Below, piece after piece: positions 1 to 64,000 of a DNA stretch of 64,000 bases. The notes below the pieces were generated by a model. It saw nothing but the letters and a program-made list of their open reading frames with translations, was not told where the DNA came from and ran no database searches. The DNA is from Candidatus Zhuqueibacterota bacterium (GTDB lineage: Bacteria; Zhuqueibacterota; Zhuqueibacteria; Thermofontimicrobiales; Thermofontimicrobiaceae), in the NCBI GenBank assembly GCA_049322915.1, contig JBMOPW010000045.1, positions 8,106 through 72,105 on the forward strand, read 5' to 3'. The first letter of the stretch is position 1, and each line of letters starts with the position of its first letter. Both the position numbers and the translations under genes were made by a program.

Positions 1-1
1 T

Positions 2-1744
2 GTATGTATTGCATATCTCCAATTGCTAATTCCGATTGTCGGTCGAGCGCAATACTCATTGTTACATGAAGAATTCAGCCAACCGAATTTTGCAACTCCT
101 TCGAACATAAATCATCACGTGTTAAATTTTTTCCATCATTCGTGTGGTTTAAATTTATTAGAAGATGGTTTAATGGATAGTCTTGAGGGACTTGGATATA
201 CTTTACATAGTAGAATTATTAGCACGTATGATTATGAAAATACCTATACTGATTATCGACACTGGTACAAGCGATTTCAACGGGAGTTAGGAATTCCTGT
301 AGGCGACCATTATTATCGGTACGAAGGTCCTGATAAGAATGGAGAACCAGTTATCAGCACTCAAATAGATGATGATTACAGAGATTTTATGCTGAATTAT
401 TATGATTTCAATGCTGAACGAATGGATATTATCATGTTTAAGCCATGTTACCCAAATTCTGAAATCAACGACTTCGATACACAATTTAACGCGAGTAGCG
501 ATAATAACGGATTTGGACAGGTAGTCAGTGGTACACCATATTCAGATAATGACTATAACAATTATCTGTATTTAAATTCGTCGTCGTCAGTGGATGATGA
601 GTATGATGCTGATTACTGGGAAAATGGAGTATGGCAGAAGGAAGCGTCTTCGTTAGCGCAACTGAAATGTGCTTACAGGGGAATGCTCAATATTTTTGTA
701 AACAACCCAGAAATTCTTTTCATTGCGATGCAAGCCCCACCTTTGGCAGAATTGTCTAATGAAGAATCAGCGAGTTGCAGAGAGTTTGCCCGCTGGTTAC
801 GAGAGGACTGGCTTCATCAATATGATCCTCTGGGAATTGATCAGTTTGAAGATTATCCCTTAAAAAATGTTGTGCCCTTCGAATTCCATAATTCAGTCGG
901 TTGGACTGGCAATAATCCACTCTTAGATGATGAGTACTTTTGGTTTGTGCAGGGTGGCTTTGCTGATAATACATTGGACACAAACGATTCAGATAAGATT
1001 GGGGAGAATGCATCTGGGAGAGATCATCCAGCTTCATGGCTTAACCAACGAACAGTCTCCATTTTCTGTGGCGGGACGGATATCTTTAGTCAGCAGTACA
1101 CCGGCCAGCCGCCGCGAACGTATTATTGTTGGATTAATGCAGTTGTAAACCGATGGGAGATGCAATCCACACCTGTGGAATTGACGAACTTTTCCGCCAG
1201 GATATGGGAAAATTCTGTCATTCTCCAATGGTCCACTCAATCTGAAACCAATAACTATGGCTTTGAAGTGGAACGGGCTACTGATAGGATGAGCTTTAAA
1301 AAAATTGCATTTGTCCCTGGGAATAATACCACAACAAGTCCCAAAGACTACCAGTACGAGGACAACAGTCTGGTGTTTGGAAAGTACTTTTATCGTCTCA
1401 AACAAATTGATTGCACTGGCGAATATAGTTACTCAGCGGTTCTTGATGTTCATCTGGCAATAGCGCGCGGTTTTAAGCTGTACCAAAATTATCCCAATCC
1501 ATTTAATGCTTCCACGAGTATCGCTTATGAGCTGCAGGACGCCGGAGATGTTGAATTAACCATTTATAACACAAAGGGGCAGGAGGTCAATCGGTTACTC
1601 CATGGCTATCAACATGCGGGATATCATTCTGCTAAATGGGACGGAACCGATTTTTCAGGCAGCTATGTCCCAACTGGAATTTACTATTGTAAGCTACGGG
1701 CCAATCACGATTATCAGGTAATTAAACTGTCGTATTTGAAATAA
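2..1744 (+). CDS. Secreted protein, 5'-truncated: SGNH-like N-terminal domain, PVEL-type Ig region and C-terminal FlgD-Ig/T9SS type A-like domain
   Basis: Frame is open from position 2 (VCIAYLQLLIPIVGRA|Q looks like the end of a signal peptide). Motifs FFHHSCG, DIIMFKPCY and GRDHP, then TPVELTNFSA, then YQNYPNPFN...WDG...GIYY...KLSYLK. Confidence 0.75.
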   Translation, partial: VCIAYLQLLIPIVGRAQYSLLHEEFSQPNFATPSNINHHVLNFFHHSCGLNLLEDGLMDSLEGLGYTLHSRIISTYDYENTYTDYRHWYKRFQRELGIPVGDHYYRYEGPDKNGEPVISTQIDDDYRDFMLNYYDFNAERMDIIMFKPCYPNSEINDFDTQFNASSDNNGFGQVVSGTPYSDNDYNNYLYLNSSSSVDDEYDADYWENGVWQKEASSLAQLKCAYRGMLNIFVNNPEILFIAMQAPPLAELSNEESASCREFARWLREDWLHQYDPLGIDQFEDYPLKNVVPFEFHNSVGWTGNNPLLDDEYFWFVQGGFADNTLDTNDSDKIGENASGRDHPASWLNQRTVSIFCGGTDIFSQQYTGQPPRTYYCWINAVVNRWEMQSTPVELTNFSARIWENSVILQWSTQSETNNYGFEVERATDRMSFKKIAFVPGNNTTTSPKDYQYEDNSLVFGKYFYRLKQIDCTGEYSYSAVLDVHLAIARGFKLYQNYPNPFNASTSIAYELQDAGDVELTIYNTKGQEVNRLLHGYQHAGYHSAKWDGTDFSGSYVPTGIYYCKLRANHDYQVIKLSYLK

Positions 1745-1860
1745 ATAGTGTTGTTTATCTGGTTTATGATTTTCTGTTTAAATGCATCTGAAAATTTTTT
1801 TCAAGTGGACTTAGTTGGATGGGCAAGGAATTTCTGTAATTTGCTCAGGAAGCGCGTATT

Positions 1861-3435
1861 GTGCAGATAAATAATTTCCTAGAAATTACCGCGCAAAATT
1901 TCCCTGATAAAAAAGCTATCTGGCATAATAACCAGTGGCTCACTTATTCAGAAATTAATTCACTATCGAACAAGGTCGGTAATTATTTGAAGGGCTGTGG
2001 CCTGGAACGCGGGGATCGGGTTGCCATCCTCCTCGAGAATAGTTTCGACTATATCATTTCTTACTATGCAATTTTAAAAATTGGGGCCATTACCGTTGCT
2101 CTAAATACTGAATCAACGACGGACTCATTGACTTACTTATTGAATGATTCAGGCGCCAGGGCAATTATATCGAATAAAAAATTCACTAAAAAGCTGATCC
2201 CTGCTTTAGCTAATTTGATAAATCTGAGATGGGCTATCATTGATCAGCCTGATCCTGCAGAATATCAAAAGCTAAATTTTTGCACTACCATCGCTTTAAA
2301 GAAAATTTATACATCTGGCAATGACGCTCATCCCAATGTGCGGTGCATCGATACCGATATCGCGTCTATTGTGTACACTTCAGGCAGCACAGGAAAACCA
2401 AAAGGCGCCACGTTAACTCATTTCAATATTGTGAGCAACACCCATTCGATCGTTGAGTATCTCCAGTTGAACGCGCACGATCGAATTATGGTTGTCCTGC
2501 CATTTTATTATATTTATGGGAAATCGCTGCTCAATACGCATTTCTGTGTTGGCGGATCCGTCGTCATTGATAACAGATTTCTCTATCCCAATGTCGTCCT
2601 CGAAACCATGAAGCAGATGGAGGTCACTGGTTTCTCCGGAGTGCCTTCTACGTTCATGATTCTGTTGAACAGGTCTTCTGTGCGCACTTACACATTTAGT
2701 TCGCTGCGCTATTTGACACAAGCCGGTGGCGCGATGGCGCCGGTTGTTCAAAAGGAAGTTGCTAAAGTTTTTTCGCCTGCCAAGTTATTCATCATGTACG
2801 GCGCCACCGAAGCTTCAGCGCGGCTCTCTTATTTAGATCCTGAAATGCTGCCCCAAAAGTGGGGATCCATCGGAAAAGCCATTCCCAATGTTGATCTTTT
2901 CATCGCTGATGAAAATGGACGTCCGCTACCGCCCGGGGAGGTCGGCGAGATCGTTGCCAGAGGATCGAATTTGATGGTGGGATACTGGAACGATCCGGAA
3001 GAAACGGCACGCGTGATAAAAAATGGTATGTACTTTACCGGCGATCTGGGTCGGATGGATGAAGATGGCTATCTCTTCGTCGTGGGGCGAAAACGAGACA
3101 TGATAAAAGTCGGCGGCGAGCGAGTGAGCGCCAAAGAAATCGAAGAAGCGATATTGGAAATCCCCGAAGTTCATGAAGTGGCAGTCATTGGCGTGGAAGA
3201 AGAAGTATTGGGTGAGGCGATTAAAGCGATCATTGTTTTCAATGATGAAATGGAACCGCTGCATGAAAAGGCAATTCGCGCATTCCTGTCAAAGAAATTA
3301 CCTCTGGTGAAAATACCAAAATTCATCGAGTTTGTCAAAACCCTTCCAAAGAACGAGTCCGGAAAAATTCTAAAGACCGTTCTGAGAGAGCAACATCGTA
3401 TTGAAACTTTTCAAGATGAAAGGGTACCGGAATGA
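1861..3435 (+). CDS. Class I adenylate-forming enzyme (AMP-dependent acyl/aminoacyl ligase)
   Basis: YTSGSTGKPKG P-loop, YGATE, TGDLG, GRKRDMIKVGGERV and the C-terminal PKNESGKILK lysine motif; GTG start. Confidence 0.93.
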   Translation: MQINNFLEITAQNFPDKKAIWHNNQWLTYSEINSLSNKVGNYLKGCGLERGDRVAILLENSFDYIISYYAILKIGAITVALNTESTTDSLTYLLNDSGARAIISNKKFTKKLIPALANLINLRWAIIDQPDPAEYQKLNFCTTIALKKIYTSGNDAHPNVRCIDTDIASIVYTSGSTGKPKGATLTHFNIVSNTHSIVEYLQLNAHDRIMVVLPFYYIYGKSLLNTHFCVGGSVVIDNRFLYPNVVLETMKQMEVTGFSGVPSTFMILLNRSSVRTYTFSSLRYLTQAGGAMAPVVQKEVAKVFSPAKLFIMYGATEASARLSYLDPEMLPQKWGSIGKAIPNVDLFIADENGRPLPPGEVGEIVARGSNLMVGYWNDPEETARVIKNGMYFTGDLGRMDEDGYLFVVGRKRDMIKVGGERVSAKEIEEAILEIPEVHEVAVIGVEEEVLGEAIKAIIVFNDEMEPLHEKAIRAFLSKKLPLVKIPKFIEFVKTLPKNESGKILKTVLREQHRIETFQDERVPE

Positions 3436-4244
3436 GAACACTAGTTTTGATCATATTCGTTGTGGCGCTTAGTTGCACGAATGATATGGAGAAAGACCAC
3501 ATGAAACTTCCTTTGGAATCGATTCAAATGAGCGATTCAGCAATCGACTCGTTGGCCTCCAAACGCATTTATTTTGGTCACATGTCCGTTGGGTACAACA
3601 TGATGAAGGGCGTCGAAAATGTCATCAAATCGGATGCACGACTCAGCGCCATCCGTGTGATAGAGCTTGCTGAAAATGATACGATTTCAGCGCCGGGATT
3701 TTATCACGGGAAAAACGGGAAGAATTCGTTCCCGGATACAAAGTGCGATGCGTTTAAAAATCTGTTATTTAAAAATGATTTTGCCAAGAATCTGGATATC
3801 GCGTTTTTTAAATTTTGCTATGTCGATTTAAAGGATAATTCCGATGTGCAAAAAATTTTCAATTATTATGTGTCTACTGTGGAGGGAGTGAAATCAGCAT
3901 TCCCTCACCTGAAAATTGTTCACGTCACTGTGCCGTTGAAATCCCATTGCTGGGGAATGAAAGAAAAAGTGAAACGGTTGTTCCAGACAGATGTATCAAA
4001 TATCAAGCGGAACGAATTTAATACCTTGCTTCTGGAGAAGTACAGCGGACATGAACCGGTGTTTGATCTGGCAGGAATTGAATCGACCTGTGAGGACGGC
4101 AGCCGGACGTCATTTAAACACAATGGCAATGTCTATTATTCACTTAATGATCGGTACACCTACGATGGCGGGCATTTGAACGCGGAAGGATCGCTCTTAG
4201 CAGGGCGGGCGCTCGTGCAACTTTTGTCTGAAATTTCCCTGTAA
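3432..4244 (+). CDS. Lipoprotein with SGNH/GDSL-like hydrolase/acyltransferase fold
   Basis: Signal peptide ending in lipobox-like ALSC; FGHMSVG (putative Ser nucleophile), FFKFCYVD and C-terminal DGGHLN (DxxH). ATGA overlap with the ligase stop. Confidence 0.7.
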   Translation: MRTLVLIIFVVALSCTNDMEKDHMKLPLESIQMSDSAIDSLASKRIYFGHMSVGYNMMKGVENVIKSDARLSAIRVIELAENDTISAPGFYHGKNGKNSFPDTKCDAFKNLLFKNDFAKNLDIAFFKFCYVDLKDNSDVQKIFNYYVSTVEGVKSAFPHLKIVHVTVPLKSHCWGMKEKVKRLFQTDVSNIKRNEFNTLLLEKYSGHEPVFDLAGIESTCEDGSRTSFKHNGNVYYSLNDRYTYDGGHLNAEGSLLAGRALVQLLSEISL

Positions 4245-4283
4245 CCCCTGGTTATAACTGATGAATGCGAGGAAGGAATTACA

Positions 4284-4535
4284 ATGCAACATTTGCCAGT
4301 AATCAAAGAGTTTATCATAGAAAATTTCCTGTTCGGCGATGGTGAAAATCTTCAGGACGATGCATCGTTTATGGATAACGGCATCATCGACTCCACAGGC
4401 ATCCTGGAGTTGATCACATTTCTCGAAGAGAAGTTTGGAATTAGCGTCAAGGACGATGAACTCGTTCCTGACAACCTGGACAGCCTGACGAAGGTCTCCG
4501 GCTATCTCGAAAGAAAGCTGCAGGCCGGACAGTGA
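4284..4535 (+). CDS. Acyl carrier protein
   Basis: 83 aa acidic protein with GIIDSTGILEL phosphopantetheine-attachment motif; purine-rich RBS (gaggaagga) upstream. Confidence 0.93.
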   Translation: MQHLPVIKEFIIENFLFGDGENLQDDASFMDNGIIDSTGILELITFLEEKFGISVKDDELVPDNLDSLTKVSGYLERKLQAGQ

Positions 4536-4758
4536 TGTCCTTTCCAACACCTGAAATCCAATCAATAAAACGGAATTCGAATGAAGCGAGTCGATTGATG
4601 GTTTTCAGAAATTGTGCGACAACGACTCTCCCGGCAGACGATCAATTTTCCCACCCTCTCATTGCGAATGCTCAGCGACATGGTTGAATCTCCGTTTAAT
4701 AACTTCATTCAGTCCTATTTTAACTCGATCATTTTCAACAATCACAACGACAACACGT

Positions 4759-6735
4759 ATGTGCGGAATCGCGGGTAAATACTCATTCTCTTCAGCGAAA
4801 CACATTTCGCCTCATGACATTGGCAAAATGGTTCAGATCATGAACTATCGTGGTCCGGATGAAACCGGCTGGTACGTGGACGATGTCGTTGGATTGGGAC
4901 ACGCGCGCCTCAGCATCATCGATCTGGCCGGGGGCGTGCAGCCCATTCACAACGAAGACGAGACCATGTGGATTGTGTACAATGGCGAGATTTTCAACTA
5001 TCCTGAATTGAAGGCTGACCTGGAAAAGAAAGGCCATCGTTTTTATACGACAACGGACACTGAGGTGCTGTTGCACCTCTATGAGCAAAAGGGTGTCGAT
5101 TGCCTGAATGATCTGAACGGCCAGTTCGCTCTGGCGATTTGGGATCGTTCGCGCCGCGAACTTTTTCTGGCCCGCGATCGCGTCGGCATTCGACCGCTGT
5201 TCTTTACGCTGCAAAATGATGTCCTGACATTTGCTTCGGAAATCAAAGCGATTTTCACTGACAGCGCCATCCCACGCGAAATCGATGCATCGGCGTTGGA
5301 TGAAATATTCACGTTCTGGACGAACCTGCCGGGCAGGACAGTGTTCAAAAATATTCACGAGCTCCGGCCCGGACATTACGCGACAATTAAAAACAACCAT
5401 TTTCAGATTGGCAAGTTCTGGGATATTCCTTTTGCGCCTCCACAGGATCAATTGAATTTATCAGTCGGCCAGTACGCCGAGCACATCAAGGATTTGCTGA
5501 CCGATGCCATCCGAATTCGGCTGCGAGCGGACGTGCCTGTGGGATGCTATCTCAGCGGCGGACTGGATTCGTCTGGGGTCACTTCGCTGGTGGTGAAAAA
5601 CTTCGATAATAACGTCCGCACATTTGGCATTCGGTTCGAGGAAAAAGCGTTCGACGAAGGCCAGCATCAAAATCTGATGGTGTCTTATCTTCGCACCGAT
5701 CACACTGAAATTGTAGCCACCAATCAATTCATCGGCGAAGCGCTGCCGCAAGTCCTCTGGCATTGTGAAAAACCGCTGCTGCGCACCGGACCGGTACCGT
5801 TGTTTTTATTATCGAAAGCCGTTCACGACAGCCACTATAAAGTTGTACTCACCGGCGAAGGCGCGGACGAGGTGTTCGGCGGATACAATATCTTTCGGGA
5901 AGCCAAGGTTCGGAATTTTTGGGCAAAGCAACCCGATTCCAAATTCAGGGGAAAGCTGATTGGAAAACTGTATCCGTACATCTTCAATGATCCGCGGCTC
6001 TGGCAAATGAAGCAGGTCTTTTTCGCGACCGGATTGGATCGTCATCATGACCCATTTTTCTCTCACCTCATTCGCTGGCAGACCACGAGTAAAATTAAGA
6101 CGTTCTTTGCAGCGGAGGTTCATGCTGCCCAGAACCTCGACGCCTTCAACGGAGCGCTCACATCCATGTTGCCGGCCTCCTTCTCGCAGTGGGATCCTCT
6201 CGCCAAAGCGCAGTATCTGGAAATGACCCTATTTTTGAGCAATTACCTGCTCTCATCCCAGGGCGACCGCGTGGCCATGGCCCATTCGGTGGAAATCCGA
6301 CTGCCTTTTCTTGACTATCGAATCATCGAGTTCATGGGACAGGTGCCGTCGTCTCTGAAAATCAGAGGAATGAACGAGAAGTATTTATTGAAGAAAGCAT
6401 TTCAGGGAATTTTGCCGGAAGCGATTGTCCGTCGCCCCAAGCATCCCTATCGCGCGCCGATTGGACAGAGCTTTTTTAATAAAGATACATCGGCGTTCAC
6501 GATGGATGTGCTCTCGGAACGCGAATTATTACAATCCGGGCTGTTCAATCCTGTCAAAGTAGCGGGTTTAATCCGCAAATTTCAGCAGCAGAGCGAAGCC
6601 AGCGAGACCGATAACATGGCGATCATGGGAATTTTGTCGGCGCAGTTGATCTTCCATCAATTCATCCGGGCCTTTCCCGGGGACAGCATCCGACCGAAAC
6701 AGCCAACTGTCGCGTTTGACTTTCGATCCGTATGA
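4759..6735 (+). CDS. asnB: Asparagine synthase (glutamine-hydrolysing) family amidotransferase
   Basis: Likely true start is MCGIAG at 4759 (N-terminal nucleophile Cys2). RGPD, GHARLSIIDL, NGEIFN, LSGGLDSS, GEGADE and DRVAMAHSVEIRLPFLD motifs. Confidence 0.93.
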   Translation: MCGIAGKYSFSSAKHISPHDIGKMVQIMNYRGPDETGWYVDDVVGLGHARLSIIDLAGGVQPIHNEDETMWIVYNGEIFNYPELKADLEKKGHRFYTTTDTEVLLHLYEQKGVDCLNDLNGQFALAIWDRSRRELFLARDRVGIRPLFFTLQNDVLTFASEIKAIFTDSAIPREIDASALDEIFTFWTNLPGRTVFKNIHELRPGHYATIKNNHFQIGKFWDIPFAPPQDQLNLSVGQYAEHIKDLLTDAIRIRLRADVPVGCYLSGGLDSSGVTSLVVKNFDNNVRTFGIRFEEKAFDEGQHQNLMVSYLRTDHTEIVATNQFIGEALPQVLWHCEKPLLRTGPVPLFLLSKAVHDSHYKVVLTGEGADEVFGGYNIFREAKVRNFWAKQPDSKFRGKLIGKLYPYIFNDPRLWQMKQVFFATGLDRHHDPFFSHLIRWQTTSKIKTFFAAEVHAAQNLDAFNGALTSMLPASFSQWDPLAKAQYLEMTLFLSNYLLSSQGDRVAMAHSVEIRLPFLDYRIIEFMGQVPSSLKIRGMNEKYLLKKAFQGILPEAIVRRPKHPYRAPIGQSFFNKDTSAFTMDVLSERELLQSGLFNPVKVAGLIRKFQQQSEASETDNMAIMGILSAQLIFHQFIRAFPGDSIRPKQPTVAFDFRSV

Positions 6736-6834
6736 GTCTGCCGGTGGCGTCCCCGTGGCAATTTCGCTGATTACTCGGAGCATTCGACCACATTAAAAAT
6801 CGTCCCATCATTCACTCAATTATTGCATGAAACC

Positions 6835-9090
6835 ATGAAAAAAATTCTGCCCGTTTTAATCCTGTTTCTTCTGGCCGGGGTGAATTCGGGAAGATGTCAG
6901 GCGCCGGGCGTTATCTCCGGAACGGTCACCGATGAACATGGCCAACCCCTGCCTAACGCTACCATCATCATCCTGGGCACGCAGTGGGGTGCTGCTTCGG
7001 ACAGCGAAGGCGTCTATCGGATACCGAATCTGGCCGCGGGAGTGTACAGACTGAAATGTATGAGCATGGGCTACGAATCAGTCATCAAGGACGCTGTGTC
7101 GGTGCGCGCCGGTGAGGTCACCACGGTGAATATTCAATTGATCGAAAAAGCGATTGAGATGGAGGAAGTCATCGTAACCCCGGGTGATTTTTCAATCGCG
7201 CAGCAGCAAACCGCCAAACGGCAGGTGATTGATAAAGAGAAGATCATCGATGTGCCGGCGACGTTGAACGACATTTGCCGCGTGTTGCAGATCATGCCCG
7301 GCATAACGTTCTCTGACGATTACAGCGCGCATTTTCATGTGCGCGGCGGGAAGCAGAACGAGAACCTCATTCTCCTCGATGGCATGGAGATATTCGACCC
7401 GTATCACCTCAAACATATTGGCGGCGCTGTCGGCGTGATGAATATGGAATTGACCGAGAATGTGTCGGTATTGACCGGCGGGTTTCCTGCCCGGTACGGG
7501 GATAAATTATCTTCAGTGGTGGCAGTGGAAAATCGGGCTGGCGATAAAGAGAGGTTCAGTGGTAATATCGGCGGCGGCGGCACCGGATTTTCATTTTTGC
7601 TGGAAGGACCCATGCCGTACGGCAGTTGGATTCTTTCTGCGCGAAAAAGTTTTTTGAAAGAAGCGGCTGAGTTCCTGAATCCCACGGATTACACTTTTTC
7701 ACCATCCTTTTATGACGTGCAGGGAAAACTTTCATTGACCGGCTCCGGCAGGAATCAATTCACCTACAATTTTCTTTATTCAAAAGATAACTCGTATCTG
7801 GAAAAATGGCGCCGGGACTCAGAACTGAACTCGGATTACGGCAACAGCTATCACGGCATCGTCTGGCGAAAGATCATCAGTCCCAGATTTCTGTGGGAAA
7901 TGATCCTCTCCCGCGGTGAGAATTTCTGGGACAATAAAATCGGGGATGATAAACGGGAGAAATTGAACCTAGCCGAGAATGTGTTCACGTGGAATTTCAC
8001 AACGGAGCCGCTGCGCCGGCATCATGTTGAAGCCGGATTGACCTACAAATTCATCAGCTACGATTACGAACTGGATGCGCCCGAAATTTCCACGGACCTG
8101 CAGGATTTCGAGGAGTTGGTTCAGTCGGCTTATGGCGATGTTAAAATTAATCCCAGGACCTACAAGTTGTCCGGGTTCCTGCAGGACAAATTCCCCATCT
8201 ATCAATCCCTGTTCGCCAATGTGGGGCTGCGTTACGATTATTTCGAGTACAACGAAGATCAACATGTTTCACCGCGGCTGGGCCTGGCTTATAAAGTGAC
8301 CGAGAAAACCATATTCCGGGGCGCCTGGGGCCATTTTTACCAATCCCCGGTGTACACAGAATTGACTGATACAAAGGGCGCAGAACACAACCCGACATCG
8401 GAGAAGTCGGTCCACTATGTCGCCGGCGTTGAACATCACTTCTCGGACAAAATCTCTATTCGGGTGGAGGCCTATCAAAAGACATTGGAGCAGATGATCG
8501 GGCATTATTATGAAATTATTGAGGAAGAGCCGGAGATCCGATACGGGAACCCCTATGATGGTTTGGCAAAGGGCGTTGAGTTTTTCTTTAATGGACAATT
8601 CACAAAACGCTGGTCTCTCTGGGGCGCCTATGCTTTCTCAAAGACCGAGATCGAACGGCTGCTGATCGACTGGCAGGAACTATCTATTGAAACGCAGACA
8701 GTCCCCCGATTTACTGACCAGCCGCACAATCTCTCCCTGTTCACCAGCGTGCTGTTTCCGCGAGCCTGGGAACTGAATATCAAATGGCGATACCTGTCCG
8801 GAATCCCCTACACGCCGGAGTACCCGGTCTGGAACAATGGCAAAGCCAATTGGGATAGCGGGGAGCCGTATTCGGCTCGCTATCCTGCGTACCATCGATT
8901 GGATGTCCGAATTGGCAAGCGATTCACGTTCAATCGATTCGAACTGGCTACTTTTCTCGAAATAAAAAATCTGTACAATAATGACAATGTGTTGCTGTAC
9001 GATTTCGAAATTGAAGATAACCAGCATGTGAAAAAAGTCTATCACACGCTGCCATTTCTGCCAACCATAGAATTTACGTTAACTTTTTAA
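6835..9090 (+). CDS. TonB-dependent outer-membrane receptor with N-terminal carboxypeptidase-regulatory-like domain
   Basis: Signal peptide; ISGTVTD...GAASD..G.Y.I domain; plug motifs VRGG..NEN.ILLDG and GGFPARYG.KLSSV; GLRYD, SPRLG, NLYN; terminal Phe. Confidence 0.9.
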   Translation: MKKILPVLILFLLAGVNSGRCQAPGVISGTVTDEHGQPLPNATIIILGTQWGAASDSEGVYRIPNLAAGVYRLKCMSMGYESVIKDAVSVRAGEVTTVNIQLIEKAIEMEEVIVTPGDFSIAQQQTAKRQVIDKEKIIDVPATLNDICRVLQIMPGITFSDDYSAHFHVRGGKQNENLILLDGMEIFDPYHLKHIGGAVGVMNMELTENVSVLTGGFPARYGDKLSSVVAVENRAGDKERFSGNIGGGGTGFSFLLEGPMPYGSWILSARKSFLKEAAEFLNPTDYTFSPSFYDVQGKLSLTGSGRNQFTYNFLYSKDNSYLEKWRRDSELNSDYGNSYHGIVWRKIISPRFLWEMILSRGENFWDNKIGDDKREKLNLAENVFTWNFTTEPLRRHHVEAGLTYKFISYDYELDAPEISTDLQDFEELVQSAYGDVKINPRTYKLSGFLQDKFPIYQSLFANVGLRYDYFEYNEDQHVSPRLGLAYKVTEKTIFRGAWGHFYQSPVYTELTDTKGAEHNPTSEKSVHYVAGVEHHFSDKISIRVEAYQKTLEQMIGHYYEIIEEEPEIRYGNPYDGLAKGVEFFFNGQFTKRWSLWGAYAFSKTEIERLLIDWQELSIETQTVPRFTDQPHNLSLFTSVLFPRAWELNIKWRYLSGIPYTPEYPVWNNGKANWDSGEPYSARYPAYHRLDVRIGKRFTFNRFELATFLEIKNLYNNDNVLLYDFEIEDNQHVKKVYHTLPFLPTIEFTLTF

Positions 9091-9319
9091 TCCCTCGGCA
9101 GTACCAGGGACGAAAAATAATTCTACCACCTTCGCCAACCAACCAAACACGAACAGGGCGAAAGACAACACGTTTATTTCATTCATAAAAATACTCTGCT
9201 GATTTCTCATCTCTCAGATTGCAGTGTAGTACGTTTCGACTCCGCGGATCTCTGATGCGCTGCCTCCTAAAAGTTATTCACAATTAATTGTCCGCTATCC
9301 AGTGGGCAGGAGGTGTAAC

Positions 9320-10957
9320 ATGAAAAGTTTTATCAAAATTCTAAGTACGAGCAGTTGCGTCATTTTGGTGTCGCTGTTATTTTCAGGCGTAGTCTCCGCT
9401 CAGTTCGTCATCAACGCCAATGATTTTCCATCGACGCCCGGGATTTGCATCATCACCGAAGACGATACGGTGAATGGCATCGGCATTGATGTCGGCTTGC
9501 CCGGCGCAAACCGTGTCTGGCGCTTCGACCAGCCATATCCAAGCACTCTCAGCCGTCAGGTGTTGATGGCCCCGAAAGATACCCCATTTTCAGCTCAATT
9601 CCCGGACGCCAACGTGGCCGTTCGTTACGACGGCAAACTGGGACACATCGTCCACAGCTACTATTTCGACGATATTTCCGGGGAGATTTATGGCTATCAA
9701 CAATTGACGCCAGGCGAACTGCGGATTCAGGGCTTTGGTGTGGATTCTGCCCTCGCCCGCTATAATGAATACGTGGCTGATGTGAGGGGGATAGTGGATA
9801 TTGAACCCAATGTGTTGATGCATTCTTTTCCCCTGAGGTACGGCAAAACCTGGCAGAGCGTCTCGGATTTTAGTGTGGAAGCAGATACAACCCTGTTTGG
9901 AATTCCCATCACCTTGTCAGCGGACATCAAGGACAATGTCTCCTCCGTAGTCGATGGTTGGGGAACCATCTATTTACCGAATGCAAGTTATCGGACGTTA
10001 CGAGTGAAATCCTACATCTCATTGCAGGAAGATTTATTTCTCAATGGCGTTCAGATTCGTTCGAAGAAAACCCGTACCATAAATTATTACTGGATCGCTC
10101 AGCATTATGGCATCGTGGCCCGCGTCATCAGCTATTCCAATGAACCTGACGACGGATTCCTCTTGGCCAAACAAGTGTCGCGGATTCATCTGTTCAATCC
10201 GAAAATTGAGCTGCGGCTCGATTCCTATAGCGGTCACCGCGGCGATATTTTTGAAATACCGATCCACATCAACAAAGTCACCGATCTTTCCATCTCATCT
10301 GTTCAGTTCAAAATTGGTTTTGATACAGGCAAGCTCATTCCGATGGAGGTGATCACACGGGGCGCGCTCACTGAAAAATGGCGCGCGCCGGAATTGATCG
10401 CTACGACGACCGGGGTGCAGTTCAAACTCAGCGGCGATGAGCCCCTGGCCGGCGAGGGCGTGTTATGTTACCTCAAAATGCAGGCCAATCCCAATGCGAC
10501 CGATTACGGGCTGACGGCCATCTCCTTCGATGAAGTAAAAATTGACAAAAGCGGCCCCATGATTGTGCCGTTTCCGGGTCGATTTGTCCTGTTGCCCGGA
10601 AATGTGCTGACCCGGGAAGAACAAATTGCCTTCGAACAACTCGTCGCCGGCTCCCTGGCAGAGTTCCGATTGATGCAAAATTACCCCAACCCGTTCAATT
10701 CTCTCACCACGATCGGATACCAATTGCCATCGAATTCCACAGTCACTCTTCAGATTTTTGACATGCAGGGCCGATTGATTCACACATTGGCGCAGGGCAC
10801 GCAGCCAGCCGGACAGCATTTTTTGAATTGGGATGGGCGCGATGGTTTTGCCAATCTCGTGGCTTCCGGGACGTATTATTACCGCATCGATGTTGCACCC
10901 AATGAAACGACACAACAAACACTTTCATTCGTGAAGAAGCTCATTCTACTAAAGTGA
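9320..10957 (+). CDS. Secreted protein: uncharacterised ~290 aa N-domain, cohesin-like domain and FlgD-Ig/T9SS-like CTD
   Basis: RBS aggagg before ATG 9320; signal peptide VSA|Q; cohesin-like EIPIHINKVTDLSISSVQFKIGFD...GEGVLCYLKM; QNYPNPFN CTD. Confidence 0.75.
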   Translation: MKSFIKILSTSSCVILVSLLFSGVVSAQFVINANDFPSTPGICIITEDDTVNGIGIDVGLPGANRVWRFDQPYPSTLSRQVLMAPKDTPFSAQFPDANVAVRYDGKLGHIVHSYYFDDISGEIYGYQQLTPGELRIQGFGVDSALARYNEYVADVRGIVDIEPNVLMHSFPLRYGKTWQSVSDFSVEADTTLFGIPITLSADIKDNVSSVVDGWGTIYLPNASYRTLRVKSYISLQEDLFLNGVQIRSKKTRTINYYWIAQHYGIVARVISYSNEPDDGFLLAKQVSRIHLFNPKIELRLDSYSGHRGDIFEIPIHINKVTDLSISSVQFKIGFDTGKLIPMEVITRGALTEKWRAPELIATTTGVQFKLSGDEPLAGEGVLCYLKMQANPNATDYGLTAISFDEVKIDKSGPMIVPFPGRFVLLPGNVLTREEQIAFEQLVAGSLAEFRLMQNYPNPFNSLTTIGYQLPSNSTVTLQIFDMQGRLIHTLAQGTQPAGQHFLNWDGRDGFANLVASGTYYYRIDVAPNETTQQTLSFVKKLILLK

Positions 10958-10965
10958 GGATTGCA

Positions 10966-13461
10966 ATGAAGAATCAACGTCACACATTTTTGATTTGCAG
11001 CATGCTCGCGTTGAACCTTGTTCTGTTCAATGGAGATCTGTTGTCGCAAATTACCATCAACAGCGACGATTATCCGTCGCAGATCGGAACCTATATTGTC
11101 ACGGAAGACGATACTGCAGATGTGGTACATGTCAATGTGGGACTGCCGGGGGAAAATCAAATCTGGTACATTCAGCAAGAAATTCCCGGCATTCTGACCC
11201 GGCAACTGGTGGTGGATAAAGCCAATACGCCCTATCTTGCTGATTTTCCTGATGCGAATCTGGTGACCCGATATGCCGGAGAACTTGGTTTTCTGGTTCA
11301 TAGCTATTACTTCGATGATGTGGATGGGCTGTTTTATTCGTATCAGAAAATAAACGCAGACAGCCTCATCATCGCTGGGATTGGCGTTGATTCTTCCCAG
11401 GCAGAGTATGAAGATGTCTACCTGAATTTTAAAGGGCCAGTCGATTTGGAGCCAGACCTGCTGCAATTCGCCTTCCCATTGGTGTATGAAAAATGGTGGG
11501 AAACGGCTTCGCACAGCACTGTCGAAGTGGATACTATGCTGTACGGCATTTGGACGAATCTGCGGACTGAAGTGCGCGACAGCATTTACAACGTCGTGGA
11601 TGGCTGGGGCACGGTGGTGTTGCCGCAAGCCAGCTTCGCGTGTCTGCGCGTTAAAAGCTTTATCTTATTAAGTGAAATGATGTACACCAATGGTGTGCTG
11701 TTTCGCGAACGGCATACCCGAACAATTAACTACACCTGGGTCACTGAAGAATCGGGAATCGTCGCCCGAATCATGAGTCACTCGGACGAACCGGATGAAA
11801 ATTTCACCGAGGCGAAACAGATTTCCCGGTTGCACATGTTCAATCCGAGCGTGAATGTCTCGCTCGCCGACACAATTGCCGCGCCGGGGGAATCGGTCAT
11901 AATGCCGGTTCGCGTCTCCTCCATGACGGATCTGGATATCGTGAAAGCGCAGATGGATGTGAGCTTTGAAAAAGGAATTATCCAATCGCTGGAGATTGTC
12001 ACGGAAGGGACACTGACGGCTTTGTGGCAGTCACCGATGTTGTCCGGGACATCCAGCGGCGTTACTGTCTCACTGCACGGCGACGCGCCATTGACCGGCC
12101 AGGGGATCCTTTTTTACCTGAAATTGGTCGTTGCTGAAGGCGCCGGCGATTTGGCGCAGACAGCAATTGGAATCGACAATCTGCTCGTTGAGCACGATGG
12201 GCCTGTTTTCACTATCCAGCCGGGACGGCTCACCGTGGCGCACACGTATGATATTTCCGGCGCAGTCAAATATTATTCCGGCGACAGTCCGATTGACCGC
12301 TCTACCGTGTATTTGAATGAAAAAAGCACGGTCACAGGCGCCGATGGCGGATACGAATTTTCAGTCCTCCCCAGAGGGAATTATTCCTTGAAGCCCATGA
12401 AAGATGGCGATTTGAAAAACAGCATATCCGCGTTCGATGCATCCCTGATTTTACGAGCTAACGTTGGCGCTGTTGACTTGCTCCCGTACCAAAAAATTGC
12501 CGCTGATGTTTCCGGCAACGGCAGCGTCACTGCCTATGACGCTTCCATGATCCTGAGATACTCAGTTGGCCTTATTTCTGAATTTACAGTCGGTGATGAT
12601 TGGCGGTTCGTACCTTCGGATTTCGCCATTGATCAGACAAACTGGAATGCGACACCGCGGCAGATCGACTATTCGCCATTGGCTGAGACAAAGATCGCTC
12701 AGAATTTCACGGGGATTGTTTACGGCGATGTTTCCGGAACCTGGTCTGCGAATGGCGCGAAGATGAATGCCCTTTATCGGCCGTACACGGGCATCGGATC
12801 GCTTCGCTTCGGTGAACTCACGGAGTCCAAAGACAAAATCACTGTACCGTTGGTGATAACTTCAGATTGCGAAATCCTCGCCGCGAGCTTTGAAATCAGA
12901 ACGCCGGGTCAGCCGCTTGAATTCGCGAATCTGGCGCTGAATGCCGAAACGCCAGCGATGCTGATGGAGTTCTCGGAGACGGATGGCGTCATTCAAGTGG
13001 CGCTTGCAAGTCCTGAAAAAATGAATGAAATTGAAAATCTGCTCAGCCTCGAGTTCGTGAAAAAGCATGAAACGCCGGGCCATGTGCCGGAGGTGAAGAT
13101 CACCAACATCCTCCTGAACGGGGGATTGGTTCAAACACAGCATTCCGATGAACTTTCACTGTCTGACCAGACTCAGCCGCTGAAATTCGAACTGCTTCAG
13201 AATTATCCCAATCCCTTCAACTCCAGCACCTGCATCCGCTATAGTTTGCAGGACAGAAGGTATGTTCGAATTTCAATTTTCAATGCTCTGGGGCAGACCA
13301 TCAGCGTGATGGACGAGGGCTATCAGAACGCCGGGACGCATGAAGTTCGCTGGGCAGGGAAAAATTCCCGGGGGAACGATGTCCCATCAGGCATCTATTT
13401 TTATGAACTGGAATCTTTTGGCGCGGATCGGGAAATTCGAAAGATGGTATTGATTCGATAG
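10966..13461 (+). CDS. Secreted paralog of the upstream gene: N-domain, cohesin-like, Ig-like, dockerin-like, second cohesin-like region and FlgD-Ig CTD
   Basis: N-domain aligns by eye with 9320-10957. Duplicated dockerin-type motif (SISAFDASLILR...ADVSGNGSVTAYDASMILR); QNYPNPFN CTD. Confidence 0.75.
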   Translation: MKNQRHTFLICSMLALNLVLFNGDLLSQITINSDDYPSQIGTYIVTEDDTADVVHVNVGLPGENQIWYIQQEIPGILTRQLVVDKANTPYLADFPDANLVTRYAGELGFLVHSYYFDDVDGLFYSYQKINADSLIIAGIGVDSSQAEYEDVYLNFKGPVDLEPDLLQFAFPLVYEKWWETASHSTVEVDTMLYGIWTNLRTEVRDSIYNVVDGWGTVVLPQASFACLRVKSFILLSEMMYTNGVLFRERHTRTINYTWVTEESGIVARIMSHSDEPDENFTEAKQISRLHMFNPSVNVSLADTIAAPGESVIMPVRVSSMTDLDIVKAQMDVSFEKGIIQSLEIVTEGTLTALWQSPMLSGTSSGVTVSLHGDAPLTGQGILFYLKLVVAEGAGDLAQTAIGIDNLLVEHDGPVFTIQPGRLTVAHTYDISGAVKYYSGDSPIDRSTVYLNEKSTVTGADGGYEFSVLPRGNYSLKPMKDGDLKNSISAFDASLILRANVGAVDLLPYQKIAADVSGNGSVTAYDASMILRYSVGLISEFTVGDDWRFVPSDFAIDQTNWNATPRQIDYSPLAETKIAQNFTGIVYGDVSGTWSANGAKMNALYRPYTGIGSLRFGELTESKDKITVPLVITSDCEILAASFEIRTPGQPLEFANLALNAETPAMLMEFSETDGVIQVALASPEKMNEIENLLSLEFVKKHETPGHVPEVKITNILLNGGLVQTQHSDELSLSDQTQPLKFELLQNYPNPFNSSTCIRYSLQDRRYVRISIFNALGQTISVMDEGYQNAGTHEVRWAGKNSRGNDVPSGIYFYELESFGADREIRKMVLIR

Positions 13462-13504
13462 ACATTCACTCAGTGGTGCTCATTTCAAGAACAGGATAGT
13501 CATT

Positions 13505-14461
13505 ATGCCATTCTCAAAAGAGTCCGTGCTCCTGGATATCGCTGTGGAGACGGAGAAGATTGTAACAAAGCTTCGCGCCGACGTCGCGCACACGTTGAAG
13601 AAACGGGGCGCTGTTGTCGGAATAAGTGGGGGAATCGATTCCTCGGTCGTGTTAGCGCTGTGCGCGAAGGCGTTCGGCCCACAGAAAGTGTTCGGCGTGA
13701 TGATGCCGGAAAAGGATTCCAGCTCGGATAGCTTCATCCTGGCAAAATCGCTCGTCAGAAAATTCAGCGTCGATTATGTGCTGGAAGATATGACCCCGGC
13801 TCTGTACGGTTTCGGAACTTACGCCAGAAGAGATGAAGCGATCCGGCAGATTTTCCCGGAATATGATGTCAGCTACAAAGCAAAGATCGTTCTGCCGAAG
13901 AATATACTCGAAAAAGACACGCTGAATGTCTATCATCTCACGATCATTGCGCCAAACGGGGAAGAGAAGACAAAGCGAATCCCGATAAAGGAGTACCTGC
14001 AAATCGTCGCTGCTTCCAATTTTAAACAGAGAAGCCGCATGAGCATGTTGTACTATCACGCGGAACGGCTCAATTATGCCGTGATCGGGACGGGCAATAA
14101 AAATGAGCATGAGATGGGTTTCTTCGTCAAATACGGTGACGGCGGCGCTGATGTCAAACCAATCGCCCATCTCTTCAAAAGTCAGGTGTTTCAGTTAGCG
14201 GCGTTTCTGGGCGTGCCTGATGAGATTCAGAGCCGAACTCCGACCACGGATACCTACAGCGCAGAACAAACTCAGGAAGAGTTCTTTTTCAAATTGCCTT
14301 TCGAAATACTCGATGCCATCTGGTTCGGCTGGGAAAAAGGCCACTCTCCGGAAGAGATCGCCGCAGGCCTGAATTTATCGACAGCGCAAGTGCAATTTGT
14401 GATCAATGACATTAAGCGGAAAATCGCTGCTACGGAATACCTGAGAATGATGCCGATTTAA
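13505..14461 (+). CDS. nadE: NadE-like ATP-pyrophosphatase amidoligase (NH3-dependent NAD synthetase family, with insertion)
   Basis: VGISGGIDSS PP-loop, NFKQRSRM, GTGNKNE, GFFVKYGDGGAD, LFKSQV; no glutaminase domain. Confidence 0.8.
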   Translation: MPFSKESVLLDIAVETEKIVTKLRADVAHTLKKRGAVVGISGGIDSSVVLALCAKAFGPQKVFGVMMPEKDSSSDSFILAKSLVRKFSVDYVLEDMTPALYGFGTYARRDEAIRQIFPEYDVSYKAKIVLPKNILEKDTLNVYHLTIIAPNGEEKTKRIPIKEYLQIVAASNFKQRSRMSMLYYHAERLNYAVIGTGNKNEHEMGFFVKYGDGGADVKPIAHLFKSQVFQLAAFLGVPDEIQSRTPTTDTYSAEQTQEEFFFKLPFEILDAIWFGWEKGHSPEEIAAGLNLSTAQVQFVINDIKRKIAATEYLRMMPI

Positions 14462-14515
14462 TTCAGACAGGCGTATGTAATTACCGGCGATTCGCTTGGT
14501 TGGTGATTAAAAATT

Positions 14516-14549
14516 AAAACCTCAGTCCATGAAAGATTGAGGTTTTTTT
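14516..14549. terminator. Bidirectional intrinsic terminator between convergent genes
   Basis: aaaacctcagtc-catgaaa-gattgaggttttttt hairpin with A/T tracts on both sides. Confidence 0.75.
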
Positions 14550-14579
14550 ATTTCAGCACGGGCGAAATGAAGAGATTGC

Positions 14580-15218
14580 TCAACGCACTAATACCATTTT
14601 TTTGACGTCCCAGAAGTCGTCGGCGTCGATTCGATAGAGATAAATTCCAGTCGCTGCCCTGCGACCGTCTGCTGTTACTCCATCCCAGAGCGCCGAATGG
14701 AGACCTGCCTGAAGGGTGGCGTTCGCGAGCACCCGAATCTGCGAGCCGCTCACATTGTACAAGGTTATTTTCACGCGCGCGCTGCCGGGCAGGTAATAAA
14801 AAATCAAAGTCGAGCCATTGAACGGATTGGGATAATTTTGAAACAGCGCGAAATCATCGGGCTGAAATGAAGTGAGCGATCCGAATATCTGGCACAGCGT
14901 GGTATCGATGATGTTCGAGAAGCCACTTTCATTCCCCAAAAGATCAACAGCGGTGGCGGCATAATAATAATGCTCGCCCCAGGACAGGTCGGTGTCGATG
15001 TAAAGTGTGTCCGGGTGGTTGACCGTGGCGACTCTTTTAAATTTCAATGTGTCAGAAGTTGTACGATAGATGGCGTAGTAGGAGATATAGCGATTCGGAT
15101 TCGGGGACCACGCAAGCGTGAGCGATTGAGACTGTGCAGAACGAGAAGACATTGGAAAAATGACGAACCACCCCAGCAACCACATGACACATTTGATTAC
15201 GATTGTGTATCGATCCAT
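14580..15218 (-). CDS. Small secreted protein: fibronectin type III domain and FlgD-Ig/T9SS-like CTD
   Basis: Signal peptide; LTLAWS...YAIYR...YIDT.L..G.HYYYAATAVD..GNESGFSN (FN3); QNYPNPFN CTD. Confidence 0.8.
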   Translation of the reverse strand: MDRYTIVIKCVMWLLGWFVIFPMSSRSAQSQSLTLAWSPNPNRYISYYAIYRTTSDTLKFKRVATVNHPDTLYIDTDLSWGEHYYYAATAVDLLGNESGFSNIIDTTLCQIFGSLTSFQPDDFALFQNYPNPFNGSTLIFYYLPGSARVKITLYNVSGSQIRVLANATLQAGLHSALWDGVTADGRRAATGIYLYRIDADDFWDVKKMVLVR

Positions 15219-15503
15219 GATACAACCATCTTTTCTGGAATCAAATGGCGCATTAAAATAATGGAAATATTTTATGGGGTAAACTGGAATTCTTCAATTT
15301 AGTTCCAGGAATTTTTTCATCGCGGCAAAGACAGGCGCTCGTTGAAATCGCCAGCCCGGGTATAACGCCAAAATGCAGATCCCATGAACTATGCTTGCTT
15401 CGAATAGTTCATGGGAGTCGCCTGAAATTGCTGTTGCCTTGAATCATCGAGTGCTGTTCTTTCATTGCCAGGGAACGCGAAAATGGTGTCTGGCTGGAAT
15501 CCG

Positions 15504-16406
15504 TCATTTCACCAGAGTCATTTTTTTCAGGCTGGCGTGTTCATTGATTTTGATTTTGTAATAATACACGCCCGACGCTAAACCGTCACCAGTCTCGCTT
15601 AATCCGTTCCAATGAAAAGAGTGACTTCCCGCCTCCTGTAGTTTGTTGACAGCATTGAGAACGCGCTCGCCGTTCATGTTGTAAATGACCAGTTGCACTT
15701 GACCCGCCTCGGGGATGGAGTAGGAAATGCTCGTGCCAGCGTTGAATGGATTGGGATAATTCTGCCCCAGGTAAAATTTGTTCGGCACATTCACCGAGAC
15801 TTCATTCACGTTGGATAGGGCAAAGTCGCCATTGAAATCGATTTGCTTGAGGCGGTAAAAATAGGTGCCGGCGTCCAGGTTTTCATCGCTGTACTGGTAA
15901 TCCCTGGGTTCGTTGGTGGTGCCGTTGCCATGAACAAAACCGATCTTTTCAAAATTGCTGGTGTTTTCGTGGCTTCTCTGTATTTCGAAACCGAAATTGT
16001 TCTGTTCAGTGGTCGTCGTCCAGGTGAGAAGTACGTTGCTCTCAAAAACCTGGCACGTAAAACGGCTCAGCTCAACCGGCGAGGTGTTATGCATGAGCGT
16101 GTCGATGACATTGGAGAAGCCGCTCTCGTTCCCGGAGTTGTCAATGGAGGTCGCCGCGTAGAAATAGGCATTTCCAAATAACACGGCATCATCGAGATAA
16201 ATCGTATCCGGGTGGTTGATTGTGGCGATCAGTACGAAATTGGTATCGCTGTGGATGCTCCGGTAAATTCCATACGAGGCGATTTCGGGATTCGCGCTCG
16301 GCGACCAGGCAAGTGTCACAGTCTGTGAGAGCGACCGGGAGTTCATCATAAGCCCCACGACGATCAGGAATAACGTACGAATCAGATTCTTTTGTAATGC
16401 ATTCAT
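15504..16406 (-). CDS. Secreted protein: FN3, PVEL-type Ig region and FlgD-Ig CTD (paralog of the adjacent gene)
   Basis: FN3 domain closely matches 14580-15218 (TLAWSP..N, ATINHPDT.Y.D, GNESGFSN.IDT); SPVELSRF; QNYPNPFN. Confidence 0.82.
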   Translation of the reverse strand: MNALQKNLIRTLFLIVVGLMMNSRSLSQTVTLAWSPSANPEIASYGIYRSIHSDTNFVLIATINHPDTIYLDDAVLFGNAYFYAATSIDNSGNESGFSNVIDTLMHNTSPVELSRFTCQVFESNVLLTWTTTTEQNNFGFEIQRSHENTSNFEKIGFVHGNGTTNEPRDYQYSDENLDAGTYFYRLKQIDFNGDFALSNVNEVSVNVPNKFYLGQNYPNPFNAGTSISYSIPEAGQVQLVIYNMNGERVLNAVNKLQEAGSHSFHWNGLSETGDGLASGVYYYKIKINEHASLKKMTLVK

Positions 16407-16486
16407 GGTTTCACCTCAATCTCAGTTCAGTCCTTGTGCGGTTTCATTTCCGGTTCAGAGAGAGTAAGCATCTGAAGAGTCTATTC

Positions 16487-16501
16487 ACAAATCGTATGCC
16501 A
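16487..16501 (-). promoter_or_regulatory. Possible sigma54 (-24/-12) promoter for the FN3 genes
   Basis: Minus strand reads TGGCATACGATTTGT, i.e. GG-N10-GT with a mismatch at the conserved -12 C; about 80 nt upstream of ATG 16406. Confidence 0.35.
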
Positions 16502-16856
16502 GGACGGTGTTCCAGGTATAACCCGTTGATAATCAGCGTTTAACCAGAATGGCGCCTGAACAGTGTCACAGGTTCTAGACACAAATTTGAAAATGAAGAT
16601 TTCATGTTCGTAATGAGAATATCGGAAGAATGTTGAATAATTTTAATAATTATAATTGCCCCGGCAGAAGGGCTGAGAATTTGATCAAAGTGAAGATGAG
16701 AATGGTGCAGCACTGATCCTGGGTTCGCAATAGTGGATCACTGTCTGTCAGAAGTTAGATGTTTGAGGCAGTTAGCGCGGGCAGCCCGATTGAGTTGTGG
16801 AGCCGGAGAAAGAGTTTGAATGAGAATCCGATAGGGGAGTCGGCTGTTGCAGAAAT

Positions 16857-16903
16857 AAAAAACGGGATTCACGCTGGCATGCAGCAGCCAGGTTTATCCC
16901 GTT
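16857..16903 (-). terminator. Probable intrinsic terminator downstream of the GH13 gene
   Basis: Minus strand aacgggat...ctggc...gccag...atcccgtt followed by a T run. Confidence 0.55.
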
Positions 16904-16931
16904 CTTGAGTCGACTTATGGGAGTTACAATA

Positions 16932-19900
16932 TCAATCCTGTGTGGCGGAATGGCTCCGGACCAGGTGAATCAATTGTTCGATTTTGAAATCCGAGGCGTT
17001 TTCCGCGTCCCGGATTTTCTGTAAAATCGCGGTCATTTCCCGAATGCGTTTCAGCGCCGCCCGGTTGTTCAATTGAGAATCGCTGATGATAGTGACCAGT
17101 GAAATGACCATCAGGCCATCCAGGAGCATATCAAAAGTCTCTTTGTTGAACCAGAGAATTCCATTGTAGCGGTTCATCCCGATAAAGGTCTGAACCTCGT
17201 TATCCCGGAGCAACGAATGGAGAACCTGATCCGCGGGATCGCCCGGCGTCCCATCGAATGAATTCCAGTTCTGGTGCGTGGTGAGCACTTTGATGAGATT
17301 CATGGTCGATAGTACCTGCTGCTCGGTCAGTCCCAGTTCCTGATAAACGCTGGTGAGTATTTTGCCCAGGAGCAATTCATCGATCCAGCTTCGGCTTTGC
17401 TGCTCGAACTGGCGTAACCCGATGATCTTGCCCAGAGAGTGCACAATGAGCCAACCAAAAAGCCAGGCCCACATGGGAGTCAATTCCGAATTATTGGTCT
17501 TCAAATAGTTTGTTACATGTTTCAATTCGCCTGATTTGATTGAGGGATAGCGATGCTCCACAGTTGCCAATGCCAGCATGCCCTTCAGCTCTTGCAGCCA
17601 TTCGGCTGTCAACTGTTTTTCGTCCGATTTCCCGCCGGAATAATTCTTGACCTCATTCATAAGGGACATCATCTTTTTTCCCAGGTCGGCCAGCAATGTT
17701 TCATCCAGTTTTTTTCGAGGAGACGTCAGTCGGGCATTGAACAACTCGCGGAAAACAGACGCGTTCGCAACGGCTTTGAACGGGATGTGAATCGGCGCTA
17801 AAAAGATTTCCTTCATGGTTTCTTCGATGTTGGGAACACCGCGGCCATTCAGGTAAGAGGCGATTTGAGAGTACTGCCGCCACTCGTTATCCTGAACTTC
17901 GCGGAACTCACTGAAGACATGATATTTGAAGGCTTCGAGCTCGACGTATAGACCTTGCTCAAAAATATCATGACAATTGCGGATGTATTCGAGGCCGCTG
18001 ATGATATCTTTGAAGATACAAAAATAGCCATGCCTGTCCGTCAGGACAAGTCCCTCGCCCAGGGTTTTTTGAATGATTTTTCGTTCATCGCCATCGCCGG
18101 CCTTCACTGAAAAACCAACCGATGTCTTGATCCAGCCCTGCGCTCTGGCATATTTATTGTGATAAACGACCAGCGCGCGTTCCTGACCCACACGATTGGA
18201 ATAGGCGAATACATTTTCATCCACAAATCCCTGAGGTGTGAAAACATCGTAAAGCAGGAAGTTATCCACGCCGGAAAATATATAACGCCGGCGCAGCAGT
18301 GGGAAGATTTCCCGTTCATGCCGCTGAATGAGGTGCTCCGATGGCCGCTCATCCCAATAGGCGCGTCGGTACTCCATGCCATATTTTTCTGTGAATCCTT
18401 CCACCTGACCGTGTCCGAACATGGGCAGCCCTGGCATGGTGGCCATCACAGCGCAGACGCCAAAATATTTATCATCCTGACCAAATTGGGCGATGGCCGT
18501 GTCTTCGTCCGGATTGCTCATGAAATTGACGAACCGCTTCATGATTTCCGGATTGAACTCCAGTGTGTTTTTAATTGCGCTGCGATATTTGCCGTTCTCC
18601 TCGGTTTTGAGCATGTTCATAAACGCGCTGTTGTACACCCGATGCATGCCAAGCGTCCGGACGAAAAAGCCTTCGAGCAGCCAGAATGCTTCGGCCATGA
18701 GCAGCGTATCCGGCACTTCGCGGGTGACCCGATCCACCACTTCCCGCCAGAATTCCTGGGGCATCAATTCGTTGAACCGATCGACGGTCAGGCCATGGGC
18801 TGCGCGCGAGGGAATATCGCCGCCGGTACCCGGATCCGGATACCACAGGCGCTTGAAATGTTTCTTTGTGAGCGTCATGGCCGCGTCAAACCGGATGATG
18901 GGAAAATTTCGGGCGACATGCAGGATTGTTTGAATGACCGCTTCCCGCACGTCCGCGTTCAGATAATTCAGTTGCGCTGTGTCGCTCCAGGGCATGCTGG
19001 TGCCATCGTTGCCGTGATAAATGTAGGTTGTGTTGCCTGTCCAGTAATCGACTCGTTTGAAAACGACGGCCGCGTCGGTGCGATTGAAGTAATGATCTTC
19101 CAGATAAATTCCCACGCGATTATCCCAGGAGACGTTGGGGCCGTTGAAGGTGTAGGATGGAAACGGGCTATGGTCCAATTGGATGAACCAATCCGGATGC
19201 TCGATGACCCATTGGGCATCGATACCCACGTGATTGGGCACCATGTCGCCGCTCAAACGAATTCCGCGCTGCCAGGCGCGATTGCGCAATTGATTGAAGG
19301 CGTCCCAGCCTCCCAGATCGTCGGAGATTTCGTAGCTGAGCAGGGAATAGGCCGAGGCCTCTGCCTCAGGATTCCCGCACATCTGCTTGATTTTTTTGGA
19401 TGCCCTGCTGCGTTCCCAAAGCCCAATGAGCCAGATCGCCGTAAAGCCCCACCCGGCAATGGTTTCTAACTCGTTGTCCGGCACCTGGTCCAATCGGTGA
19501 ATCGAGCGTTGGTATTTTTTAGATAACTGATCCAGCCAGACATAGGTGTTTTTAGCGAGGAGGACAACCTTGGGCATCCAGTCCAGGTCCTGACTGAATT
19601 TCTCAGATTCGACCTGCAAGCTGCTGTATTCATAGATATAACTCGGACCCGGGCCGAAGAAGCCCATCTTTTGTTCTTCGCGTATTAAATCGAGGCCGCT
19701 GAGCAAGCGGTAAAAATATTTACCGAGCAGAAAGCCCCAATGTTTTCGGATGTACTCAAGCTGTCCACTCAGGGAATGCGGTTGGGCGATGGCCGGGCTG
19801 CGAAGCATATCGATGATATTCTGATTATCCGGCCCGAAATGCGGCGCCTCGTCGAAGAAATCGTGCAGTCCTGCAAGAACTGAGGAATAGCATGTGTTCT

Positions 19901-20438
19901 GCTCGAGCGCCGTATCATCGAATAATTCCATGAATGAGGTGTAGGCCGGATTCATATTTGAAATCCAGAGCATTATCATTTCTTCGAGAATGAAGTAGGT
20001 GTGCGGTACGCCGTTCGTTGCGCCAGTTAAATATTCCCGCGCTGTCTGTTCTCCCTTATAAACGGCGCGTGGTGGGAAGTCCTCGATGAACTTGATGAAC
20101 GCGTTATCCAGTTCCTCAGAGCCGAATTTCCCGGTCAGCCAGTGGAGCGCTTGTTCCAGCATGGAGATGTTTTTCTCCTCCTGAAACAGCGTGAAAACAT
20201 AATGGAAAATTTCACCAATCAGCCCCATGGCGTTGATATCGCCGGCTTTGATGGCATGCTCGGGGTTGGAGACAAGGTCGCGCTTGTCATTCATTGTCTT
20301 GGCAAAGACTCGCACAGCATAGAAATTTGAAAAGATTATTTCATCTTTGGTAGAAAACAGGGAATCATCGAATTGATAATAATCGCGGGAGGAGCGAGAA
20401 ATATGAAACTCTAATAGAATCGGTCTTTTGGGGCTCAT
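16932..20438 (-). CDS. Large cytoplasmic alpha-amylase family (GH13) protein
   Basis: GH13 regions DMVPNH, IRFDAAM, AEAFW, FMSNPDE and TMPGLPMFGHGQ; likely start MSPKRP at 20438 after a ggaga RBS. Confidence 0.85.
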   Translation of the reverse strand: MSPKRPILLEFHISRSSRDYYQFDDSLFSTKDEIIFSNFYAVRVFAKTMNDKRDLVSNPEHAIKAGDINAMGLIGEIFHYVFTLFQEEKNISMLEQALHWLTGKFGSEELDNAFIKFIEDFPPRAVYKGEQTAREYLTGATNGVPHTYFILEEMIMLWISNMNPAYTSFMELFDDTALEQNTCYSSVLAGLHDFFDEAPHFGPDNQNIIDMLRSPAIAQPHSLSGQLEYIRKHWGFLLGKYFYRLLSGLDLIREEQKMGFFGPGPSYIYEYSSLQVESEKFSQDLDWMPKVVLLAKNTYVWLDQLSKKYQRSIHRLDQVPDNELETIAGWGFTAIWLIGLWERSRASKKIKQMCGNPEAEASAYSLLSYEISDDLGGWDAFNQLRNRAWQRGIRLSGDMVPNHVGIDAQWVIEHPDWFIQLDHSPFPSYTFNGPNVSWDNRVGIYLEDHYFNRTDAAVVFKRVDYWTGNTTYIYHGNDGTSMPWSDTAQLNYLNADVREAVIQTILHVARNFPIIRFDAAMTLTKKHFKRLWYPDPGTGGDIPSRAAHGLTVDRFNELMPQEFWREVVDRVTREVPDTLLMAEAFWLLEGFFVRTLGMHRVYNSAFMNMLKTEENGKYRSAIKNTLEFNPEIMKRFVNFMSNPDEDTAIAQFGQDDKYFGVCAVMATMPGLPMFGHGQVEGFTEKYGMEYRRAYWDERPSEHLIQRHEREIFPLLRRRYIFSGVDNFLLYDVFTPQGFVDENVFAYSNRVGQERALVVYHNKYARAQGWIKTSVGFSVKAGDGDERKIIQKTLGEGLVLTDRHGYFCIFKDIISGLEYIRNCHDIFEQGLYVELEAFKYHVFSEFREVQDNEWRQYSQIASYLNGRGVPNIEETMKEIFLAPIHIPFKAVANASVFRELFNARLTSPRKKLDETLLADLGKKMMSLMNEVKNYSGGKSDEKQLTAEWLQELKGMLALATVEHRYPSIKSGELKHVTNYLKTNNSELTPMWAWLFGWLIVHSLGKIIGLRQFEQQSRSWIDELLLGKILTSVYQELGLTEQQVLSTMNLIKVLTTHQNWNSFDGTPGDPADQVLHSLLRDNEVQTFIGMNRYNGILWFNKETFDMLLDGLMVISLVTIISDSQLNNRAALKRIREMTAILQKIRDAENASDFKIEQLIHLVRSHSATQD

Positions 20439-20713
20439 ATCTTTCTCCGAAACACATGAAACGCACAAGTGATAGTCGATCAAAATAAATTCCAGGACAG
20501 GCTTTCTTTGTGCTGAAACATTGCCTGCGCCTTTCGCATTGCCACAAGAAAAAAGGGCTGAAAATTCAGCCCTTTCTCTTGAACCAACCACAATGGAATT
20601 CAATGGTATTGAAAATTTTATGTCTTTTCTTCAAAATAGAAATCGCTTGCACGAAGTTAATAAACGTTGCTTTTTCTAAAAACCCGATTCAGTAATTTAC
20701 TTCAAGAACGAAG

Positions 20714-20786
<73 letters not shown>

Positions 20787-20810
20787 ACGAAATCAAAATT
20801 AACGCGGGTA

Positions 20811-20839
20811 AAGATAATACATTTTTCAGTAAAAGTCAA
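20811..20839 (-). promoter_or_regulatory. Sigma70-type promoter of tRNA-Phe
   Basis: TTGACT-17 nt-TATCTT on the minus strand, 25 nt upstream of the tRNA. Confidence 0.65.
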
Positions 20840-20874
20840 TAATTATTTTGGCGGTTTCCCCACAGGAATTCATC

Positions 20875-21369
20875 TCAAGCCGAAGGATTTTTTTTCAGAC
20901 AGTCGGACAGGTTGATGGATTTGGCAGTGGGAACGTCGCGTCCCTCCAGGCGAATATTCATCTCAAGGAGCTTTTTCAAGGAAGCCATATCTTCATTATC
21001 CACAAAAATGTAAGCGGCGAGGCGAGTCTTCCCATGCTTGAAATGCATGCCGCCGATATTGACGACGTCGATATCAAGCCCTTTTTCTATCAGTTCGACA
21101 ATGTGCTGCGGCGACTCCACCAGCAGGATAGTCTTGTCATCCGACGTCTGCTTCAACATGTGAAGCGTTTCTTCCTGGGTGGAAACAGAAATCTTCAAAG
21201 GGTATGGCGCTGTGGCTTCCGCACTCATGTATAATTCTTTTTCCCATGGGGAAGAAGCAATGGAATCGCTGCAGAGAATGATTCGGTCCGGATTGAGATA
21301 TAAACCCCAGCCCACAACGACTTGGCCGTGAACGAGACGATCATCCACTCTGACTAAAATTAGCGGCAT
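20875..21369 (-). CDS. PTS mannose/fructose/sorbose family IIB component
   Basis: RVDDRLVHGQV phospho-His motif; VNIGGM. Confidence 0.93.
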   Translation of the reverse strand: MPLILVRVDDRLVHGQVVVGWGLYLNPDRIILCSDSIASSPWEKELYMSAEATAPYPLKISVSTQEETLHMLKQTSDDKTILLVESPQHIVELIEKGLDIDVVNIGGMHFKHGKTRLAAYIFVDNEDMASLKKLLEMNIRLEGRDVPTAKSINLSDCLKKNPSA

Positions 21370-21393
21370 ATTACCTCTATCATTAATAAAGAA

Positions 21394-21780
21394 TTAGCCC
21401 TCGTAATGGTCGATACCTCGGATGCCATCGAATTTGATTTTTTCAGCCAATTCTCGGAGTCCAACCTGGTTGCGTTTCGTCACGAAGGAAATGAACATCG
21501 GCAAATTTACACCGGAGACGACTTCAATATTGGGCAATTGCCGGGAAATGGTAACGGCTGCATTCCAGCAGCTACCGCCTTTCAGGCTAACCATGATGAT
21601 TGTTCCGTCGTCACAATTTTCCGAGGCTATTTTTGATTTCAATCGATCGCAGATATCGGTCAATGATAAGTTTGTTGTCGACAGTTCAAAAATCGAGTCA
21701 ATGCTGCCTAAGATGGTTTCGGCAGCTTTGATGATTGCCGGGCCCATTGGCCCGTGAGTTAAAATGACTCCACCAATCAT
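21394..21780 (-). CDS. PTS mannose/fructose family IIA component
   Basis: VILTHG phospho-His motif, GGSCWN and VSGVNLPM. Confidence 0.9.
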   Translation of the reverse strand: MIGGVILTHGPMGPAIIKAAETILGSIDSIFELSTTNLSLTDICDRLKSKIASENCDDGTIIMVSLKGGSCWNAAVTISRQLPNIEVVSGVNLPMFISFVTKRNQVGLRELAEKIKFDGIRGIDHYEG

Positions 21781-21911
21781 AGGTTGCGTTCTCTGTGGTT
21801 ACTGGGTGAGTTGTCGTTCATGTCCCGATTGCCACACTGGCTATCCCCGCGTCCGATGCCGACCTTGGCGATCAGGGGGGATCCGGGACAGGTTGTCTGC
21901 TGAGTCAGTGT

Positions 21912-22880
21912 CTATTCGATATCAAAAAAGAGATATTCTTTGAGTTGAGAATTCGTTTGAATTCGTTCGATCAGTCGTTCATTGAATTCTTTAGCGGTGA
22001 ATTGACCGTAAATTTTTAAGAGGTGGTTGAGCGCAATCACTTCAGCGAGGACAGTGATGTTCTTCCCTGGGAAAATAGGTAATCGGATGATGGGAATGGT
22101 CACTCCGAGATATTCGGTCAGTTCCTCTTCCAGACCGGTCCTGTCGTAATTTTTGCCCTCTTCCCAATCTTCCAGGTGGAGCTCCACTTCAACCCGTTTC
22201 TGAAAGCGAATGGCGCGAATGCCAAATACACTTCGGGCGTCAATAATGCCGATGCCCCGAATTTCCATGTGATGCAGCAAGGTCTCGCTGCACGAACCCA
22301 ATAAAATTCCTTCGGTGCGCCGCGTCAGGTTTACCACATCATCGGCCACCAGTCGGTGACCGCGTTCGATTAGGTCCAGCGCCACCTCGCTTTTCCCGAT
22401 GCCGCTGCGGCCGGTGATTAATACGCCGGTCCCGTAAACATCCACCAGTGACCCGTGAATGGTGGTGAACGGCGCGAATTTCTTTTCCAGATAGCTACTG
22501 AGCATCTGGAACACGTGCGTCGTTGAATAGACGCTTCGTAAAATCGTAATACCGTTTTCATTGGCAATGGAAATGAAATCATCAGACGGGTGGTTATTAT
22601 CCGTGATGATGATACAGGGAAGGTCAAATTCGAATACCTTGCGAAGGCTGGCCTCGCGCTTCATTGAAGGAAGCGTTTCCAGATAGGCCAATTCTGTGTT
22701 GCCAATGATTTGAACGCGTTTATAAGTGAACACATCCACGAAGCCGCTCAGTGCGAGCCCCATCCGATGGAGTTCTCGTTCCTGAATTTTCTTTTCGAAA
22801 CTGGCTTCGTTATTTAAAATTTCCAGTTTAAGCCTGTTCTTGTTATCTTCATAGAGAATTTCTACCGTGAGATCATCCAT
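21912..22880 (-). CDS. hprK: HPr(Ser) kinase/phosphorylase
   Basis: HGSLVDVYGTGVLITGRSGIGKSEVALDLIERGHRLVADD and MEIRGIGII. Confidence 0.96.
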   Translation of the reverse strand: MDDLTVEILYEDNKNRLKLEILNNEASFEKKIQERELHRMGLALSGFVDVFTYKRVQIIGNTELAYLETLPSMKREASLRKVFEFDLPCIIITDNNHPSDDFISIANENGITILRSVYSTTHVFQMLSSYLEKKFAPFTTIHGSLVDVYGTGVLITGRSGIGKSEVALDLIERGHRLVADDVVNLTRRTEGILLGSCSETLLHHMEIRGIGIIDARSVFGIRAIRFQKRVEVELHLEDWEEGKNYDRTGLEEELTEYLGVTIPIIRLPIFPGKNITVLAEVIALNHLLKIYGQFTAKEFNERLIERIQTNSQLKEYLFFDIE

Positions 22881-22954
22881 ATCCCATGTATTTCCTTGAT
22901 TCCAGCGCCCGCTGTTATTGATGCATGTTCAACAACAGCGGGACGCCGAATTAT

Positions 22955-23269
22955 TTATTTTGTAGTGACCTTATCATCGCCATGATGTTGAATTTTCTTC
23001 TCTTTATAACGTTTCAATTGTCGTCCCATTTTTTCTACAGCCGAATCAATCGATTTGTAAATATCATCCGTTTTTTCAATCACAGTTAACGTCTGCCCAT
23101 GCACCTGAACATTGAGTTCAGCGATTTGTATCTCTTTCTGATAATCCAAAATTATTTCGCATCCGATAATTCCTTCATAAAATTTTTCTAAATGCTCTAC
23201 TTCAGTAGTTGCATATTCCTTTAGCCTTTGGGAAGGCTTGTAGTGACGGGCTGTGAAACTGATTCTCAT
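22955..23269 (-). CDS. hpf: Ribosome hibernation promoting factor (short HPF/RaiA)
   Basis: MRISFTARH...DIYKSIDSAVEKMGRQLKRYKEK; ggagga RBS before ATG 23269. Confidence 0.9.
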   Translation of the reverse strand: MRISFTARHYKPSQRLKEYATTEVEHLEKFYEGIIGCEIILDYQKEIQIAELNVQVHGQTLTVIEKTDDIYKSIDSAVEKMGRQLKRYKEKKIQHHGDDKVTTK

Positions 23270-23323
23270 AGGAATCCTCCTTATGATTAAAGAAGTGAAA
23301 ATCACAGTTTATTAAATGGATGA

Positions 23324-24286
23324 TCATTCCTCCCGTTCTGCTCGGGGGTGAGCTTGTTTATAGATTTTTTTAAGACGCTCTGTGGAGACATGGGTATAAA
23401 TCTGCGTGGTGGATAAACTGGCATGTCCCAACAGATCTTTTACAGCAACCAGGTCTGCTCCGCCGTCCAGAAGGTGGGTGGCAAACGAATGGCGAAGCGT
23501 GTGGGGGTACGTACCGGTCGCAGTAAAAAATTTTAAATATTTAGAAACCATCCTTTGAATCCCGCGATGGGAGAATGGCTTTCCCTTGCGATTCAGAAAG
23601 ACGGTCTGAACATTTTTTTCAATCGTCAGACGAAGCAGTTCATAACGAATATTGAAATAGCTGCGAAGCGAACGGACAGCCATTTCACCGATGGGCACGA
23701 CGCGCTCTTTATTCCCCTTGCCGGTTACTTTGAGCAAGCGATTGGCAAAGTCAATGTCCTGCATTTTCAGATTCGCTAATTCACTGAGCCTTATCCCTGT
23801 GCCGTAGAATAATTCAAGAATCGCCTGGTCCCGCAATCCCAGGCTGCTGGTAGCGTCGGGCAATTCCAGTGCTTTTTTGATCGTTTCATAATTCAATGTA
23901 TGAGGTATGTTTTTTTCGGTCTTCAATGAAAATAGACCGAATGAAGGATTGGTTGATATGATCTGATGACTATGCAAGTATTTGAAGAACGATTTTAAAC
24001 AGGCGATTTTTCGGTTGAGGCTCGTCGCAGTGTACTTCTCTTTGCTGAGGTAGGCCAGGTAGCCTCGCAGCGTATGCCGGGTGATACTTTCCGGCGAGGT
24101 GTTTTCCAGGGTGAATTTCTCGTCCAGGTACTGCGCAAACTGTCGCAGGTCATTACTGTAGGCAACTTGCGTGTGGAGAGAATAGTTTCTTTCAACTTTG
24201 AGATAATGAATGTATTTATCGAGGATCAAATCCCATATTTCCACCAACCCGGGATTCACCTCACTCGTCATTTTCTTGTTGCTCAT
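23324..24286 (-). CDS. xerC: Tyrosine recombinase, XerC type
   Basis: GIRLSEL, GKGNKER, HTLRHSFATH and LGHASLSTTQIYTH catalytic residues; lies between topA and hpf. Start may be 24271. Confidence 0.88.
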   Translation of the reverse strand: MSNKKMTSEVNPGLVEIWDLILDKYIHYLKVERNYSLHTQVAYSNDLRQFAQYLDEKFTLENTSPESITRHTLRGYLAYLSKEKYTATSLNRKIACLKSFFKYLHSHQIISTNPSFGLFSLKTEKNIPHTLNYETIKKALELPDATSSLGLRDQAILELFYGTGIRLSELANLKMQDIDFANRLLKVTGKGNKERVVPIGEMAVRSLRSYFNIRYELLRLTIEKNVQTVFLNRKGKPFSHRGIQRMVSKYLKFFTATGTYPHTLRHSFATHLLDGGADLVAVKDLLGHASLSTTQIYTHVSTERLKKIYKQAHPRAEREE

Positions 24287-26528
24287 ACTTTGCTTTACAT
24301 TTTGGACAGTAAAGGTAATTTCCCGAGGATTTGTTGTATCGCCTTTCTAAAAAAGGTGAACCGCACTGCTCGCATTTCGTGGCTACCGGCGCATACCAGG
24401 TTGCAAAATTGCAGCTGGGATAGCTGCTGCAACCATAGAATGTCTTGCCACGTTTGGAGCGGCGTTCCACAATGAACCCGGTGCACCCTTCGGCCGGACA
24501 GGGTATTCCCAACGAGAAGGGTTTATTATTCACGCAATCCGGATATCCGGAGCAGGCAAGAAATCGACCATAACGCCCCTGCTTCACGATCATTGGCTTG
24601 CCGCATTTCTCGCATATCTCATCGGTCTGAATCTCCTCGCCTTCGATCGGTTTTGTGTAGCGACAATCCGGGTAGCCGCTGCAGCCGATGAACTTACCGT
24701 TCCGACCCCAGCGAATGATGAGCGACTTGCCGCACTTGGGACAGGTCTCATCGGCATTTTCGATGAGCGAGTCTTTGATCGACTCTTTCTTCGTCCTGGT
24801 CGCTTCCAATGCAGAGTGAAATGGCCGGTAGAAATCCTGCATCACATCTAAAAATCGTTTATCCGCAGTTTCAATTTTATCCAGTTCATCTTCCATCCGC
24901 GCGGTGAATTTCACGTTGAAAATAGTCGGAAAATTTTGAATGAGAATATCATTCACGGTGAATCCGAGTTCGGTGGGAACCAATTGACGGGCGTTCTTCT
25001 CGATGTATTTTCGCGTCAATAATGTGCTGATGATGGTGGCATAGGTGCTGGGTCGGCCAATGGCCAGTGTGTCGAGCTCTTTCACCAGACTACTTTCAGA
25101 AAACCGGGAGGGTGGTTTGGTGAAATGCTGTTTGGGAATCAGATTCAGCAGCGTCAGCGTTTCCCCCTGACGAAGTTCCGTGGGCACATTGGAGGGTTGG
25201 TTATTGTCCTCGTCACCGTTCCCATCCGATTCCTGAAAGTCCTCGTACGCTTGAAGGAAACCGCGAAATTTGATGACTGAGCCCGTGGTTCGAAACAGGT
25301 AATCTTCGCTCAATTCGTTTCCTGTTTTGACGCCGGCAATGATGTCGACGGTCGTCTGTTCCAGCCGGGCATCGCTCATCTGGCAGGCGATGAAGCGATT
25401 CCAGATCAATTCGTACAACCGAAACAATTCGGCATTCAAATATTTCTTGACCTTCTTCGGTTCCCGTTTCATGGACGTCGGACGAATTGCCTCATGCGCA
25501 TCCTGAGCGCCCTTTCTCACTTTAAAAATCCGCTCTTTGGCAGGCAGATATTCCAGCCCGTAGGAATTGGCAATATAGTCCCGCACTTCAGCAATGGCCT
25601 CACTGGCTATTCGCGTCGAGTCCGTTCGCATGTAGGTGATCAGTCCAATGCTGCCCTCTTCACCCAATTCTATTCCTTCATAAAGCTGCTGCGCCAGAGC
25701 CATAATTTTTTTGGCCGAGAATCCGAGCCGTTTCGAGGCTTCCTGCTGCAGCGTGCTGGTGATAAACGGCGGCGCTGGCTGGCGACGCACTTCCTTCTTG
25801 GTGATCGTGTGGACGAAGTATTGCTTGGTCTTCAAATCATCGATGATGTGATTGGCCGAAGGTTCATCCTTGATATCAGCTTTTTTATTATTGACTTTGA
25901 TCAGATTCGAAAGGAAGGGATTTGTTTTCGCGCCCTGGAGTTCGGCCGTGATTGTCCAATATTCCTGGGGGATGAACGCGGTAATTTCACGCTCGCGTTC
26001 CACAATGAGCCGCAGAGCCACGGACTGAACCCTCCCGGCGCTGAGGCCGCGGTAGATTGTCTGCCAAAGGATAGGGCTGACCTGATAGCCCACAAGTCGG
26101 TCCAGAACGCGCCGCGCTTTTTGCGCTTCCACTTTGTTGGAGTTGATTTCGAGGGGTGATTTGATGGCTTCAGTCACCGCGCGTTCGGTGATTTCATTGA
26201 AAAGAATTCGAAAAATCTGGTCATTCTTGGATTTGATTTCTTCAAAAATGTGCCAGGCAATAGCTTCACCTTCGCGATCCGGGTCTGTGGCAATGAACAC
26301 TTTGTCCGCGCTGACAGCGGCTTTTTTCAGATCATTTAAAATTTTGCCTTTGCCGCGGATGGTAATGTACTTTGGCTGAAAACTATCTTCAATATCAACG
26401 CCCAGGTCGCCTTTGGGGAGATCTTTCAAGTGGCCGACGGAAGAAAGCACCAGGTAGTTTTTGCCTAAAAATTTATTGATCGTTTTGGATTTAGCGACTG
26501 ATTCAACAATAACAATTGATTTCGGCAT
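24261..26528 (-). CDS. topA: DNA topoisomerase I with C-terminal zinc ribbons
   Basis: IVES..K, ATDPDREGEAI, SAGRVQS, ITYMRTDS, AHEAIRP and repeated C4 ribbons. Confidence 0.97.
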   Translation of the reverse strand: MPKSIVIVESVAKSKTINKFLGKNYLVLSSVGHLKDLPKGDLGVDIEDSFQPKYITIRGKGKILNDLKKAAVSADKVFIATDPDREGEAIAWHIFEEIKSKNDQIFRILFNEITERAVTEAIKSPLEINSNKVEAQKARRVLDRLVGYQVSPILWQTIYRGLSAGRVQSVALRLIVEREREITAFIPQEYWTITAELQGAKTNPFLSNLIKVNNKKADIKDEPSANHIIDDLKTKQYFVHTITKKEVRRQPAPPFITSTLQQEASKRLGFSAKKIMALAQQLYEGIELGEEGSIGLITYMRTDSTRIASEAIAEVRDYIANSYGLEYLPAKERIFKVRKGAQDAHEAIRPTSMKREPKKVKKYLNAELFRLYELIWNRFIACQMSDARLEQTTVDIIAGVKTGNELSEDYLFRTTGSVIKFRGFLQAYEDFQESDGNGDEDNNQPSNVPTELRQGETLTLLNLIPKQHFTKPPSRFSESSLVKELDTLAIGRPSTYATIISTLLTRKYIEKNARQLVPTELGFTVNDILIQNFPTIFNVKFTARMEDELDKIETADKRFLDVMQDFYRPFHSALEATRTKKESIKDSLIENADETCPKCGKSLIIRWGRNGKFIGCSGYPDCRYTKPIEGEEIQTDEICEKCGKPMIVKQGRYGRFLACSGYPDCVNNKPFSLGIPCPAEGCTGFIVERRSKRGKTFYGCSSYPSCNFATWYAPVATKCEQCGSPFLERRYNKSSGNYLYCPKCKAKYEQQENDE

Positions 26529-26548
26529 AAGCGATAAGTGTATGGATA

Positions 26549-27022
26549 TTAATGAACCTGATACGATTTTTTAAAAATGAAGAAAGAGGTCTCGCTTGTC
26601 TCTGCAGGATTGAAAATCAACGATGCAATCATCGCTTTGATTTCTGGAATTGAAATTCCGTTCTTGCCGTGCAAAAGAGCTTTCTCAATGATGCGTTCAA
26701 CCTCTGGTTCACCAATGATGTCCAGTTCTCGTAATTGAATCATGTAATTATACGCCGTGGGGGTGAGAATAGACCTATCTAAATCATCCCAGGATTTGGC
26801 AGGGTGTTTTCGGTAGGAGGGATCACCGATCATTTCACCGATGGGTTCATTGTTGAAATTTTCCATAAGCCAGGAAAAAGCGGAGTCGATCTCGGTCGCC
26901 GTGTATCCTTCTTCCTCTAACTTCTGAGAAAGACTTTCAAAGCGGCCCTGAATCGTATCGTCAATATTCGAACGCATTGCATTCACGATGAATACCACGA
27001 TTTCCTTAACTCGCTCACTCAT
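26549..27022 (-). CDS. Smg/DUF494 family protein
   Basis: L...GY...EIDSAFSWL signature; position immediately upstream of topA. Confidence 0.75.
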   Translation of the reverse strand: MSERVKEIVVFIVNAMRSNIDDTIQGRFESLSQKLEEEGYTATEIDSAFSWLMENFNNEPIGEMIGDPSYRKHPAKSWDDLDRSILTPTAYNYMIQLRELDIIGEPEVERIIEKALLHGKNGISIPEIKAMIASLIFNPAETSETSFFIFKKSYQVH

Positions 27023-27077
27023 TTCCTCGCTCCTGTATGCTTTGAGATTGATGTTTCATATCTTCGGCTTGTGACCT

Positions 27078-27105
27078 AATATAATATTATTTTCCTGAAA
27101 TGCAA
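27078..27105 (-). promoter_or_regulatory. Possible sigma70 promoter for the smg-topA-xerC operon
   Basis: TTGCAT-16 nt-TATATT on the minus strand. Confidence 0.45.
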
Positions 27106-27575
27106 GCGTTATTACAATCATTTAATTTGCACGGCAACTTTTTGCTGACCCAGCAGAATGCATCTCATGAACAAGCGATTCTTTGACCCCTCCATTGGTG
27201 TTCGAATCCACTCCCGCATCATCATGCTCTCAGTGTGGGAGACGCTAATTACAATATACTCAACAATGATTCTGAATGCAAGTTGTTTTTCTGATAAATA
27301 TCTTCTATTTTCACAAAGACCAATGAGTTGAGCCCTGTAAAAAAAATCTGAAGGCGAACTCACCGTCATCGTCGTTGAATTGTCCTGCAACGCACACGGT
27401 GCCGGTCATTCAGGTGAATGATTCGTGGTGAATGACACAGTCTCCTTCATTATCGGAATTTCAGTGAAATTCGTAAATCAGGAGTCAGTTTACTGACCAC
27501 GCCCTGGCTGTTCCCGTTCTGACGCGAAATCGGCCTGAGTTCATCCACAGCCGGGATCTGTGTGCGCCGGAAAAC

Positions 27576-30500
27576 CTACGTATTGATGCCGCAGCATTTT
27601 TTATACTTTTTGCCGCTGCCGCAGGGGCAGGGATCGTTCCGTCCCACTTTAGGCGCAGCGACGACCGGCGCTTTTTTCCCGGGCTGTTGCATCTGGGGCT
27701 GAGCCCCTGGTTCGCCCTGTGCCTCAGCGGGTCGCGCTTTGAAGCCCATTCCATCCGCGGCCACATGAGATTCCTTCATTTCAACCGGTCGGCGCCGGCG
27801 CATCATGGTTGGCTCTTCGCGCAACTGAGCTTTGAAAATTAACTCGATAACACTTTCGTTGATTCGGGCCAGCATGTCCGAGAAGGTGCGGAACCCTTCG
27901 CTTTTATACTCAAGCAACGGATCTTTCTGCCCATAGGCGCGCAGTCCGATGCCCTCTTTCAACTGGTCCATTTCATACAAGTGCTCGCGCCAGCTTGTGT
28001 CGATCACCTGAAGCATGGCCAGACGCTCCAGTTTTCGGATGTTCGATTCACCCAGGGTGCGCTCTCTTCGTTTATAATTTTCCAGCGTTTTCGCCCGCGC
28101 GGTTTCAAGCAACTCTTCTTTTTTGAGACTGTTCGGAATGTCGTTGATATCATACGGCAGATTGACCAAAAACATCCGCTGCATGTCGCTGATAATATCC
28201 GTCCAATTCCAGTCCTCGGGATAGGCGCCGCCGCTGGTATGGGTCTCGACGCGGTCTTCAATGACCTGGTCGATCATCTCCAGAATTTGATCGCGCAGAT
28301 TCTGCCCGCGAAGCGCATTGGCGCGCATGCTGTAGATGACCTCGCGCTGCTGATTCATCACATCGTCGTATTCGAGGAGGTGCTTGCGAATGTCGAAGTT
28401 GTGGGTTTCCACGCGCTTTTGCGCGCGCTCAATGGAACGGCTGATCATGGGATGCTGTATCACTTCGCCATCCTGAACGCCAAGCCGGTCCATCACTCCG
28501 GCAATTCGCTCCGACCCGAATAGTCGCATCAAATCATCCTCCAGCGAGAGGTAGAAACGGCTGGAACCGGGATCGCCCTGACGACCGCTTCGGCCGCGCA
28601 ATTGCCGATCGATGCGTCGCGACTCATGCCGTTCGGTGCCAATAATATGAAGTCCGCAGGGCACGTCGCGTTCGCATTCTTTCAAATTGATGGACTCCGG
28701 AATGGTTCGGTCATTATCTTCCACGAGATAGCAACCGCCATTGCATAGTATGACTCCCTTCCCGAGCTTAATGTCCGTGCCACGACCGGCCATGTTGGTG
28801 GCAATGGTGACCGTCCCCGGCTGGCCGGCTTTGCTGACGATTTGCGCTTCCTCTTTATGATATTTCGCGTTCAACACCGAGTGCTTGATACCGCGGCGTT
28901 TGAGCATGCGGCTCAATGTTTCCGAGGTCTCGACAGAAATGGTGCCGACGAGTACAGGACGGTTCTTTTTGTTGAGTTGCTCGATCTCGTCAATGACGGC
29001 ATTGAACTTTTCGCGCTTTGTCCGATAAATTTGATCGTCGTAATCGAACCGTCGAATCGGCTCATTGGTCGGAATGACCACCACGTCCAGTTTATAAATT
29101 TGCCAGAATTCATTGGCCTCGGTTTCGGCTGTGCCGGTCATGCCGGCCAGTTTGGAATAGAGCCTGAACAGGTTCTGAAGCGTGATGGTAGCCAGAGTCT
29201 GGGACTCCCGTTCAATTTTAACGCCTTCCTTGGCTTCAATGGCCTGGTGCAATCCATCGCTATAGCGTCTGCCGGGCATGAGACGGCCGGTGAATTCATC
29301 CACAATCATCACTTTGCCGTCGTCCGAGACGACGTACTCCACGTCCCGCTCGAACAGGGAGTAGGCGCGTAAGAGCTGAGAAATATTATGAATGCGCTCG
29401 CTCTTCTCGCCATATTCGACCTGAATTTTGTCCCGCAGTGCAAGCTTTGCCTGCTCGTCCATTTCTTCATTTTTGTCGATGTTGTTCAATTCAATGGCCA
29501 GATCCGGCAGAACGAACATGGAGGGATCGTTGGGCGACAGCGCCTCCCGGCCTTTCTCGGTGAGGTCAATGATATGAGATTTCTCATCGATGGCGTAGTA
29601 GAGCTCTTCATCCAGTTCATGCATTTTTTTATCGCGCAGAAAGTCGTTTTCCACATGATGCATGATTTTCTTGACGCCCACCTCGTTTAGGATTTTTGTC
29701 AATTTTTTATTCTTGGGCGCGCCGCGTTTGGCCTGCAGCAATTTGATGCCGGCTTCGTATTCTTCGCCCTGCTGCAAAAGCTGCTCAGCTTCGGAAATAA
29801 TTTTATTGACCAGCGATGTCTGATTGCGGACGAGTTGCGCCACGCGCGGTTTGACTTCTTCAAATTTCTGGGTGGAATGTTCCACCGGCCCGGAAATGAT
29901 GAGCGGGGTTCGCGCTTCGTCAACCAGCACGGAATCGACCTCGTCGATGATGGCGTAATTAGGCTTCCGCTGCACGAGGTCGGCGACGCGAAGCGCCATA
30001 TTGTCTCGCAGATAATCGAAGCCAAATTCATTGTTGGTACCGTAGGTGATGTCCTTGTTGTAGGCGATCTGACGTTGCGGCGGATCCATTTCATTGGTGA
30101 TGTACGCGGATGTCAGACCCAGCGTCTCATAGATTTTGCCCATCCATTCGCAGTCGCGTCGGGCTAAGTAATCGTTCACCGTTACGAGATGGGCGCCCTT
30201 GCCGGTCAGCGCGTTCAGGTAAAGCGGCAGCGAGGCCACCAGGGTTTTGCCTTCACCCGTGGCCATCTCGGCAATTTTTCCTTCATGAAGCACAATGCCG
30301 CCAATGAGCTGAACATCGAATGGAATCATGTCCCACGTCGTTGGGATATCGCTCACGTTCCATGATTTCCCAATCAGCCGACGGCATGTTTCCTTGACGA
30401 CAGCGAATGCCTGAGGGAGTATCTCCATCAAAGCGGATTCCGTCGCAGTCGTCTCTTCCTCTTCCAGCGCAGAGATTTCATCGCGAATGGCGTCCTGGTT

Positions 30501-30746
30501 GAGCGCCTCGTCCGAGGCAGCATCCTGCCGCAACTGCTGATTCAGTTCGAAAATTTGCATCTGAATCTCGTCCACCTGTTCCTGAATCCGCTTTTTAAAT
30601 TCGATCGTTTTCAGGCGAAGCGCTTCATCAGACAGGAAATGATATTCCTGATAATAGTCATTGATTTCATCAATATGGGGTGAAACACGTTTTACATCAC
30701 GTTCGTGTTTACTGCCAAAAATTTTTGTTAAAAAATTACCAGCCAT
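27576..30746 (-). CDS. secA: Preprotein translocase ATPase SecA
   Basis: EMATGEGKT, DEVDSVLVDEARTPLIISG, TNMAGRGTDI, QLRGRSGRQGDPG and C-terminal GRNDPCPCGSGKKYKKCC. Confidence 0.98.
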   Translation of the reverse strand: MAGNFLTKIFGSKHERDVKRVSPHIDEINDYYQEYHFLSDEALRLKTIEFKKRIQEQVDEIQMQIFELNQQLRQDAASDEALNQDAIRDEISALEEEETTATESALMEILPQAFAVVKETCRRLIGKSWNVSDIPTTWDMIPFDVQLIGGIVLHEGKIAEMATGEGKTLVASLPLYLNALTGKGAHLVTVNDYLARRDCEWMGKIYETLGLTSAYITNEMDPPQRQIAYNKDITYGTNNEFGFDYLRDNMALRVADLVQRKPNYAIIDEVDSVLVDEARTPLIISGPVEHSTQKFEEVKPRVAQLVRNQTSLVNKIISEAEQLLQQGEEYEAGIKLLQAKRGAPKNKKLTKILNEVGVKKIMHHVENDFLRDKKMHELDEELYYAIDEKSHIIDLTEKGREALSPNDPSMFVLPDLAIELNNIDKNEEMDEQAKLALRDKIQVEYGEKSERIHNISQLLRAYSLFERDVEYVVSDDGKVMIVDEFTGRLMPGRRYSDGLHQAIEAKEGVKIERESQTLATITLQNLFRLYSKLAGMTGTAETEANEFWQIYKLDVVVIPTNEPIRRFDYDDQIYRTKREKFNAVIDEIEQLNKKNRPVLVGTISVETSETLSRMLKRRGIKHSVLNAKYHKEEAQIVSKAGQPGTVTIATNMAGRGTDIKLGKGVILCNGGCYLVEDNDRTIPESINLKECERDVPCGLHIIGTERHESRRIDRQLRGRSGRQGDPGSSRFYLSLEDDLMRLFGSERIAGVMDRLGVQDGEVIQHPMISRSIERAQKRVETHNFDIRKHLLEYDDVMNQQREVIYSMRANALRGQNLRDQILEMIDQVIEDRVETHTSGGAYPEDWNWTDIISDMQRMFLVNLPYDINDIPNSLKKEELLETARAKTLENYKRRERTLGESNIRKLERLAMLQVIDTSWREHLYEMDQLKEGIGLRAYGQKDPLLEYKSEGFRTFSDMLARINESVIELIFKAQLREEPTMMRRRRPVEMKESHVAADGMGFKARPAEAQGEPGAQPQMQQPGKKAPVVAAPKVGRNDPCPCGSGKKYKKCCGINT

Positions 30747-30770
30747 CGTTGCTCCTTAAAATCAGAAAAA

Positions 30771-30933
30771 CACCCGTCAGAGACGGTCTTCATTGTTGTA
30801 ACTGCTTAGTCATTTCAAGTTCGCTATGCGAGCCAACCGATCGTTCGGGATGTTCATCCCGAACGGTGCGCCTACCAGGGGATAAACGGCCCAACTATTT
30901 CCCGTGCGATCAAATGGATAAACAGTGACTCAT
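30771..30933 (-). ncRNA. Structured ncRNA, probable 6S-like RNA
   Basis: Long irregular hairpin (gtcactgttt/aagcagttac, cattt/aaatg, tcgc/gcga, gggcc/ggctc, terminal cgttcgggat/atcccgaacg). Followed by a ccgtc-tct-gacgg-T-run terminator and preceded by TTGAGA-18-TAGGCT. Confidence 0.5.
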
Positions 30934-31011
30934 TTCTTTAGCCTACCTTAATAAAAATAATTTTCTCAATTATACTTTAAGGCTGTGTAAAAAGTTCGGT
31001 TTTACATGGAA

Positions 31012-31479
31012 TCAGCCGTTCATCAGCCCGCGGCCTGTTTTTTGAATCGAACCATTTTTTCTTAGCTCGTCCAGCACCGTGTCCAGTATGCCATTGATGA
31101 ATTTGCCGCTCTTCGATGTGCTGTACATTTTTGAAATCTCGATCGCTTCATCAATGGACACCTTCGGCGGTATGTCGGGAAAATACAGAAACTCGCTCAG
31201 GGCGATTCTCAAAATCATCTTGTCAATGATGGCAATCCGATTGAATTCCCAGTTGAGAGCCTTCTGCTTGATGATCTCATCCAGTTCCGGCATGTGTTCG
31301 ACCACCGTCAAAAAAAGCTTCTCTGCAAATTGAATCACTGCTTTTCGATTGTCTTTACCCTCAATCATATCTTTTGTCACGTACTCGACCTCGTTCTCGG
31401 AGAGTTCGAAAGCATAGGAGGCGCAAAGCGCCAATTCCCTTGCTTTCCTTCGGGAGCTAACACCAGGTTCATTGGACAT
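31012..31479 (-). CDS. nusB: Transcription antitermination factor NusB
   Basis: SRRKARELAL, W...RIAIIDKMILR and IDEAIEISKMYS...SGKFINGILD. Confidence 0.95.
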   Translation of the reverse strand: MSNEPGVSSRRKARELALCASYAFELSENEVEYVTKDMIEGKDNRKAVIQFAEKLFLTVVEHMPELDEIIKQKALNWEFNRIAIIDKMILRIALSEFLYFPDIPPKVSIDEAIEISKMYSTSKSGKFINGILDTVLDELRKNGSIQKTGRGLMNG

Positions 31480-31684
31480 AGCGATTTCCAATTTAAAAGT
31501 AATGAAACTGAATACACAGCCAGATAACGCATTCCGGTGGAATTAAAATACATCGGTTCTCATGTAACCTTGTGCAATCAGCGACTGCGGACGTAGAAGC
31601 TATCTCCGCCTTCAGCCTGAGCCAATCGACGTGAGCGTCTGTGAATCGGTTCGGCGGATTCATGGCGCTTTTGGCGTCCGTACA

Positions 31685-32608
31685 TTAAATAAATGTCAGC
31701 CAGCCATAGCTGCCATCATTCCCGCTCTGAATGATGTCGAAAAATCGACGCTGAATTTTTTCGGTCACCGGCCCTCGGGCGCCAGATCCGATTTTAATTT
31801 TGTCGACGGAACGGATCGGCGACACTTCAGCGGCAGTGCCTGTGAAAAATAGCTCATCGGCGATGTAGAGCATCTCGCGCGGGATCACGCATTCCTTGAT
31901 GTCATAACCGAATTCTTTCGCGATGTAAAAAATTGAATCGCGGGTGATGCCGGGCAGAATGCTGGAATGCATTGGCGGGGTAAAAATCTGGTTGTTCCTG
32001 ACGATGAAAATATTTTCCCCGCTGCCTTCGCACACAAAACCCTGGGAATTGAGCGCAATGCCTTCGGCGTAATTATCCATTTTGGCTTCCATTTTGATGA
32101 GCTGCGAGTTCATGTAGTTGGCGCCGGATTTGGCTAAAAACGGATGGGTGTTCGGATGCATGCGCGTCCAGGAAGAAACGCGTACATCCACGCCATTGTT
32201 CAGTGCATCCTCGCCCAGATAAGCGCCCCAGTTCAACGAAGCAATAGCAACCTCCACCGGGCAGGACGTCGGATCTACCCCCAATGCTTTGTACCCGCGG
32301 AACACAAATGGCCGAATGTAGGCTGACTTCAGATGGTTGACCTTCACCACGTCGATACATGCCTGCCGAATTTCACTGAAACTGAATGGCATTTCCATTC
32401 GGTAAATTTTCGTCGAATCGAAAAATCGCTTCACATGCTCATCCAGGCGGAATATCGCCGACCCTTTTTTGGTATCATAACATCGCATGCCTTCGAAAAT
32501 CGAACTGCCGTAATGAATCACATGGGACATCACATGAATTTTGGCATCCCACCAGTCGACGAATTTACCACTAAACCATATTTTGCCCTGTTCATCTCTC
32601 GGGTCCAT
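31685..32608 (-). CDS. ilvE: Branched-chain amino acid aminotransferase
   Basis: HYGSSIFEGMRCY, AKSGANY (PLP Lys), EGSGENIF, ILPGITR and GTAAEV. Confidence 0.95.
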   Translation of the reverse strand: MDPRDEQGKIWFSGKFVDWWDAKIHVMSHVIHYGSSIFEGMRCYDTKKGSAIFRLDEHVKRFFDSTKIYRMEMPFSFSEIRQACIDVVKVNHLKSAYIRPFVFRGYKALGVDPTSCPVEVAIASLNWGAYLGEDALNNGVDVRVSSWTRMHPNTHPFLAKSGANYMNSQLIKMEAKMDNYAEGIALNSQGFVCEGSGENIFIVRNNQIFTPPMHSSILPGITRDSIFYIAKEFGYDIKECVIPREMLYIADELFFTGTAAEVSPIRSVDKIKIGSGARGPVTEKIQRRFFDIIQSGNDGSYGWLTFI

Positions 32609-32631
32609 AGTCTCGACTCCTCAATTTTTTA

Positions 32632-33474
32632 TTAAATCATGATTTTATGAATTAAAATTTTATTCTCCTGTTTATTCAAAAAACCAGCGACAAGGTTTGG
32701 TGAGTGCGAAAATAGTAGCAGCCATTTTTCTTCAATCGCCCGTTGTATAAGGTGTTCTCGTGCGGTCATGGAATGGTTCGGGTGAACATCGTGCTTCATC
32801 GAGGCATTGGTCTGAAGATGCGAGCTTGTCGGCGCCAGATCGCCGGGAAAGCAGGCGACATGTCCCTGACTGCTGATCAGGACAATCTGATGACCGGTTG
32901 TGTGCCCCCCGGTTTTGATGGCGCGGATTCCCGGCAAAATTTCAGTATCCCCATTCAACACGACGAGTCGCTGATAACGCTCCAATGGAAGCAGTGCCTC
33001 CGGCAAATATCCCGTAGTGAATGTGGCGTCAGGGCCTGTGGCGACGCGCCATTCTTCTTCCTGAACGTAGAAATACGCATTGGGGAATGCGACCACGAGT
33101 TCATTGTCAGCATTCAATCGGGTGCAGTGGCCGATGTGATCATAATGCAGGTGAGTCAGAATGACGGCATGAATAGCTTCCGGCTGAATATGCAATTGGC
33201 GGAGTTGTTCAAAAAAGCTGATTTTTCGGGTGATTTGAAATCGATCCTGAAACCGTTTTTCAAAGACCTCGCCGATGCCAGCATCCACCAAAATATTCTT
33301 GTCCCGACTCTGTATCAACAGACAGTTTATGGCCAGAAGGATGCGACGCGGTGAATTCGATGGCGCGTGCTGTCCGCTCTCCCGATTGGATGCCCCATTC
33401 AAAAGGACGTCGACATCGCTGCGCATCAAACCATCGGAGAGGATGTGTAGCGTGAATTCACCTAATTGGTACAA
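32632..33474 (-). CDS. MBL-fold metallo-hydrolase (YtnP-like)
   Basis: THLHYDH, GGHTTGH and GDL motifs; TTG start. Confidence 0.85.
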   Translation of the reverse strand: MYQLGEFTLHILSDGLMRSDVDVLLNGASNRESGQHAPSNSPRRILLAINCLLIQSRDKNILVDAGIGEVFEKRFQDRFQITRKISFFEQLRQLHIQPEAIHAVILTHLHYDHIGHCTRLNADNELVVAFPNAYFYVQEEEWRVATGPDATFTTGYLPEALLPLERYQRLVVLNGDTEILPGIRAIKTGGHTTGHQIVLISSQGHVACFPGDLAPTSSHLQTNASMKHDVHPNHSMTAREHLIQRAIEEKWLLLFSHSPNLVAGFLNKQENKILIHKIMI

Positions 33475-33848
33475 GATGCATCCCCCGGTTATTGAATAAA
33501 TGTGATTTCGATTTGAAATGGATTAATTGTAAAAATGGATATAATGATGGTGTAAAAAATTGCAGCAGGGGATATGGAAACAGGCCATTCACTTTGGGCA
33601 AATAGCAGCATTTTTTTTCAGATTGGCATTGCATACACTTCAACGTCTAATTCCTGATCATCAATGAACATAGTTTGAAAATGGAAAGAACAGAATTTGA
33701 ATGATTCACATCCTGAATTTCAGCGCACGAATCGGGCAGATTGCACTGTCGCGCTCCGGCAATAGCGAACCATTGGCCTGAAGACTCCACTGGCTTGCCT
33801 GCGTATCGACAATCTGCCCATTGACGCTCGTGTCAGGTTGATGGTGAA

Positions 33849-34859
33849 TCAACTCTGCGAGCTGTTGCGTATTTTGATTTCCGCTTTATTGCGTAATTCG
33901 ATCACATATTTTTCAAAGAGTCGATTGGATTTTTCCTGCTGAATGCGTTGCCTGATCTGAGCCTCGACGGTCTCAAAAGGAATCTTCTCGCTGGATACCC
34001 TTTCATCCAATCGGATGATGTGAAAACCCAGGGGCGATTGAACCAGGTCGCTGAATTGGCCGGCGTTCAACCGGAAAGCGGCGTCCTCGAATTCCTTCAG
34101 CATATCGCCTTTGCTGAACTCGCCCAGATCACCGCCTTTGGCCGCGGAGGGATCATCCGAGAATTGACGCGCCAGCGTTTCAAAGCTCTCGCCGATCTTC
34201 AGTCTGTTCAGAATTTGTTGCCCTTTGGCGCGGCGCTGGCTGATTTCATTGGCATCGTTCCAGTCGTTTATCCGCAGCAAAATGTGATGCACCCGGGCTT
34301 TCTCATGTTTGAGGAAGAGCGCCTCATTTTTAATATAAAAATCCTGGACTTCGCTGTTGGTGATTTCGCCGACCTGTTTGACGACTTTATCTTCCAGCAG
34401 CTTATGCACCTTGAGCTCCTTTTTGAGATCGGCCAGGAAGTCATCCATCGAAACCTTGCTCTGGAGCAGCGCATCCTGGAATTGCTGTTCTGAGGGGAAT
34501 CGGCTTTTGATCGCCTGGAGCGCCTCATCGATTTCCTTCTGCTCGGGCTCGATTTTCAATCGGGTAGCTTCCTGATTGAGCAGTTTCATGGAAACGATCC
34601 AGTTGAAAGCCTCGTTCCTGAGTGTGTCGCCGAAATTTTCACGATGGAGATTGGCCTGCGCACCCATTTGTGTGAAAATCTGCTGGGCTGATTTTTCAAT
34701 ATCATCGATATGAATGGCCTCGCCGTTTACGATAGCAACGACAGTGGAGTCCGCAAAACTGGCAGCGGGTATCCCGGAGTCGGACGTTTTATCTTTGGAA
34801 CACCCAATGAAAGAAAGAATGATTAGGACGGAGAAAAACAGACCGAGAACTCGTTTCAT
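33849..34859 (-). CDS. Parvulin-type peptidyl-prolyl isomerase lipoprotein (PrsA/SurA-like)
   Basis: Lipobox FIGC; VAIVNGEAI; HILL, F..LARQFSDD.SA..GGDLG and GFHII. Confidence 0.9.
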   Translation of the reverse strand: MKRVLGLFFSVLIILSFIGCSKDKTSDSGIPAASFADSTVVAIVNGEAIHIDDIEKSAQQIFTQMGAQANLHRENFGDTLRNEAFNWIVSMKLLNQEATRLKIEPEQKEIDEALQAIKSRFPSEQQFQDALLQSKVSMDDFLADLKKELKVHKLLEDKVVKQVGEITNSEVQDFYIKNEALFLKHEKARVHHILLRINDWNDANEISQRRAKGQQILNRLKIGESFETLARQFSDDPSAAKGGDLGEFSKGDMLKEFEDAAFRLNAGQFSDLVQSPLGFHIIRLDERVSSEKIPFETVEAQIRQRIQQEKSNRLFEKYVIELRNKAEIKIRNSSQS

Positions 34860-34916
34860 AACCTCCCTCAGATTGAAAATCGTAATTGAAAAATACCGTC
34901 AGAATATAAAGTTCGA

Positions 34917-36632
34917 TTAGCGAAGATCTTTCACGCGCAATTGAATATTCGTGCGTCCCATGTAGGTATTTTCTTCGATGACATAGGCCATATCCAGATT
35001 GCTTTCCCCCGGCTCAATGCGATAAATCAAATCGCCCAGGTTGAAGCCGATGGCGTCCAGTACAACGCCATCCTGTCTTACTTTGAATTTCAGGTGGTTG
35101 TTCCCCACGATGGTGGGAGAGCCAACAACCTGCAATTTTTTGGAAGCAAACACCGGCCGCATATTCTGGGGGCCAAATGGAGCAAATAGTTTTAACAGCC
35201 GGATGAATCGTTTATTGATTTCAGAAAACCGTATCTCGCCATTGATGCGCAGGACAGGGGAGAGCGCCTCCTCGTCCAGTTGCTGACTTGCCAGTTTGTT
35301 GAAGCGCGTGCGGAACTCTTCAATTTTCTCTTTTTCGATGGTCAGACCGGCAGCGTATTTGTGACCACCATAGGCCAGCAGCAGGTCTTCGCAATCCTTA
35401 ATTGCCAGATAAATGTCGAATCCCGGAATGCTCCGCGCCGAGCCCTTGCCAATATTGTTTTCAATGGAGATCATCACAGTCGGCCGGTGATATTTCTCCA
35501 CCACCCGGGAGGCGACAATGCCAATCACGCCGGGGTGCCAGTTTTCCTGATCCAACACCAGTCCGTAATTACTGGTGAGATCGAACTGCTCCTCGACGAT
35601 CTGTTGGGCAATGCGGAATGTCTCCTCGTCGATGTTCTTGCGCTGCTTGTTTTCCATCTCCAGAACATTGGCTATCTGAAGCGCCCGATCGAAGTTCGTT
35701 GTGGTCAGCAGTTCAACGGCGCGTTCGGCATTGCCCATGCGTCCCACGGCATTGATGCGCGGCGCAATGACAAAGACGACCTGACCGGTGCCCAGCGATT
35801 TGTGCTGCATGCCGGTCACCTGGAGCAGCGCCTTCAGCCCGGGTTTTCGCGTTTGATTCAAATAGGTTAAACCTTCTTTCACGAAAATTCGGTTTTCATC
35901 AATGAGAGGCACAATGTCCGCGGCGCTGCCGATGGCAACGAATTCCAGATATTCGTGGATCAGGCTCTCGTCGAGATTCAGGGCGCGAATGAGGGCATGA
36001 GCTAATTTGAACGCCACGCCCACGCCGGCGAGCTCGGTGAAAGGATAGTTGGAATTTTCGCACTTCGGATTCAAAACGGACAGCGCATTTGGCAATTCAA
36101 TTCCCGGTTCATGGTGATCGCTGACGATGAAGTCAATGCCCAACTGACGCGAGTATTCCACTTCATCCAGGGCGGTGATACCGCAATCGACAGAAATGAT
36201 GAGTTTGACGCCGACGTTGTGCGCCTCATCGATGCCCTGCCGGGAGATGCCGTACCCCTCGCGAACGCGGTGCGGAATGTAGAAATCGACGGTTGCTCCT
36301 AAGTTTCGGAGAAGCAGGAACAGCATGGACACAGATGTAATTCCGTCGACGTCGTAATCCCCATAAATCCGAATTTTTTCGTTTTGCTGAATGGCTTTGA
36401 TAATTCTGTCGACCGCGCTTTGCATTCCATTCAAAAGAAATGGGTCGTATAGATTATCAATGTTGCCGCGGAAAAAGAGCTTGGCTTTGTCGTAGGTATC
36501 GATGCCGCGGGTGATCAAAATCTGGGCGATGATCTCCGGGACGTTCAAAAGTTGTGCGAATTTCTCTACAGCTTCCTTGTCTTTTATTTCATTTTGAATA
36601 GCCCATTGAAGGTTCATTAAGACCTCACTCAT
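34917..36632 (-). CDS. recJ: Single-stranded DNA exonuclease RecJ
   Basis: YGDYDVDG, SVDCG, SDHH, ADIVPL, PRINAVGR, GSARS and GGHKYAAG. Confidence 0.96.
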   Translation of the reverse strand: MSEVLMNLQWAIQNEIKDKEAVEKFAQLLNVPEIIAQILITRGIDTYDKAKLFFRGNIDNLYDPFLLNGMQSAVDRIIKAIQQNEKIRIYGDYDVDGITSVSMLFLLLRNLGATVDFYIPHRVREGYGISRQGIDEAHNVGVKLIISVDCGITALDEVEYSRQLGIDFIVSDHHEPGIELPNALSVLNPKCENSNYPFTELAGVGVAFKLAHALIRALNLDESLIHEYLEFVAIGSAADIVPLIDENRIFVKEGLTYLNQTRKPGLKALLQVTGMQHKSLGTGQVVFVIAPRINAVGRMGNAERAVELLTTTNFDRALQIANVLEMENKQRKNIDEETFRIAQQIVEEQFDLTSNYGLVLDQENWHPGVIGIVASRVVEKYHRPTVMISIENNIGKGSARSIPGFDIYLAIKDCEDLLLAYGGHKYAAGLTIEKEKIEEFRTRFNKLASQQLDEEALSPVLRINGEIRFSEINKRFIRLLKLFAPFGPQNMRPVFASKKLQVVGSPTIVGNNHLKFKVRQDGVVLDAIGFNLGDLIYRIEPGESNLDMAYVIEENTYMGRTNIQLRVKDLR

Positions 36633-36917
36633 TGCGGCTGTGACCGCATCATTTATATTAAATAATTTCTATATTTTCGAGAAAAGCTCACATGGCTCAA
36701 ACCCGCCATCCGGATCGTAGGGCAACCGGAGGCAACTATCCGCGCTGCCTCACTGAAAATTGATCCCCACGCGTGAGCGGTCATGCATTGCCTGGAAATG
36801 AACAGCCGGTGCAGGGAGAGGAGTGGGTTCAATTTGTGTCATTGGCCTGACCAACTATAATGTCAGGTGAATCATCAATTATAAAATTGCCTGAAAAAAT
36901 CAGGACTTCATCAAACC

Positions 36918-37260
36918 GAAGTCAACGATAAGCCGAATTCTGTCGAGGACGATCATCTATCTGGGATCCCGATTGCTCGAGACCTCTAGCAACCTACCCG
37001 AGAGTCAAACGAAGCGGGCCACTTCTTCTCTCCTATTTGGTCTTGCTCCGGACGGGGTTTACCTTGCTTCCACTGTTACCAGTGGAACGGTGAGCTCTTA
37101 CCTCGCCTTTTCACCCTTATCCCGAATGCTCGGGACGGTATCTTTTCTGTGGCACTTTCCGTAGGCTCGCGCCTCCCTCATGTTATGGGGCGTCCTGCCC
37201 TGTGGAGTTCGGACTTTCCTCATCCCGATTAATTCGGGACGCGATCGTCTGTTTAACTTC
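36918..37260 (-). ncRNA. rnpB: RNase P RNA (class A)
   Basis: Minus strand contains GAGGAAAGTCCGAACTCC, AGTGCCACAGAAAA, GGTAAACCCC..GAGCAAG and ACAGAATTCGGCTTAT; the termini pair (gaagttaa/ttgacttc). Confidence 0.96.
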
Positions 37261-37414
37261 GGAATGATGAAGTCGTTTTATCACTACAGCTATTACAACG
37301 AAGTCGAGTTGGTATCTGAAGAGAGTGCACTGCTTAAACGCATTTCGTAAAGGGAAAGCGCTCGACTTGATTTTTTTTCTGACGACACGTTTCACTCAAT
37401 CTGATGAGAAGGCT

Positions 37415-38143
37415 CTATTCGTTTTTTTCCGTTGTGGCGTGTTTGCCATTTTCAAAAACTAAAATTCTGCCGCATACTTCACAGGAAATGAGACGATTCA
37501 TCTGCCGCACTTCAACGACTGTCTGCGCCGGGATGGTGGTGAAACACGAGGTGCAATTGTAATTTACAATGGTCGTGAGTGCGATGCCATCTTTTCCCTT
37601 GCGAATGCGATCGTAAGTGGAGACGAGCCTGTAATCAATCTCGGAGACGAGTTCCTTGCGCTGACTGGCTAACTTCTTTTCCTCCGCTTCGGTCGAGATC
37701 AATTTTTGCTGAAGATCGCTCTCCTTGACCTGTAAATTTTCCTGAACCTCCTGCGTCTTTGTTGCAAGCTGCGCAATGGACTCGACCTGTTTATCTTCTG
37801 CCTCCATCAGCTCAAGGGTTTTCAATTCAATATCATCAATCTGTTTTTCGAGATTTTCAATTTCAGCGGTGATTGCGTCATACTCTTTGTTTGTTTTGAC
37901 AGAATAAATTTGTTCTTTATATTTATCCAGTTTTTCAATGAGGGCGTCCATGTCCATCTGATAATCCCGCTTTAACCGCTGCGTGTCCGCGTTGTTCTGC
38001 CTTGCTTTGGCCAATTTATCAGTCAGGTCAGCGAGATTTTCTTTCAATTCCTGAACAATTTCAGGAAGATCCCCTCTGACCGATTCCAGGTCCATCAGCT
38101 TTTTATCTATTTTCTGTAGCTCAATCAATTTATACAAATCCAT
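37415..38143 (-). CDS. Coiled-coil C4 zinc-ribbon protein (DUF164/CT398-like)
   Basis: LIELQKID, KTNKEYDA, YDRIR, CTSC...CEVCGRIL; location next to rnpB is common for this family. Confidence 0.88.
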   Translation of the reverse strand: MDLYKLIELQKIDKKLMDLESVRGDLPEIVQELKENLADLTDKLAKARQNNADTQRLKRDYQMDMDALIEKLDKYKEQIYSVKTNKEYDAITAEIENLEKQIDDIELKTLELMEAEDKQVESIAQLATKTQEVQENLQVKESDLQQKLISTEAEEKKLASQRKELVSEIDYRLVSTYDRIRKGKDGIALTTIVNYNCTSCFTTIPAQTVVEVRQMNRLISCEVCGRILVFENGKHATTEKNE

Positions 38144-38570
38144 GGTGATAGATGCCTCCTCGCTGGAAATAATAATCGGTGTATCACTGGTTACGCCTGA
38201 AAACAAAAAAAGTGCACCAATTTTTTTGGCACACTTTTACGAGATACGCCACCCCCGTGGTGTATAAACCTGGGTCAGGCAATGCTGAAGTTCAATACTC
38301 CAGTTATGGTTTTTTAGTCTTTTTGCTTGCATATATGTCAAGGAATATTGTCGATTTGAACTGTTATTTGATTTATTAATCGCTAAATATACAAAAATGA
38401 AGCTAAAGATGCAAGCGAAAATTTTGTTAAAAATTGTTTGCAACCAGGTGGAAAAAATCATCATGCGACTGAATTCTGCCGCTGCGTCCCGCGGGACAGG
38501 CTGAATACAAATCCGTAACTCCCGGTTTTCCGGATTGGCTGGCAAAACATGCGCTGTTTTAAAATAGCCC

Positions 38571-38599
38571 TTGACATCGTTCTAAAAATTAATTATCTT
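38571..38599 (+). promoter_or_regulatory. Sigma70-type promoter upstream of the SH3 lipoprotein operon
   Basis: TTGACA-17 nt-TATCTT. Confidence 0.6.
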
Positions 38600-38882
38600 T
38601 AATGTGTTGAAACTTAATAACCTTTAATTATACAATAGATTGTATCTCTGGTTAGTTTGAAACCCGAAGTGCGTGTGAGGATTTTTATCATCTGAACGCA
38701 TTGCAAACAACAAATTCATGGGCGACGCGAGCCAGTTCCGCCGAAATCGTGTGAGTTGAAATAATTGGCGCTGTTGAATCAACGCTGCTCGGGATAATTT
38801 TATCACACCCACGTTGCATGGACGGAGGTAAGTTTAAAATGGCTTCGCTATTTTGGTCATTCAGAGATAGTGGGAGGAAAAA

Positions 38883-41800
38883 ATGAAGGTGAGGTATTAT
38901 TTTTTATCGGTGATAGCATTGATGACGGTCGCCTTCAGTTGCGGCCCGGAATATATCGGTCAGAGTCCGATTATCAGCATCTCTGCTGACACTGAATTGC
39001 GGAACGGACCCGGCCCGGATTACGACAGGATCACAACGGTCAAGGCCGGAACCCAGGTCTTTCTCATGGAATCTGAGAATGACTGGCACAAAGTGCGCCT
39101 GGCAGATGGAACTATGGGGTGGATTTTCAAAGGAATCACCAAAACATCCACCGCCGAGAAAGTGGTGGTGTTGCAGGATGCCCGCATTCGGCGCGGACCA
39201 GGTGAAGAATACAGCGCATTTGCCATTGTCAAAAAAGGCAAAACACTGGATGCGCTGGGCACCCAGGGTAACTGGTACCAGGTCGATTTGACAGATGGAA
39301 AAACCGGCTGGATCTCTCACAGCGATGCGGAAAAGGTCACCCATCGGAATTTGATCGCCAACAAGGATACCGCCATTTTATTAAATCCGGACGCGAACGC
39401 TCCTGTCATGGTCATGGTGGACAAGGGTACCGAGCTCATCCAACTTAAAAAACAGGGCGGCTATTATATGGTGCGGCTTCCCGGCGGCTCGACCGGGTGG
39501 ATTCATGAAGATTACGTGGGAGCGGTGAAAGAGCGAACCCTCACTGTCAAAGAACGCGCTCTCATCCGATTTGGCCCTTCTGTCGAGTTCGACGTCGTCG
39601 GGACGGTGGAGAGAGGCGCGCGTTTGACCAAACTGGATCAGCGCGAAAGCTGGTATCAGGTGCGGACCCCGCAGGGCGAAGTAGGCTGGATTTACAAGGA
39701 TTTCATTCAGACCGTGGCCGGTACTCAGGGCAGCGTTGTATCTGAAGATCAGCCGGAATATGTAATCACAAATTCCGATTGCAACATTCGACAGGGATAT
39801 GGCACCAACTGGGAAAAGATCGCTGAAGTCAAAAAGGGGACTTTGCTTGTAAGGATCGGTCAGAAAGATGAATGGTATCGCGTCAAAATGCCGGACCAGA
39901 GAATCGGCTGGATCCGGCAGGACCTTGTGAATAGCAATGCGGATGTTCTTGTGGCGCTGGAAGATTGCAACATTCGATTGGGGCCAAGCACCAATTATCG
40001 TGTGAAGTCAACCGTCGAAAAGGGAACGCCGCTGGCAAAGATCTCAGAACAGGATGGTTGGTCGCGAGTCTATCTGCCCAATGGCGAGATTGGCTGGATC
40101 CGCAACGACCTCCGGGCTGATAAGGATGCGGCTTTAATCACGAATCAGGAATGCAATGTGCGCGAAGGGCCGGGCACAAATTACACCCAGATTGATCGGA
40201 TTTCCAAGGGCACTTCATTGAAAGAGATCGGCCGGCAGAATGAATGGCGTCAGGTTCAATTGCCATCCGGGAGAACCGGCTGGATACGGGAAGACCTGCT
40301 GGAAGGGACAGAGAATCAACTTGTCGCCAATGAACGCGCCAATCTCCGCAAAGGCCCGGGCACCGAATATGTTATTGTCACTGAAGTCGAAAAATTGACG
40401 CCGATGACGCTGATCGGAGAGCAGGGGGATTGGTACAAAGTCCGACTCAAATCCGGCACCACGGGCTGGATTCGGAAAGACCTTGTTTCCTATTCCTATT
40501 ATCCATCCGTCTCCGGTACTCAATCTCATAACTCACCCGGTAGTGGCGCATCCTCGTCTGGTGGTTCCAGTTCCAGTTCGTCGTCGCCTCTGTATTCCGG
40601 CGTCAAGATGAAAATCACCGATCCGGTGAAGATTCGGATGGGACCAGGCACCGATCACCCGGAAATTACCACGCTGACGACGGGCACGGAAGTCACGCGG
40701 ATCGATCAGCAGGGGGAGTGGTTCGAAGTGATAACGCGCAGTGGTACAAAAGGCTTTGTCCACCAGAGCGGCTTTAATATTGGCAGCCCAACCAGCCTGG
40801 TCATGAAGCAACGGGGCAATATTCGGCGCGGGCCAAGCACAAACTTCACTGTCCTGACGACGCTGGAGCAGGGCGCTGAAGTGACCAAAATTGAGCAGCG
40901 CGATGACTGGATTTATGTGAAGATTAGCAATGACGAAAAAGGCTGGATTCAAAAGGATTTGGTTGGCCCGAAAACAATAACACCGCTGGTCCCCAGCGCC
41001 AAACCGGAAATTGGCAAATTCGTGACGACAGAGAAAGTGAATATCCGTAAAGGGCCGGGGACCGATTATCCCATTGTGAGATCAGTCCTTCCCAATACGA
41101 CCGTCAATATCATTGGCAAGCACGAAGATTGGTACGAGGTGAATTTGATAACCGGCGAGTCCGGCTGGATGTTCTCCAAGCTCGGGGATAAGGAGGTCTA
41201 TAAAAAAATTATCGTGACGAACAAAACAGAGGTGCATCAGGAACCGGACTCAGAATCCGGCGTGTTGGCCAACGTGGAAGCCGGCGAAATTTTTGACCCC
41301 ATTGCCACGCAGGGGAGTTGGTACCGAATCACCTACAAGCGAGGCGACACTGGCTGGATTTCTGTGGGAAATGTGGCTGAGTTGAAGTACCCTCAGGTGT
41401 ACGTGAACTCCGGCACCGTGAATATTCATCGGAATCCCGATAAAAACGCGCCGAGAATTGCAGTCGTTAAAGAGGGTATTGAGTTAACGCCCATTAACGA
41501 GGAAGAGGATTGGCTTTTTGTGGTGTTGCCGCGCGGCGACAAAGGCTGGATTGAAAAAGCATTGGTGAATCGTCAGAAATATCCCCGCGTCATCATTGTC
41601 AAAGAGACAAAAGCCTATGAACAACCGACCAACAGCAGCCGGGCCATCGCTTCTCTGTTCACGGACGATGAATTTGCTACACTCGACAAAAAAGATAACT
41701 GGCATAAAGTCCTGCTTCGCGGGTCTGAAATCGGCTGGGTCTATGGCGGCTATTTGAAGGAGAAGTCGCGCGGAAAGCTGCTGGTGAGGGAAAATTCCAG

Positions 41801-42332
41801 GGTGCGAATGGGGCCCGGGACCGATTACAAACCGATTGGCAATGTCAGCGCCGGGGAGCAGTTGAATTGGCTGGATGAAAAAAATAACTGGTGCCAGGTT
41901 GAGATGAAGCCGAAAGAGGTGGGGTGGATTTTAGTCGACCTGGCAAAGGACATCACGCTGCCACCTGTGACTGCCTCGAAAAATGCCTCGGCCTACGCCG
42001 GGCCGGGAGCCAATTACGCTGTGGTTGGCACGGTGAAGTCCGGGACGAAGTATTCACCACGAACAAAGAAAAATGGCTGGTATCAGGTGGATTTATCCAA
42101 TGGTACCCAGGGCTGGATCAAAGAAGATGTTTTTACGTCGCAAAAAACCCGCGTTGTTTTTACTATGGAGAAGTCGAATATCCGAAGCGGACCAGGCCAG
42201 TTCTACGAAGTCGTCGAGCAAGTCGAACCAGCGACGGACCTGACGATCATTGGCATCGAAGGCGACTGGTATTATGTCGAATTGCAGGATGGAAAGAAAG
42301 GGTACATCAAGAAAGATTTGGTTTTCGAATAA
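38883..42332 (+). CDS. Lipoprotein made of 17 tandem bacterial SH3 (SH3b) domains
   Basis: Lipobox AFSC; 17 units of N(I/V)R.GP....(I/V)..V..G.......W..V....G..GWI; Ser/Gly linker after unit 8; ggagga RBS. Confidence 0.9.
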   Translation: MKVRYYFLSVIALMTVAFSCGPEYIGQSPIISISADTELRNGPGPDYDRITTVKAGTQVFLMESENDWHKVRLADGTMGWIFKGITKTSTAEKVVVLQDARIRRGPGEEYSAFAIVKKGKTLDALGTQGNWYQVDLTDGKTGWISHSDAEKVTHRNLIANKDTAILLNPDANAPVMVMVDKGTELIQLKKQGGYYMVRLPGGSTGWIHEDYVGAVKERTLTVKERALIRFGPSVEFDVVGTVERGARLTKLDQRESWYQVRTPQGEVGWIYKDFIQTVAGTQGSVVSEDQPEYVITNSDCNIRQGYGTNWEKIAEVKKGTLLVRIGQKDEWYRVKMPDQRIGWIRQDLVNSNADVLVALEDCNIRLGPSTNYRVKSTVEKGTPLAKISEQDGWSRVYLPNGEIGWIRNDLRADKDAALITNQECNVREGPGTNYTQIDRISKGTSLKEIGRQNEWRQVQLPSGRTGWIREDLLEGTENQLVANERANLRKGPGTEYVIVTEVEKLTPMTLIGEQGDWYKVRLKSGTTGWIRKDLVSYSYYPSVSGTQSHNSPGSGASSSGGSSSSSSSPLYSGVKMKITDPVKIRMGPGTDHPEITTLTTGTEVTRIDQQGEWFEVITRSGTKGFVHQSGFNIGSPTSLVMKQRGNIRRGPSTNFTVLTTLEQGAEVTKIEQRDDWIYVKISNDEKGWIQKDLVGPKTITPLVPSAKPEIGKFVTTEKVNIRKGPGTDYPIVRSVLPNTTVNIIGKHEDWYEVNLITGESGWMFSKLGDKEVYKKIIVTNKTEVHQEPDSESGVLANVEAGEIFDPIATQGSWYRITYKRGDTGWISVGNVAELKYPQVYVNSGTVNIHRNPDKNAPRIAVVKEGIELTPINEEEDWLFVVLPRGDKGWIEKALVNRQKYPRVIIVKETKAYEQPTNSSRAIASLFTDDEFATLDKKDNWHKVLLRGSEIGWVYGGYLKEKSRGKLLVRENSRVRMGPGTDYKPIGNVSAGEQLNWLDEKNNWCQVEMKPKEVGWILVDLAKDITLPPVTASKNASAYAGPGANYAVVGTVKSGTKYSPRTKKNGWYQVDLSNGTQGWIKEDVFTSQKTRVVFTMEKSNIRSGPGQFYEVVEQVEPATDLTIIGIEGDWYYVELQDGKKGYIKKDLVFE

Positions 42333-42335
42333 AAT

Positions 42336-42929
42336 ATGAAGATGAACGAGTACGTTATTCGAAGCGATCGGCGCCAATCGCTCCCTGATCCAAACACCTC
42401 GGCGCTTCTTCTCATTGACTTGCAGGAATACTTTCGTGAAATTGCAACTCCCATCATTATGAACCTTGCTCAATTAATCACCAGATGCCGTCAGCGGCAT
42501 GTGCCCATCATTTACACGCAGCATGCGCATCCGTCCCCGGAAAGCGATGGCGGAATGCTCGCCAAATGGTGGGGAGATCTGATAATCGCCGGGACGCCGG
42601 TCGCCAATATTCTGCACGAGTTATCGCCTGAACCGGCAGATAAAATTGTTCACAAAACCAGGTACAGCGCGTTCCACAACACCGATCTTCACGCTTACCT
42701 GAAGGAACAAAGGATCAGACAGGTCATCATTGCCGGAGTGATGACCAACCTGTGCTGCGAAACCACTGCCAGGGATGCTTTTGTCCGTGACTACGAAGTG
42801 TTCTTTTTGGCTGACGGCACAGCGACCGTGTCGGATCAATACCATCGGGCAACGTTGCTCAATCTGTCCTTTGGTTTCGCGCATCTCACGACCTGCTACG
42901 ACGCGGCTCGTTCGCTCGTATCGCAGTGA
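42336..42929 (+). CDS. Isochorismatase-family cysteine hydrolase
   Basis: ALLLIDLQEYF, KTRYSAF and GVMTNLCCETTARDAF (D-K-C triad). Confidence 0.92.
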   Translation: MKMNEYVIRSDRRQSLPDPNTSALLLIDLQEYFREIATPIIMNLAQLITRCRQRHVPIIYTQHAHPSPESDGGMLAKWWGDLIIAGTPVANILHELSPEPADKIVHKTRYSAFHNTDLHAYLKEQRIRQVIIAGVMTNLCCETTARDAFVRDYEVFFLADGTATVSDQYHRATLLNLSFGFAHLTTCYDAARSLVSQ

Positions 42930-42969
42930 TGGGGGAGTAAGTTGAAAATTTTTGAAAGGGATACCTATC

Positions 42970-43383
42970 GTGAAAAACTCACGTTTGCCTATGGCATGGC
43001 TGCTGCTGGCTGTCTGGCTTGTGTTCGGCGTATGCAAAAACGACGCTGATGTCGGGCGATCCGTTGCGTCGCATGCGGTTCAACCGGCGGATTCAACGCA
43101 GCAGATTCCGGCCGAATTTGACCGGAGCGGCGACGCCATCCTCCGACAACTCAGGGAAAAAGAAGCGGAATTGATCGCCAAAAAAGAGGAGTTGGACAAG
43201 ATGGCCAGTGAATTGAGCGCCAGGCAGGATGAATTGACGCAAATTCAGGCTGAGCTGAAAAATTACCGCAATGTTTCATACATCATCTTTCTGATAGGCA
43301 TTCTATTGATACTGTCCGGGCTGATTGCATCGACGCGGCGTCGCAAATCCGCGTCTCCTGAATCGGCTCCGCCGGAGCAGTAA
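42970..43383 (+). CDS. Hypothetical exported coiled-coil protein with C-terminal membrane anchor
   Basis: Hydrophobic N-terminus ending in GVC, heptad coiled coil, then YIIFLIGILLILSGLIAS-TRRRK. Start uncertain (42952, 42970 or 42991). Confidence 0.6.
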   Translation: MKNSRLPMAWLLLAVWLVFGVCKNDADVGRSVASHAVQPADSTQQIPAEFDRSGDAILRQLREKEAELIAKKEELDKMASELSARQDELTQIQAELKNYRNVSYIIFLIGILLILSGLIASTRRRKSASPESAPPEQ

Positions 43384-43569
43384 CCCGGCGCGTCGTTCGG
43401 GTTCGGGCATTGATCGCCCGGCAAACAACGCAGCGTCACTGACATGACGAGTTGTCCTGCAGATCGTGGTCAGTGCAATTGTTCATCATTCAATTCAGGT
43501 TCAAATCGGTTTCGGACGGATGGCGCCGGCGCAGCCGGATCGCATCATTTTTCGAGGAGTACTGGCGGA

Positions 43570-44217
43570 ATGGACAGAGGTGTCGGAGACGGGCGTGACA
43601 GCCTTCAAAACTACAATGAATTTTTGAAACAGTATTTCGAGCGCGAGAACAGGGATTTCGTCACGTTCCTGATACAGGAATTGGATCTGGGGTATCAGTC
43701 GCGCATCCTGCAGCTTGGCTCCGGTGCCGGCTGGCTCAGTCTGGAGCTGGCAAGACGCTTGCCTGAAGCGTCGATCGTCGGGCTGGAATCGGACCAGGCG
43801 TTGGTTCAAATGGCCTCGCAAAACCTGAAGCACATGAAACTCGCCAACCTTCGCTTTATGTGCGGAGAATTGGACCAGCTCGATATCTTTCCCAATCGGT
43901 CCTTCGATGCGGTAATTTCCAATCAGCAGTTGCACCGATGGAAATCGCCGCAGCGCATTTTCAATGAATTCAATCGGCTGCTCGAAAAGGGCGGGAAATA
44001 CGCGATCGGCGATACCCGGCGCGACCTGAAAGCCCTGGCAAAACTGGTCATCTGGTTCCGCTCGCTCACCATGCCCGGCGCATTCCGCGCGTCCTGGCGC
44101 AGCGACCTTGCCGGTAGTTACACCGTCAGCGAGGTTGTTCAGCTTTTATTGCAGACAAAATTGAAGGACTGGAAAATCCGCAGCAGCCTGTTTGATTTGT
44201 TGATTTACAAGCCATAG
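43570..44217 (+). CDS. Class I SAM-dependent methyltransferase
   Basis: ILQLGSGAG motif I variant, VGLESD, SFDAVIS and RLLEKGG; start uncertain. Confidence 0.8.
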   Translation: MDRGVGDGRDSLQNYNEFLKQYFERENRDFVTFLIQELDLGYQSRILQLGSGAGWLSLELARRLPEASIVGLESDQALVQMASQNLKHMKLANLRFMCGELDQLDIFPNRSFDAVISNQQLHRWKSPQRIFNEFNRLLEKGGKYAIGDTRRDLKALAKLVIWFRSLTMPGAFRASWRSDLAGSYTVSEVVQLLLQTKLKDWKIRSSLFDLLIYKP

Positions 44218-44366
44218 TTATTCGGACGGAAAATCGGGTCGTTCACTGATACCGCGCCCTCATGGTCTCGAATGAGTGAATTCAGTGCATTCACCTTGAC
44301 CGCAGCGCCGGGTAAGCGCCCCGACAATTGGCCCGTAACATTCAAACCAATAAAGAATGTCAGCCC

Positions 44367-46769
44367 ATGATTATCAAAAGCCTTCATTTGCAATACTATC
44401 GTCGCTTCAAAAATTTGGATCTGGAACTGCCGGAGAATCTGGTGGGCATTGTCGGCAGCAACGGCTCCGGCAAGACCACCATTGTGGAAGCCATTGGCTG
44501 GTGTTTGTACGGCAACCGGATCAAGCGCACGGACAAGCTGGATATTCGCTCCCAGTTTTGTGACCCATCGGATGTCTGTTCAGTGGAAATGGTGTTTCGC
44601 TGCGGGGAGCATGAATATCGAATCCTTCGCCAGATGCGGGGAAAGGCGGCTGCCACCGAGGCGGCGATTTATCTGAATTCCGGGGTAGAACCGGAGGCGG
44701 TGCAGGAGCGCGGTGTGAATGAGTACGTGGAGAATTTGCTCAATCTCGATTATCGGTCGTTCTTCATCTCGGTATTTGCCAGGCAACGGGATCTGGCTGC
44801 GCTTTCCGCGTTACAGCCGGAGGAGCGGCGCAAGAGCATTGCCCGACTGATAAACATCGAGGCCGTTGATCGGGCGAGAAACGAGATGCGCACGGATCGG
44901 TCCAATAAAGAAGCGCGCAAAAGCGGCATCGAGTCCAGCCTGAAGAATGAGCAGGAGTTGAAGGAGCAGCAGCGGCAGTTGAAACTGGAACTGACGGCTC
45001 GGGAAAAATCCAAGAAAGAACTGAAACATCAGTTGACGTGTGCGCAGGAAGAGCATCAGGCTGTCAAGTCGGAATTTGAAAAGCTCAATGCGCTGAGGGA
45101 CCAGCATCAGCAGATACAGGCGCGGATCGAAAAATGGAATGAGCGCAAATCCAATTTTGAGTCGCAGAGGAACAAACACCTGCAGCAGATTGAAGTGATT
45201 CAAAAAGCGGAAAGGGAGTTGAAAATCTTGCAGCCGCAACTGGTGGATTACAAGCTGGTTCAAAAAGAAAAAGAGCGGCTGGACAGGGAGAGCAATCGTT
45301 TCATCGAAATGAAGGGCAAGCAGGATGAGCTGCAGCGACTGACGCAGCGATTCACGCGCGAGCAGGTGAATCTGACCCGGTTGGAGGAAGAGCAGAAGGC
45401 GCTCACCGGAATTGACGCGAAGGCGACGCAGGAGGAAGAACGGCTCCTGCAACTGGAGCAGCAACGAGAGCGATTGCGCCAGGAAATGGCTCAGCTACAG
45501 GGACTGAAGACCAATGTCAAAGAGAAGGGCGTGGAGATCAAGGCCAAACAGACCCGAATCAGCGAGCTCGGCCCGGAAAGTCCCTGTCCTGTCTGCACGC
45601 GGCCATTGAAGGATCACTACGGGCAGGTGCTGAGCGAGTTCGAAACAGAATTGAAAACGCTCCGCCAGCAATATGTCCAGTACGACCAGAAGGAAAATGA
45701 AAAGCAAGAAGAAATTGACCGGGCGGATGGCGAGTTGAAAAATTTGAAGAAGCAACGCGATGGCCTGCTGCAGGCCCGGGAGCAATTCAAAGAACGGGAG
45801 AAGCAGCGGAAACAGCTCCACGAGAGCGTGACTGAAACCGGGCTGAGTATCAAAACAATCAAGGGTGAAATCACCGCGCTGGGCAAAGTGGATTACGACG
45901 AGAAACGCCATCAGGAATTTAAAAAGAATTTCAAAAAGATGACCGAACTCCGCGACCAGTTACTGAAATGTGAGGAGCAGGCGAAGCGCCTGCCGGACGT
46001 GCAGCAGGAGATCGATCAGATTGAATCGACGCTGAAAGATCTGACGGCTGAAATTCAAGTGGAATTGGAGCGAAAAAAGGAGCTTGGATTTGACGAAATC
46101 GCCTTTCAAATGGTGAAGCAGCGGCTGGAAAAGAAACAGAATGAAGTGGAACTTGTGAAGGATGATATTCATAAAGCGGAGCAGGAGATCATCAAAATTT
46201 CCAAAGATAAAGACCATGTTTCCAATGAGCTGAATACAATCCAGAAGCTGCAGGAAGAGATCAAACAGATCGACGAGGAGATCGTTTACCTCAAGGCATT
46301 GGATCACCATTTCGGCAATTTCAGGCAGGAATTGACCGGCAGAATCCGTCCCATCATCGCCAGCCGGGCGTCGGAACTGCTGCATGTAACGACGAGTGGC
46401 CGCTATTCGTTTCTGGAACTCGATGAGGATTACAATCTGTACCTGTACGACCAGGCCAGTCGCTTCCCATTGGCGCGTTTTTCCGGGGGAGAGCAGGATC
46501 TGGCAAATCTCTGCCTGCGCATTGCCATCAGCCAGGTGGTGGCCGAACGCTCCGGCCGGTCGCGAATTAATTTCATCGTGCTCGATGAAATCTTCGGCTC
46601 CCAGGATGAACAACGCAAAGAATTGATCCTGACCGCATTGCAGCAGTTGTATTCCCAGTTCCGGCAGATTTTTATCATCACCCACATCGATAGTGTTAAA
46701 GACGCGCTGCCAGTTGTGATTTCAGTGACAGAAAAGTCGCTGGAAGAAAGCGTCGCCGTGCTGGTCTGA
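44367..46769 (+). CDS. sbcC: Rad50/SbcC-family SMC ATPase
   Basis: Walker A GSNGSGKTT, Q-loop ARQ, long coiled coil with central CPVC zinc hook, FSGGE signature, IVLDEIFGSQD Walker B/D-loop and ITH. Confidence 0.88.
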   Translation: MIIKSLHLQYYRRFKNLDLELPENLVGIVGSNGSGKTTIVEAIGWCLYGNRIKRTDKLDIRSQFCDPSDVCSVEMVFRCGEHEYRILRQMRGKAAATEAAIYLNSGVEPEAVQERGVNEYVENLLNLDYRSFFISVFARQRDLAALSALQPEERRKSIARLINIEAVDRARNEMRTDRSNKEARKSGIESSLKNEQELKEQQRQLKLELTAREKSKKELKHQLTCAQEEHQAVKSEFEKLNALRDQHQQIQARIEKWNERKSNFESQRNKHLQQIEVIQKAERELKILQPQLVDYKLVQKEKERLDRESNRFIEMKGKQDELQRLTQRFTREQVNLTRLEEEQKALTGIDAKATQEEERLLQLEQQRERLRQEMAQLQGLKTNVKEKGVEIKAKQTRISELGPESPCPVCTRPLKDHYGQVLSEFETELKTLRQQYVQYDQKENEKQEEIDRADGELKNLKKQRDGLLQAREQFKEREKQRKQLHESVTETGLSIKTIKGEITALGKVDYDEKRHQEFKKNFKKMTELRDQLLKCEEQAKRLPDVQQEIDQIESTLKDLTAEIQVELERKKELGFDEIAFQMVKQRLEKKQNEVELVKDDIHKAEQEIIKISKDKDHVSNELNTIQKLQEEIKQIDEEIVYLKALDHHFGNFRQELTGRIRPIIASRASELLHVTTSGRYSFLELDEDYNLYLYDQASRFPLARFSGGEQDLANLCLRIAISQVVAERSGRSRINFIVLDEIFGSQDEQRKELILTALQQLYSQFRQIFIITHIDSVKDALPVVISVTEKSLEESVAVLV

Positions 46770-46793
46770 TCGAAAAAAGGAGAGCGCCAAACA

Positions 46794-47108
46794 ATGACCG
46801 AAAATGACCTGGAACAGCCTGAACCCGGGGAATCAGAGGAGGAGTATTTTTCCGAGCCGATCATCGTCACGGATGTGCTGGATCTGCACGGATTTTTTCC
46901 TGAGCAGGTTCACGAGATCGTGACAGAGTTCATCCGGAATGCAATGGAATTGAAGCTGACGATGCTGCGCATCATTCACGGCAAGGGGCGGAGCAAGCTG
47001 AAATGGACCGTGCACCAGGTCCTCAATGAAAATCCACATGTGGCGCGATTCGGCGACGCCCGGCCTGAAATGGGAGGGTGGGGCGCGACGATTGTGGAAC
47101 TGAAATAG
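46794..47108 (+). CDS. Stand-alone Smr (small MutS-related) domain protein
   Basis: LDLHG, IIHGKG and GGWGAT motifs; aggag RBS. Confidence 0.9.
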   Translation: MTENDLEQPEPGESEEEYFSEPIIVTDVLDLHGFFPEQVHEIVTEFIRNAMELKLTMLRIIHGKGRSKLKWTVHQVLNENPHVARFGDARPEMGGWGATIVELK

Positions 47109-47399
47109 CGGCCCCGGATTCGACGTGTTCCACCGACCCGATGCCTCAGTGTGTATCTGCGAAAAACATACCCCTTTTCCCCCCACCGCGCTCTTGCTGA
47201 CAGCCCTGTCGGAGCCAATTATCCCCTGCCTGTGCCAGCGACGGATGCGGTCAATTCTTCGTCAATTGGGAAAAATTTTCCTCCTTTTGATACACTTGCC
47301 GCTTTGCTATAAATTCCCTGCGATTTAACAGTGTCCGGTAATTTTCACATTTTCAAGGGACTGAGCCATTACCATAACTTCATCGGATTTCCATCTTTG

Positions 47400-47415
47400 T
47401 GGAACGAAGTTTGCA
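47400..47415 (+). promoter_or_regulatory. Sigma54 (-24/-12) promoter candidate
   Basis: TGGAACGAAGTTTGCA = GG-N10-GC with TTGCA, about 115 nt upstream of the HTH gene. Confidence 0.55.
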
Positions 47416-47531
47416 ATCGGTCATTTCGAATGGATTGAAAAACATCCAAACTACCTAATATTGATACGATTAACGGATTTGATTCTACAGGCTGCGGCGG
47501 GGAACCGTGGTGTGGAAGCTGAGGTGACTTG

Positions 47532-47798
47532 ATGAGGACGATTCTGGATTCGGAATTGCTGACATTGCGCGAGGCTCAGAGATTGCTGAACGTGAACAGG
47601 TGCGAAATAATGGAAATGATCGAGACTGGCCAATTGGCCACTGTGGAAACAGGCTCGAACATTCGAATAGAAGGTCGGATATTGAAGATCTTATTGGCGT
47701 GCAGTTGCATAAATCTCAATGAAAACGAGGCGCTCGATCATGTATGCGAATGCGATGCCTCGGATTATGAAATAGAAATGATCTCGGATTGGACGTAA
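47532..47798 (+). CDS. Small excisionase/MerR-like HTH DNA-binding protein with Cys-rich acidic tail
   Basis: LLTLREAQRLLNV...I..MIETGQL...G..IRI pattern; gaggtg RBS; CSC...CEC tail. Confidence 0.65.
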   Translation: MRTILDSELLTLREAQRLLNVNRCEIMEMIETGQLATVETGSNIRIEGRILKILLACSCINLNENEALDHVCECDASDYEIEMISDWT

Positions 47799-47825
47799 TT
47801 TTGAGTGACAACGACAATGAAGTTG

Positions 47826-49031
47826 TCATTTGAATTCGAAAACTGCTTTTACGACGGATGAGTTTTTTTTATCGGTAACAATGCGCAGCGCGTCGCGGTA
47901 ATTTTCCAGTCGGAACCGATGGGTGATGAGCCCGTCGAGATTGAGCTTTTTCTCCGTTACAAACCGCATTGCCAGATCGAAGGTCGAAATTTTCTCGCCG
48001 TAAAAATCCTCCTGACCGTGGCAGAAACTGCCCAGTATTTGAATTTCCTGAAATACAATCGGGGTGTAGTCAAACCGGGACGGGCTGTAATCGACGCCGA
48101 CCAGGACGATGGTTCCGCCGGCCTTGCACCAGCGCGCTGCATGGTGTATCGATTCTCCTTTTCCCACGCAATCAAATATCACATCGTAACCGCCTAATAG
48201 CATGTGGTTGTTGAACATGCCGGCGTAATGCTTTGCTCCGGTGATTTCAGCGATTTTTTCGTACTGATTTTTTCCGGAAAGAATGACATCCGCGCCAGCG
48301 CGTTGCGCCAGCTCCATCTGGTAGGGGTGGCGCGCAAGAACGGTGACGCGGCACTCCGGTTGCACGAGCTTGATCACCTTCACCGTCAGCAATCCGATGA
48401 TGCCCGCGCCAATCACCAGCACAGAGTCCCCGGCAGCCGGCTTCTTTTTCAGCACCGCCCGCACAGCGACTGCGGCTGGTTCGATGAGCACGGCCTGGTC
48501 GTCGGTCAGTGAATCGGGCGCAGGCAGGATGTTGCTCTCGTGGCTCAGAAATAATTCACTCCAGCCTCCGCCGATGTTTTCCGGGAGCGTCCCCTCGGAT
48601 TGATTCTCGCACAATGCATAATTCCCTTTGGCGCACTGGGCGCATATCGGCTCGATTTCCTTCTGAAAACAATTCGGCATTGTCTTTTGAAAAATGACGC
48701 GATCTCCAATTTTGAACCCTGTCACGCGCGATCCCACCTCGATCACTTCACCGCAGATTTCATGTCCCAGAAAAACCCGCGAAAGCCCGGGCAGCGCTGC
48801 CAGCGATATTTTGGGATTCGCTTCCAGAAAAAACAGGCTGAGATCGCTGCCACAAATCCCGGACAACCGATTTTTGATGCGCACCCATTTGGATCCTGGC
48901 AAAGGGATTTCTGACAATTCACCGAAGGAGACCGGCGATATACGGCTGTAAAACACGTTTTTCCAGAGCCGGCCGATCACCTGCGTGAGAAGAATTTTGG
49001 GAATATTCAAATCGAAATAGATCGATTTCAT
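47826..49031 (-). CDS. Zn-dependent medium-chain dehydrogenase
   Basis: GICGSD, LGHE, C..C..G....C, IEP, GAGIIG and ITHRF. Confidence 0.9.
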   Translation of the reverse strand: MKSIYFDLNIPKILLTQVIGRLWKNVFYSRISPVSFGELSEIPLPGSKWVRIKNRLSGICGSDLSLFFLEANPKISLAALPGLSRVFLGHEICGEVIEVGSRVTGFKIGDRVIFQKTMPNCFQKEIEPICAQCAKGNYALCENQSEGTLPENIGGGWSELFLSHESNILPAPDSLTDDQAVLIEPAAVAVRAVLKKKPAAGDSVLVIGAGIIGLLTVKVIKLVQPECRVTVLARHPYQMELAQRAGADVILSGKNQYEKIAEITGAKHYAGMFNNHMLLGGYDVIFDCVGKGESIHHAARWCKAGGTIVLVGVDYSPSRFDYTPIVFQEIQILGSFCHGQEDFYGEKISTFDLAMRFVTEKKLNLDGLITHRFRLENYRDALRIVTDKKNSSVVKAVFEFK

Positions 49032-49069
49032 TCATGGCCTCCGAAAAGTGAATCCCATTCGCCGCAACT

Positions 49070-52000
49070 TTAGCTGCTCCTTAATTCGTCATTTTTCCTG
49101 TCGCTGATGAACATGTGCCCCGGCGAATGACTGATGAAAAAATCGAGTCGGGCGCCGGCCGCTGCCAGTTGCGACGTGACGCCGCACGCCCAGAACACCG
49201 GCACTTCGTCTCTGGCAATGGGCACGGCATCCCCGAACGTGGGTCGATGGATGTCGTTAATGCCCAGTTCCCCGGGCCGGGTGATCAGGGTTTTAAAATT
49301 TTCCGGCTGTCGGCACAGCGGGGTTCCGTGTACCGACGGGTAACTGGCTGTGATGTGAAACGCCTGTCTGGCCTGTTTCATGGTCATGGGGCGCATGCTC
49401 ACCACCATTTTTCCGCGAAACGGTCCTGCGGACTGGCAACGAATATTCGTCGTGTACATGGGCACATTTTTATGCAATTCCACGTGCCGAACCGGGATGC
49501 CGGCCTGAATCAGCGCGGCTTCAAAGGTGAAGCTGCATCCCAATAAGAACGCGACCAGGTCCTCGGACCAGTATTCGCGGATATGCAACACATCGCGATG
49601 CCGGGAACTCTTCGCATGAATTCGATACTGCGGGATGTCCGTTCGGATGTCCGCGCCGGGCGCTAAAAAGCGGCTCAGCGGGTCGCCGGGAGCGAGCCTT
49701 TCCAGCAGCGGGCATGGCCTGGGATTGAGGCGGCAGAACTGTTCGAAGTCGGCAGCGTACTGTTTCGGCAGCACCAGCAGATTCATCTGCGCGTGCCCGG
49801 CGCACAGACCGGCGGTCGGCTGCTGCCAGCGCTCCAATCGGATGAGTCGCCGCATTTCGCCGGGGGGCATGATGGCTAATTCATCGTCGGTCAGGTTATA
49901 GCCGCCTCCTCCCGGCGTTTCGATGGAGACGGTATCGCCGGCCTGGCCGCGCAACTGCACCTTGCCGGCCAATGGGACCTGCCGGCCATCCGGCTTCAGC
50001 AGCACATTGCGGCCGGGCGCGCCGCTCTCAGCGCCATGCAGTCCGTAGGGCGCAAACTTGCGTCGTTCGGTGAGCAATGAAATGAGCCGGGATTCATGAA
50101 ATTTAATCTGACGCACCACGCCATTCCCGCCGCAATAATGGCCTTTGCCCCCGCTGTTCGGACGGATGGCGAATTTTTGTACGGAAATTTCAGGGTAGCG
50201 GTGTTCCATCACTTCCGGGTCGGTGATGCGCGTATTGGTCATGTGCGTGTGCACTGCATCCGCGCCATCGAAATGAGCGCCGGCGCCGGCCCCACCGGCG
50301 ATGGTTTCGTAATAGCCAAATCCCTGCTCGCCGAACGTGAAATTGTTCATCGTCCCCTGGGAGGCGGCTGCTTTTTGAAGCGCCAGAAAAAGCACATCCA
50401 CAATTCGCTGGGATGTTTCCACATTGCCTCCGGCCACGGCTGCGCCGGGTCTGGGATTCAGCACCGAGCCGTGAGGAATGTTAATTTTCAACGGCTTGAA
50501 ACAACCGGCATTGAGCGGCACATTGTCCTCGATGAGCGTGCGGAACACATAGAGAATGGCGGATCGAACCACTGCCTGCGGCGCGTTGAGATTGGTGGAG
50601 GTTTGCGGCGATGTGTCCGTGAAATCGATTTCAGCGGCGTTGCCGTGGATGTGAATCGCCACGCGCAATTGCGTGCCATCATCCAGAGAGTCTGTTGCCT
50701 GGTGAACTCCGTCCGGCAATTGGGCGATGGCGTTCCGCATGGCTTTTTCCGCATTGTCCTGCACATATTGCATGTACGCCTGAACAACCTCGAGCCCGTA
50801 TTCGCGGATCAATTTCTTCAACTCCTGCACACCTCGGACATTGGCCGCCACTTGCGCCCGCAAATCGGACAATCGCTCGGCTATATTCCGCGCCGGGTAT
50901 GGACCGGTTGACAGCGCGCGCGTAATGCCCGATTCATCAAAGACGCCGCCGGCAACCAGCTTGAAATTGGTGATGACCACCCCCTCTTCTGCGAGGCAGG
51001 TTGAAAATGGCGGCATGGAACCGGGCGTAATTCCGCCGATATCGGCATGGTGCCCGCGACTGGCCACGCAAAAAATCAGTTGCCTTAGTTCATCAAAAAC
51101 CGGGGTCACAACGGTCACGTCCGGCAGATGCGAACCGCCGTGATACGGATCGTTTGTGACGAATACATCGCCCGGCGCCAGGGTGTTTTTATTTTGCTCA
51201 ATGATGAACGCCACGGATTCGCCCATGGCGCCCAGATGCACCGGGATGTGCGGTGCATTGGCCACCAGCCCACCGCCGGGATCGAACAAGGCGCAACTGA
51301 AATCGAGGCGCTCTTTGATATTCACTGAAAATGCAGTTCGTTGAAGCGCGCGCCCCATCTGTTCGGCGATGCTCATGAACAGATTATTGAAAATTTCCAG
51401 CATCACCGGATCGCGCTGAATCCCGATGCGCCGTTGTTTCATCGAACTGGCATCGTGTTCGAGGAGGATATGCCCCCGCGAATTGACGCGCGCTTTGAAA
51501 TCCGGCTCAACAAGGATGGTCGAATTGGGCTCCACAATGACTGCTGGCCCAGCCAGCTCGTCCCCTGGTTTTAGCTGATCGCGCATGAACACCGGGGTCT
51601 GGTGATTCCAACCATCTTCAAAATACACTTTATGAAATTGGGCCGCATCGGGTGCGGTGAGCACGCGAGGGATGCAGACCGATTCCGCTTCTTCCGGCTT
51701 CGGTTGAACGCCAATGACTTCGCTGCGGATGTTCACAATTTCCAGGTCCGAATCTGTTCGGAAACCATAATGCCGCTCGTACTGTTCAAAAAATCGCGCC
51801 AGGCAGGATTCGTAGGAATCGAACAGGACGGTCTCCGCGGTGTCCGTTCCCAACGGTCGAATATCGAGATAGCGCCGGATGTGTATCTGGTCGGAAGAAA
51901 TTCCCTCAGCGCAAACCTGGTCGCGCAGCGGTTGTTCCATCGCTTCGAACATCGGCAGCAGCGCGGCCATATTCCCGGCTGAACAGGTGAGAAGAACAGA

Positions 52001-53497
52001 GGCGGTCGTCTCGTGAACGATGTCGGCCAGAATCATGCCGTAAGCGGAGAGCACCCCGGCGAATGGGTGGAGCAGGATGGATTTAATTCCGAGCGACCGG
52101 GCGATGGAACAGGCGTGTTGCGCGCCGGCGCCGCCGAAGCAGACAAGCGTGTATTCCTGAATATTGAAGCCGCGCGCCACGGAAATTTCTTTGATGGGCT
52201 TGCACATATTCTCATTGGCGATGCGAATGAAGCCCAGGGCAACCTGCTCCGGCGAATTGACCAGGCCGATCTTTCTCAAAATATCCTGGCTGAATTCCCG
52301 AAATTTGGTCAAGACAATATCGCCATCCAGCGGCAAATTGTGGTCTGGTCCGAAGACCGCCGGAAAGAATTCAGGGATAATGCGGCCCAACAGAAGATTG
52401 GCGTCAGTGATGGCCAGTGGCCCGCCGTTGCGATAACATGCCGGGCCCGGCGATGCCCCGGCGCTATCCGGGCCAACGGACAGTTTCAGTCCATCAAAAT
52501 GAAGGATCGAGCCGCCGCCTGCGGCCACGGTAATCACATGAATCATCGGCGATTGAATGCGGACGCCGGCCGTTTCCGACTCGTACACTTTCTCGACGTG
52601 GCCATTTTCGAAGCGCGAGACATCCGTGGATGTGCCGCCCATATCAAATCCGATGGCCTTTTCAATGCCGAGCGTTTTAGCGATGTGAGCGTACCCGATC
52701 ACGCCGCCGGCCGGGCCGGAAATAATTGCATCCTTCGCAGTGAAGGAATCGGCGGCGATGAGGCCCCCGCTGGACTTCATAAATTTTAATGGAATAGTCC
52801 CGGTGTGCCGGCGAATGTGTCCGATATATTTTTGCAGGATTGGATTCAAGTAGGCATCGACGGTGGCGGTGTCCCCGCGACAGACAATCTTCTGCACGCG
52901 CATGGTTTCCGAAGAGACAGAAATTTGTTCGAAACCGATTTGCCGCGCAACGTGAGCAACCTGTTTTTCGTTAGCATCATTTCGATATGAGTTGAGAAAG
53001 ACAATGGCCAGCGAGGAGTAGCCCTCAGCGAAGACGTCGCGCAGTTGGCGTTCAATTTCCGCCTCGTCCGGGCGAGTCAGGATATTGCCGCGACAGTCTG
53101 TTCGCTCGTCAACTTCAATAACGCGCTGGTACAGGAGGCCTGGCTTACGGATGTTCAACTCGAATAATTTGGGTCGCGATTGGTATCCAATGGCAAGGAT
53201 GTCGCGGAATCCACGGGTTGTCACAAGGCAGACTGGAACGCCTTTTCGTTCCAGCAGCGCGTTTGTAGCGACAGTCGTGCCCATTCGAATGGAGTCGATG
53301 GACTGATTCGAAATGCATTCCTGCCGGGAGAGATTCAAAAGGAGGTAGAGCGCATGAATGGCAGCATCGTCATATTCCCCGGGATTTTCAGAGAGAAGTT
53401 TGCATGTGATAATTTCTCCGCTGGGGGATTTCGCAACAACATCGGTGAAGGTGCCGCCACGATCCATTCCGAAGAGCCATTGATTCTGTTTTTGCAT
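49070..53497 (-). CDS. 5-oxoprolinase (hydantoinase A+B fused) with C-terminal DUF1445 (D-glutamate cyclase-like) domain
   Basis: [53 protein letters not shown]; then [47 protein letters not shown] and H.PGHMF.SD. Confidence 0.9.
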
Positions 53498-53602
53498 GGC
53501 GCCAATATAAAGAATTTATTCCGGAAAAACAAGAAAAGAGTTGTTATTTTTATCTGAATATTTTATATTTACAAGGCACTGTCTGATTAATCAAGCAAAG
53601 GA

Positions 53603-53800
53603 ATGTATATGAATTTTGAAATGAAAAAGAAATTTGATAAAAACAGTATTCGGGGAATTATTTACTCACTGATTTCTCTGGCTGGTTTGAGTTACGAGCT
53701 TTTTTTCTCTGTTCAGGTTCGGGCATTTTTGATCGTCATGTATAGTTTTACCCTGGCGATTGGATTGCTTTATTTGCTGTTCCTCAAGGAGCAACATTGA
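53603..53800 (+). CDS. Small two-TM membrane protein
   Basis: Two hydrophobic helices; upstream aagga RBS and TTGTTA-17-TATATT promoter-like element. Confidence 0.55.
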   Translation: MYMNFEMKKKFDKNSIRGIIYSLISLAGLSYELFFSVQVRAFLIVMYSFTLAIGLLYLLFLKEQH

Positions 53801-53816
53801 CACATGGAGAAAAGGT

Positions 53817-54953
53817 ATGCATAAAAGAAACATCTTTTTTTTGATGGGCCTGGTCGGTTTGTGGTTCATCCTGAGCCTGGGCTGCGCACAAGTCGAGATC
53901 ACCTCTGCGTTGATCTATCTGTCGCAGCCTGGATCTACGGATAAAGCAATGAAACAGTTGGAAATCGCCCTGGCAAAGGATTCGACCAATGCGGACGCTC
54001 ATTTATTGATGGGTGTCTGTTATGGCAATCTGAAGCAATTCTCCAGAATGAATGACGAATTCGACATAGTGACACGATTGTCCGCCAGTTCCAAAATCGA
54101 CAGCCAAAAATTTGCGGATAGAATAATGGGTTTTCGAGATGATTTTTGGCAACAGTATTTTGACATTGGCCTGGAATTGATATCCTCGAAAATGATGGCC
54201 AATGCTGAAATTGCCTTTTGGAATTGCACACTCATTGATTCCACTCGTCCGGAAGCGTATATCAACCTGGCAATTATCGAGGAGGAAAATGATAATTTTG
54301 AAGCATCCCTGAAGCATTATGAGATTGCCTTTAAAAATAACAAAGAGAATGTGGATCTGGCGTTTTACATTGCATCGTTATACTCCCGGGGAAAAAAGTA
54401 TGATAAGCTCCTGGATATTATGGATCAGTTATTGAAGATAGAGCCAAAAAATTCAGAAGCATTGGCTCAAAAAGCGATTGCTCATGATTGCCTGGGCGAT
54501 ATCGAACAGGCCATTTCATCGTATGAAAAAGCAATCGTATATTTACCGAACGATTCGGAATTGTTGTACAATTTAGGACGGTTGCACTTTTTGAATGAGC
54601 ACTATGAAAACGCAGTGGCGGTGCTAAATAAAGTGTGGGAGTTGGATTCAACCGATGTCCAAACCAGCTACCTACTGGGAATTTCCAGCCTCAATCTCGG
54701 CGAAATAGCATTGCAGCAAATGAGCGAAAACGACTCGTTGGCCTCATGTGTGGATGTCCAGACTGATTCTATTTTGGTGGAGCGCGCGACATCTCATTTC
54801 ACGGACTCGGTTTATTTTCTGAAAAAATCGGCGCAAATGGATCCTGGCAATGCCGATGTGTGGAATCACCTTGGGGTAGCCTATTTGTATATCGGAGCGA
54901 AACGAGAGGCCGAAGAAGCATTCGCACGCGAGAAGGCTTTGGAGAAAAATTAA
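53817..54953 (+). CDS. TPR-repeat lipoprotein
   Basis: Signal peptide with SLGC lipobox; multiple TPR units (AHLLMG, AYINLA, LYNLG, VWNHLG). Confidence 0.85.
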   Translation: MHKRNIFFLMGLVGLWFILSLGCAQVEITSALIYLSQPGSTDKAMKQLEIALAKDSTNADAHLLMGVCYGNLKQFSRMNDEFDIVTRLSASSKIDSQKFADRIMGFRDDFWQQYFDIGLELISSKMMANAEIAFWNCTLIDSTRPEAYINLAIIEEENDNFEASLKHYEIAFKNNKENVDLAFYIASLYSRGKKYDKLLDIMDQLLKIEPKNSEALAQKAIAHDCLGDIEQAISSYEKAIVYLPNDSELLYNLGRLHFLNEHYENAVAVLNKVWELDSTDVQTSYLLGISSLNLGEIALQQMSENDSLASCVDVQTDSILVERATSHFTDSVYFLKKSAQMDPGNADVWNHLGVAYLYIGAKREAEEAFAREKALEKN

Positions 54954-54995
54954 CCATTACGCATTCATAATTCCAATCTAAAATCGAGAGGTGAA

Positions 54996-56135
54996 ATGAA
55001 CAAAATTGCAGTCAGCTTTTTTCTCATATTCGCCACCTTGATTTTCGCCCAAAACGCGTGGAAAGGCAGCGTTGAATTCAAAGACGGCATCACCTGTGTC
55101 CACAATCCCATACAGGGCATGTGGGATAATGATCCATCCAAAAAACTGACGCTCGAACAAATATTTTCTGTGGGAAGTTTGAACGCGGACGATGACTACC
55201 TGTTTTCGTGGGTGCAGGACATCACGACCGATTCGGCAGGAACCATTTACGTCTGCGATTCCCAGGAGCACCGCATTCAGGTGTATAATAAATCAGGAGA
55301 ATATATACGGACAATCGGGCGCCAAGGCCAGGGCCCGGGAGACCTGATGCGGCCAATGGCAGTACGCGTCGGACCCGATGGCCGTATATATGTCCAGGAT
55401 GATTTGAATTATCGGGTTTCCATCTTTAAATCCAACGGCAAGTTTGATCACAGTTTTCGGTATGAACGTTTTGCTGGTGCAAATTTGGAAATTGATCCTG
55501 ATGGAAATGTGCTGCTGAGCATGTTTGGAGAAAACAAAGAAAATAACGCCCCTCCAATTGTTACAGGATATAATTTAAAAGGAAAGACTGTCAGGCAGTT
55601 CGGCGAGCCGCTGTTGTTGCTAGAAAAGGATGGTTATGGGAAACCATACTACGACTCTAACGGTTTCACATTCCTGAAGGATGGAGTTTTACTGGTCGAA
55701 TTCAATTCTTCATATATACTGCATTTTTATCTGAATCAAAAACTAATAAAGGTTGTTGATAGGAAAAGTGATATTTTCACAAAGCCAGAAATTATCGAAA
55801 CAATTTTTAAGGCAAGTACAGGGGAAGGTAGTAAGGTGAAATCAGTATTAGCACGAAGCAGAATTTGGAAAGCTTTCCCATTGCCTTCTGGCCGATTAGC
55901 TGTTTTTATTCAGGACAGGGGAAAAGATTTTAAAGATAAGACAATTGGCGGTCGCGATTTTGAAACCGTAGTTGATATCTTCGATGATAGTGGTAAATTC
56001 CTGAAAAGCTATGCCTGGGATTGGTTGAATCTTGGAATTATAGAGCATGTGGATCAAGAGGGCTATTTTTACACGAATCGCGGGGATTCCGAAATTGTTC
56101 CCGGCGTTACAAAATGGCGGGTAGCTATTGAATAG
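54996..56135 (+). CDS. Secreted six-bladed beta-propeller (NHL-like) protein
   Basis: Signal peptide IFA|Q; D..G.IYV.D...HRIQVY...G.YIRTIGR.GQGPG repeats. Confidence 0.85.
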   Translation: MNKIAVSFFLIFATLIFAQNAWKGSVEFKDGITCVHNPIQGMWDNDPSKKLTLEQIFSVGSLNADDDYLFSWVQDITTDSAGTIYVCDSQEHRIQVYNKSGEYIRTIGRQGQGPGDLMRPMAVRVGPDGRIYVQDDLNYRVSIFKSNGKFDHSFRYERFAGANLEIDPDGNVLLSMFGENKENNAPPIVTGYNLKGKTVRQFGEPLLLLEKDGYGKPYYDSNGFTFLKDGVLLVEFNSSYILHFYLNQKLIKVVDRKSDIFTKPEIIETIFKASTGEGSKVKSVLARSRIWKAFPLPSGRLAVFIQDRGKDFKDKTIGGRDFETVVDIFDDSGKFLKSYAWDWLNLGIIEHVDQEGYFYTNRGDSEIVPGVTKWRVAIE

Positions 56136-56161
56136 TTTGGTGTGGATAGCTGATGTGGAAT

Positions 56162-56192
56162 AAAAAAAGGCAGATGAGTTCTGCCTTTTTTT
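56162..56192. terminator. Bidirectional intrinsic terminator
   Basis: aaaaaaaggcaga-tgagt-tctgccttttttt between the convergent propeller gene and tRNA-Leu. Confidence 0.85.
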
Positions 56193-56193
56193 G

Positions 56194-56277
56194 TGCCGAA
56201 GGTGGGATTTGAACCCACACGGGCGCATGCCCACACGGCCCTGAACCGTGCGCGTCTGCCAGTTTCACCACTTCGGC
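56194..56277 (-). tRNA. tRNA-Leu (CAG), CCA not encoded
   Basis: GCCGAAGTGGTGAAACTGGCAGACGCGCACGGTTCAGGGCCGTG...GGTTCAAATCCCACCTTCGGCA, with a long variable arm. Confidence 0.96.
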
Positions 56278-56293
56278 GTTTTTTTGAAGTGCT

Positions 56294-56367
56294 AATGTAA
56301 CAATAAAAATAAAAAAAGTCAAGCAATTTGTTTTGCTCTTGACTTTTGTCTAAAAATACCTTATTTT
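56294..56367. promoter_or_regulatory. Divergent sigma70 promoters for tRNA-Leu and smpB-tyrS
   Basis: Minus: TTGACT-17-TACATT (56322-56294). Plus: TTGACT-17-TATTTT (56339-56367). Confidence 0.6.
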
Positions 56368-56515
56368 TGCCAGTATTTTTTTATAATAAAATTAAAGAAT
56401 TATCTTCATAATAGAAGGACCGTTCCGTTAGACTTATTGTAAACCTGGGCTTAGAATTTATAGTAAAGCCTGTTGAAACATAACTCATCAGTAAAGTGAC
56501 GATATTATTTTTGCT

Positions 56516-56983
56516 ATGGCAGAAAAAACTGTTATCACAAATAAGAAAGCGCGATTCCTTTATGAAATCATCGAAGTGATTGAAGCCGGCATCGTATTAG
56601 TCGGCACAGAAGTGAAGTCGCTTCGTTCAGGAAAAGGAAATATCAAAGATAGCTATGCAACTATTATTGATAGTGAGTTGATTTTGCACAAAATGCATAT
56701 CAGCCCATACGAGCAGGGGAATATATTCAATCATGAGCCTGAACGATCGAGGAAATTGCTGGTACATAGACAGGAAATTAAGCGTCTCACCGGGAAGGTT
56801 GTAGAGAAAGGGATGACGTTAGTTCCACTCCGAATATATTTCAAAAATGGTCGCGCAAAAGTTGAATTGGGTTTAGCCCGTGGAAAATCCACAGTGGATC
56901 GCAGAGATGATATTGCCAGACGGGATGAACAGCGCATGGTTGAACGTGAATTTAAACAAAAAGGAAAATTCCGAATTAAATAA
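56516..56983 (+). CDS. smpB: SsrA-binding protein
   Basis: NKKARF.Y, EAGIVLVGTEVKSLR, NHEP.R.RKLL and GMTLVPL. Confidence 0.97.
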   Translation: MAEKTVITNKKARFLYEIIEVIEAGIVLVGTEVKSLRSGKGNIKDSYATIIDSELILHKMHISPYEQGNIFNHEPERSRKLLVHRQEIKRLTGKVVEKGMTLVPLRIYFKNGRAKVELGLARGKSTVDRRDDIARRDEQRMVEREFKQKGKFRIK

Positions 56984-56989
56984 TAATTT

Positions 56990-58237
56990 GTGGAGTGTGA
57001 ATTGGAAGCTAAAAGTGTGCTTGATGTTTTGAAGGAGCGTGGATTTGTCCAGCAAATAACCGATGAAGAAAATTTGCCTGGTATACTCGCTGGTGAAAAA
57101 GTCGCTGTGTATATAGGCTTTGACCCAACTGCTGACAGCTTACATATCGGAAGTTTAATACCAATTATGTCGTTGATGCACATGCAGCAACATGGTCACT
57201 TACCGATTGTGGTACTCGGTGGCGGGACTGCAATGGTTGGGGATCCCAGCGGCAAGACGGAAATGCGTAAGATGCTTTATCGGGATCAGATCAACATTCA
57301 CGGTGAGATGTTCAAAAAGCAGCTCAACCGCTATCTTCATTTTGATGAGGGAAAAGCTGTCGCAGTGAACAACGTCGACTGGCTCATCGGTTTGAATTAT
57401 ATTGATTTTTTGAGAGATATTGGAAGGCATTTCAGTGTGAACCGTATGTTGACTGCGGAAGCATATAAAATACGACTTGAGACGGGATTATCCTTCCTGG
57501 AATTTAATTACCAACTCCTCCAAGCTTATGATTTTTTGATGCTTTATAAGCAGCATGCCTGCAAGCTTCAGATGGGTGGTGATGACCAATGGGGCAACAT
57601 CGTCGCCGGAATTGATCTGATTCGTCGCGTTGAAGGTGGTCAGGCGTATGGAATAACATTTCCACTATTGCAAACTGCCACTGGTCAAAAAATGGGAAAG
57701 ACGGTGAAAGGGGCCATCTGGCTCGATGGAGATAAAACATCGCCATTTGAATTCTATCAGTATTGGATTAATGTGGATGATCGGGATGTGAAGCGATTTC
57801 TTGCATTTTTTACTTTACTGCCAATGGACGAAGTCGAAAGATTGGGAGCACTGCAAGGCGCTGATATCAGAGAGGCGAAAAAGGTGCTGGCATTTGAAGC
57901 TACTCAAATAACTCATGGAAAGCGCGAAGCTATCAAGGCTCAGGAAGCATCGAATTCAGCATTTGGCAATTGCCAGTATGGTCTTTCAGGAATACCTACA
58001 ACTGCCTTCTCAAAGATAGAATTAGAGAATGGAATCAACGTGGTTGATCTACTACTAAAAGTCAATCTTGTGGCTTCTAAAAGCGATGCGAGAAGACTGA
58101 TTCAGCAAGGTGGCTGTTACTTAAACGACGCAAGGGTAGAGTCAATAGAATTGCTTATTAATTTATCTAATTTGATAAACGAGACGATATTATTAAGAGC
58201 AGGAAAAAAGAAATACCATCGTATTACCGTTTCTTAA
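56990..58237 (+). CDS. tyrS: Tyrosine--tRNA ligase
   Basis: GFDPTADSLHIG, YQLLQAYDF, QMGGDDQWGNI, KMGKT and C-terminal S4 domain. Confidence 0.97.
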   Translation: MECELEAKSVLDVLKERGFVQQITDEENLPGILAGEKVAVYIGFDPTADSLHIGSLIPIMSLMHMQQHGHLPIVVLGGGTAMVGDPSGKTEMRKMLYRDQINIHGEMFKKQLNRYLHFDEGKAVAVNNVDWLIGLNYIDFLRDIGRHFSVNRMLTAEAYKIRLETGLSFLEFNYQLLQAYDFLMLYKQHACKLQMGGDDQWGNIVAGIDLIRRVEGGQAYGITFPLLQTATGQKMGKTVKGAIWLDGDKTSPFEFYQYWINVDDRDVKRFLAFFTLLPMDEVERLGALQGADIREAKKVLAFEATQITHGKREAIKAQEASNSAFGNCQYGLSGIPTTAFSKIELENGINVVDLLLKVNLVASKSDARRLIQQGGCYLNDARVESIELLINLSNLINETILLRAGKKKYHRITVS

Positions 58238-58280
58238 GCAATAATTATTATAGTCTTAGGAATGCTTATAAAAAAAAATA

Positions 58281-58496
58281 AAAAAAGCTTGACAATAACA
58301 AAAAAAATGCTAAATTATACGCTGCTATTTTAGAGAAGACATAGGGCAGTAATTCAAAGTAAAAATATTTTAAAAAAAGCTTGACAATAATAAAAAAAAT
58401 GTTATATTATACGCTGCTCAAATAGAAAACGAGCCAAGAAAAAAAACAAAATAATAAAAAATATTGCTTGACATTGAAAGAGAATTTTTGTATATT
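58281..58496 (+). promoter_or_regulatory. Three tandem rRNA promoters, the first two within a 46-bp direct repeat
   Basis: TTGACA-16-TAAATT (58289), TTGACA-16-TATATT (58381) and TTGACA-17-TATATT (58468), each with an upstream A tract. Confidence 0.8.
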
Positions 58497-58515
58497 TAAT
58501 TTTGCAGTGATAAAA

Positions 58516-58528
58516 AGTTCTTTGAAAA
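58516..58528 (+). promoter_or_regulatory. boxA antitermination element (second copy at 60591-60603)
   Basis: agttctttgaaaa in the leader and tgttctttgacaa in the 16S-23S spacer. Confidence 0.7.
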
Positions 58529-58590
58529 ATAGTAAAGCGTGCATGAGCCTTTGTCAATTGAGTAAGGATTTCTCGTAAGTTGAAAGAATT

Positions 58591-60146
<1,556 letters not shown>

Positions 60147-60358
60147 TGGAGAGTCGCTTCTTCTGAGAAACTGAAGAAGATGACAATGCCTTGCTCAATT
60201 TGGAGCATGCACGCTTTTTACTATTTGATCACCTCAGCTTCTGGGTCTATCGGGATCTGAGGTTTTTCGTCTAAAGTAGCAAAATTATAGGCCAATGACG
60301 AACGTTAGTTCAACGGTCGACATTTTGAGGCCTGTATTTATGGTACTAAATACATGCC

Positions 60359-60434
<76 letters not shown>

Positions 60435-60493
60435 CGAAGGCTCATTCGTTCTGGGCGCAAAACATCGGAGTTGACGAGTACCTGTTTTCCTAA

Positions 60494-60566
60494 GGGGCTG
60501 TAGCTCAGTTGGGAGAGCGCCGCCCTTGCAAGGCGGAGGTCGTCGGTTCGACCCCGATCAGCTCCA
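60494..60566 (+). tRNA. tRNA-Ala (TGC)
   Basis: GGGGCTGTAGCTCAG...CTTGCAAG...GGTTCGACCCCGATCAGCTCCA. Confidence 0.97.
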
Positions 60567-60699
60567 CAATGAATGAAAATGAATATAGAGTGTTCTTTGA
60601 CAATTTAATTTAAACGAGCCTAATTTTAGGATAAGTAGATATGATTAAAGGCTACAATATTATGAGCCTCTAACCATCTGCTGTCCATTAGAGGCTTTT

Positions 60700-63710
<3,011 letters not shown>

Positions 63711-63783
63711 GCCTCTGTGGCAGCAGATGGTTAGTGGCTTAAGTAGCCTTCACAAGACTCGTGTAACTTAAATTGAAATAAAA

Positions 63784-63901
<118 letters not shown>

Positions 63902-63910
63902 ATAATTATA

Positions 63911-63943
63911 AAAGCCTCACGTCTTCGGATGTGGGGCTTTTGT
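63911..63943 (+). terminator. rRNA operon terminator
   Basis: aaagcctcacgtc-ttcg-gatgtggggctttt. Confidence 0.85.
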
Positions 63944-64000
63944 ATTTATGAATAGCCGGATGCTGTGAAAATACTGTCCCGCAGCCGCGGGATGGGAGAG

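Follow-up and report, generated by a model that had tools for sequence, protein, structure and literature searches.

A four-gene ligase, carrier protein and amidotransferase cassette in a candidate exopolysaccharide locus of a Candidatus Zhuqueibacterota bacterium

Organization of the locus

The window analyzed here is a 64,000-nucleotide stretch of contig JBMOPW010000045.1, and its first 14.5 kb carry nine co-directional + strand ORFs followed by a terminator. The nine genes, the terminator and the overlap between the ligase stop and an SGNH-like lipoprotein gene had all been described in a first-pass annotation of the sequence, and every one of them was recovered with the expected domains:

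2..1744, + strand: T9SS-sorted secreted protein, 587 aa (FlgD_ig 48 bits; TIGR04183 28.2 bits, cut-off 23)
1861..3435, + strand: AMP-binding adenylate-forming ligase (AMP-binding 292 bits, plus AMP-binding_C)
3432..4244, + strand: SGNH-fold lipoprotein SGNH270, 270 aa (start ATG and ligase stop TGA overlap as ATGA)
4284..4535, + strand: stand-alone acyl carrier protein, ACP (PP-binding 21.8 bits, cut-off 20.8)
4759..6735, + strand: glutamine-dependent AsnB-family amidotransferase, 658 aa from its Met-Cys start (TIGR01536 506.5 bits, cut-off 267)
6823..9090, + strand: TonB-dependent receptor (CarboxypepD_reg, Plug, TonB_dep_Rec_b-barrel)
9302..10957, + strand: T9SS-sorted Cohesin-domain protein, 551 aa (Cohesin 36.1 bits; TIGR04183 37.1 bits)
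10954..13461, + strand: T9SS-sorted paralogue, 835 aa (Cohesin 26.0, Dockerin_1 24.6, TIGR04183 26.1 bits)
13505..14461, + strand: NadE-like NH3-type ATP pyrophosphatase (NF002048 448.4 bits, cut-off 313)
14516..14546, no strand: terminator-like hairpin between convergent genes (12-pair stem, then a T run)

The true start of the first gene lies 19 bases ahead of the window (G000:C45:8086). For the AsnB-like protein the ORF lister gives 4612, but the real start is the ATG (Met-Cys) at 4759, and the alignment with AsnB of Sinorhizobium meliloti begins at MCG. The domain search of the nine proteins yielded no condensation, ketosynthase or thioesterase domain, as the first-pass annotation had noted.

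The product of 2..1744 consists of an N-terminal domain, an Ig-like domain and a type A sorting domain. It had been taken for a second secreted SGNH-like protein; the SGNH label is weak, with an hhalign probability of 1.4% over one motif against the SGNH270 family profile and Atlas neighbours auto-named SGNH at 0.89 / TM 0.58, which count as a lead only. A distant relationship to SGNH proteins is possible for the N-terminal domain.

Upstream of the window, where the first-pass annotation had advised looking, flippase and tailoring genes are indeed present: G000:C45:146-8020 encodes a MOP flippase, a polysaccharide deacetylase, a Wzy/O-antigen-ligase-like membrane protein, a 671-aa protein, a T9SS-tagged SGNH270 paralogue and a hexapeptide acyltransferase. 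The Wzy-like protein has 8 hydrophobic segments; among the 120 matches listed for it, PF04932 occurs in 1 and the name "O-antigen ligase" is carried by 1.

Conservation of the cassette

Judged from homology, the ligase, ACP, AsnB-like and NadE-like genes are the core of the locus, a four-gene cassette that is widespread; their co-occurrence in many genomes answers the gene-neighbourhood comparison suggested earlier. Of 80 loci anchored on the SGNH gene, 41 have a ligase no more than 10 kb away from it, 38 an ACP, 28 an AsnB and 19 a NadE-like gene; for the 39 loci flanked by 5 kb or more on each side, the corresponding counts are 24, 23, 16 and 9. The full set of four is present at this distance in only 8 of the 80 loci. 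When 13 loci from relatives are anchored on the NadE-like gene instead, a ligase is present in 8 (9 with G001, through L015), an ACP in 7 and an AsnB in 6; the NadE-like and ligase genes are adjacent in 8 of the 13, and loci with different phylum labels repeat the linkage of the NadE-like gene with ligase and ACP.

The lipoprotein encoded at 3432..4244 founds a family that lacks annotation, here called SGNH270. It has the SGNH fold with conserved Ser, His, Asp and Asn and is close in fold to proteins that include the O-acetyltransferases PatB and OatA. Its gene sits between those for the ligase and the ACP and, across the 80 loci, directly adjoins a cassette gene in 22, which upholds the proposed tie between an exported SGNH-fold protein and the cassette; these proteins appear to be a new family of exported, putatively esterase-like lipoproteins that travels with the cassette. 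No SGNH gene accompanies the cassette in S. meliloti or in 11 of the 13 relatives' loci.

The receptor and the two cohesin proteins, which had been counted among the parts of the system, are a genus-level insertion into the cassette and not conserved parts. Among the 80 + 13 loci, receptor homologues in the same position are found only in L015/G001 (72% identity), from the same genus, and in L018 (52%). The 551-aa cohesin protein, whose N-terminal 270 aa match no known family, has a homologue only in L015/G001 (69%). The 835-aa protein, composed of Cohesin, dockerin-like and CarboxypepD_reg-like parts and 42% identical to the preceding gene product, is likewise confined to L015/G001. In both cohesin proteins the T9SS sorting domain is C-terminal. 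In G011, a genome of the same family, the SGNH, ACP, AsnB, ligase and NadE genes are contiguous, with neither receptor nor cohesin genes.

Properties of the cassette enzymes

The ligase at 1861..3435 is the presumed loader of the ACP. It resembles NRPS adenylation domains and fatty-acyl, malonyl and oxalyl ligases about equally and passes no curated family cut-off; its best NCBIfam matches are PRK06187 (436.5 bits, cut-off 476) and TIGR03098 ligase_PEP_1 (416.4 bits, cut-off 592). The ACP has a Ser37 that is invariant across 25 homologues.

The AsnB-like protein has TIGR03108 as its best specific family, at 451.2 bits against a cut-off of 816.9. The NadE-like protein is related to the NH3-dependent NadE of Pyrococcus horikoshii (2E18; E 1.8e-30), sharing the PP-loop ATP pyrophosphatase fold family and an SGGxDS loop, here an invariant SGGIDS; it differs from 2E18 in an insert of ~65 residues between the two matched stretches, and its gene is an accessory one that goes with a carrier protein. 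The first-pass annotation had named, as the case against its reading, that AsnB and NadE might be the sole housekeeping copies. By sequence criteria both are spare copies: a canonical glutamine-dependent NadE with a CN_hydrolase domain is encoded on contig C14 (NF010588, 757 bits) and a canonical AsnB elsewhere in the genome (NF006949, 931 bits).

The closest known counterpart is the asnB-ACP-ligase-nadE operon on pSymB of S. meliloti, whose products are homologous to the window proteins at 44, 56, 35 and 50% identity. According to PMC7232532, the genes for the ligase (SMb20650) and the ACP (SMb20651) are transcribed together, SMb20651 is acylated in Escherichia coli upon co-expression of the ligase, and SMb20650 is unable to replace FadD and is not a fatty-acyl-CoA synthetase; the function of the operon is described as still open in PMC5686131. 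In S. meliloti the four genes are contiguous and lie away from glycan genes, whereas here the gene order is changed, the SGNH lipoprotein gene is nested inside, and the receptor and two T9SS genes part AsnB from NadE. The pocket motif of the window ligase is also of another type, its A4 motif being without the Asp present in the S. meliloti type.

Proposed pathway

On balance, we propose that the first 14.5 kb of the window form the distal part of a larger Wzx/Wzy-type exopolysaccharide locus in a T9SS-bearing diderm, and that an acyl group bearing an amide is assembled on the ACP before its transfer to the glycan; we hold this whole explanation to be somewhat probable. The ligase would adenylate an acid and load it onto its dedicated ACP, by analogy with the homologue in which acylation was observed. 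The glutamine-dependent AsnB-like and the NH3-type NadE-like enzymes would then turn one or more free carboxylates of the tethered group, or of the acceptor, into carboxamides. A cytoplasmic acyltransferase may move the finished group onto a lipid-linked sugar; the likeliest candidate here, as a guess, is the upstream hexapeptide-repeat enzyme, and a hexapeptide transferase is present in 24 of the 80 SGNH loci. The unit would be flipped by the MOP flippase and polymerized by the Wzy-like protein. Outside the cytoplasm, the SGNH lipoprotein and its T9SS-tagged paralogue would serve as esterases or acyl-shifting enzymes for acyl groups that the same polymer carries in ester linkage, a putative activity that goes with the observed fold, export signal and gene linkage. 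The receptor and the two cohesin-type proteins are probably co-transcribed passengers or cell-surface partners.

Related loci carry glycosyltransferases, DegT and XrtA-system genes above their cut-offs, and exosortase, EpsI, XrtA deacetylase, FemAB-like or system ATPase genes occur in 26 of the 80 SGNH loci, several over the cut-offs. The accessory set of XrtA/PEP-CTERM loci comprises a TIGR03098 ligase, a TIGR03099 decarboxylase, TIGR03100/03101 hydrolases, a TIGR03108 amidotransferase and a TIGR03019 FemAB-like protein; two of these are the best specific family matches of the window ligase and AsnB-like protein, although both fall under the family cut-offs. Cassette relatives in other phyla lie in XrtA/PEP-CTERM polysaccharide loci, whereas the sorted proteins beside the cassette here carry T9SS domains and not PEP-CTERM; the two kinds are together in 0 of the 80 SGNH loci. 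No exosortase was found in the window's 96%-complete genome.

Alternative explanations

A reading that we regard as possible but rather unlikely assigns two separate activities to the cassette, with the AsnB-like and NadE-like enzymes amidating the carboxylates of uronic acids in the sugar chain, as WbpS and WbqG do, and the ligase and ACP supplying an unrelated acyl substituent. The TIGR03108 family takes in WbpS, WbqG and the uronamide-forming PGN_1234, and such amidotransferase genes are reported to adjoin deacetylase, FemAB-like and exosortase genes (PMC7468200); since this family includes enzymes that form sugar uronamides, the substrate of the AsnB-like protein might be the glycan instead of the ACP. 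The setting is that of a polysaccharide locus, and the Wbp/Vim pathway, which makes the anchor sugar of T9SS cargo in Porphyromonas, likewise has an AsnB-family enzyme in the surface-glycan locus of a T9SS organism, as here beside a deacetylase and a flippase. However, the window's AsnB-like enzyme goes together with an ACP, a ligase and a NadE-like enzyme, and no VimA/FemAB-like gene was found in the window locus. The AsnB-like protein also stays far under the TIGR03108 cut-off, while a paralogue on C14 reaches 698 bits; the NadE-like gene often adjoins the ligase; and the four genes stand together on pSymB with no adjoining glycan gene.

Dlt systems carry out D-alanylation, and PatA/PatB, AlgI/AlgJ/AlgX and OatA are MBOAT and SGNH O-acylation pairs. 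A true Dlt-like relay of the kind put forward in the first-pass annotation, in which the ACP-bound group crosses the inner membrane and is transferred outside by the SGNH lipoprotein to the polysaccharide, a lipid or the T9SS proteins, seems to us improbable. In its favour, the locus groups genes for an adenylating ligase, a small carrier and an SGNH-fold protein located outside the cytoplasm; the SGNH gene sits between the other two and adjoins cassette genes elsewhere, and its product has PatB and OatA among its fold neighbours. An MBOAT gene lies near the SGNH gene in 5 of the 80 loci, directly before it in L016 and L017 and directly after the ligase in L087, with DltB as best NCBIfam match (238 bits, cut-off 375). 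Against this, the locus has neither an MBOAT nor an AT3 partner: the window has no MBOAT, as first stated, the only match in the genome is on contig C39, where a ligase, a carrier fusion and a GDSL-like protein of its own accompany it, and 75 of the 80 loci have none within 10 kb. In the NCBIfam search neither the ACP (24.8 bits against a DltC cut-off of 68) nor the ligase meets the Dlt models, the two amide-forming enzymes have no Dlt counterpart, and the cassette also exists without an SGNH gene. The Dlt analogy is thus weak. What endures of the first-pass interpretation is the cassette linkage, the spare copies, the SGNH tie and the upstream genes; the receptor and cohesin parts and the specific Dlt logic do not.

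Still less probable is a small secreted, amide-bearing, siderophore-like metabolite imported by the TonB-dependent receptor. The cassette encloses the receptor gene here, in G001/L015 and in L018, and the ACP weakly resembles AsbD, the petrobactin carrier (25.1 bits, cut-off 100), but the receptor is missing from the remaining 78 of 80 SGNH-anchored and from 12 of 13 NadE-anchored loci, the domain search of the nine proteins gave no exporter and no siderophore synthetase domain, and the polysaccharide context is constant across related loci. That NadE and AsnB make NAD and asparagine and stand here by chance is very improbable: they pass general cut-offs (NF002048, 448 bits; TIGR01536, 506 bits), but canonical copies exist elsewhere in the genome and the NadE-like gene is patchy (NF002048 above cut-off in 14 of 41 related genomes), with a linkage that crosses phylum labels.

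Within the favoured pathway, an amide-bearing acyl group assembled on the ACP for a glycan, the cassette ligases have pockets of at least two types, so the product may differ between loci.

Organization of the locus

All nine + strand ORFs named in the first-pass annotation, which had read this region as a Dlt-like surface-modification system, were found with the domains claimed for them, and the terminator it placed at their end is a 12-pair hairpin with a T run at 14516-14546, between the NadE-like gene and a convergent gene. The genes are as follows (TIGR04183 cut-off, 23 bits).

2-1744, +, T9SS-sorted protein (TIGR04183, 28.2 bits)
1861-3435, +, AMP-binding ligase
3432-4244, +, 270-aa protein, N-terminus of lipoprotein type; start codon and ligase stop codon overlap (ATGA)
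4284-4535, +, acyl carrier protein (ACP), 83 aa
4759-6735, +, AsnB-family enzyme, starting with Met-Cys at 4759 and not with the TTG at 4612
6823-9090, +, TonB-dependent receptor
9302-10957, +, Cohesin-domain T9SS protein (TIGR04183, 37.1 bits)
10954-13461, +, Cohesin-domain T9SS protein, paralogue of the preceding one (TIGR04183, 26.1 bits)
13505-14461, +, NadE-like protein

The window spans positions 8106-72105 of contig C45, which starts just 8.1 kb upstream of it, and the window cuts a larger locus. The upstream stretch carries the following genes on the same strand.

MOP/Wzx flippase
Polysaccharide deacetylase
463-aa protein with eight hydrophobic segments
671-aa protein, no family assigned
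383-aa T9SS-tagged protein
Hexapeptide-repeat acyltransferase

Of 120 listed relatives of the 463-aa protein, one is listed with the Wzy_C family and one is a named O-antigen ligase. This upstream gene content points to a polysaccharide locus of the Wzx/Wzy type that probably runs on past the contig end, with the nine-gene region as its distal half. Convergent on the terminator are two small T9SS-tagged proteins of 212 and 300 aa, the first with an fn3 domain (14580-16406, -), followed by a 1223-aa protein with an alpha-amylase catalytic domain (16932-20603, -).

A four-gene core and its companions

Species genomes were scanned with an alignment of the family of the 270-aa lipoprotein (SGNH270), by which 477 stretches were confirmed and the best 80 loci kept. 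Within 10 kb of the SGNH gene the ligase is present in 41 of the 80 loci, the ACP in 38, the AsnB-like gene in 28 and the NadE-like gene in 19, and all four occur together in 8; for the 39 loci that extend 5 kb or more in both directions, the respective counts are 24, 23, 16 and 9. In 22/80 loci, labelled as cyanobacteria, Nitrospirota, Desulfobacterota, Spirochaetota, Acidobacteriota, Gemmatimonadota, Aminicenantes and Calditrichia, among others, a same-strand cassette gene is no more than 600 bases away from the SGNH gene. With the NadE-like gene as anchor, loci from 13 related genomes contain the ligase in 8 cases (9 if the same-genus genome G001 is included, its ligase being visible in locus L015), the ACP in 7, the AsnB-like gene in 6 and the SGNH gene in 2. 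Ligase, ACP, AsnB-like and NadE-like genes thus recur together in both sets of loci, as the first-pass annotation would have it, and the counts indicate that these four genes are the conserved core (hereafter the cassette) and that the SGNH lipoprotein is its frequent, separable companion.

The receptor and the cohesin scaffolds, which had been counted as parts of the system, are not conserved beyond the genus, a receptor in L018 excepted (52% identity, without cohesin genes). All three occupy the same position only in L015 of G001 (72, 69 and 61% identity), and in G011, a genome of the same family, the order SGNH-ACP-AsnB-ligase-NadE is contiguous; the receptor and cohesin genes are thus a recent insertion by which the cassette was split.

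The SGNH270 lipoprotein family

The 270-aa protein has no Pfam match at E <= 0.01 and no NCBIfam match, and no match below E 0.1 was obtained among PDB sequences when the SGNH270 alignment served as profile query. A protein search yielded 1148 homologues, nearly all unnamed, whose labels span numerous phyla and include some archaea. Five residues, H50, S52, N98, D245 and H248, do not vary across 109 aligned sequences, at least 90% of which also have Cys15. An alignment-based model (pLDDT 90), which replaces a single-sequence AlphaFold model (pLDDT 45), predicts an SGNH/GDSL fold, and S52, N98, D245 and H248 correspond to the catalytic Ser, Asn and Asp-x-x-His of that superfamily; their placement in the SGNH blocks follows the motif pattern, not a superposition. 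DltD is not among the fold neighbours listed for this protein. The earlier guess of an SGNH-like lipoprotein is borne out by the predicted fold, the invariant residues and the conserved Cys15.

The 2-1744 protein, proposed as a second secreted enzyme of this kind, is indeed T9SS-sorted, and its SGNH likeness is at best distant: its Atlas neighbours reach lead level only, and hhalign against the SGNH270 profile gave a probability of 1.4%, so that it is not counted in the family. The second SGNH270 member of the genome, and the only one besides the lipoprotein, is the upstream 383-aa protein (contig C45, 6172-7323), an SGNH270 paralogue (hhalign E 1.3e-39) fused to a T9SS type A sorting domain (TIGR04183, 39.4 bits). 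L015, L018 and L019 have this fusion too. Enzymes of this family are accordingly made both as lipoproteins and as T9SS cargo.

In five further loci (L033, L045, L069, L082 and L093; about 10.8-20.8 kb in each), labelled Bacteroidota or Ignavibacteriota, large fn3-like secreted proteins of a single family are encoded in arrays after the SGNH gene, with 13 members in the five loci; the first four of these loci each have at least one ORF with a T9SS-like C-terminus.

The ligase and the ACP

The best specific family match of the ligase is TIGR03098, an XrtA-system-associated family, though at 416.4 bits it stays below the cut-off of 592.35. Compared by sequence with solved structures, the ligase is equally similar to several ligase classes, and no substrate class is singled out. 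Two or more types of pocket motif can be told apart among the cassette ligases (alignment at window ligase residues ~211-228): the window type is common to most XrtA-locus copies, the 'FD' type is found in S. meliloti, cyanobacterial and some other loci, and three loci have a third variant. Where the S. meliloti type carries the Asp of its 'FD' motif, the window type carries Ile; amino-acid-activating relatives hold Asp at this position. By the usual reading of this position in adenylation domains, the Ile argues against an alpha-amino acid as the substrate here.

The NadE-like protein is 50% identical to the products of genes on Sinorhizobium pSymB replicons, where asnB, ACP, class I adenylate-forming enzyme and nadE are annotated as four adjacent genes with unrelated flanks; identity to the window proteins is 44% for the AsnB-like enzyme, 56% for the ACP and 35% for the ligase. 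All four homologues here form one co-directional (+) cluster, within 12.6 kb. Unlike the S. meliloti cassette they are not contiguous, as the SGNH gene lies between ligase and ACP, and the receptor and two T9SS genes separate AsnB from NadE. The S. meliloti cassette ACP was reportedly described by Ramos-Vega in 2009. Our searches of the accessible literature for the cassette found no paper naming its product. According to PMC7232532, the SMb20650 ligase is co-transcribed with the SMb20651 ACP, the ACP is acylated in E. coli upon co-expression of the ligase, and the ligase does not replace FadD; such loading is reported for the S. meliloti pair alone. PMC5686131 states that the function of SMb20651 needs further study.

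A lead towards an OlsHI-type role of the window ACP, which came from a weak match to an 'OlsHI' carrier model only, was dropped because OlsH requires no ACP (PMC12493201).

The AsnB-like and NadE-like enzymes

The AsnB-like protein passes TIGR01536 (506.5 bits; cut-off 267.1) and, from its Met-Cys start, possesses the N-terminal Cys nucleophile. Its best specific family match is TIGR03108, again XrtA-system-associated, though below the cut-off (451.2 against 816.9 bits). The NadE-like protein passes the NadE model NF002048 (448.4 bits; cut-off 313), a type found over cut-off in 14/41 related genomes and in 9/29 high-quality ones. Relative to solved NadE structures it has an insert of ~65 residues and retains the SGGxDS loop; across 21 sequences the PP-loop residues S41, G42, G43, D45 and S46 are invariant. 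Neither enzyme is the sole copy, the case which the first-pass annotation named as its refutation, and neither is likely to be the housekeeping one, since the genome encodes a canonical Gln-dependent NadE (581 aa, CN_hydrolase and NAD_synthase; NF010588, 757 bits) and a canonical AsnB (554 aa; NF006949, 931 bits) elsewhere.

Three further AsnB-family paralogues are present in this genome. Two AsnB-family paralogues lie 9 kb apart on contig C14 (227080-237616); one of them (TIGR03108, 698 bits; cut-off 817) is, judged by its score, nearer to the sugar-amidating type than the window copy, and the pair may be a sign of another polysaccharide locus. Two NadE-like paralogues per locus, one beside the ligase and the other directly after the ACP, are seen in L080 and L089, from Aminicenantes-labelled MAGs. 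A third kind of amidotransferase-like gene, encoding a WbuX-like PP-loop protein, occurs in 17/80 SGNH loci, for example at L060:5168-6190 (TIGR03573, 156 bits; cut-off 203).

Polysaccharide setting and protein sorting

When all ORFs of the 80 loci were clustered without bias and the cluster representatives annotated, the usual neighbours proved to be glycosyltransferases, DegT aminotransferases, hexapeptide acyltransferases and deacetylases. XrtA/PEP-CTERM markers (exosortase, EpsI, XrtA deacetylase, FemAB-like protein and system ATPase), several of them exceeding curated cut-offs, are present in 26/80 loci and T9SS-tagged ORFs in 13/80, and no locus has both. This split may simply follow taxonomy; it shows that the same accessory genes serve polysaccharide loci tied to two different protein-sorting systems. 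Genes for '23S rRNA-intervening sequence protein' (PF05635) also lie inside 10/80 loci, for example at L037:742-1116.

The present locus differs from the XrtA/PEP-CTERM exopolysaccharide system in that its ligase and amidotransferase fall below the family cut-offs and the genome (96.3% complete) has no match to the exosortase family PF09721. A stretch of 18 kb here holds six T9SS-tagged genes, compared with at least 150 in 6.25 Mb, an enrichment that is suggestive only because such genes cluster elsewhere in the genome too. Haft 2006 (PMC1569441) makes no mention of ligase, acyl carrier, asparagine, decarboxylase, amidotransferase or hydrolase, so the XrtA accessory set is taken here from NCBIfam names alone. 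According to PMC7468200, Porphyromonas T9SS cargo is linked to glycan through an amino-acid-bearing uronamide sugar that owes its amide to an AsnB-family enzyme from the TIGR03108 group, and the authors speculate that XrtA systems have a related compound.

Proposed role of the cassette

With the identities of the parts, their folds or families and their gene linkage established, it is proposed that the ligase loads the ACP, as is reported for its S. meliloti homologue (PMC7232532). The AsnB-like and NadE-like enzymes would then amidate carboxylates of the ACP-tethered group. AsnB homologues amidate thioester-bound starter units in polyketide pathways. A cytoplasmic acyltransferase may move the group to a lipid-linked sugar, the acyl-bearing unit would be flipped and polymerised, and the SGNH enzymes would edit ester-linked acyl groups outside the cytoplasm. 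Nothing in this scheme departs from the general logic of polysaccharide tailoring. The gene set has already been noted and never explained; what is new here is the SGNH lipoprotein family without annotation and the T9SS setting.

A bolder reading, which we consider improbable, is that the locus makes a glycan to which T9SS-sorted proteins are tied, a T9SS counterpart of the XrtA/PEP-CTERM coupling, with the ACP as the site where the cassette builds an acyl or aminoacyl linker that bears an amide, and with the SGNH enzymes, one a lipoprotein and the other itself sent to the surface by T9SS, handling the group outside without an MBOAT. Such a trans-envelope acyl relay, if true, would be of a new kind.

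Genes automatically named 'NAD(+) synthase' and 'asparagine synthase' are cassette parts in polysaccharide loci, here and in many other genomes, and such misannotation is widespread. A widespread family of exported SGNH-fold lipoproteins without annotation is genetically tied to the cassette, and one and the same gene set serves XrtA/PEP-CTERM loci in some phyla and stands among T9SS-sorted proteins in other phyla. The cassette chemistry is testable and can be worked out because cultured organisms, such as Nostoc sp. CHAB 5836 (L070), carry the five-gene set whole; Syntrophorhabdus aromaticivorans (L056) has ligase, ACP and SGNH genes, and S. meliloti the four-gene core. Knowledge of the substituent would account for a decoration that is common on environmental biofilm polymers.

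Comparison with the Dlt pathway

The observation of the first-pass annotation is confirmed and its interpretation is partly supported; the analogy to the Dlt pathway is weak. A Dlt-like relay requires a membrane acyltransferase. The claim that the window has no MBOAT holds for all locus proteins, and a look upstream, over the 8.1 kb to the contig start, found the flippase and no MBOAT. No DltA model is among the best 25 of 109 NCBIfam matches to the ligase, and the ACP falls far below the DltC models NF003464 (24.8 bits; cut-off 68) and TIGR01688 (16.3 bits; cut-off 52.35). The membrane acyltransferase is likewise missing from 75/80 related loci. A DltB-like MBOAT is near the SGNH gene in the other five, directly before it in L016 and L017 and directly after the ligase in L087, so that a relay is conceivable in a minority of loci.

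The sole PF03062 match of the genome lies on contig C39, in a second, more Dlt-like carrier-protein system with its own parts (19600-26712; L099:6600-13712).

FemAB/GNAT protein fused to a PP-binding domain
DltB-like MBOAT (176 bits; cut-off 375)
431-aa protein, weakly GDSL-like
Divergent, TIGR03099-like PLP decarboxylase (362 bits; cut-off 478)
Divergent, TIGR03098-like ligase (423 bits; cut-off 592)
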